Source of the DNA: an uncultured virus (IMG/VR IMGVR_UViG_3300031612_000005)
Lineage: Duplodnaviria; Heunggongvirae; Uroviricota; Caudoviricetes
DNA: 20,000 nt
Reading direction: 5' to 3' (one strand)
Virus record (IMG/VR): IMGVR_UViG_3300031612_000005
Shown here: piece after piece, positions 1-20,000 of the stretch
Layout: every line of letters starts with the position of its first letter
Position numbering within the stretch: the first letter of the stretch is position 1
Translations under genes and position numbers: made by a program
Notes under the pieces: generated by a model
Database searches by the model: none
What the model saw: only the letters and a program-made list of their open reading frames with translations
What the model was told of the DNA's origin: nothing

Positions 1-388
1 AAGGAGAGGTGTAATAGCCTGCGGCTGCGTGACTTCTGTGATGTGGATGATAGGTCATTGTGCGAGTAGTGAACGGATCTACGTTGGGGAATAATGTAGT
101 ATCGATACCTAAATCGCGCAGAGTTGTTATCGGGGTTTCTTTAGTGAATGCAGTCTTGTACTGACCCGCTTTGATCTGACGTAATCGCTTGGTAAAATCG
201 TTCTCATACCAATGAACTTCTTTCGGATCACCTAACAATAATGCTTGACTGATTATTTCATCATTCAATAGTTTGTCGTTCTTGATACCACTTGATCGCT
301 CACTGTGTGCTGCGAATAGTAATTTTGTTCCGTCAAATACAGCCAAAGCAGCATCATGACTCCCTGCACAAATCCCCCATCTAATCAT
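1..388 (-). CDS. Carbamoyltransferase (NodU/CmcH family), N-terminal part, runs off window start
   Basis: Manual translation (not in ORF track): MIRWGICAGSHDAALAVFDGTKLLFAAHSERSSGIKND...HPHHRSHAAAGYYTSP. The HDAA, ER.S..K.D and HH.SHAA motifs are typical of the family. GAGG SD and a TATAAATA promoter lie upstream. Confidence 0.88.
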   Translation of the reverse strand, partial: MIRWGICAGSHDAALAVFDGTKLLFAAHSERSSGIKNDKLLNDEIISQALLLGDPKEVHWYENDFTKRLRQIKAGQYKTAFTKETPITTLRDLGIDTTLFPNVDPFTTRTMTYHPHHRSHAAAGYYTSP

Positions 389-409
389 TATTAATTCCTC
401 GTATGCGAC

Positions 410-417
410 TATTTATA
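410..417 (-). promoter_or_regulatory. T4-type late promoter TATAAATA(GTC)
   Basis: Exact TATAAATA on the minus strand about 20 nt upstream of the carbamoyltransferase start. Confidence 0.75.
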
Positions 418-1104
418 TTACGCATCTTTTCGTCCAATATAATACATTATTCCATCTACTACTTTGACCAGGTCTCCAGTGTGAAACCATCCGTCATGAA
501 TGCACGCATTGCTTTTTACTACTAATTCATCGTCGCTTACAAAGTATTCGCAATTAAACGTATCACCTAATACAGTTAGTCCATTGTAATCTTCTGCAAT
601 GTCGCCTGGGCGATATGTCTTGTTAATGACCACTGGACCAATTTCCGTCATTCCCCAATTAACAATAAATGTTGCACCTTTTTCAGTAAACGCATTTACA
701 GTACTAGCAGGCACTCTGTCGCTTCCGCATACAATAATCTTTCCATACAAATCTACTGCTTTCCACTGCTTTGTCTTTGTCAGCACTCTTGCCATTTTAG
801 GGGTCAAATGACTGTGTGTAAATGTTTCCATTTTGTCACACCATGTTCGTGCGTTAAACGTTTCAAACTCTACGTACGCACCTATTTCGTGTGCTGGAAG
901 TGTTTGCGCTAGTAACCCACCCGCATGTTCTAACTTGCATACAGTATATATTCTACTTTTATAGTCAATACTTTGTGTATTTCTGGCTAGTACATTAGAT
1001 ATGCTAATCTTTCGCGGACTTTGCCACAACTTCTTTGGTGGACCAGTTGATCCACTGCTAAACATCATATATCCTTCGTGTAAGCATCTGTCAAAGTCAA
1101 TCAT
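418..1104 (-). CDS. Short adenylate-forming (AMP-binding, acyl-CoA synthetase-like) protein
   Basis: FSSGSTGPPK P-loop, WGMTEIG, WFHTGD and terminal GRKD motifs. Only 228 aa and ends at the hinge. Confidence 0.8.
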   Translation of the reverse strand: MIDFDRCLHEGYMMFSSGSTGPPKKLWQSPRKISISNVLARNTQSIDYKSRIYTVCKLEHAGGLLAQTLPAHEIGAYVEFETFNARTWCDKMETFTHSHLTPKMARVLTKTKQWKAVDLYGKIIVCGSDRVPASTVNAFTEKGATFIVNWGMTEIGPVVINKTYRPGDIAEDYNGLTVLGDTFNCEYFVSDDELVVKSNACIHDGWFHTGDLVKVVDGIMYYIGRKDA

Positions 1105-1128
1105 CTTTTAATTCGTCTCGTACAACCT

Positions 1129-1419
1129 TCATTTAGTATCTGAATCAAGTTCATCTTTTAGTTTTTTCCAAAGTGGGTGGTTCGGTAGGAATCTATGTAG
1201 TCCAATTGTTTGATCGATAACTACTTCAAGTAGTTTAAAATCAAATAATGGAGGGAATATTGCATGTATGATACTAGCACATGCCATAAGCAACTGCTTA
1301 CCCGCCTCTCTAAATCCAGTATACATATGTTTAAAATAAAGTACTACGCCATTTTTACGCAATCCTCCATTATAATATTCTGCCATTCTTAAATGATTCC
1401 AACTAAACCAACCTTTCAT
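1129..1419 (-). CDS. Small protein resembling DUF6356 (Y..H ... IHAIFP.LF)
   Basis: YFKHM...ASIIHAIFPPLF motif. Start reassigned to 1419, which gives an ATGA overlap with the halogenase stop (ORF track: 1446). Confidence 0.55.
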   Translation of the reverse strand: MKGWFSWNHLRMAEYYNGGLRKNGVVLYFKHMYTGFREAGKQLLMACASIIHAIFPPLFDFKLLEVVIDQTIGLHRFLPNHPLWKKLKDELDSDTK

Positions 1420-2498
1420 AGCATGTTCTCTTTCAGTAAATTCCAACTGTGCTTGCCCATCAAACCTTGATGTCCTTCCTCGCTGTAAAAATCTATATCC
1501 TTTATTGCTTGTTCGCGATTAGTTTTATAATAATCCCAATATTCTCCAGTGCATGTATTACAACTATATAATGCTTTAATCCATTTGTGTATACCATTAT
1601 ATGTTTTGTTAATCAATCTATTATAAATTGCTGGGTTATCTTCTAGTAGTAAAAAGTTTTTTATTCCACTTTGTGCTGCAAAGTTTGCTGTAGCATTCAA
1701 TGGTTCAATAAATCCTGCACTGAGTCCTAAGAACAATACATTATCTTTCCATGCTTGTTCTGGAATGCGGGTCTCAAAATTTATTACAGTTTCATGCTTT
1801 ATACCTGTGTACTTTTCGAACTCTGCAATAGCATCTTCAACCGTTTGATATTGTGAACTAAATACATACCCATGACTCATTCGCGACTGTAAACTAATAC
1901 TCCATAACCACCCGTTGCTCATTGTCTGTGAATGTGTATAAGGCACGTAACTTGTTTTGTCGTTTCCTATTACAGCATAATCATTTATTAGGAAATCACT
2001 TGTATTATGCACAATCCCAACTTGTTCTGATAGCACTCCATTTTGTCCAGTTGCATCAATATAAAATTCTTCTTTAGTATACTGATCTTTTGTAAACTTA
2101 GAATTTATAATTCTAAAATTATCTTGTTGCTCACACCATTCTTGTAGCACTTCGCAGAATCCAGGTGCGTCTATGTGATATGCATATGTTTGATGTCTAT
2201 CAGTTGTTGTACTGTCTGGCTCATTGGCAAAAAAATACATCCAACTGTTCGCATCTTTCCATCCACTAAACATTGTTCCGTATTTGAAATAACCATTTAC
2301 TCTATTTAAGAATTCCTGATCACTCATGCCCATAAGACGAGGTATTTCATTTATTGTAGGTACTGTGCTTTCACCAACCTTGCGAATATCTACGCTAGGA
2401 TCTTTATAGAGAGTAACTGGTTTATCTGCTTTTAACAAGTATAAACATGCAATCCATCCTGTTGTTCCTGCGCCTATTACGTTATACATGTTATGCAT
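1416..2498 (-). CDS. Flavin-dependent halogenase-like protein (tryptophan halogenase family)
   Basis: GAGTTG FAD-binding motif, VGEST.P, FK (catalytic Lys position), AYHID, IDATG, GWLWSI (WxWxIP-like), SAGFIEPL. Confidence 0.85.
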   Translation of the reverse strand: MHNMYNVIGAGTTGWIACLYLLKADKPVTLYKDPSVDIRKVGESTVPTINEIPRLMGMSDQEFLNRVNGYFKYGTMFSGWKDANSWMYFFANEPDSTTTDRHQTYAYHIDAPGFCEVLQEWCEQQDNFRIINSKFTKDQYTKEEFYIDATGQNGVLSEQVGIVHNTSDFLINDYAVIGNDKTSYVPYTHSQTMSNGWLWSISLQSRMSHGYVFSSQYQTVEDAIAEFEKYTGIKHETVINFETRIPEQAWKDNVLFLGLSAGFIEPLNATANFAAQSGIKNFLLLEDNPAIYNRLINKTYNGIHKWIKALYSCNTCTGEYWDYYKTNREQAIKDIDFYSEEGHQGLMGKHSWNLLKENML

Positions 2499-3012
2499 AT
2501 CTACTCCTTATTTCAAAATATTTATCGTTGTTTAGTTTCCAAACACTTTGTTTCACATAAAATAGTTCTTCATCACCCACGTATTCAACCATGTCGCCTT
2601 TAGCCATCACTGCAAAACTCTTATGTATTCTATTCATTCTTCCACTTTCATCGTTGCTTACATTGGTAGTGATATATATAGGTTTACCGTTTGCAAATTG
2701 TATCTGCAATGGTAAATGATCATATATTCCCCAACTTTGCATTTGGTATCTGCTAAGTCCCTTGATTGGACGAGACTGTAGTTGTGCACCTCTAAACAAC
2801 GCACGATATCCATCTTTGAATGGATGAATGCCACTAACACTTATAATTTCACCATTGGTATCGTGTGTAGCATACCACTGACCACCTTGATCTATGCACC
2901 ATTCAAATTTCATATGCTTTAAAGATATATTGTTTTTATAGTCTCTGTCGACGCATTGTTTTATGAAATTAATTAATTCAGGTGAACATGTTGATATTTC
3001 TTTTGTAATCAT
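2491..3012 (-). CDS. Hypothetical protein, possibly GNAT-like fold
   Basis: 173-aa ORF with an 8-nt overlap to the halogenase; 'GEIISVSGIHPF..GYRALFRG' strand pattern. First gene after a late promoter. Confidence 0.45.
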   Translation of the reverse strand: MITKEISTCSPELINFIKQCVDRDYKNNISLKHMKFEWCIDQGGQWYATHDTNGEIISVSGIHPFKDGYRALFRGAQLQSRPIKGLSRYQMQSWGIYDHLPLQIQFANGKPIYITTNVSNDESGRMNRIHKSFAVMAKGDMVEYVGDEELFYVKQSVWKLNNDKYFEIRSRYA

Positions 3013-3037
3013 TATTAAGCTCTTCCTTGTATACGAC

Positions 3038-3045
3038 TATTTATA
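3038..3045 (-). promoter_or_regulatory. T4-type late promoter TATAAATA(GTC)
   Basis: Exact octamer upstream of the AGGA SD and start at 3012. Confidence 0.75.
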
Positions 3046-3050
3046 CTCTC

Positions 3051-3461
3051 TTAAATATGAGGACTCCAACGATACCAAGTTGGCTTCTCGCTAATACGAT
3101 ATGCAATGCGCTCACGTATAATGTCTAGCGCATCTGGTGTAGGTGTGTAAGACTTGTATAGTTCGGTTGGGAACTGCCATGATTTAAATACTCTAGCAGG
3201 ATCAGGATTCATTCCACGCAAAATCATTTCTACACGAATATCATCGTACCTATCTGATAGATACTTACCCTTATCATAAAAGAACTTGACATGACCTGTA
3301 TTCAAAGTGAATATCTTAGGCAGTGTTACTTTAGTTGTTGTCCAATTCTTACTAACGATTGAACGCTGTAACGATGAACCGACCATAAAGATTTCTCTAT
3401 ACTCTGCAACTAAATGCTGATCGGCTAACTCACTAGGTGGTACAAGATTAATACGCGTCAT
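3051..3461 (-). CDS. denV: Pyrimidine dimer DNA glycosylase / endonuclease V
   Basis: MTRINLV...LADQHLVAEYRE, FTLNTGHVKFFYDK, KPTWY. Start placed at MTRIN so that Thr2 is the nucleophile. Confidence 0.95.
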   Translation of the reverse strand: MTRINLVPPSELADQHLVAEYREIFMVGSSLQRSIVSKNWTTTKVTLPKIFTLNTGHVKFFYDKGKYLSDRYDDIRVEMILRGMNPDPARVFKSWQFPTELYKSYTPTPDALDIIRERIAYRISEKPTWYRWSPHI

Positions 3462-3490
3462 TATCATTCCAATAATTAATTTATAAAACT

Positions 3491-3520
3491 ATTATACCAC
3501 CAATATACCTTACTTGTCAA
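3491..3520 (-). promoter_or_regulatory. sigma70-like early promoter
   Basis: TTGACA AGTAAGG... 18-bp spacer, TATAAT upstream of denV. Confidence 0.7.
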
Positions 3521-3537
3521 TAGTTAATTTAAGATCA

Positions 3538-3720
3538 CTAAAACATTCCATGATCACGGCGTTGATTTAAACACCACTCTTTATAATCCAATAACTTGTC
3601 TTTGTTCTTTTTCCTTTTACAATACTCTTGATATTCTTTATCATTTTCAGCAATAGGAAGACTTTTATGTTTACCTTTATAGAATTGACTACCACCATTC
3701 CACGGATTACTATATCTCAT
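3538..3720 (-). CDS. Hypothetical basic 60-aa protein
   Basis: ORF with GAGG SD right after the ligase stop. Confidence 0.6.
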   Translation of the reverse strand: MRYSNPWNGGSQFYKGKHKSLPIAENDKEYQEYCKRKKNKDKLLDYKEWCLNQRRDHGMF

Positions 3721-3726
3721 ATTACC

Positions 3727-4818
3727 TCAATCTTTTCTTTCGCCAAAGCCATGATCAATCATTACACCAAAACGCAACTTACCATCTGGTGTGAACCCAA
3801 AGTATCTAATCGTTGCCCAATCAGGCTTATCACCATTCAATAACGTTGCCATCTGTGCTTGGGTCCCACGACAACCCGCTTCGGATGTAGTACCATCTGA
3901 CAATGCAATTACAATCTTCTTTGCACAACCAGACCAATTACCTTTTCCTTCAAGTACTTCTACTACATCAAATTCATCTGTAACAAACTCTTTACGCTTC
4001 AATAAATTCTTTGACCGCTTGTTCTCATATTGACCATCAAGACGAACCATCTGACCTTCATACCCATTCTCTAGGTAGTCACCATAGGTATCATTCAATT
4101 GATCTTGTGTATCAATAATAGTAGTAGGCACTGCTTGAATGCACTGATCGTTAATCAAGATGTTAACAACATCATGATATGACCTCGTCCTAGATTCAAA
4201 TGTATCTTCTTCATATATATCATATACATGATACTGAACTAACTTCTTTGATTCTACTAAATCATCTGCACTCGGCTTTGCTTTGCGTACCAATGAAACA
4301 ATCTTATTGAAATCATCTTTGAGTTCATGGTTGTATAACTCACCATCTAATACTAGATCAGGCGTCTCTTCAAATAATGGCGCTAATGCTTCCCAGATAT
4401 GAGGTATGGAAATATGCTGTTTACCTGATCGTGACCACAAACCATCTCTGCGTGCGATACAACGAATACCATCTAACTTAGGTTGCGAGTATACTGGGAA
4501 CTGTACGGGCTTCTTTAACTTAGCATAATCAGCAGCAAGCATAGGTTTAAACAAATGAAAATTATCAATATCTTCTATGTTAGTGAAATACTCTTTCTCT
4601 AATTGTTTATTATGTTTTGCAAGTGCTTCCGCAAGTGCTTGTTCATGTCCTGTAGTTGCATTTGCCTTACCTACATTCTTTGCATCACTCTTGCGCCAGC
4701 CCGATGTAACCAATGTACCATTATGAATACCAGCCACCGTTCGCCATTGGTCATCTTCAACTTCTGTGACCCAACTTCTTACGTTGCCTTTTGTATCACG
4801 TTTATATAATGTAGTCAC
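3727..4818 (-). CDS. ATP-dependent DNA ligase
   Basis: KPMLA, QPKLDGIRC (motif I), LDGELY (III), YHVYD (IIIa), YEGQMVR (IV), LLKRK (V), LRFG (VI). GTG start with GAGG SD. Confidence 0.95.
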   Translation of the reverse strand: MTTLYKRDTKGNVRSWVTEVEDDQWRTVAGIHNGTLVTSGWRKSDAKNVGKANATTGHEQALAEALAKHNKQLEKEYFTNIEDIDNFHLFKPMLAADYAKLKKPVQFPVYSQPKLDGIRCIARRDGLWSRSGKQHISIPHIWEALAPLFEETPDLVLDGELYNHELKDDFNKIVSLVRKAKPSADDLVESKKLVQYHVYDIYEEDTFESRTRSYHDVVNILINDQCIQAVPTTIIDTQDQLNDTYGDYLENGYEGQMVRLDGQYENKRSKNLLKRKEFVTDEFDVVEVLEGKGNWSGCAKKIVIALSDGTTSEAGCRGTQAQMATLLNGDKPDWATIRYFGFTPDGKLRFGVMIDHGFGERKD

Positions 4819-4819
4819 T

Positions 4820-5083
4820 TTAAATTTCCTCTGCTATTAATGCTTCTAAGTCGGTTGCCTCTAACATGTATTCAACTGCATCTGCTCTAGTGCTAAATCC
4901 TTTAACACTAGATAGTGCGGTAGGCATACTGTGCCACACGACACATGACCATGTTCGGTTGCGCATGTGAAATAATTGACCGATAAAATGATTATCAAGA
5001 TAAAAATTTGAGACAAACTTATCGTTGCCTACTTTCTTGTATCTGTAATCTAAGACTTGACCATTGACAACTCTACTGTCCAT
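4820..5083 (-). CDS. Hypothetical protein
   Basis: 87-aa ORF, GAGG SD, tightly packed in the operon. Confidence 0.7.
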   Translation of the reverse strand: MDSRVVNGQVLDYRYKKVGNDKFVSNFYLDNHFIGQLFHMRNRTWSCVVWHSMPTALSSVKGFSTRADAVEYMLEATDLEALIAEEI

Positions 5084-5095
5084 ACTAACCTCTAC

Positions 5096-5407
5096 TTAAT
5101 AATCATTGAAGTCGGGATAACCACCATCATCGGAATAATACGGTTGGTTGAAATTAGGATCATCTTCGCCCGTAACTTCTGTAATCTCTGGGATAAAATG
5201 CATTAATGTATTCTCAATACCCATCTTCAACGTTGCTGCACTACTCGCACATCCACTACAACTACCACTTAGTTGGGTACTCAATATACCAGTGTTCATA
5301 TCAAATCCTAGTACATTCACCTTACCACCATGTGCGGCAACATTAGGTGTCACATACTTTGTCATTACTTCTTCAATATTTGTTAAAATCTCTTCTTTAG
5401 TTCTCAT
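5096..5407 (-). CDS. Nfu/NifU C-terminal-type Fe-S cluster carrier
   Basis: P.VAAHGG.V, LSGSCSGCASSAATLKMGIE (CxxC) motif of the NifU/Nfu domain. Confidence 0.9.
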   Translation of the reverse strand: MRTKEEILTNIEEVMTKYVTPNVAAHGGKVNVLGFDMNTGILSTQLSGSCSGCASSAATLKMGIENTLMHFIPEITEVTGEDDPNFNQPYYSDDGGYPDFNDY

Positions 5408-5434
5408 TATACTCTCTCTCTCTTTTATTTCAAT

Positions 5435-5605
5435 TTATGCTGCTACCCATGCTGGAAGCATTGGTTGCGATGGTTCATCTGTTACTAATGTTAACTTAGG
5501 CTTGCCTACTACACGACCGTCATATAAGCGAGCATTCATCTCTGCCATTCCACGTATATAAAACATTTGCTCAGTACCATCACTGTAAATTACTGTATAT
5601 TTCAT
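5435..5605 (-). CDS. Hypothetical 56-aa protein
   Basis: Manual translation MKYTVIYSDGTEQMFYIRGMAEMNARLYDGRVVGKPKLTLVTDEPSQPMLPAWVAA. AGGA SD; directly downstream of an early promoter. Confidence 0.65.
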   Translation of the reverse strand: MKYTVIYSDGTEQMFYIRGMAEMNARLYDGRVVGKPKLTLVTDEPSQPMLPAWVAA

Positions 5606-5636
5606 CACATGCTTCCTGTCATTAATTTATATATTA

Positions 5637-5665
5637 ATTATACAGCAATACACATTACATGTCAA
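5637..5665 (-). promoter_or_regulatory. sigma70-like early promoter
   Basis: TTGACA-17bp-TATAAT on the minus strand. Confidence 0.7.
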
Positions 5666-5687
5666 GATTAATACATAATTAAATCAA

Positions 5688-5695
5688 TATAAATA
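5688..5695 (+). promoter_or_regulatory. T4-type late promoter TATAAATA(GTC)
   Basis: Exact octamer upstream of the plus-strand operon at 5738. Confidence 0.75.
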
Positions 5696-5703
5696 GTCTT
5701 ATA

Positions 5704-5747
5704 ATAGGAATTAATAAATGAATATAGGAATTAATAAATGAATATAG
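5704..5747 (+). repeat. 20-bp perfect tandem duplication of the RBS/start (ATAGGAATTAATAAATGAAT x2)
   Basis: 5704-5723 is identical to 5724-5743, followed by a partial third copy ATAG. Confidence 0.9.
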
Positions 5748-6307
5748 CGATTACTCAACGTGTAATTGACTTTCGTAACGGACCTTATGATAGTATCGAC
5801 CACGGCTTCTATGACATGTTCGCAGGTCATACATTATACCCAATACCAAATAACTTAAAACACTTTAATACTGACGCAATAATTAATTGTGACATCATCG
5901 TGTTCTCTGGCGGCAATAGCATGATGTCAGATAATTGGCAATATAATAACATACGATTGCAAATAGAAAAACAAACACTAGACATCGCTAGACTACACAA
6001 TAAACCCATACTAGGCATCAGTAGAGGAACACAATTCCTCACCATGCAACTGGGTGGTGACATTAAACCAAACGATAACCATACAGAAAATCATACTATA
6101 TGCTACAATAATCGTAGCATAAATGTGCATAGCAGACACGAGGAAGTATTAAATAGTATTCCAATCGGTGCAACTTGTCTTGCTACAGATACCGAAGGAT
6201 ACTGTGAAAGTTGGATAATGGATAATATAGTAACAGTACTATGGCATCCAGAACGAATGAAATCACACGGGCTTCCCAATGAAGCATATAACATATTAGG
6301 ATTATAA
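5738..6307 (+). CDS. Class I glutamine amidotransferase-like / gamma-glutamyl hydrolase (peptidase C26-like)
   Basis: ITQR N-terminus, FSGGN, KPILGISRG.Q, VHSRH, WHPE. The nucleophile position is Ser, not Cys. Confidence 0.85.
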   Translation: MNIAITQRVIDFRNGPYDSIDHGFYDMFAGHTLYPIPNNLKHFNTDAIINCDIIVFSGGNSMMSDNWQYNNIRLQIEKQTLDIARLHNKPILGISRGTQFLTMQLGGDIKPNDNHTENHTICYNNRSINVHSRHEEVLNSIPIGATCLATDTEGYCESWIMDNIVTVLWHPERMKSHGLPNEAYNILGL

Positions 6308-6322
6308 ACAGGAATCAATATT

Positions 6323-7261
6323 ATGAAAATAACAATATGCATATCTGGCGAGACCCGCGACTGGAACAACTACCCATCTAAAAATTTAGGATACTTTATT
6401 ACACGCTTAAAAGATTTTGGACATCAAGTGAAAGTAGTAGGACATACGTGGTCACATTGCGAAGTACCTTTACAACACCACGTGACGTTTGATAAACTTG
6501 TAATCGATGATCAGGCAATGATAGAAGAATGGGTCAAGGAAGATTGGATGCACCGACTTTCTATTAGTGATTTGGTTGCTGAAAGATTCGACTACCATGG
6601 ACGGGAAAGTCATGAGTTTAACACATTTGAATATGACAACCTATCTAAGGATGATCAATACGAACTCGCATATGGATGTCGTCATGCATATGGACAACAT
6701 ATTTCCGGATATAAATCTTTTCAATTGGCAGACAATGATGCTCACCTGTATATCAGATGGAGATGGGATATTATCTTTAATAAACTTCAAATAGGTGTAA
6801 TAGAAGATGAATACAAAGATAATATAGATTATTGGATGCACTATTTAAACGACCTATTCGAACAATGTGCAATGTTAACGGGATCATCAAGCGACGGAAT
6901 CGATGTGCATTTCGGCGGATCTACTATTGTTCATGCAGTGAATAGTGTATGCGTCGATGATACATTCTTTGCATTCACCTCACGCGCAAAAGAGCGTATA
7001 GATCTTTTAGATATATTTGATGCAATACATGAATACTCTAACGTAAACGACAATGTGCTTAACAGAGAAGTATATCATACATTGTGGACATATATAATGA
7101 CCCAATATCCTGAACTAGACGGATCATGTAGTCTACCAGCATGTGTACGTGCGACATATAGACCAGCACGTTTTCAGTTGAAAATAGATGAAGCAAATCG
7201 CAATCAAATGAAAATAGACGAATTACACGAAGAAGCATTGCTAATAGATGCAAAAATGTAA
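6323..7261 (+). CDS. Putative glycosyltransferase-like protein, paralog 1
   Basis: MKI.ICISG.TR, VVGHTW, Y.RWRWD, VDD.FF motifs shared with the downstream paralogs. Confidence 0.6.
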   Translation: MKITICISGETRDWNNYPSKNLGYFITRLKDFGHQVKVVGHTWSHCEVPLQHHVTFDKLVIDDQAMIEEWVKEDWMHRLSISDLVAERFDYHGRESHEFNTFEYDNLSKDDQYELAYGCRHAYGQHISGYKSFQLADNDAHLYIRWRWDIIFNKLQIGVIEDEYKDNIDYWMHYLNDLFEQCAMLTGSSSDGIDVHFGGSTIVHAVNSVCVDDTFFAFTSRAKERIDLLDIFDAIHEYSNVNDNVLNREVYHTLWTYIMTQYPELDGSCSLPACVRATYRPARFQLKIDEANRNQMKIDELHEEALLIDAKM

Positions 7262-8151
7262 TGAAAATATCCATCTGCGTATCAGGTCAGACTAGATCTT
7301 GGAATGATCATCCATCTAATAATTTACAGTATTTCATTTCCGTGTTAGAACAAATGGGACATACTGTAAATGTAGTAGGCCATACTTGGGATAATTGCGA
7401 TACACCAACACAAGATCTTGTACAATTTAAAAATATAGAATTAAATAACTCGTCGATGATTGATGATTGGATTAAACAAGATTGGCATAACCGTGTCATA
7501 ATCGATAATGATCTATGCGATTATTTTGAGTATGCACCACAAAATAATAATAATGATGATACAGATTTCCCACCACGAGATGATATGGCTTATGATCGTA
7601 TACCAGAATACATACGAAACGATATGCTGGAATGGTCACGCAATGAATACGCACAACACATTTCTGGATGGAAATCATTCCAACTAGCCGACAGTGACTC
7701 AGATATATATTTACGATGGCGATGGGATCTTATCTTTAATACACTCAATCGGTTCGTGGACGAAGACGATTACAAAAATAATATAAATTACTGGACTGAT
7801 CACCTAAATGATTTGTTTACATACGCATCTAATCACATGACAGCCGATTTCTATTTTTGCGGGTCTTCAGTTTTATTGACTGATGGAGAAGCAATTGTAG
7901 ACGATCAATACTTTATATTCACAAATAAAGCAAAGCAAAAAATAGATAATATCGATATATTTGAAGCCATAGATGCATATGCTGTAATTAATGACAATTC
8001 TATGACTCGAACAGCAGAACAACATTTATGGAGATTTATTAATATTGGATTAACCGAACTATCAGGACTTAACATGCTTCCACCTATTGCACGTACCACA
8101 TACAGTCCTCATAGAGGCAACCGACCACAACGTAAATACGCCAAGGAATAA
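7261..8151 (+). CDS. Putative glycosyltransferase-like protein, paralog 2
   Basis: Same motifs; TAATG stop-start overlap with paralog 1. Confidence 0.6.
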   Translation: MKISICVSGQTRSWNDHPSNNLQYFISVLEQMGHTVNVVGHTWDNCDTPTQDLVQFKNIELNNSSMIDDWIKQDWHNRVIIDNDLCDYFEYAPQNNNNDDTDFPPRDDMAYDRIPEYIRNDMLEWSRNEYAQHISGWKSFQLADSDSDIYLRWRWDLIFNTLNRFVDEDDYKNNINYWTDHLNDLFTYASNHMTADFYFCGSSVLLTDGEAIVDDQYFIFTNKAKQKIDNIDIFEAIDAYAVINDNSMTRTAEQHLWRFINIGLTELSGLNMLPPIARTTYSPHRGNRPQRKYAKE

Positions 8152-8155
8152 TTAA

Positions 8156-9049
8156 ATGAAAATCACAATATGCGTCTCAGGACAAACTAGATCGTGGGAT
8201 GGATACCCATCTAAAAATTTAGGGTATTTTGTTTCACAACTAGAACAACTAGGACATACAGTGGACGTGGTTGCACACACATGGTCATACCGCAATGAAC
8301 CTTTTCAATACCCTTCACAGGATATAGTTCAGTTTAAAAAACTAGTAGTAGATGACCAAGTCGTCATAGAAGATTGGGTAAAACAAGACTGGAATAAACG
8401 CATCGTAATCGATAATGAGATGACACAATTCTTTGATTATTCAATGGAAGATCAAGAAAAATCAACCAAAAAATTAGAATACAATAACTTATCAAAAGAT
8501 CAAATAAACGACATGCTAGCGTATACTCGCAGCCAAATAGGACAACATATTTCTGGTTGGAAATCATTCCAATTAGCAGATGATGACTCTGATATATATC
8601 TACGGTGGCGGTGGGATCTTATCTTTAGCACAGTACATGCTGGAGTAGTCGAAGAGGATTATAAGAATAACATAGATTATTGGATTGCATATTTAAATGA
8701 TTTGTTTGAATACGCAACCAAAATAAATACTGGATTCCATTTCTGCGGAGAACAGATACATCTAGAATCATCATCAGCAGTGATCGTCGATGATCAATAC
8801 TTTATATTCACAAATAATGCAAAACAAAAAATAGATAATATCAATATATTCAATGCAATCGATACATATGCACGTGATAACGAATACGATTGCAAACGTG
8901 GCGGATATCACTTCCTATGGACATATATAAATATAAACATGACTAGAGAAATAGGATCATCCCTATTCCCAAATATCGCTCGTGCTACTTACAATGACGT
9001 TAGATACCTTAGAGAAATAGAAACATCTAGATCACATTTCAGGAAGTAA
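8156..9049 (+). CDS. Putative glycosyltransferase-like protein, paralog 3
   Basis: SGQTR, HTW, GQHISGWKSFQLAD, DIYLRWRWDL. Confidence 0.6.
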   Translation: MKITICVSGQTRSWDGYPSKNLGYFVSQLEQLGHTVDVVAHTWSYRNEPFQYPSQDIVQFKKLVVDDQVVIEDWVKQDWNKRIVIDNEMTQFFDYSMEDQEKSTKKLEYNNLSKDQINDMLAYTRSQIGQHISGWKSFQLADDDSDIYLRWRWDLIFSTVHAGVVEEDYKNNIDYWIAYLNDLFEYATKINTGFHFCGEQIHLESSSAVIVDDQYFIFTNNAKQKIDNINIFNAIDTYARDNEYDCKRGGYHFLWTYININMTREIGSSLFPNIARATYNDVRYLREIETSRSHFRK

Positions 9050-9056
9050 AAATATT

Positions 9057-9938
9057 ATGAAAATAGCAATATGCATATCCGGACAGACGCGTGATTGGCA
9101 CGACTATCCATCAAAAAACTTAGCATACTTTATATCTACTTTAGAAGCAGCAGGGCATGAGGTAGATGTCGTTGGCCATACATGGAGTCATTGTATACCG
9201 CCATCCGAAGAACATGTGAAATTTAAAAAATTAATAATAGAAGATCAAGTAATAATAGATGATTGGGTTAAGAAAGATTGGATTAATCGCATAACACTTA
9301 ATGATGAACTATGTGATCTGTTTAATTATGATCCTAGCGATCAAGACGGGTTTGATATGACTACATTAGAATATGATAACCTTTCTGATGATCATATCAA
9401 TAAAATATTACAAAATTGTCGCGCTGGCTATGGACAACATGTATCTGGTTGGAAATCATTCCAACTAGCAGATGACGGATATGATATATATCTGCGATGG
9501 AGATGGGATCTTGTGTTCACTAAAGATAACTCCAACACCAGTGATGATGAATATAATCTTGTAATAGATTATTGGGCACCATATTTAATAGATATAATTA
9601 CATCTTTTCATTCAGTATCGTTTTCATCTGCTGGTAATCTTAATATTTTATTCGGCAATAATACTATAATTTACCATGCATATAAGGCATGCGTCGATGA
9701 TATATTCTTCGGCTTCTCATCATTGGCAAAAGAAAAAATAAATGCTGTCGATATATTTGACGCAATAGATTTATGCTTCCATCCGATGATCGGCGATAAT
9801 ATAAAATGTTTACAGATGAATAGAGCATTATATCATACTTTCTGGACATGGTGCATGACCGATCTTATTAAAATGGAAGGTGTATGCAAACTACCTGGAT
9901 GTGTTTCTATGACTTATTTGGAAAGTCGATTTCTATAA
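9057..9938 (+). CDS. Putative glycosyltransferase-like protein, paralog 4
   Basis: Same motifs; 6-nt convergent overlap with the 9933 gene. Confidence 0.6.
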   Translation: MKIAICISGQTRDWHDYPSKNLAYFISTLEAAGHEVDVVGHTWSHCIPPSEEHVKFKKLIIEDQVIIDDWVKKDWINRITLNDELCDLFNYDPSDQDGFDMTTLEYDNLSDDHINKILQNCRAGYGQHVSGWKSFQLADDGYDIYLRWRWDLVFTKDNSNTSDDEYNLVIDYWAPYLIDIITSFHSVSFSSAGNLNILFGNNTIIYHAYKACVDDIFFGFSSLAKEKINAVDIFDAIDLCFHPMIGDNIKCLQMNRALYHTFWTWCMTDLIKMEGVCKLPGCVSMTYLESRFL

Positions 9939-10358
9939 CAACTTATAATCACTACAGATACCATAGATATTTCCTACTACATCGGGCAATGATTTACCTT
10001 GCAAATCTAACCAGATAGCATTTTCATTGTCTGGATGTACTCCAGGATAACACCATATCTGTCCTCTACTCGTTAGCGTTACTTCATCGGTCTCGTGAAA
10101 GAAACAATTAACTCCTAAATTAATTAATATAGATAACACATCAACTGTCTTTGCATGACAGAATACATTATCTTTTCTTATAAATTTATGATCAACAAGA
10201 CGCTGCGGCTCATCATGTCCAAAATATAACTTATTATTAAATAACTGTAGATCACACTCAACACCATAACCCATGTTGTAGGCGTGCTTCATATATTCCA
10301 ACTCATTCTCAGACGAACTAGGTCCCTCGGTGTTACCTCTATGTGCTATAAATATCAT
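9933..10358 (-). CDS. PI-PLC/GDPD-like phosphodiesterase-fold protein
   Basis: IAHRGN..G, EN, VE.D, GHDEP, CHAK, FFH..D..TLTS.G.IW.YPG, GICSD. Confidence 0.75.
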   Translation of the reverse strand: MIFIAHRGNTEGPSSSENELEYMKHAYNMGYGVECDLQLFNNKLYFGHDEPQRLVDHKFIRKDNVFCHAKTVDVLSILINLGVNCFFHETDEVTLTSRGQIWCYPGVHPDNENAIWLDLQGKSLPDVVGNIYGICSDYKLL

Positions 10359-10437
10359 TCATACCCCTGCGCATGTTTTAATGCTTCACGACTTACATAT
10401 GCAAATGTACTAAGCATACTCTTTTACTCCAATTAAT

Positions 10438-10752
10438 TTATCTATCATACTGTAACCTCAACATCATCTTAACCTCATCACTCGTTGGGGATACCTCCAA
10501 AAATTCTTTAAAACTTAAATCCTCACCATTAAGACACCAACTGTGAGATCTACTAGATCTACTATCAAGAACATCTGACTCATTGGTAATAGCAGGACCA
10601 TCTTCACGATGTATTTCACCTGCTTCATTATACCAAAAATATTCACCATCATCATGTAAATAACTACCATCATCTTGCAATTCCATATTGAACGAATCCT
10701 CATGATACGCAAATTCACTACTATAACAATTTGTATCGTAATAATCAACCAT
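10438..10752 (-). CDS. HREDGPA-motif protein, array copy 6
   Basis: WYNEAGEIHREDGPA...W.LNG...KMMLRLQY. Confidence 0.85.
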   Translation of the reverse strand: MVDYYDTNCYSSEFAYHEDSFNMELQDDGSYLHDDGEYFWYNEAGEIHREDGPAITNESDVLDSRSSRSHSWCLNGEDLSFKEFLEVSPTSDEVKMMLRLQYDR

Positions 10753-11062
10753 ACTGTAACCTCAACAACATCTTCTCTTCATCTGTCTTATTCAATGTAT
10801 TACACCATTCATTAAATGTATAATCAAAACCATTTAAATACCAATACAATCCACCCAACCTATATATAATAGACGGACCATCTTCTCTATGTACTTGTCC
10901 CTCCTCATTATACCAATACACATCGCGATCACTATGCAAGTATGAGCCATCACTTTGACGACATGCATCATACGCATTGATATGACGATCCCTATCACTC
11001 ATGGACATCTTCATATCACTCAGTGCTATCCTTTGCATTATCTCGCCATAACTCTCACGCAT
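10745..11062 (-). CDS. HREDGPA-motif protein, array copy 5
   Basis: WYNEEGQVHREDGPS...WYLNG...KMLLRLQYG. Confidence 0.85.
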   Translation of the reverse strand: MRESYGEIMQRIALSDMKMSMSDRDRHINAYDACRQSDGSYLHSDRDVYWYNEEGQVHREDGPSIIYRLGGLYWYLNGFDYTFNEWCNTLNKTDEEKMLLRLQYG

Positions 11063-11336
11063 ACTGCAACCTCAACATCATCTTTGTCTCTTCATCAACC
11101 GCAGTATCAATCAACCACTCTTCAAATGTACCATACTCAATACCATCTAAATACCATCCATCACCCTCTATATGATGCAATATAGCAGGACCAAATTCAC
11201 AATGTACCCGACCCAAATGATCGTAACGAAACACATCACCATCATCATGCAACCACGTACCATCACTCTGCAACGCAGCACTATAATTCTTTATATGATC
11301 GTACCTCGCATTAAAGTTATTAACAAAATCATCCAT
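11055..11336 (-). CDS. HREDGPA-motif protein, array copy 4
   Basis: GRVHCEFGPA...WYLDG...KMMLRLQYA. Confidence 0.85.
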   Translation of the reverse strand: MDDFVNNFNARYDHIKNYSAALQSDGTWLHDDGDVFRYDHLGRVHCEFGPAILHHIEGDGWYLDGIEYGTFEEWLIDTAVDEETKMMLRLQYA

Positions 11337-11658
11337 ACTGCAACCTATACATCATCTTACGTTCATCACTAATCTTAACATTAATCAACCACTCTTCAAA
11401 TGAACGACAATGACTATCATTCAAATACCACCATACTTCTACTACACCATATTTGTTCGGTGGCGATGTTATAGCAGGACCATCTTCTCTGTGTAGACCA
11501 CCAAGATCATTATACCAATATACATGTCCGTGATCATGCAACCATGAACCATCTTCTAATTGTGTCGCGTTCCAATCTTTTATATGATCTTCCAATCTGG
11601 TACTACTGCCCGTATATGGCTCCCACAAAGAACTAACTCTGATGCTGATGCTACCCAT
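11329..11658 (-). CDS. HREDGPA-motif protein, array copy 3
   Basis: WYNDLGGLHREDGPA...WYLND...KMMYRLQYG. Confidence 0.85.
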   Translation of the reverse strand: MGSISIRVSSLWEPYTGSSTRLEDHIKDWNATQLEDGSWLHDHGHVYWYNDLGGLHREDGPAITSPPNKYGVVEVWWYLNDSHCRSFEEWLINVKISDERKMMYRLQYG

Positions 11659-11941
11659 ACTGTAACCTCAACATCATCTTACGTTCATCACTACAATTAG
11701 TGAATCTACACCAATCGTCAAATGAATACTTATTATTACCCAAATGCCACTGTACATAACCACCATCCGTGTCACACCTTATCACAGCAGGTCCATCTTC
11801 TCTATGTATATTACCATCTTTATACCAATACACATCACCATCATTATGCAAATACGAACCATCACTCTGCAACTCAGCCTTATAATCTTCTATATGATGT
11901 GACAACTTAGTCCTCTCGCAATACTCATAACGATCACCCAT
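11651..11941 (-). CDS. HREDGPA-motif protein, array copy 2
   Basis: WYKDGNIHREDGPA...KMMLRLQYG. Confidence 0.85.
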   Translation of the reverse strand: MGDRYEYCERTKLSHHIEDYKAELQSDGSYLHNDGDVYWYKDGNIHREDGPAVIRCDTDGGYVQWHLGNNKYSFDDWCRFTNCSDERKMMLRLQYG

Positions 11942-12206
11942 ACTGTAACCTCAACATCATCTTATACTCTTCACTTATTCCTACAATTTTACACCACTGA
12001 TTAAATGGATAATTTACACCATTGAAAAACCACTCAACACTAGTGTCTACAAATATACTAGCAGGACCATCTTCACGATGCCATTGACCTTTTTCATTAA
12101 ACCAACTAATCGCACCAAATTCATCTACATAAGTTCCATCACTCTGCTTTATCGCACCATAACGCTCAATCAATTCAGCCCTCATACTTCCAATAAAGAC
12201 AGCCAT
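11934..12206 (-). CDS. HREDGPA-motif protein, array copy 1
   Basis: WFNEKGQWHREDGPA...KMMLRLQYG. Start reassigned to the ATG at 12206 after a GGGAGA SD (ORF track: 12227). Confidence 0.8.
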   Translation of the reverse strand: MAVFIGSMRAELIERYGAIKQSDGTYVDEFGAISWFNEKGQWHREDGPASIFVDTSVEWFFNGVNYPFNQWCKIVGISEEYKMMLRLQYG

Positions 12207-12282
12207 CACCAATCTCCCATAACACAAACCAACGAATTTTTTTTAACATTTAACACAATAAGACATCTTACTCAATAATACC

Positions 12283-12450
12283 TTATTCATCAGAATTTTC
12301 CAACCTCTTCAACCTTAACAAATACAATCCAAACAATAGAATCACTAGAATATAAACTACTCCAAATACCTCAGGACCAAATCCTACCGAAAATACATAT
12401 AGTAACACACCTATAAAACTGAACAACATACCAATCAATAATACCTTCAT
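12283..12450 (-). CDS. Small two-helix membrane protein
   Basis: Two hydrophobic stretches and a charged tail. Start at MKVLL fits the GGAAGAG SD after the early promoter (ORF track: 12468). Confidence 0.65.
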   Translation of the reverse strand: MKVLLIGMLFSFIGVLLYVFSVGFGPEVFGVVYILVILLFGLYLLRLKRLENSDE

Positions 12451-12482
12451 AATCTCTTCCCATTTCATTAACTCATATAACT

Positions 12483-12511
12483 AGTATACAGTAAGGACTC
12501 TCACTTGTCAA
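12483..12511 (-). promoter_or_regulatory. Early promoter driving the HREDGPA array
   Basis: TTGACA AGTGAGAGTCCTTACTG TATACT (17-bp spacer). Confidence 0.75.
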
Positions 12512-12857
12512 TAACTTAATTAAATTAATTAAATATAATACAAATACATCACCAAAATTTTTACCCTCTTTTATCATATTTCTTAACACGCATAACCATA
12601 ACAACTACATAAACAACTACTCTCTCTATAACATACTCACACTAAACTATAACTATACTCTCCCCTACAGAAACTATAACCTATACACACTAGGAACACT
12701 CTATACTACACTAGACTCTACTCTCGTAACACACACCCATACACGCTCTCATATCATACCACACAGCGTTAGGCAGTGTATCACTATCATTCTACCATCG
12801 TTGGGAGACTGTTGCGGCTTAATTATTAATTAATTGTATATACAAAATAAGGCTCAA

Positions 12858-12996
12858 AATTATCTAAACACCCTCTCGCCTTACCCGGACTAAAATATAA
12901 AGACTACCGATTTATAGCCCTATTGTAGCCCTATTATGAGTCTATACTGGCTGAATGATGCTTAAACGTTGATAATTATCTAAACACCCTCTCGCC
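12858..12996 (+). repeat. 23-bp perfect direct repeat AATTATCTAAACACCCTCTCGCC (12858-12880, 12974-12996)
   Basis: Two identical copies 116 bp apart, each followed by GACTAAAA(A)TATAAAG. Confidence 0.9.
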
Positions 12997-13086
12997 CTGT
13001 GTGACTAAAAATATAAAGGCTATGGTAAAACCCTACTATACAGCCCATTATGGTATCCTACTATAATCCTACAGTGAGGCGTAGAC

Positions 13087-13511
13087 ATTGGAGTTACACT
13101 AGGGGAGATATGACTTGTATAGTATGTTACACTACTCCTACAGTTGGTGTCCCATGTATAGTGCCTTACTGTGTATATTGTGTATTATATTGGAGTTCTA
13201 CTAGGGGAGATATGACTTATTAAGGTGTGATATACTATTGTATATATTGCTGGGGTTATGATATACTATTGTATATATTGTGGAGTTCTACTAGGGGAGA
13301 ATGTAGTTATAGTGTATATGATTGGAGTTCTACTAGGGGAGATATGACTTATAGTATGTATTACTATGTCCGTCTATTGTTGTGGGGTTATGGTAGGGGA
13401 GAATGTAGTTATTGTTGGAGTTGTACTAGGGGATGATTGACTTATTGTTATGTGTATCGTTACTTGGTATATGATTGGAGTTCTACTAGGGGAGATATGA
13501 CTTATTAAGGT
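13087..13511 (+). repeat. Seven irregularly spaced ~30-bp repeats (TTGGAGTTCTACTAGGGGAGATATGACTTAT and variants)
   Basis: Cores start at about 13089, 13191, 13281, 13323, 13383 (degenerate), 13416 and 13476. There is also a 22-bp duplication TGATATACTATTGTATATATTG at 13228 and 13259. Confidence 0.9.
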
Positions 13512-13543
13512 ATGATGCCTTGTTATATATTATTGTTATATAT

Positions 13544-13571
13544 AAAAAAGGTATGTGATTAGCATACCTTT
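13544..13571 (-). terminator. Rho-independent terminator
   Basis: AAAGGTATG / CATACCTTT stem with a 7-nt loop and a U-tract on the minus strand, just after the 13590 stop. Confidence 0.7.
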
Positions 13572-13589
13572 ATTGTGTTATTGTAATGG

Positions 13590-13862
13590 TTATGATACCT
13601 TAGAGATAAGGTTGGCAGATACTTTCCAGTTATTAGGACCAGAGTCTACTACGATGGTTTTGATGTTGACTTTAACCACTTTACCAGTGATAGTCCCATG
13701 CTTTGGTCCACCATTGAATTGAACTTTGTCACCGATGACAATGCTGTTAGTTGTTTGACGGGCTAAGTAAGTCCTACGTAGTTTAACTGATTCTACTACT
13801 TTGTTTAGTTCGTCTGAAGACATACGACCTATTTGATCTTGAACAGTGTTTAGCATAGCCAT
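13590..13862 (-). CDS. Hypothetical protein with SH3/KOW-like C-terminal barrel
   Basis: IGDKVQF...GKVVKVNIKTIVV pattern; own early promoter and GAGAG SD. Confidence 0.7.
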   Translation of the reverse strand: MAMLNTVQDQIGRMSSDELNKVVESVKLRRTYLARQTTNSIVIGDKVQFNGGPKHGTITGKVVKVNIKTIVVDSGPNNWKVSANLISKVS

Positions 13863-13889
13863 GATATTCTCTCTTTGATTTAATTAACT

Positions 13890-13918
13890 ATTATAACGTA
13901 AAGAGCCTTACTTGTCAA
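13890..13918 (-). promoter_or_regulatory. Early cassette promoter
   Basis: TTGACA AGTAAGGCTCTTTACGT TATAAT. Confidence 0.85.
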
Positions 13919-13936
13919 CTCTTTTCGGGAATTAAT

Positions 13937-14401
13937 TTAGTCTAGTGTATGGAATGCGTTACGAGCATCTTCCCATGAAGTTTGCTGTGCGTCTTTAACC
14001 TTTAATTCATACTTCTCAATAAGCGCGTCAATGCGTTGGTATTGTAGAGGAAGTGCAGACCCTTGTAGATTAGTTAGATCATCTACGATAGAGTACAGCA
14101 TGGTTAATTCATTTGTAATTGGAGCCATTCGTGACATAATATTTTCTCTTTGACAGTATGAAGACACTAGTGTTACACTAGTATCATTGTAAGGCATTGA
14201 ACAGAACACACCTTCATGTAGGTTATCCAACATGCCAGGTTTAGCAACTAGATCAATGTCATAGTTTTCTTTAATGATAGCCTTGATACGCTCAACGAAA
14301 CAAGTTGGGACAACTAGTCCTACTTCCATCTCAGAAAGGAAATCATCAATACCACGATACTCTAGATCGTTTAGGATATGTGCATCAGATACATTTGACA
14401 T
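13937..14401 (-). CDS. Hypothetical protein
   Basis: 154-aa ORF with its own promoter and SD. Confidence 0.7.
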   Translation of the reverse strand: MSNVSDAHILNDLEYRGIDDFLSEMEVGLVVPTCFVERIKAIIKENYDIDLVAKPGMLDNLHEGVFCSMPYNDTSVTLVSSYCQRENIMSRMAPITNELTMLYSIVDDLTNLQGSALPLQYQRIDALIEKYELKVKDAQQTSWEDARNAFHTLD

Positions 14402-14436
14402 AATAACTTCCCTTCTCTTAATTAACTTATATAACT

Positions 14437-14465
14437 ATTATACTATAAGGCGCCTTACTTGTCAA
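14437..14465 (-). promoter_or_regulatory. Early cassette promoter
   Basis: TTGACA AGTAAGGCGCCTTATAG TATAAT. Confidence 0.85.
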
Positions 14466-14479
14466 GGCTTTATATTAAT

Positions 14480-14815
14480 TTAAAGTGAACGAGAACCTAA
14501 GTATGAAGAGTTAACAGTCCTATACTTTTTGTTGCCGATTCTAAGTTCTTTGATGTAACCAGATGCGTATAGAGAGATTTCGTCGTTCATATCTACTTTA
14601 TCAGTACGTTGAACGATACGAGCAAGAAGGTCGAACTTAATGAATTTATCGGAAGTGAACAGTTGAGACAAAGTAGTCTTACCTTTGTATGATACTTCTC
14701 TAACCCAAGGGTCAATGCGTTCGCCTACCTCTGCAACGGAAAGAGTAGAGAAGTCCATCCCCATCTTCAAACCCCTTCCTAGTGAATCAGTTACTGCCAT
14801 TGCTGAATAAGACAT
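14480..14815 (-). CDS. Hypothetical protein
   Basis: 111-aa ORF with its own promoter and AAGGAAG SD. Confidence 0.7.
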   Translation of the reverse strand: MSYSAMAVTDSLGRGLKMGMDFSTLSVAEVGERIDPWVREVSYKGKTTLSQLFTSDKFIKFDLLARIVQRTDKVDMNDEISLYASGYIKELRIGNKKYRTVNSSYLGSRSL

Positions 14816-14849
14816 AATTACTTCCTTCTCTTGATTAACTTATATAACT

Positions 14850-14878
14850 ATTATAACGTAAGGAGCCTTGGTTGTCAA
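14850..14878 (-). promoter_or_regulatory. Early cassette promoter
   Basis: TTGACA ACCAAGGCTCCTTACGT TATAAT. Confidence 0.85.
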
Positions 14879-15008
14879 GTGTTATTGTAATTAAATTATT
14901 TAATGCGTGGTCAGGGAACGTAGTCCGTCAGTCTATTATAACATATATAAAAATGGATTTCACGTGTGTGACTATCGAGGTGTGTATAGTCACGGATATA
15001 TTTTAGAC

Positions 15009-15042
15009 AAAAAAAATGAACATCACAGTTAAATAATGTTCA
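15009..15042 (-). terminator. Rho-independent terminator
   Basis: Minus strand: TGAACATTA-loop-TGATGTTCA followed by T8. Confidence 0.65.
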
Positions 15043-15118
15043 CTAAGAGAATGCGAGATTATGAGACTCGCTATTATGAAATACTACAGTAAAGATCCGT
15101 ATGCATAGTTGTGTTAGT

Positions 15119-15319
15119 CTACGCGCAATGCATAGTTTTCTCTAATTCTTTTATTTCTGCCTGTATCTCGACAACTATTTTCCAATCGGCAGCAGCCTTC
15201 ATGTAAGCGTTATACTGTGCTGAATACCTACCACGATTGATCGTATTCATCCAATCTTCTTCGGACGCTGCCCATGTATCTTGTGCATGTACCAACTGTG
15301 CTTTAAGTTCGGTAATCAT
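15119..15319 (-). CDS. Hypothetical 66-aa helical protein
   Basis: ORF preceded by the conserved TTAATTAAAGAGAG leader. Confidence 0.65.
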   Translation of the reverse strand: MITELKAQLVHAQDTWAASEEDWMNTINRGRYSAQYNAYMKAAADWKIVVEIQAEIKELEKTMHCA

Positions 15320-15340
15320 ATCGGTCTCTCTTTAATTAAT

Positions 15341-15868
15341 TTATTTTAATTTATATTTGGTGCGAACGTGAAGACATTGTATGTTATAACCACCAGCGTA
15401 AAATGTTTCAAATGAGAACACCTTATCGTTATTCAATTTCCATGAACCTTCCATGTAACCGTCACGCCCTTCAATGATACGTATCTTTTCAACTGTATCA
15501 ACATCGAATGTAACTTTCTTAAAGACAGCAACTTCGATCTTTAATAGTTTTGCCTCAGCATCCTTCTGGGCTTTAAGTAACCAATCATCTTGACCGTAGT
15601 AAGCGATTAGTTGTTTGTCACCTTTACTAATACCAGCATTTTCATATACACTATTACGTGCATCGGAACGCATAAAATACCTGCCTGCAATTGGCTTCAT
15701 CTTATTATATTTTTCATCGATAGCAGATTGAGTCTCATCTGACTGCATCCATGTTCTAGTGTTAAGAAGATACTTGACACGATCATCTACCCATTTAGCC
15801 ATTAACGGGCGAACAGATTCTTTGATCTCTTCAGCAATCATCTTAACTTGTTGGTTTCTAGTAGTCAT
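15341..15868 (-). CDS. Conserved phage protein with C-terminal AGGYNIQCLH motif
   Basis: 175-aa ORF; terminal AGGYNIQCLHVR motif recalled from phage hypothetical proteins; own promoter. Confidence 0.7.
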   Translation of the reverse strand: MTTRNQQVKMIAEEIKESVRPLMAKWVDDRVKYLLNTRTWMQSDETQSAIDEKYNKMKPIAGRYFMRSDARNSVYENAGISKGDKQLIAYYGQDDWLLKAQKDAEAKLLKIEVAVFKKVTFDVDTVEKIRIIEGRDGYMEGSWKLNNDKVFSFETFYAGGYNIQCLHVRTKYKLK

Positions 15869-15899
15869 ATCGTTCTCTCTTTAATTAACTTATATAACT

Positions 15900-15928
15900 A
15901 TTATAAGGTAAGACGTCTTACTTGTCAA
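15900..15928 (-). promoter_or_regulatory. Early cassette promoter
   Basis: TTGACA AGTAAGACGTCTTACCT TATAAT. Confidence 0.85.
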
Positions 15929-15931
15929 CCT

Positions 15932-16282
15932 TTATTTTGAAACTTCTTGGAATCCGTAGTTAGCAACAACTGATTGCTTTCCATTTTCATCTTCAATAAT
16001 ATCTCCAACACTTATAGAACTCATTCTAGAAAGTCTTTCAATATCTGTCTCTGGTCCCATATTGCCTACGTGGAATACACCTTCTAATGTATACGCATCG
16101 ATGTTTGAAACATGTGTGTAGTAACCTAAATCAAATGCTTCCTTAGCAACAGCGCCAGTGTCATTTTTTCTAAGACCCATGTCTAGTTTCATTGATTGCT
16201 TGTGAACAGAATCGTGTCCTTCTGCATTGATAAGATCGTATTGAGCGTTTGACAGTTGGATTTGGTAGATTGCGTATTTCAT
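15932..16282 (-). CDS. YodL-like domain protein
   Basis: YAIYQI at the N-terminus and SSISVGDII...YGF at the C-terminus. Confidence 0.55.
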   Translation of the reverse strand: MKYAIYQIQLSNAQYDLINAEGHDSVHKQSMKLDMGLRKNDTGAVAKEAFDLGYYTHVSNIDAYTLEGVFHVGNMGPETDIERLSRMSSISVGDIIEDENGKQSVVANYGFQEVSK

Positions 16283-16316
16283 CTGTTGTTCCTTGCGTTG
16301 ATTAACTTACTTAACT

Positions 16317-16345
16317 ATTATAACGTAAGGCACATTGCTTGTCAA
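16317..16345 (-). promoter_or_regulatory. Early cassette promoter
   Basis: TTGACA AGCAATGTGCCTTACGT TATAAT. Confidence 0.85.
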
Positions 16346-16359
16346 GTGTTTATTGTAAA

Positions 16360-17232
16360 TTAATTATCTTCACTGAACAGATCACTGGGTAGTTCAGCCT
16401 TCTTCTTCGCTCTATCACGCTTCCAACCCTCACGCATCTTAACACGCTTCGCTAACTCTACAGGATCAGGTGACACCACAGTGGGATCATCTTTACTCTC
16501 TACATTAGCCAACGTTGGTAGGAAGGTATCGTATGCGTTGGTGTTCTGTTCAAAGCCTACGAACTCTCTACCGTAACGCAATGCTGTCCTAGCGGTAGTG
16601 AAACCACCACAGAACGGGTCCATCACTATGTCGCCTCTATTGGAACTATACATGATGAACTTTTCAATGAAGTCTTCACTCAACTGATTCTTATTCTTTA
16701 TTTGTCCCGGCTTATGACTACGAGGCATCTTCTGCACAGTTAGTCTATCATGGTAACTATCTTTACTATCAGCATAGTATGCGTTTGTATTGAATGTACG
16801 TTGTTGTTTCTTTGCTGGTGGTTTAGTCCAGAACAATACATGGTAATGACTACTGACATACTTCTTCGTAGTACTCACACCGAAAGAGTATTCCGCTATG
16901 ATATGGTTCACTTCGGTAAGATCAGTAGAATGTAATGCGTTGAGTATATGGTGTAGGTTAGTGTAACCGCTAACGATATACATTGAACCACCAGGACGTA
17001 ATACTCTAGCGCACTGAGTAATCCAATCTAATGAGAACTGTCCGTATGTCTCTAGTGGTACTTCCACATAGCCAGGAACTACATTGGATTCGTCACGGTT
17101 ATAGTGAGCATCTAGTTTGTCGCCCTCTATGCCGTATGGTGGATCTGTGAAGATAAGATCGACTGAGTTAGAGTCAACGTTGTCTCTCATACCTTCTATA
17201 CAGTTTTGGTTATATACGTTATACACGAGCAT
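16360..17232 (-). CDS. N6-adenine/N4-cytosine DNA methyltransferase (beta-class order)
   Basis: VDLIFTDPPY (motif IV) precedes DIVMDPFCGGFTT (motif I); RVLRPGGS. Confidence 0.92.
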   Translation of the reverse strand: MLVYNVYNQNCIEGMRDNVDSNSVDLIFTDPPYGIEGDKLDAHYNRDESNVVPGYVEVPLETYGQFSLDWITQCARVLRPGGSMYIVSGYTNLHHILNALHSTDLTEVNHIIAEYSFGVSTTKKYVSSHYHVLFWTKPPAKKQQRTFNTNAYYADSKDSYHDRLTVQKMPRSHKPGQIKNKNQLSEDFIEKFIMYSSNRGDIVMDPFCGGFTTARTALRYGREFVGFEQNTNAYDTFLPTLANVESKDDPTVVSPDPVELAKRVKMREGWKRDRAKKKAELPSDLFSEDN

Positions 17233-17788
17233 CCTCTATGATCTTTCGTTGTGCTTGGGCTTTGACTGCTTTATAGTCTAGGTTCATTGTATTGTTGTTA
17301 ACCACATTGGTAGGCTTCATTAAGAACGTTAGTGCCTCAAACGGTATGTGACTTTCTATGCCGTCTGGTACAGCGACTAGGAATGGTTTGACATCATCCC
17401 AACTGATGATAGCGATAGCGTCTTGTTGACCAATCATATAGAAGTCAGCGGGATGATCTATGTTAGTACCTTTAGATGAGCCTAGACTATTCTTTAGTTT
17501 AACTTTGACCATCTTCTTCTCGCGTTTCAATGGGGTGAACATACCATTGGTTACATACTTGAACTCTAGATCAACGTTGAGTTTGTTATCACGATGATCA
17601 CGTCCTACTTCGTCTACCCATGATAGTCTACCATTAGAGTATACGTCAATACATTGTTCAATGATGTCGCTCTTATCGAAGCGATCTTTGGGTGAGTTCA
17701 ACTGTGTACCTAACGCGGCTACTAGGTTGGTGTAGTCAACTAGATTGATCGCATTACGCAGGTCGTCTGCATACGTTGATGTGTTCAT
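17219..17788 (-). CDS. Putative type II restriction endonuclease (PD-(D/E)xK)
   Basis: GRD...DLEFK motif; overlaps the MTase start by 14 nt. Confidence 0.5.
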   Translation of the reverse strand: MNTSTYADDLRNAINLVDYTNLVAALGTQLNSPKDRFDKSDIIEQCIDVYSNGRLSWVDEVGRDHRDNKLNVDLEFKYVTNGMFTPLKREKKMVKVKLKNSLGSSKGTNIDHPADFYMIGQQDAIAIISWDDVKPFLVAVPDGIESHIPFEALTFLMKPTNVVNNNTMNLDYKAVKAQAQRKIIEDARV

Positions 17789-17819
17789 GGTACTTCCTTT
17801 AAAATTAACTTATGTAACT

Positions 17820-17848
17820 ATTATATACTAAGGATCATTACCTGTCAA
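17820..17848 (-). promoter_or_regulatory. Early cassette promoter
   Basis: TTGACA GGTAATGATCCTTAGTA TATAAT. Confidence 0.8.
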
Positions 17849-17996
17849 GTGATTTGATACAATTAGTTACTATGATAGTCATACGTACAGTTACTGTTGA
17901 GTCTTACTGTACGGCTGTCTGCGGTGTGTATATACTATATATGTATAATGATGTAGTGTCAATAGTAAATTAATGGGATTAAATGCACTTAAATAG

Positions 17997-18025
17997 TTGA
18001 CAAGTGAGGCTCCTTGTTATATAAT
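17997..18025 (+). promoter_or_regulatory. Early cassette promoter
   Basis: TTGACA AGTGAGGCTCCTTGTTA TATAAT. Confidence 0.85.
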
Positions 18026-18062
18026 GGTTACAAGATAAAGAGTTAACCAAAAGGAACGCATT

Positions 18063-18161
18063 ATGTCTAGTGACTTGTTAGTTTATGTTTTAGTATCAGT
18101 ACTCCTTACATACTCATTGTGGATAGTACCATTGCGTATCGTACGTGCTATCAAGAGTTAA
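18063..18161 (+). CDS. 32-aa single-pass membrane peptide
   Basis: Manual translation MSSDLLVYVLVSVLLTYSLWIVPLRIVRAIKS; AAGGA SD; own promoter. Confidence 0.6.
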   Translation: MSSDLLVYVLVSVLLTYSLWIVPLRIVRAIKS

Positions 18162-18185
18162 TTACAATTAATTCACTATAAGGGG

Positions 18186-18214
18186 TTGACAAGTGAGGCT
18201 CCTTACGTTATAAT
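18186..18214 (+). promoter_or_regulatory. Early cassette promoter
   Basis: TTGACA AGTGAGGCTCCTTACGT TATAAT. Confidence 0.85.
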
Positions 18215-18254
18215 AGTTATAGAAGTTAAGTTAATCAAAGCAAGGAATTATATC

Positions 18255-18638
18255 ATGGCGTATGTATCTAAAGAAGACAAAGCGAGTTTGGCACCAGCGA
18301 TCAAAGCAGTGTTGAAGAAGTACAAGATGAAAGGTTCTATCTCTGTTCAGAACTATTCTACCTTAGTCGTTAAAGTATCAGGTGGTGCATTAGACTTCAG
18401 TCAGTACTTAGAGAATGCACAATGGGCACGTGAGTATCTTGAAGTGAACGAGTATCACATAGACAACCATTATGCTGATAACGTTACCATTAAAGACTTT
18501 CTAAACGAACTACATGCTGCTATGAAAGGCCCAGACTTCTTCGACGAGTCTGATGCAATGACTGACTATTTCCACCGTTCACACTACGTTAGTATGAACA
18601 TTGGTTCATTCAACAAGCCTTACTCATTCACTGGATAA
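18255..18638 (+). CDS. Conserved phage early protein (D.MTDYF motif; LPD29-like)
   Basis: Start reassigned to the ATG at 18255 (MAYVSKE) after the AAGGA SD; C-terminal ESDAMTDYFH..HY motif. Confidence 0.7.
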   Translation: MAYVSKEDKASLAPAIKAVLKKYKMKGSISVQNYSTLVVKVSGGALDFSQYLENAQWAREYLEVNEYHIDNHYADNVTIKDFLNELHAAMKGPDFFDESDAMTDYFHRSHYVSMNIGSFNKPYSFTG

Positions 18639-18661
18639 ACCTTAACACTACGGAGTATATT

Positions 18662-18877
18662 ATGTCTGAATTAATTTCTGATCTCATTGAGACTACCATC
18701 GACAACTACAACACAACAGTATCTGGAGACAATAAGTCTGGTGTATTCCTAGAAGATCTGTTCTTAGATTACTTTAATAATTTCCTTACAGTTGATAGAT
18801 TTGCAGAGTATTATGGACTAGACGCGAAGATAGCCAATGAAGTGATCTATCTTGGGAGAATGATTAACAATGCTTGA
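18662..18877 (+). CDS. Small phage hypothetical protein (DYFNNFLT..FAEYYG)
   Basis: GGAG SD, 71 aa, 8-nt overlap with the next gene. Confidence 0.7.
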   Translation: MSELISDLIETTIDNYNTTVSGDNKSGVFLEDLFLDYFNNFLTVDRFAEYYGLDAKIANEVIYLGRMINNA

Positions 18878-19712
18878 TACACCATTAAGAGTTGCAATAG
18901 TACTCACAGGAGAAACAAGATCTTGGGAGAATGATGCTAGTACTGCAACTCCGCCCATGTGCATTCCAGACGAATATACTAAATTTAATGATGAATGTAG
19001 TCGAGCAATGGATATTGATTACTATGGTATTACATGGGATCACTGTAAACTCTCAAAAAAATTAGATATGTTTAAGTCAGTCAAGAAACTTAATTTCGAA
19101 ACAGATTATAAAAATGAAACAATGACAGGTGTACTAAATAAAAATAGACAACGACTGATCATTGACACCATGAGCACAGATGATGTAGTGATGTATAATT
19201 ACTATGCCCAAGCGTACATGTGGTTTGAAGGAATAAAATTAGCAAAATCGTTAGGAGAGTACGATTGGATTATTAAGTTTAGGTGGGACATGGCTCCCAG
19301 ACTGGAGATGATTAGTAGTATATATTCGTTAAGCAATTGTGATAATGAGATGCCTACACTAGCAACATGTAATCCAGAAATTCACTACTCGTCACAGTTT
19401 CCGTTAGGAGACTTCAAGTGGAGCGATTATATATTTGCAGTTAATCGCAAATTGCAAGACTATATATACACCACACCAACTGAACAAATAATATCGAATA
19501 ATATAGAAACAAGTTTTTGCAATACGCCTAGCAATGACCTAAGCATTGGGTTCTTTAATTATGAGTTTCTGCCTACAGAGATTCTAAGAATAATACAGGC
19601 ATTTAGAAATTCAGATAGACAACTAGTAATGGACAAGAGTATATACGACACGTGGCATAGTATAACAGATGATATGAAAAATAAAAGAAGTGTAGGTAGA
19701 CCTCCCACTTAA
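18870..19712 (+). CDS. Putative glycosyltransferase-like protein, distant homolog of the 6323-9938 family
   Basis: VAIVLTGETRSW, GITWD, YDWIIKFRWD, SDYIFA motifs. Confidence 0.6.
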   Translation: MLDTPLRVAIVLTGETRSWENDASTATPPMCIPDEYTKFNDECSRAMDIDYYGITWDHCKLSKKLDMFKSVKKLNFETDYKNETMTGVLNKNRQRLIIDTMSTDDVVMYNYYAQAYMWFEGIKLAKSLGEYDWIIKFRWDMAPRLEMISSIYSLSNCDNEMPTLATCNPEIHYSSQFPLGDFKWSDYIFAVNRKLQDYIYTTPTEQIISNNIETSFCNTPSNDLSIGFFNYEFLPTEILRIIQAFRNSDRQLVMDKSIYDTWHSITDDMKNKRSVGRPPT

Positions 19713-19715
19713 TAC

Positions 19716-19744
19716 TTGACAAGTAAGGATCCTTACGGTATAAT
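19716..19744 (+). promoter_or_regulatory. Early cassette promoter
   Basis: TTGACA AGTAAGGATCCTTACGG TATAAT with a perfect 14-bp palindrome. Confidence 0.85.
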
Positions 19745-19776
19745 AGTTACATAAGTTAATTAAAGAGAGCAAGACA

Positions 19777-20000
19777 ATGATTGCATTAGCACAAGCATTT
19801 GAAGCAGCATTAGCGTCACCAGAAAATCGTTACGTTACAGTAGACGGCTATCATGATATGTCTGATGAACAACATCACGATGTTAACTGGAACTTCGTAG
19901 ACGCTGACTGTGTTATGGCATTACCAGCCATAACCGATTGGGGTGTATACTATGATGAGTTTGATGCACTTGCTACTGCATACGAGAATCAGTTTGCATA
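19777..20000 (+). CDS. Hypothetical acidic protein, reaches window end
   Basis: Manual translation MIALAQAFEAALASPEN...VNWNFVDAD...; GAGAG SD after the promoter. Confidence 0.7.
   Translation, partial: MIALAQAFEAALASPENRYVTVDGYHDMSDEQHHDVNWNFVDADCVMALPAITDWGVYYDEFDALATAYENQFA

Follow-up and report, generated by a model that had tools for sequence, protein, structure and literature searches.

In the T4-type phages RB49/phi1, PST and nt-1, unrelated ORFans within hyperplastic regions are surrounded by PeSL elements, which are intergenic promoter-terminator units according to the accessible parts of the papers describing them (PMC2839356; PMC4122927). The Ip loci of T-even phages, as portrayed in the accessible sections of PMC2839356 and PMC12373910, are variable arrays of small accessory genes with a shared N-terminal leader and early-promoter repeats. 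The same sections describe the Ip proteins as packaged and Ip1–3 as counter-defence proteins. On the level of translation, termination-reinitiation is described in the accessible text of PMC6728339 for overlapping gene pairs with a short overlap and a Shine-Dalgarno (SD) sequence inside the upstream gene. Among proteins, MORN repeats have a period of 23 residues (PMC5753266, accessible part).

Here we analysed an array of six small HREDGPA-family genes within a window of 20,000 nt, the whole stretch considered, from an uncultured virus of the Caudoviricetes (IMG/VR record IMGVR_UViG_3300031612_000005). A literature search that covered few subscription journals yielded no paper on the HREDGPA family or on an array design with a coding joint, and the accessible part of PMC7824862 does not mention the family.

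The array and its relatives

For genome-wide counts the 149-kb record G002 was used, which is about 40% complete according to CheckV and whose corresponding locus (L001) is 99.98% identical to the window. G002 carries a RecA-family gene and a gp23-type capsid gene, and the nearest named relatives of this capsid gene, at 66–70%, are from phages of 285–470 kb such as Phosso, Vibrio 2.275.O and PA5oct. All runs (24/24) were marine or seawater metagenomes. The source is a large marine, gp23-type jumbo-like phage. A metagenome scan provided 33 loci, and 30 loci were analysed (L002 and L082–L111 without L100); L079–L081, whose array is identical to that of L002, and L100, the same contig as L003, whose two genes are also present in L099, were left out. 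These 30 loci, all short-read metagenome assemblies and not independent of each other, contain 158 family ORFs with a stop codon, 157 of them bearing the shared C-terminal tail, at 1–13 per contig. Grouping of 145 complete genes at 85% nucleotide identity resulted in 76 types, given below as T numbers. The features of the array, in window coordinates, are:

12483..12511 (−), sigma70-type promoter, putatively early, 11 of 12 consensus matches; one of the region's repeated promoter family
12283..12468 (−), hydrophobic ORF of 61 aa heading the putative operon; outside the family, no Pfam match over the cut-off
11934..12206 (−), gene 1, 90 aa, type T13
11939..11963 (−), junction 1, tail codons of gene 1 with GAGGT plus the ATG of gene 2
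11651..11941 (−), gene 2, 96 aa, type T11
11656..11680 (−), junction 2; a promoter module follows this gene 2 type here in L082 and L083
11329..11658 (−), gene 3, 109 aa, type T20
11334..11358 (−), junction 3, a variant (22/25) with TAGGT
11055..11336 (−), gene 4, 93 aa, type T23
11060..11084 (−), junction 4 (24/25)
10745..11062 (−), gene 5, 105 aa, type T38
10750..10774 (−), junction 5 (24/25)
10438..10752 (−), gene 6, 104 aa, type T06, the array's final gene in 4/4 loci with T06
10446..10470 (−), junction 6, intact 25-mer with no family gene downstream

The six minus-strand ORFs are paralogs of 90–109 aa with 31–48% global identity (15 pairs), each overlapping the next by exactly 8 nt. A preliminary description of this DNA had reported a six-gene HREDGPA array with five such overlaps, which is borne out by the ORF coordinates. 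It had further described a 25-bp junction with an invariant C-terminal motif, every copy as ending in KMMLRLQY(G/A/D) and GAGGT as preceding the next ATG. These statements hold after minor correction: the terminus reads KMMYRLQYG in copy 3, KMLL in copy 5 and YDR in copy 6, copy 3 has TAGGT, and the junction is identical in three of the six copies, with 24 of 25 matching positions in two and 22 of 25 in one. The HREDGPA core is moderately conserved overall, as had been noted, with HCEFGPA in copy 4 and HREDGPS in copy 5, and the N-termini are unrelated, as claimed, over the first 10–25 residues, but a weak H-I-x-x-Y-x-A helix motif precedes QxDG in most copies. In copy 6, the embedded ATG opens a frame of 12 aa only.

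With up to three mismatches allowed, the junction pattern occurs six times in G002, always inside the array, and not once in a reversed control; therefore, it is not due to chance. Pattern scans of viral contigs gave matches in this genome and in two other contigs only. Contigs from two runs that had not been marked as possible sources span junctions without differences (X20, 10607–11421; X21, 11530–12700). Related alleles of several genes in the array are matched by contigs from the RNA library X22, a match that is no demonstration of transcription.

The operon is probably driven by the promoter at 12483..12511 (−), and the 61-aa hydrophobic ORF precedes the array in L083 as well. The window is rich in near-perfect sigma70-type sites, and of the 18 perfect sites in G002, 10 are located in the window's last 16 kb. 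This richness of the region in sigma70-type promoters suggests that the array is expressed early. Between 5665 and 19716 there are eleven sigma70-type promoters, each preceding small genes, that belong to a single family and have in common an AT-rich leader and a 17-nt spacer, which is conserved and weakly palindromic; by its sequence, this part of the window is a PeSL-like hyperplastic region.

The window has further features. Four tandem paralogs of about 300 aa beginning with MKI(T/S/A)IC(I/V)SG are located at 6323–9938 (+), and a fifth, more distant one at 18870–19712 (+); they have no Pfam match and one weak PHROG match, and such paralogs adjoin the array in L084, L086, L088, L105 and L109. 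The non-coding stretch 13086–13530 contains at least seven irregularly spaced copies of a repeat of about 36 nt with a constant core, at a GC-skew switch, with an imperfect inverted copy at 12643–12693; this cluster is a possible origin or packaging/terminal region. A tryptophan halogenase-family gene, a DUF6356 gene and a gene for an AMP-binding enzyme follow each other at 418–2498 (−), and a NifU-like gene lies at 5096–5407. At 16360–17788 (−), a DNA methyltransferase gene stands right behind a 189-aa gene without known family, possibly forming a restriction-modification pair.

Constraint and exchange at the joint

The 30 loci yielded 132 distinct junction contexts. The coupled partner is a family gene in 100 of them and another frame in 3; 10 lead into a promoter and 19 are uncoupled. 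Two of the three other frames are family genes cut at a contig end and one is an unrelated gene. Unrelated genes are almost never joined here (1/103 coupled neighbours), and capture of such genes by the joint was rejected on this count. The overlap measures 8 nt in 96 of the 103 coupled contexts.

The suspicion of the preliminary description that the C-terminal motif is constrained at the nucleic-acid level is supported by the synonymous divergence and by the contrast between coupled and uncoupled contexts. Across the 76 gene types, the synonymous difference is 0.21 in the junction versus 0.42 in the HxxxGPA core and 0.38 in the remainder, corresponding to 0.36, 0.81 and 0.83 as a share of saturation. 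In 129 distinct genes, the codon use of the tail differs from that of the gene bodies (Lys AAG 93% vs 52%, Leu TTG 92% vs 27%, Arg AGG 89% vs 17%, Gln CAG 92% vs 46%); because core codons are biased as well (Arg AGA 81%, Glu GAA 94%), shared ancestry contributes to this bias. GAGGT is retained in 86 of 103 coupled versus 8 of 19 uncoupled contexts, counts whose rows are not independent. Synonymous codon changes from the modal tail amount to 1.22 in uncoupled and 0.45 in coupled contexts, and non-synonymous changes to 0.56 and 0.48, respectively (18 vs 88 contexts).

The peptide persists where the ribosome site is lost, hence the tail has a protein role, too. It is constrained twice, as DNA and as protein. 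Among database proteins, the tail was matched in 119 of 120, and in 118 of these 119 the last Tyr is followed by G, A, E, V or D, since codons beginning with G complete the embedded ATG. The AlphaFold2 model of gene 2 predicts the tail as a helix (residues 85–95, pLDDT about 90). No conserved hairpin or other fold of the DNA at the joint was found in the six junctions, and this candidate was rejected.

Copy number and order of the array had been expected to vary among relatives, and they do so in the 30 metagenomic loci; neither is the array fixed in relatives nor is the peptide kept with freely varying synonymous sites. Among the types seen at least twice, different downstream neighbours occur for 18 of 33 and different upstream neighbours for 14 of 25; one of these cases is a point change in an ATG without rearrangement. 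The gene order is T13-T11-T20-T23-T38-T06 in the window and T13-T25-T11-promoter-T51-T21-T20-T21 in L083, while the array of L084 ends with T74-T48-T06. These loci are versions of one locus, because the window shares its upstream flanking genes with L083 and L091 and a downstream flanking gene with L084, L086, L088, L105 and L109.

In paired alignments, identity reaches the ATG and then collapses. Recombination at the junction, as had been proposed, is supported by an enrichment of homology ends: 157 of 302 distinct but not independent ends lie within −45..+12 of the ATG, a zone comprising 20.7% of positions (genes not preselected), and the conserved core zone is not enriched (42/302 ends vs 14.6% expected). 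A stricter run agrees, with 45 of 169 right ends (null 7%) and 71 of 165 left ends (null 13%). The proposal holds for part of the events only, since 145 of the 302 ends are outside the junction zone and exchange must also occur inside genes. The right ends are sharp, with 72 of 147 in 0..+14, as unrelated N-termini would produce anyway, and the left ends are spread over −45..+14. Within types, pS is higher in the tail (0.155) than in the body (0.094; 29 types, 53 pairs). Between types, in contrast, the tail is the least variable part, and tail exchange would be expected to leave such a pattern. Within gene types nothing points to positive selection (body pN/pS 0.54), and no clean junction-to-junction deletion of the array was present in contigs of four runs. 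The hot spot at the joint may arise because crossovers are more frequent there or because the recombinants formed there survive better.

In 10 of the junction contexts, a TTGACA box follows right behind the tail and is overlapped by the stop codon, and the remaining 122 of 132 contexts are without a sigma70-type promoter. The next family gene begins 46–75 nt further on in 7 of these 10 added modules, and at the end of 8 of the 10 stands a non-coding copy of that half of the junction which carries the ribosome site. Type T01 is preceded by a promoter in L092, L103 and L107 and by gene T17 in L089. These T01 variants together with the ribosome-site-half copies identify the promoter module as a cassette that may be present or absent and whose two ends both resemble the joint. 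Its spacer is weakly palindromic (mean stem 4.0 vs 2.9 shuffled, n = 18).

Arrays of the family also exist in other lineages. At least two family ORFs were found in 42 of 76 more distant viral loci, often with a shared tail of their own that differs from the window's. L033 (1–6352) has sixteen consecutive HREDGPA-family genes with such a tail; counted by eye, 14 of the 16 copies have GAGGT in the tail and a following ATG that overlaps the stop codon or comes immediately after it, and the two copies without GAGGT lead into TTGACA. In several of its tails TTGACA overlaps the SD, as though the coding sequence had absorbed a −35 box. Designs related to that of L033 are present in L009, L007 and L121, and shared tails without an evident SD inside in L058, L066, L068 and L078. 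In L099 (1900–3761), the family array is split in two by a sugar-pathway block behind a junction-promoter, with KDO8P synthase-like, cytidylyltransferase-like and cupin-like genes as identified by eye.

The protein family

The six window proteins have no match in Pfam, PHROGs or, by sequence, the PDB; NCBIfam gave none over the cut-off for seven relatives, and tblastn with gene 2 against 50,697 phage records gave none either. A profile built from the six proteins matched 1,693 proteins, and a profile search returned 19,478 cluster representatives (E ≤ 0.001), many with 5–27 repeats. ESM Atlas provided unnamed viral clusters only, in addition to a lead to DUF6745. Long relatives show a period of 23 residues (421/997 spacings, 146 proteins), and on sequence grounds the family is a large unnamed 23-residue repeat family.

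The AlphaFold2 model of gene 2 (pLDDT 87) consists of a helix, beta hairpins and two C-terminal helices. No PDB fold matched it (best E 1.7, best Z 3.3). Among predicted viral structures, uncultured-phage proteins matched at E 8e-6, with weaker matches to proteins of Atu_ph07 and of giant viruses, two labelled MORN. The homodimer prediction, with a score of 0.00, speaks neither for nor against a dimer. The long relative P0176 is homologous to the window family (profile probability 98.8; 36% over 81 residues including the tail), and its fold was predicted with a pLDDT of 95. Morn1 and junctophilins make up its best 12 Foldseek rows (best E 1.8e-5, TM 0.27–0.35); by VIA-align, MORN4 (Z 6.0, rmsd 5.5, 107 aligned) is level with other beta-sheet proteins, which also have Z about 6 (at most 6.3). 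Neither Pfam MORN nor DUF6745 was over the cut-off in any of the six window proteins. Among 120 close homologs there was one match to MORN_2 (E 0.068) and eight to DUF6745, all far under the cut-off, and in long relatives the DUF6745 matches cover the HREDGPA stretch in 14 of 18.

The likeness to the MORN proteins Morn1, junctophilin and MORN4, namely the 23-residue period and a predicted single-layer beta-hairpin architecture, applies to the long relatives only. In contrast to MORN and DUF6745 (PF20530) proteins, the window proteins have one full motif with capping helices. At best, we infer from the models that the family works like MORN; by analogy, the MORN-peptide complexes 6jle and 7rxq among the structure matches suggest peptide binding. 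Of six distant homologs in Atu_ph07, three that were checked (CDS 51, 81 and 88 by our own count) are missing from its 131 virion proteins, and CDS 88 has no such tail; the absence from the virion list speaks weakly against packaging.

Interpretation of the joint

As far as PeSL elements are described in the accessible parts of the sources, the junction resembles them as a short repeat that ends in an SD and a start codon and as homology for the insertion, deletion and replacement of genes, since it bounds such changes between relatives. Both also come with sigma70-type promoters and without an identified dedicated recombinase. In contrast, the linker in the window lies inside coding sequence rather than between genes, has no promoter, which here is an optional plug-in module, and forms no stable stem-loop terminator in the six junctions. 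It joins paralogs of one operon that are presumably coupled, whereas PeSLs flank unrelated ORFans. The junction fails three defining PeSL features.

The Ip loci, again judged from the accessible sections, are similar in that gene number, order and identity vary at one locus and a terminal peptide is constant. However, Ip proteins share only the N-terminal leader, while the window proteins are homologous throughout, their constant part is C-terminal and their tail doubles as the initiation site of the next gene. From the termination-reinitiation pairs covered by the accessible text the array differs by an overlap of 8 nt instead of 1 or 4, and by one overlap design that recurs through an array of paralogs and marks a crossover hot spot.

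We consider it likely that the junction is an intragenic linker acting like a PeSL or the T4 Ip-locus repeat and used by ordinary homologous recombination. As sequence and conservation show, the last approximately eight codons of each gene encode the C-terminal helix and at the same time hold the SD and the ATG of the next gene; each overlap would allow reinitiation or SD-led initiation, with coupling as the presumed outcome. This double constraint would keep a stretch of 25–45 nt nearly alike in all paralogs, and general homologous recombination, presumably by a RecA-like protein, would place crossovers in the tail, the observed hot spot, more often than elsewhere, so that neither gene is disrupted and each stays in frame and keeps its ribosome site. 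Whole genes and promoter modules of 46–75 nt could be inserted, lost and reordered, with further homogenisation of the tails. A feedback would result, in which constraint preserves the homology and exchange homogenises the tail.

Alternatively, the tail could primarily serve as an address on the protein that one phage partner reads for docking or packaging, like the T4 internal-protein leader, with the DNA likeness and the shuffling as side effects. This would explain why the peptide outlasts the loss of the ribosome site, why truncated members lose much of the core and keep the tail and why other large phages have shared tails of their own. We nevertheless regard it as rather unlikely, as synonymous sites are held and relaxed only where no gene follows, the Gln before the Tyr is freely swapped for Arg, Cys or Lys with the spacing kept, promoter modules run into a non-coding copy of the ribosome-site half, and the Atu_ph07 homologs named above are not among the virion proteins.

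The sharp right-hand ends at the ATG would also fit a dedicated site-specific recombinase that acts on the junction in the manner of an integron or shufflon system, but unrelated N-termini alone give sharp right ends. Moreover, the left ends are spread, partner tails share 4–25 exact nt only, the six junctions have no conserved hairpin, and no tyrosine integrase (PF00589) was found in G002, a record of only some 40% completeness; we consider such an enzyme very improbable. That the different orders are assembly chimeras at a short repeat and the true array is stable is hardly credible, even though all data are short-read assemblies and the X16 Logan contigs break at junctions. Exact identity before the ATG is 4–25 nt in 27 pairs and below 21 nt in 24 of them, and both alternatives are found repeatedly in separate contigs (T00-T02 in three loci and T00-T04 in three, for example), for which reasons misassembly is an unlikely explanation. 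In addition, different gene types stand beside the same flanking gene, which single-genome chimerism cannot make.

With regard to function, the products of the array genes may be early miniature MORN-like beta-hairpin proteins, each offering a different surface to a host protein in takeover or counter-defence, an assignment that we make tentatively. Still more speculative, and in our view doubtful, is the generalisation that self-wiring gene libraries have arisen repeatedly in large phages, in which libraries a lineage-specific tail would be protein cap or docking address, ribosome site and recombination joint in one, and MORN-like binders and promoters would be exchanged across the population and tuned against host defences without a dedicated recombinase.

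As an example of modular phage evolution the array is well sampled; its linker is concealed within coding sequence, and translatable genes result from every crossover at a junction. Overlapping duties at the DNA level explain why a protein motif looks invariant, a trap for motif-based annotation. The array also draws attention to a repeat family that is very large and as yet unnamed, with an expansion in large phages and with giant-virus relatives.

What the first reader, a model, noticed from the sequence alone, without database searches (positions are those of the whole stretch)
12520..13545. 1-kb non-coding region with an abrupt C-to-G strand-skew inversion: candidate replication origin or joined genome termini
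Seen: 12601-12660 has 18 C and 0 G, while 13381-13440 has 25 G and 1 C, with the switch near 12.9-13.1 kb. By eye, minus-strand genes to the left are far more skewed than minus-strand genes to the right, so gene orientation does not explain it. The region is bounded by an outward-facing promoter (12483) and a terminator (13544). Known: a C-to-G skew switch marks bidirectional origins. Inference: a fixed origin or end-initiated replication, unlike T4's mostly recombination-dependent mode.
Basis: partly seen in the sequence, partly recalled or inferred. Interest (0 to 1): 0.7.

Follow-up and report, generated by a model that had tools for sequence, protein, structure and literature searches.

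The report
Jumbo phage genome-end skew flip
In an uncultured marine giant phage, the sharp switch from C-rich to G-rich DNA most likely marks one end of the packaged chromosome and a place where DNA copying repeatedly starts, and cultured relatives with known ends show a similar switch at their ends.

Summary
It is gene-independent: silent-site bias ramps up over about 100 kb on the left and reverses on the right. Contig depth rises 1.6-2.0-fold across 13.1-13.6 kb in 3 of 3 DNA runs, as expected at the left edge of a collapsed long direct terminal repeat (DTR). In 4 of 4 cultured relatives with mapped DTRs, the top or second genome-wide switch (2-kb windows) lies within 500 bp of the left edge; T4 shows no comparable step. 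A second conserved element about 8.8 kb to the right is the candidate other edge. Best reading: a fixed genome end whose 3' strand primes outward recombination-dependent forks, with the boxes as end-processing sites. An iteron origin beside the end is the main rival. Long DTRs are known in this clade; I found no report of this skew signature. No read-level terminus was seen.

The parts
10438..12468 (-). Seven small minus-strand genes (six HREDGP-motif paralogues and one 61-aa ORF) carrying the steepest part of the left silent-site skew ramp (coding-strand GC3 skew +0.44 to +0.90)
12483..12511 (-). Sigma-70-type promoter cassette firing leftwards, away from the site
   Evidence: kept in strains L154, L159, L161
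12520..12790 (.). C-rich non-coding arm; its sequence varies between strains but its composition is kept
12646..12667 (-). Single inverted copy of the box motif
   Evidence: I1, I2, I5; present in 6 of 6 contigs that reach this far, 3 of them divergent strains
12820..12840 (.). Conserved AT-only core (candidate unwinding or bending element; role inferred)
   Evidence: found in 7 of 10 phage contigs, the other 3 start inside or right of it
12858..12906 (+). Direct repeat copy 1 (23-nt exact box plus downstream 15-nt box)
   Evidence: D6, D15
12974..13022 (+). Direct repeat copy 2, 116 bp after copy 1
   Evidence: two copies in 7 of 10 phage contigs, one in L158, L152 and L155 start to the right
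13072..13073 (.). C-to-G / amino-to-keto switch point
13088..13505 (+). Array of seven G-rich boxes (19-nt cores at 13090, 13192, 13282, 13324, 13384, 13417, 13477; spacing 33-102), not found elsewhere in about 249 kb; candidate terminase or initiator binding sites
   Evidence: 4-7 boxes in strains
13080..13600 (.). Interval holding the depth step = inferred left genome terminus (DTR left edge); by analogy with PA5oct probably just after the last box
   Evidence: depth; PA5oct array ends at its terminus
13547..13571 (.). Intrinsic terminator hairpin called on both strands; insulates the site from leftward early transcripts
13590..20000 (.). Inferred DTR body: small early-type genes behind ten consensus-type sigma-70 promoters, depth raised; continues beyond the window to a second conserved non-coding element at window-equivalent about 21.86-22.04 kb (G001:74,513-74,698)

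Best explanation
The site is the left edge of a long direct terminal repeat (probably about 8.3-8.8 kb) of a T4-like jumbo phage, and replication forks start at this edge again and again. Shown: the switch, the conserved box anatomy, the depth step, and the same switch at mapped DTR edges of relatives. Inferred: (a) the terminase cuts at or just after the box array, probably recognised by the small subunit; (b) after infection the resected 3' end of the left terminus invades the internal copy of the repeat (UvsX-like protein, SSB, gp41/gp61 homologues) and drives a fork leftwards into unique DNA, making the bottom strand leading and G/T-rich in a ramp that fades over about 100 kb; (c) the right terminus does the mirror image, giving the G/T-rich top-strand ramp from about +12 to +24 kb; (d) duplication of the repeat by strand displacement from staggered nicks (model recalled from T7/T5 work) may add the short G-rich stretch at the edge.
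For: Depth: length-weighted contig depth right/left of the site is 1.98, 1.61 and 1.60 in 3 of 3 DNA runs laid; an X10 contig 11938-13229 at baseline depth puts the step beyond about 13.15 kb. Clade: TerL is 54% identical to PA5oct's; PA5oct, CBB, fEgEco12 and XacN1 have DTRs of 39,080, 22,456, 20,993 and 65,875 bp. Whole-genome test: the raw switch (2-kb windows) ranks 1 at the left edge in PA5oct (+289), CBB (-241) and fEgEco12 (-450) and 2 in XacN1 (+463; its rank 1 is 328 bp from the other edge). The codon- and strand-corrected index ranks both edges 1 and 2 in CBB and XacN1, the left edge 1 in PA5oct and fEgEco12, and this site 1 here (0.49, next 0.32); T4's maximum is 0.16. PA5oct's densest non-coding repeat array is G-rich, follows its C-to-G switch and ends at its terminus. 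Ramps: Spearman 0.49 (77 minus genes, left arm) and 0.62 (34 minus genes, +8 to +55 kb), with the index near zero from 0 to +8 kb. A second conserved element at +8.8 kb is kept at 86% in 2 divergent strains with different flanks and is the top A-tract window in 249 kb, as a DTR edge is in XacN1 and (tied) PA5oct (post hoc). RecA-family gene in G002; SbcC/D, SSB, helicases and primase.
Against: Only contigs were laid, so there are no read starts and no exact end; a co-occurring strain sharing only the right side could mimic the step, and the loose-end table was cut. Two of three ratios are 1.6, at low depth. Depth sags inside the proposed repeat (X10 70.9 at 17.8-19.8 kb; X17 6.6 at 19.0-19.6 kb), and the right edge was not covered by the lay. 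With 500-nt windows the left edge ranks only 1, 4 and 5 in PA5oct, CBB and fEgEco12 and is outside the top 6 in XacN1. The right edge is unmarked by the corrected index in PA5oct and 7 kb off in fEgEco12. A dense edge array is clear in only 1 of 4 relatives. CBB's raw switch coincides with a gene-strand change, and CBB and fEgEco12 are kin. There is no sharp raw switch at +8.8 kb. Skew cannot by itself tell end-priming from an initiator-bound origin. The DNA polymerase B gene and about a third of the genome are not in the records held.
Confidence: 0.55

Rival explanations
1. An initiator-bound (iteron) bidirectional origin that sits beside the DTR edge, possibly paired with a second origin at +8.8 kb, like SPP1 oriL/oriR: the boxes are iterons and the AT core is the unwinding element.
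For: Direct repeats, an inverted box and an AT-only core centred on the switch. SPP1's two origins are direct repeats plus an AT-rich element about 13 kb apart (passages). The left ramp runs about 100 kb.
Against: Both DTR edges carry the top two steps in CBB and XacN1, where no dense array is seen; one origin does not predict this. No initiator family appeared among the 185 proteins scanned against PHROGs (35 window ORFs plus 150 of 170 aa or more), but the genome is incomplete and small ORFs outside the window were not scanned. The right ramp is short and lopsided for simple theta replication.
Confidence: 0.25
2. Fixed packaging start (pac-like) at the array with a headful-determined, blurred right end rather than an exact DTR.
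For: Depth decays rightwards in X10 (95, 100, 92, 71) and X17 (9.4, 6.6). SPP1 pac has TerS-bound regions flanking the cut.
Against: A step near 2x needs a series of about one headful (inference). Relatives have defined DTRs, confirmed by restriction mapping in fEgEco12. Cassette polymorphism between strains in 18.2-19.7 kb can explain the sag.
Confidence: 0.1
3. Origin only, no terminus: the depth step comes from a strain mixture, cassette mini-circles or replication-linked copy number.
For: Strains differ on both sides of the site. Joints between promoter cassettes appear in contigs, and PeSL mini-circles are known (abstract).
Against: The step has the same place and direction in 3 of 3 DNA runs from three studies. 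It starts left of the first cassette (13,918). A bidirectional origin would give a peak, not a one-sided step. It would leave the match to DTR edges in 4 of 4 relatives unexplained.
Confidence: 0.07
4. The skew is a by-product of repeat expansion, of G-rich paralogous proteins, or of a structured RNA or mini-CRISPR array.
For: The boxes are G-rich and their number varies; the left genes are D/E/W/G-rich; the arms fold into a long loose hairpin.
Against: The skew persists after masking boxes and at NNY sites. Plus- and minus-strand genes on the left shift in opposite directions (-0.22 and +0.60). Fold energy -93.0 lies within local shuffles (mean -82.3, sd 5.6, minimum -99.8, n=40). No Rfam hit, tRNA or tmRNA. 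Spacing is irregular and the spacers repeat each other.
Confidence: 0.03

Closest known systems
Long DTRs of PA5oct/RaK2-like jumbo myophages (PA5oct 39,080 bp; CBB 22,456; fEgEco12 20,993; XacN1 65,875)
   Same: Same clade by TerL and virion genes; about 2x depth over an early-gene block; edge in non-coding DNA; C-to-G switch at the edge; in PA5oct a G-rich irregular 6-copy array ending at the terminus.
   Different: Probably shorter (about 8-9 kb); switch much stronger (0.92 against 0.35-0.48); no nucleotide similarity of the site to any of 50,697 phage records beyond chance-level hits, best E 0.1; the passages read in these papers do not link skew or origins to the ends.
T4 recombination-dependent replication
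   Same: 3' end invasion by a UvsX-type protein primes a fork (passages); homologues of UvsX, gp32, gp41, gp61, UvsW and gp46/47 are present.
   Different: T4 ends are permuted (passage), so no fixed-position skew builds up (corrected maximum step 0.16); here the ends appear fixed. The UvsY search rang nowhere, controls included; gp59 was not tested.
SPP1 oriL/oriR and pac (pacL-pacC-pacR)
   Same: Direct repeats plus AT-rich element; paired sites; protein-bound regions flanking a cut.
   Different: SPP1 is a 44-kb headful siphovirus with a known initiator gp38; no such protein was identified here.
T5 and SPO1 long terminal repeats
   Same: Raw switches lie near edges: T5 +9,775 (edge 10,219) and -1,425; SPO1 -681 and +13,919 (edge 13,185).
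   Different: The corrected signal is weak in T5 (0.15-0.16) and in SPO1 peaks inside the repeat (+6,726), so generality beyond this clade is not shown.
GC-skew origins of huge phages (Al-Shayeb et al. 2020, PMC7162821)
   Same: Skew read as bidirectional replication in about 30% of genomes (passages).
   Different: There the pattern is origin-to-terminus and genome-wide; 'terminal repeat' does not occur in the main text (supplements not read). Here it is a decaying, edge-anchored ramp.

Membership tests
Long direct terminal repeat edge | About 2x sequencing depth on one side of a fixed point | tested here: met
   1.98, 1.61, 1.60 in 3 of 3 DNA runs, contig-level only
Long direct terminal repeat edge | Reads start at one exact base | not testable with these tools
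   All runs laid were contigs; no start table
Long direct terminal repeat edge | Second edge where depth returns to 1x | tested here: inconclusive
   The lay ended at 20,000; depth sags from 17.8-19 kb; candidate element at +8.8 kb from sequence only
Long direct terminal repeat edge | Terminase of a clade with mapped long DTRs | tested here: met
   Best TerL hits are the PA5oct group at 54%, RaK2-like phages at 44%; DTRs
Long direct terminal repeat edge | Early genes behind strong host-type promoters inside the repeat | tested here: met
   10 of the 43 consensus-type promoters listed for 249 kb lie in +0.8 to +6.6 kb; expression timing not tested
Bidirectional replication origin (bacterial type) | C-to-G polarity independent of gene strand | tested here: met
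Bidirectional replication origin (bacterial type) | Global minimum of cumulative GC skew | tested here: not met
   Raw minimum about 54.6 kb to the right in both records; keto minimum here in G001 only; genome incomplete
Iteron origin | Direct repeats plus AT-rich element, conserved | tested here: met
Iteron origin | Cognate initiator protein, autonomous replication | tested here: inconclusive
   None named; small ORFs outside the window not scanned; function not testable
T4-type recombination-dependent replication | UvsX, gp32, gp41/gp61, gp46/47, UvsW genes | tested here: met
T4-type recombination-dependent replication | UvsY and gp59 mediators | tested here: inconclusive
   UvsY 0 of 5 records with no positive control ringing; gp59 not searched
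CRISPR array | Regular repeat-spacer period with unique spacers | tested here: not met
   Spacing 33-102 nt, spacers repeat each other
Structured non-coding RNA | Known family or folding beyond composition | tested here: not met
   Rfam 0 hits at E<=1; energy within local shuffles, DNA parameters

The most novel reading that the evidence does not exclude
T4-like jumbo phages with long DTRs have turned T4's position-free recombination-dependent replication into a fixed-site system: the two terminase-made ends are the origins, each firing one outward fork, and silent-site skew records this well enough that termini and repeat length of uncultured jumbo phages can be read from an assembly alone.
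Probability: 0.4. Interest if true: 0.75.

Novelty: new variant of a known kind. Interest (0 to 1): 0.55.

Why it matters
How jumbo phages start replication, and how repeats of 10-60 kb are rebuilt at every packaging round, is open (own knowledge; the CBB paper says the physical nature of its genome is unknown). A strand-bias footprint anchored at DTR edges in 4 of 4 mapped relatives ties the two processes to one place and is testable in cultured phages such as PA5oct or fEgEco12. It would also locate genome ends in metagenomic assemblies without reads, and it warns that a skew switch in a huge phage need not be a bacterial-style origin.

Tried and rejected
blastn of the site against 50,697 phage records: chance-level hits only. 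tRNA/tmRNA and Rfam: none. Neighbour-gene searches did not lead to homologous sites: the 90-aa gene gave 6 loci, 1 the same phage and 5 in other contexts; the HREDGP gene gave only the same phage; the methylase gave 48 loci, of which 41 were analysed (the 7 weak hits L077-L083 left out): 1 is the same phage and 40 show a maximum switch of 0.39 or less and no such array, so the methylase is mobile. Two of 12 metagenome motif hits (L151, L160) are chance matches in GC-rich bacterial genes. Eight... of the hairpin-pattern hits: 4 of 11 belong to this phage group (L167, L168, L170, L174), 7 are unrelated. The records behind L167, L168 and L174 do not contain the left site. Contig ends within the site (5 of 10 phage contigs, at about 12,785, 12,832, 13,030, 13,161 and 13,454) were not used as evidence, because repeats and strain branching break assemblies, and a terminus at 12.8 kb conflicts with depth (expected 61 against observed 43.5). 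The RNA run X21 had no cover of the array; this is uninformative. The long hairpin fold is explained by composition. The short plus-strand ORFs over the array (13050-13223, 13227-13436) are read as spurious products of the repeats (inference). A canonical G-quadruplex and a ribosome-binding-site reading of the box were considered from the sequence and dropped (G-runs 33-102 nt apart; only 2 nt between the G-run and ATG). UvsY and polymerase B family searches were uninformative.

Full report
Observation. The counts are exact and the switch lies at 13,072-13,073. It exceeds all 500 block shuffles (0.91 against a maximum of 0.57). No own genome is held, but two linear virus records carry the same phage: G001 (192,024 bp) and G002 (148,882 bp), overlapping by 91 kb at 99.97% and spanning about 249 kb. 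In both, the site is the strongest C-to-G switch (0.92 and 0.91; next 0.50 and 0.47).

The bias is mutational and strand-linked. Minus genes left of the site have third-position G:C 177:32 and those right 184:243; NNY T:C is 215:20 against 166:148. Plus genes within 5 kb on the left shift the other way (-0.22 against +0.60). Coding-strand GC3 skew of minus genes rises from about 0 at -100 kb to 0.2 at -20 kb and 0.60 next to the site, turns to -0.13 to -0.20 on the right and returns to about 0 beyond +20 kb (Spearman 0.49, n=77, and 0.62, n=34). Genes were called with a simple longest-ORF script, which admits some false ORFs. By the usual rule that the leading strand is G/T-rich (established knowledge, recalled), forks leave this place, mostly leftwards.

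Anatomy. Between a leftward promoter (12511-12483) and a terminator (13547-13571) lie a C-rich arm, one inverted box (12646-12667), an AT-only core (12820-12840), two repeats 116 bp apart (12858, 12974) and seven G-rich boxes (13090-13495). The boxes occur nowhere else in 249 kb and form its densest non-coding repeat window. A metagenome scan for the box gave 12 loci: 2 bacterial chance hits, 3 copies of this strain and 7 divergent strains with 4-7 boxes, some cut by contig ends; flanking genes differ while the core is kept.

Depth. In 3 of 3 DNA runs laid (X10, X13, X17; contigs only; none flagged as a possible source), depth rises across the site: 43.5 to 86.0, 6.8 to 11.0 and 5.7 to 9.1. 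Bins up to 13,077 are at baseline, and an X13 contig starting at 13,482 has the high value, so the step lies at 13.1-13.6 kb. Against a flat plateau: X10 falls to 70.9 at 17.8-19.8 kb and X17 to 6.6 at 19.0-19.6 kb. Strains exchange a cassette there, which may explain it. The fourth run (RNA, X21) holds only diverged pieces.

Identity. Portal, capsid, sheath, late sigma factor, SbcC/D, SSB, helicases, primase and TerL are of the T4-like jumbo type. TerL is 54% identical to PA5oct's and 44% to RaK2-like phages. A RecA-family gene is in G002. Papers (passages seen by term search; no supplements read): PA5oct DTR 39,080 bp with early genes (10.1101/679506); CBB 22,456 bp from doubled depth and PFGE (PMC5259590); XacN1 65,875 bp (PMC5852040); fEgEco12 20,993 bp by PhageTerm and restriction mapping (PMC13070987).

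Comparative test. On the full unit genomes the raw switch with 2-kb windows ranks first within 500 bp of the DTR left edge in PA5oct, CBB and fEgEco12, and second in XacN1, whose first is at its other edge. A synonymous keto index corrected for codon family and strand (3-kb windows) puts the two edges first and second in CBB (+22,295, +1,045) and XacN1 (+65,419, +419), the left edge first in PA5oct (+383) and fEgEco12 (-499), and this site first here (+324). Weaker results: with 500-nt windows the left edge ranks 1, 4, 5 and outside the top 6; right edges of PA5oct and fEgEco12 are not marked by the corrected index. PA5oct repeats the local layout: C-rich DNA, a switch, then six irregular G-rich repeats ending at the terminus. 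CBB, fEgEco12 and XacN1 have no such top-ranked array. Controls: T4's largest corrected step is 0.16; T5 and SPO1 show raw switches near edges but weak or misplaced corrected signals.

Second edge. After seeing two earlier AI notes on paired switches in other marine jumbo phages, I looked to the right and found a non-coding element at +8.8 kb with two hairpins and A-tracts. It is kept at 86% in L167 and L168 with different flanks and is the top A-tract window in 249 kb (32 against 17), as a DTR edge is in XacN1 (36 against 9) and, tied, in PA5oct (a post-hoc statistic, not met in CBB, 880 bp off in fEgEco12). The corrected index is near zero between the two sites and decays from +0.15 at +12 kb to 0 at +24 kb. 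Depth there was not measured.

Mechanism. Fixed ends plus T4-type strand invasion (PMC6337909, passages) predict a leftward fork from the left end and a rightward fork from the right end, hence C-rich DNA left of the left edge and G-rich DNA right of the right edge, fading with distance. That is what is seen here, in CBB and in XacN1. Repeat duplication at packaging is stated for T3/T7 in PMC5923468 (passages); the staggered-nick model is recalled. The boxes fit either terminase sites or iterons (SPP1, PMC6316719, passages). My odds: site is a terminus about 0.8; forks start here about 0.85; end-primed rather than initiator-bound about 2 to 1.

Novelty. Long DTRs in this clade are known, and skew has been read as bidirectional replication in huge phages (PMC7162821, passages). 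Searches for a link between skew and DTR edges (listings only, except PMC12484599, passages, and the two papers just cited) showed none. The library lacks most subscription papers, and supplements of PMC7162821 and the PA5oct skew figure (legend only seen) may bear on this. Verdict: a real feature, most likely a terminus that also starts replication; new variant of a known kind; interest 0.55.

Noticed in passing
G001:74,513-74,698 (L013:14,513-14,698; window-equivalent about 21.86-22.04 kb): Conserved non-coding element with two short GC hairpins and A-tracts, closing the early-gene block; candidate right DTR edge.
   Followed up: partly
window 12483-19744: A roughly 60-bp promoter cassette (consensus -35/-10 plus shared spacer and leader) recurs about ten times; strains swap the genes between copies, and contig joints link copies (15882->14418, 16319->15916, 16326->14452). 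Resembles PeSL cassettes of RB49/phi1 (PMC2839356, abstract); the joints may be assembly artefacts.
   Followed up: partly
window 10438-12227: Six tandem paralogues of about 100 aa with an HREDGP-type motif and a C-terminal MMxRLQY motif; no Pfam or PHROG hit; Atlas look-alikes are unnamed viral proteins, with DUF6745 as a weak lead in 17-20% of members of two clusters. In L155 one paralogue sits inside a duplicated box-plus-terminator unit.
   Followed up: partly
window 6323-9938 and 18870-19712: Four tandem paralogues of about 300 aa plus a fifth distant copy (N-terminal 'I-x-GqtR' pattern), no Pfam hit.
   Followed up: no
window 16360-17788: DNA methyltransferase (N6/N4) with a 189-aa partner; the pair occurs at different genomic places in related jumbo phages, like a mobile restriction-modification-type module.
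   Followed up: partly
window 4820-5083: This 87-aa gene is absent from G001 and skipped by an X10 contig: strain polymorphism.
   Followed up: no
window 2-6307: Auxiliary genes: carbamoyltransferase, AMP-binding enzyme, tryptophan halogenase, endonuclease V, DNA ligase, NifU-like protein, glutamine amidotransferase.
   Followed up: no
L020/L021, L022, L027, L028 (PA5oct and XacN1 termini): At or within 100 nt of the termini a small reverse flip (G-rich 200-400 nt before, C-rich 200-300 nt after) is nested in the larger switch.
   Followed up: no
SPO1 about 6.7 kb, inside its terminal repeat (L185): Strongest corrected skew step in SPO1 (0.28) lies mid-repeat, a candidate origin position.
   Followed up: no
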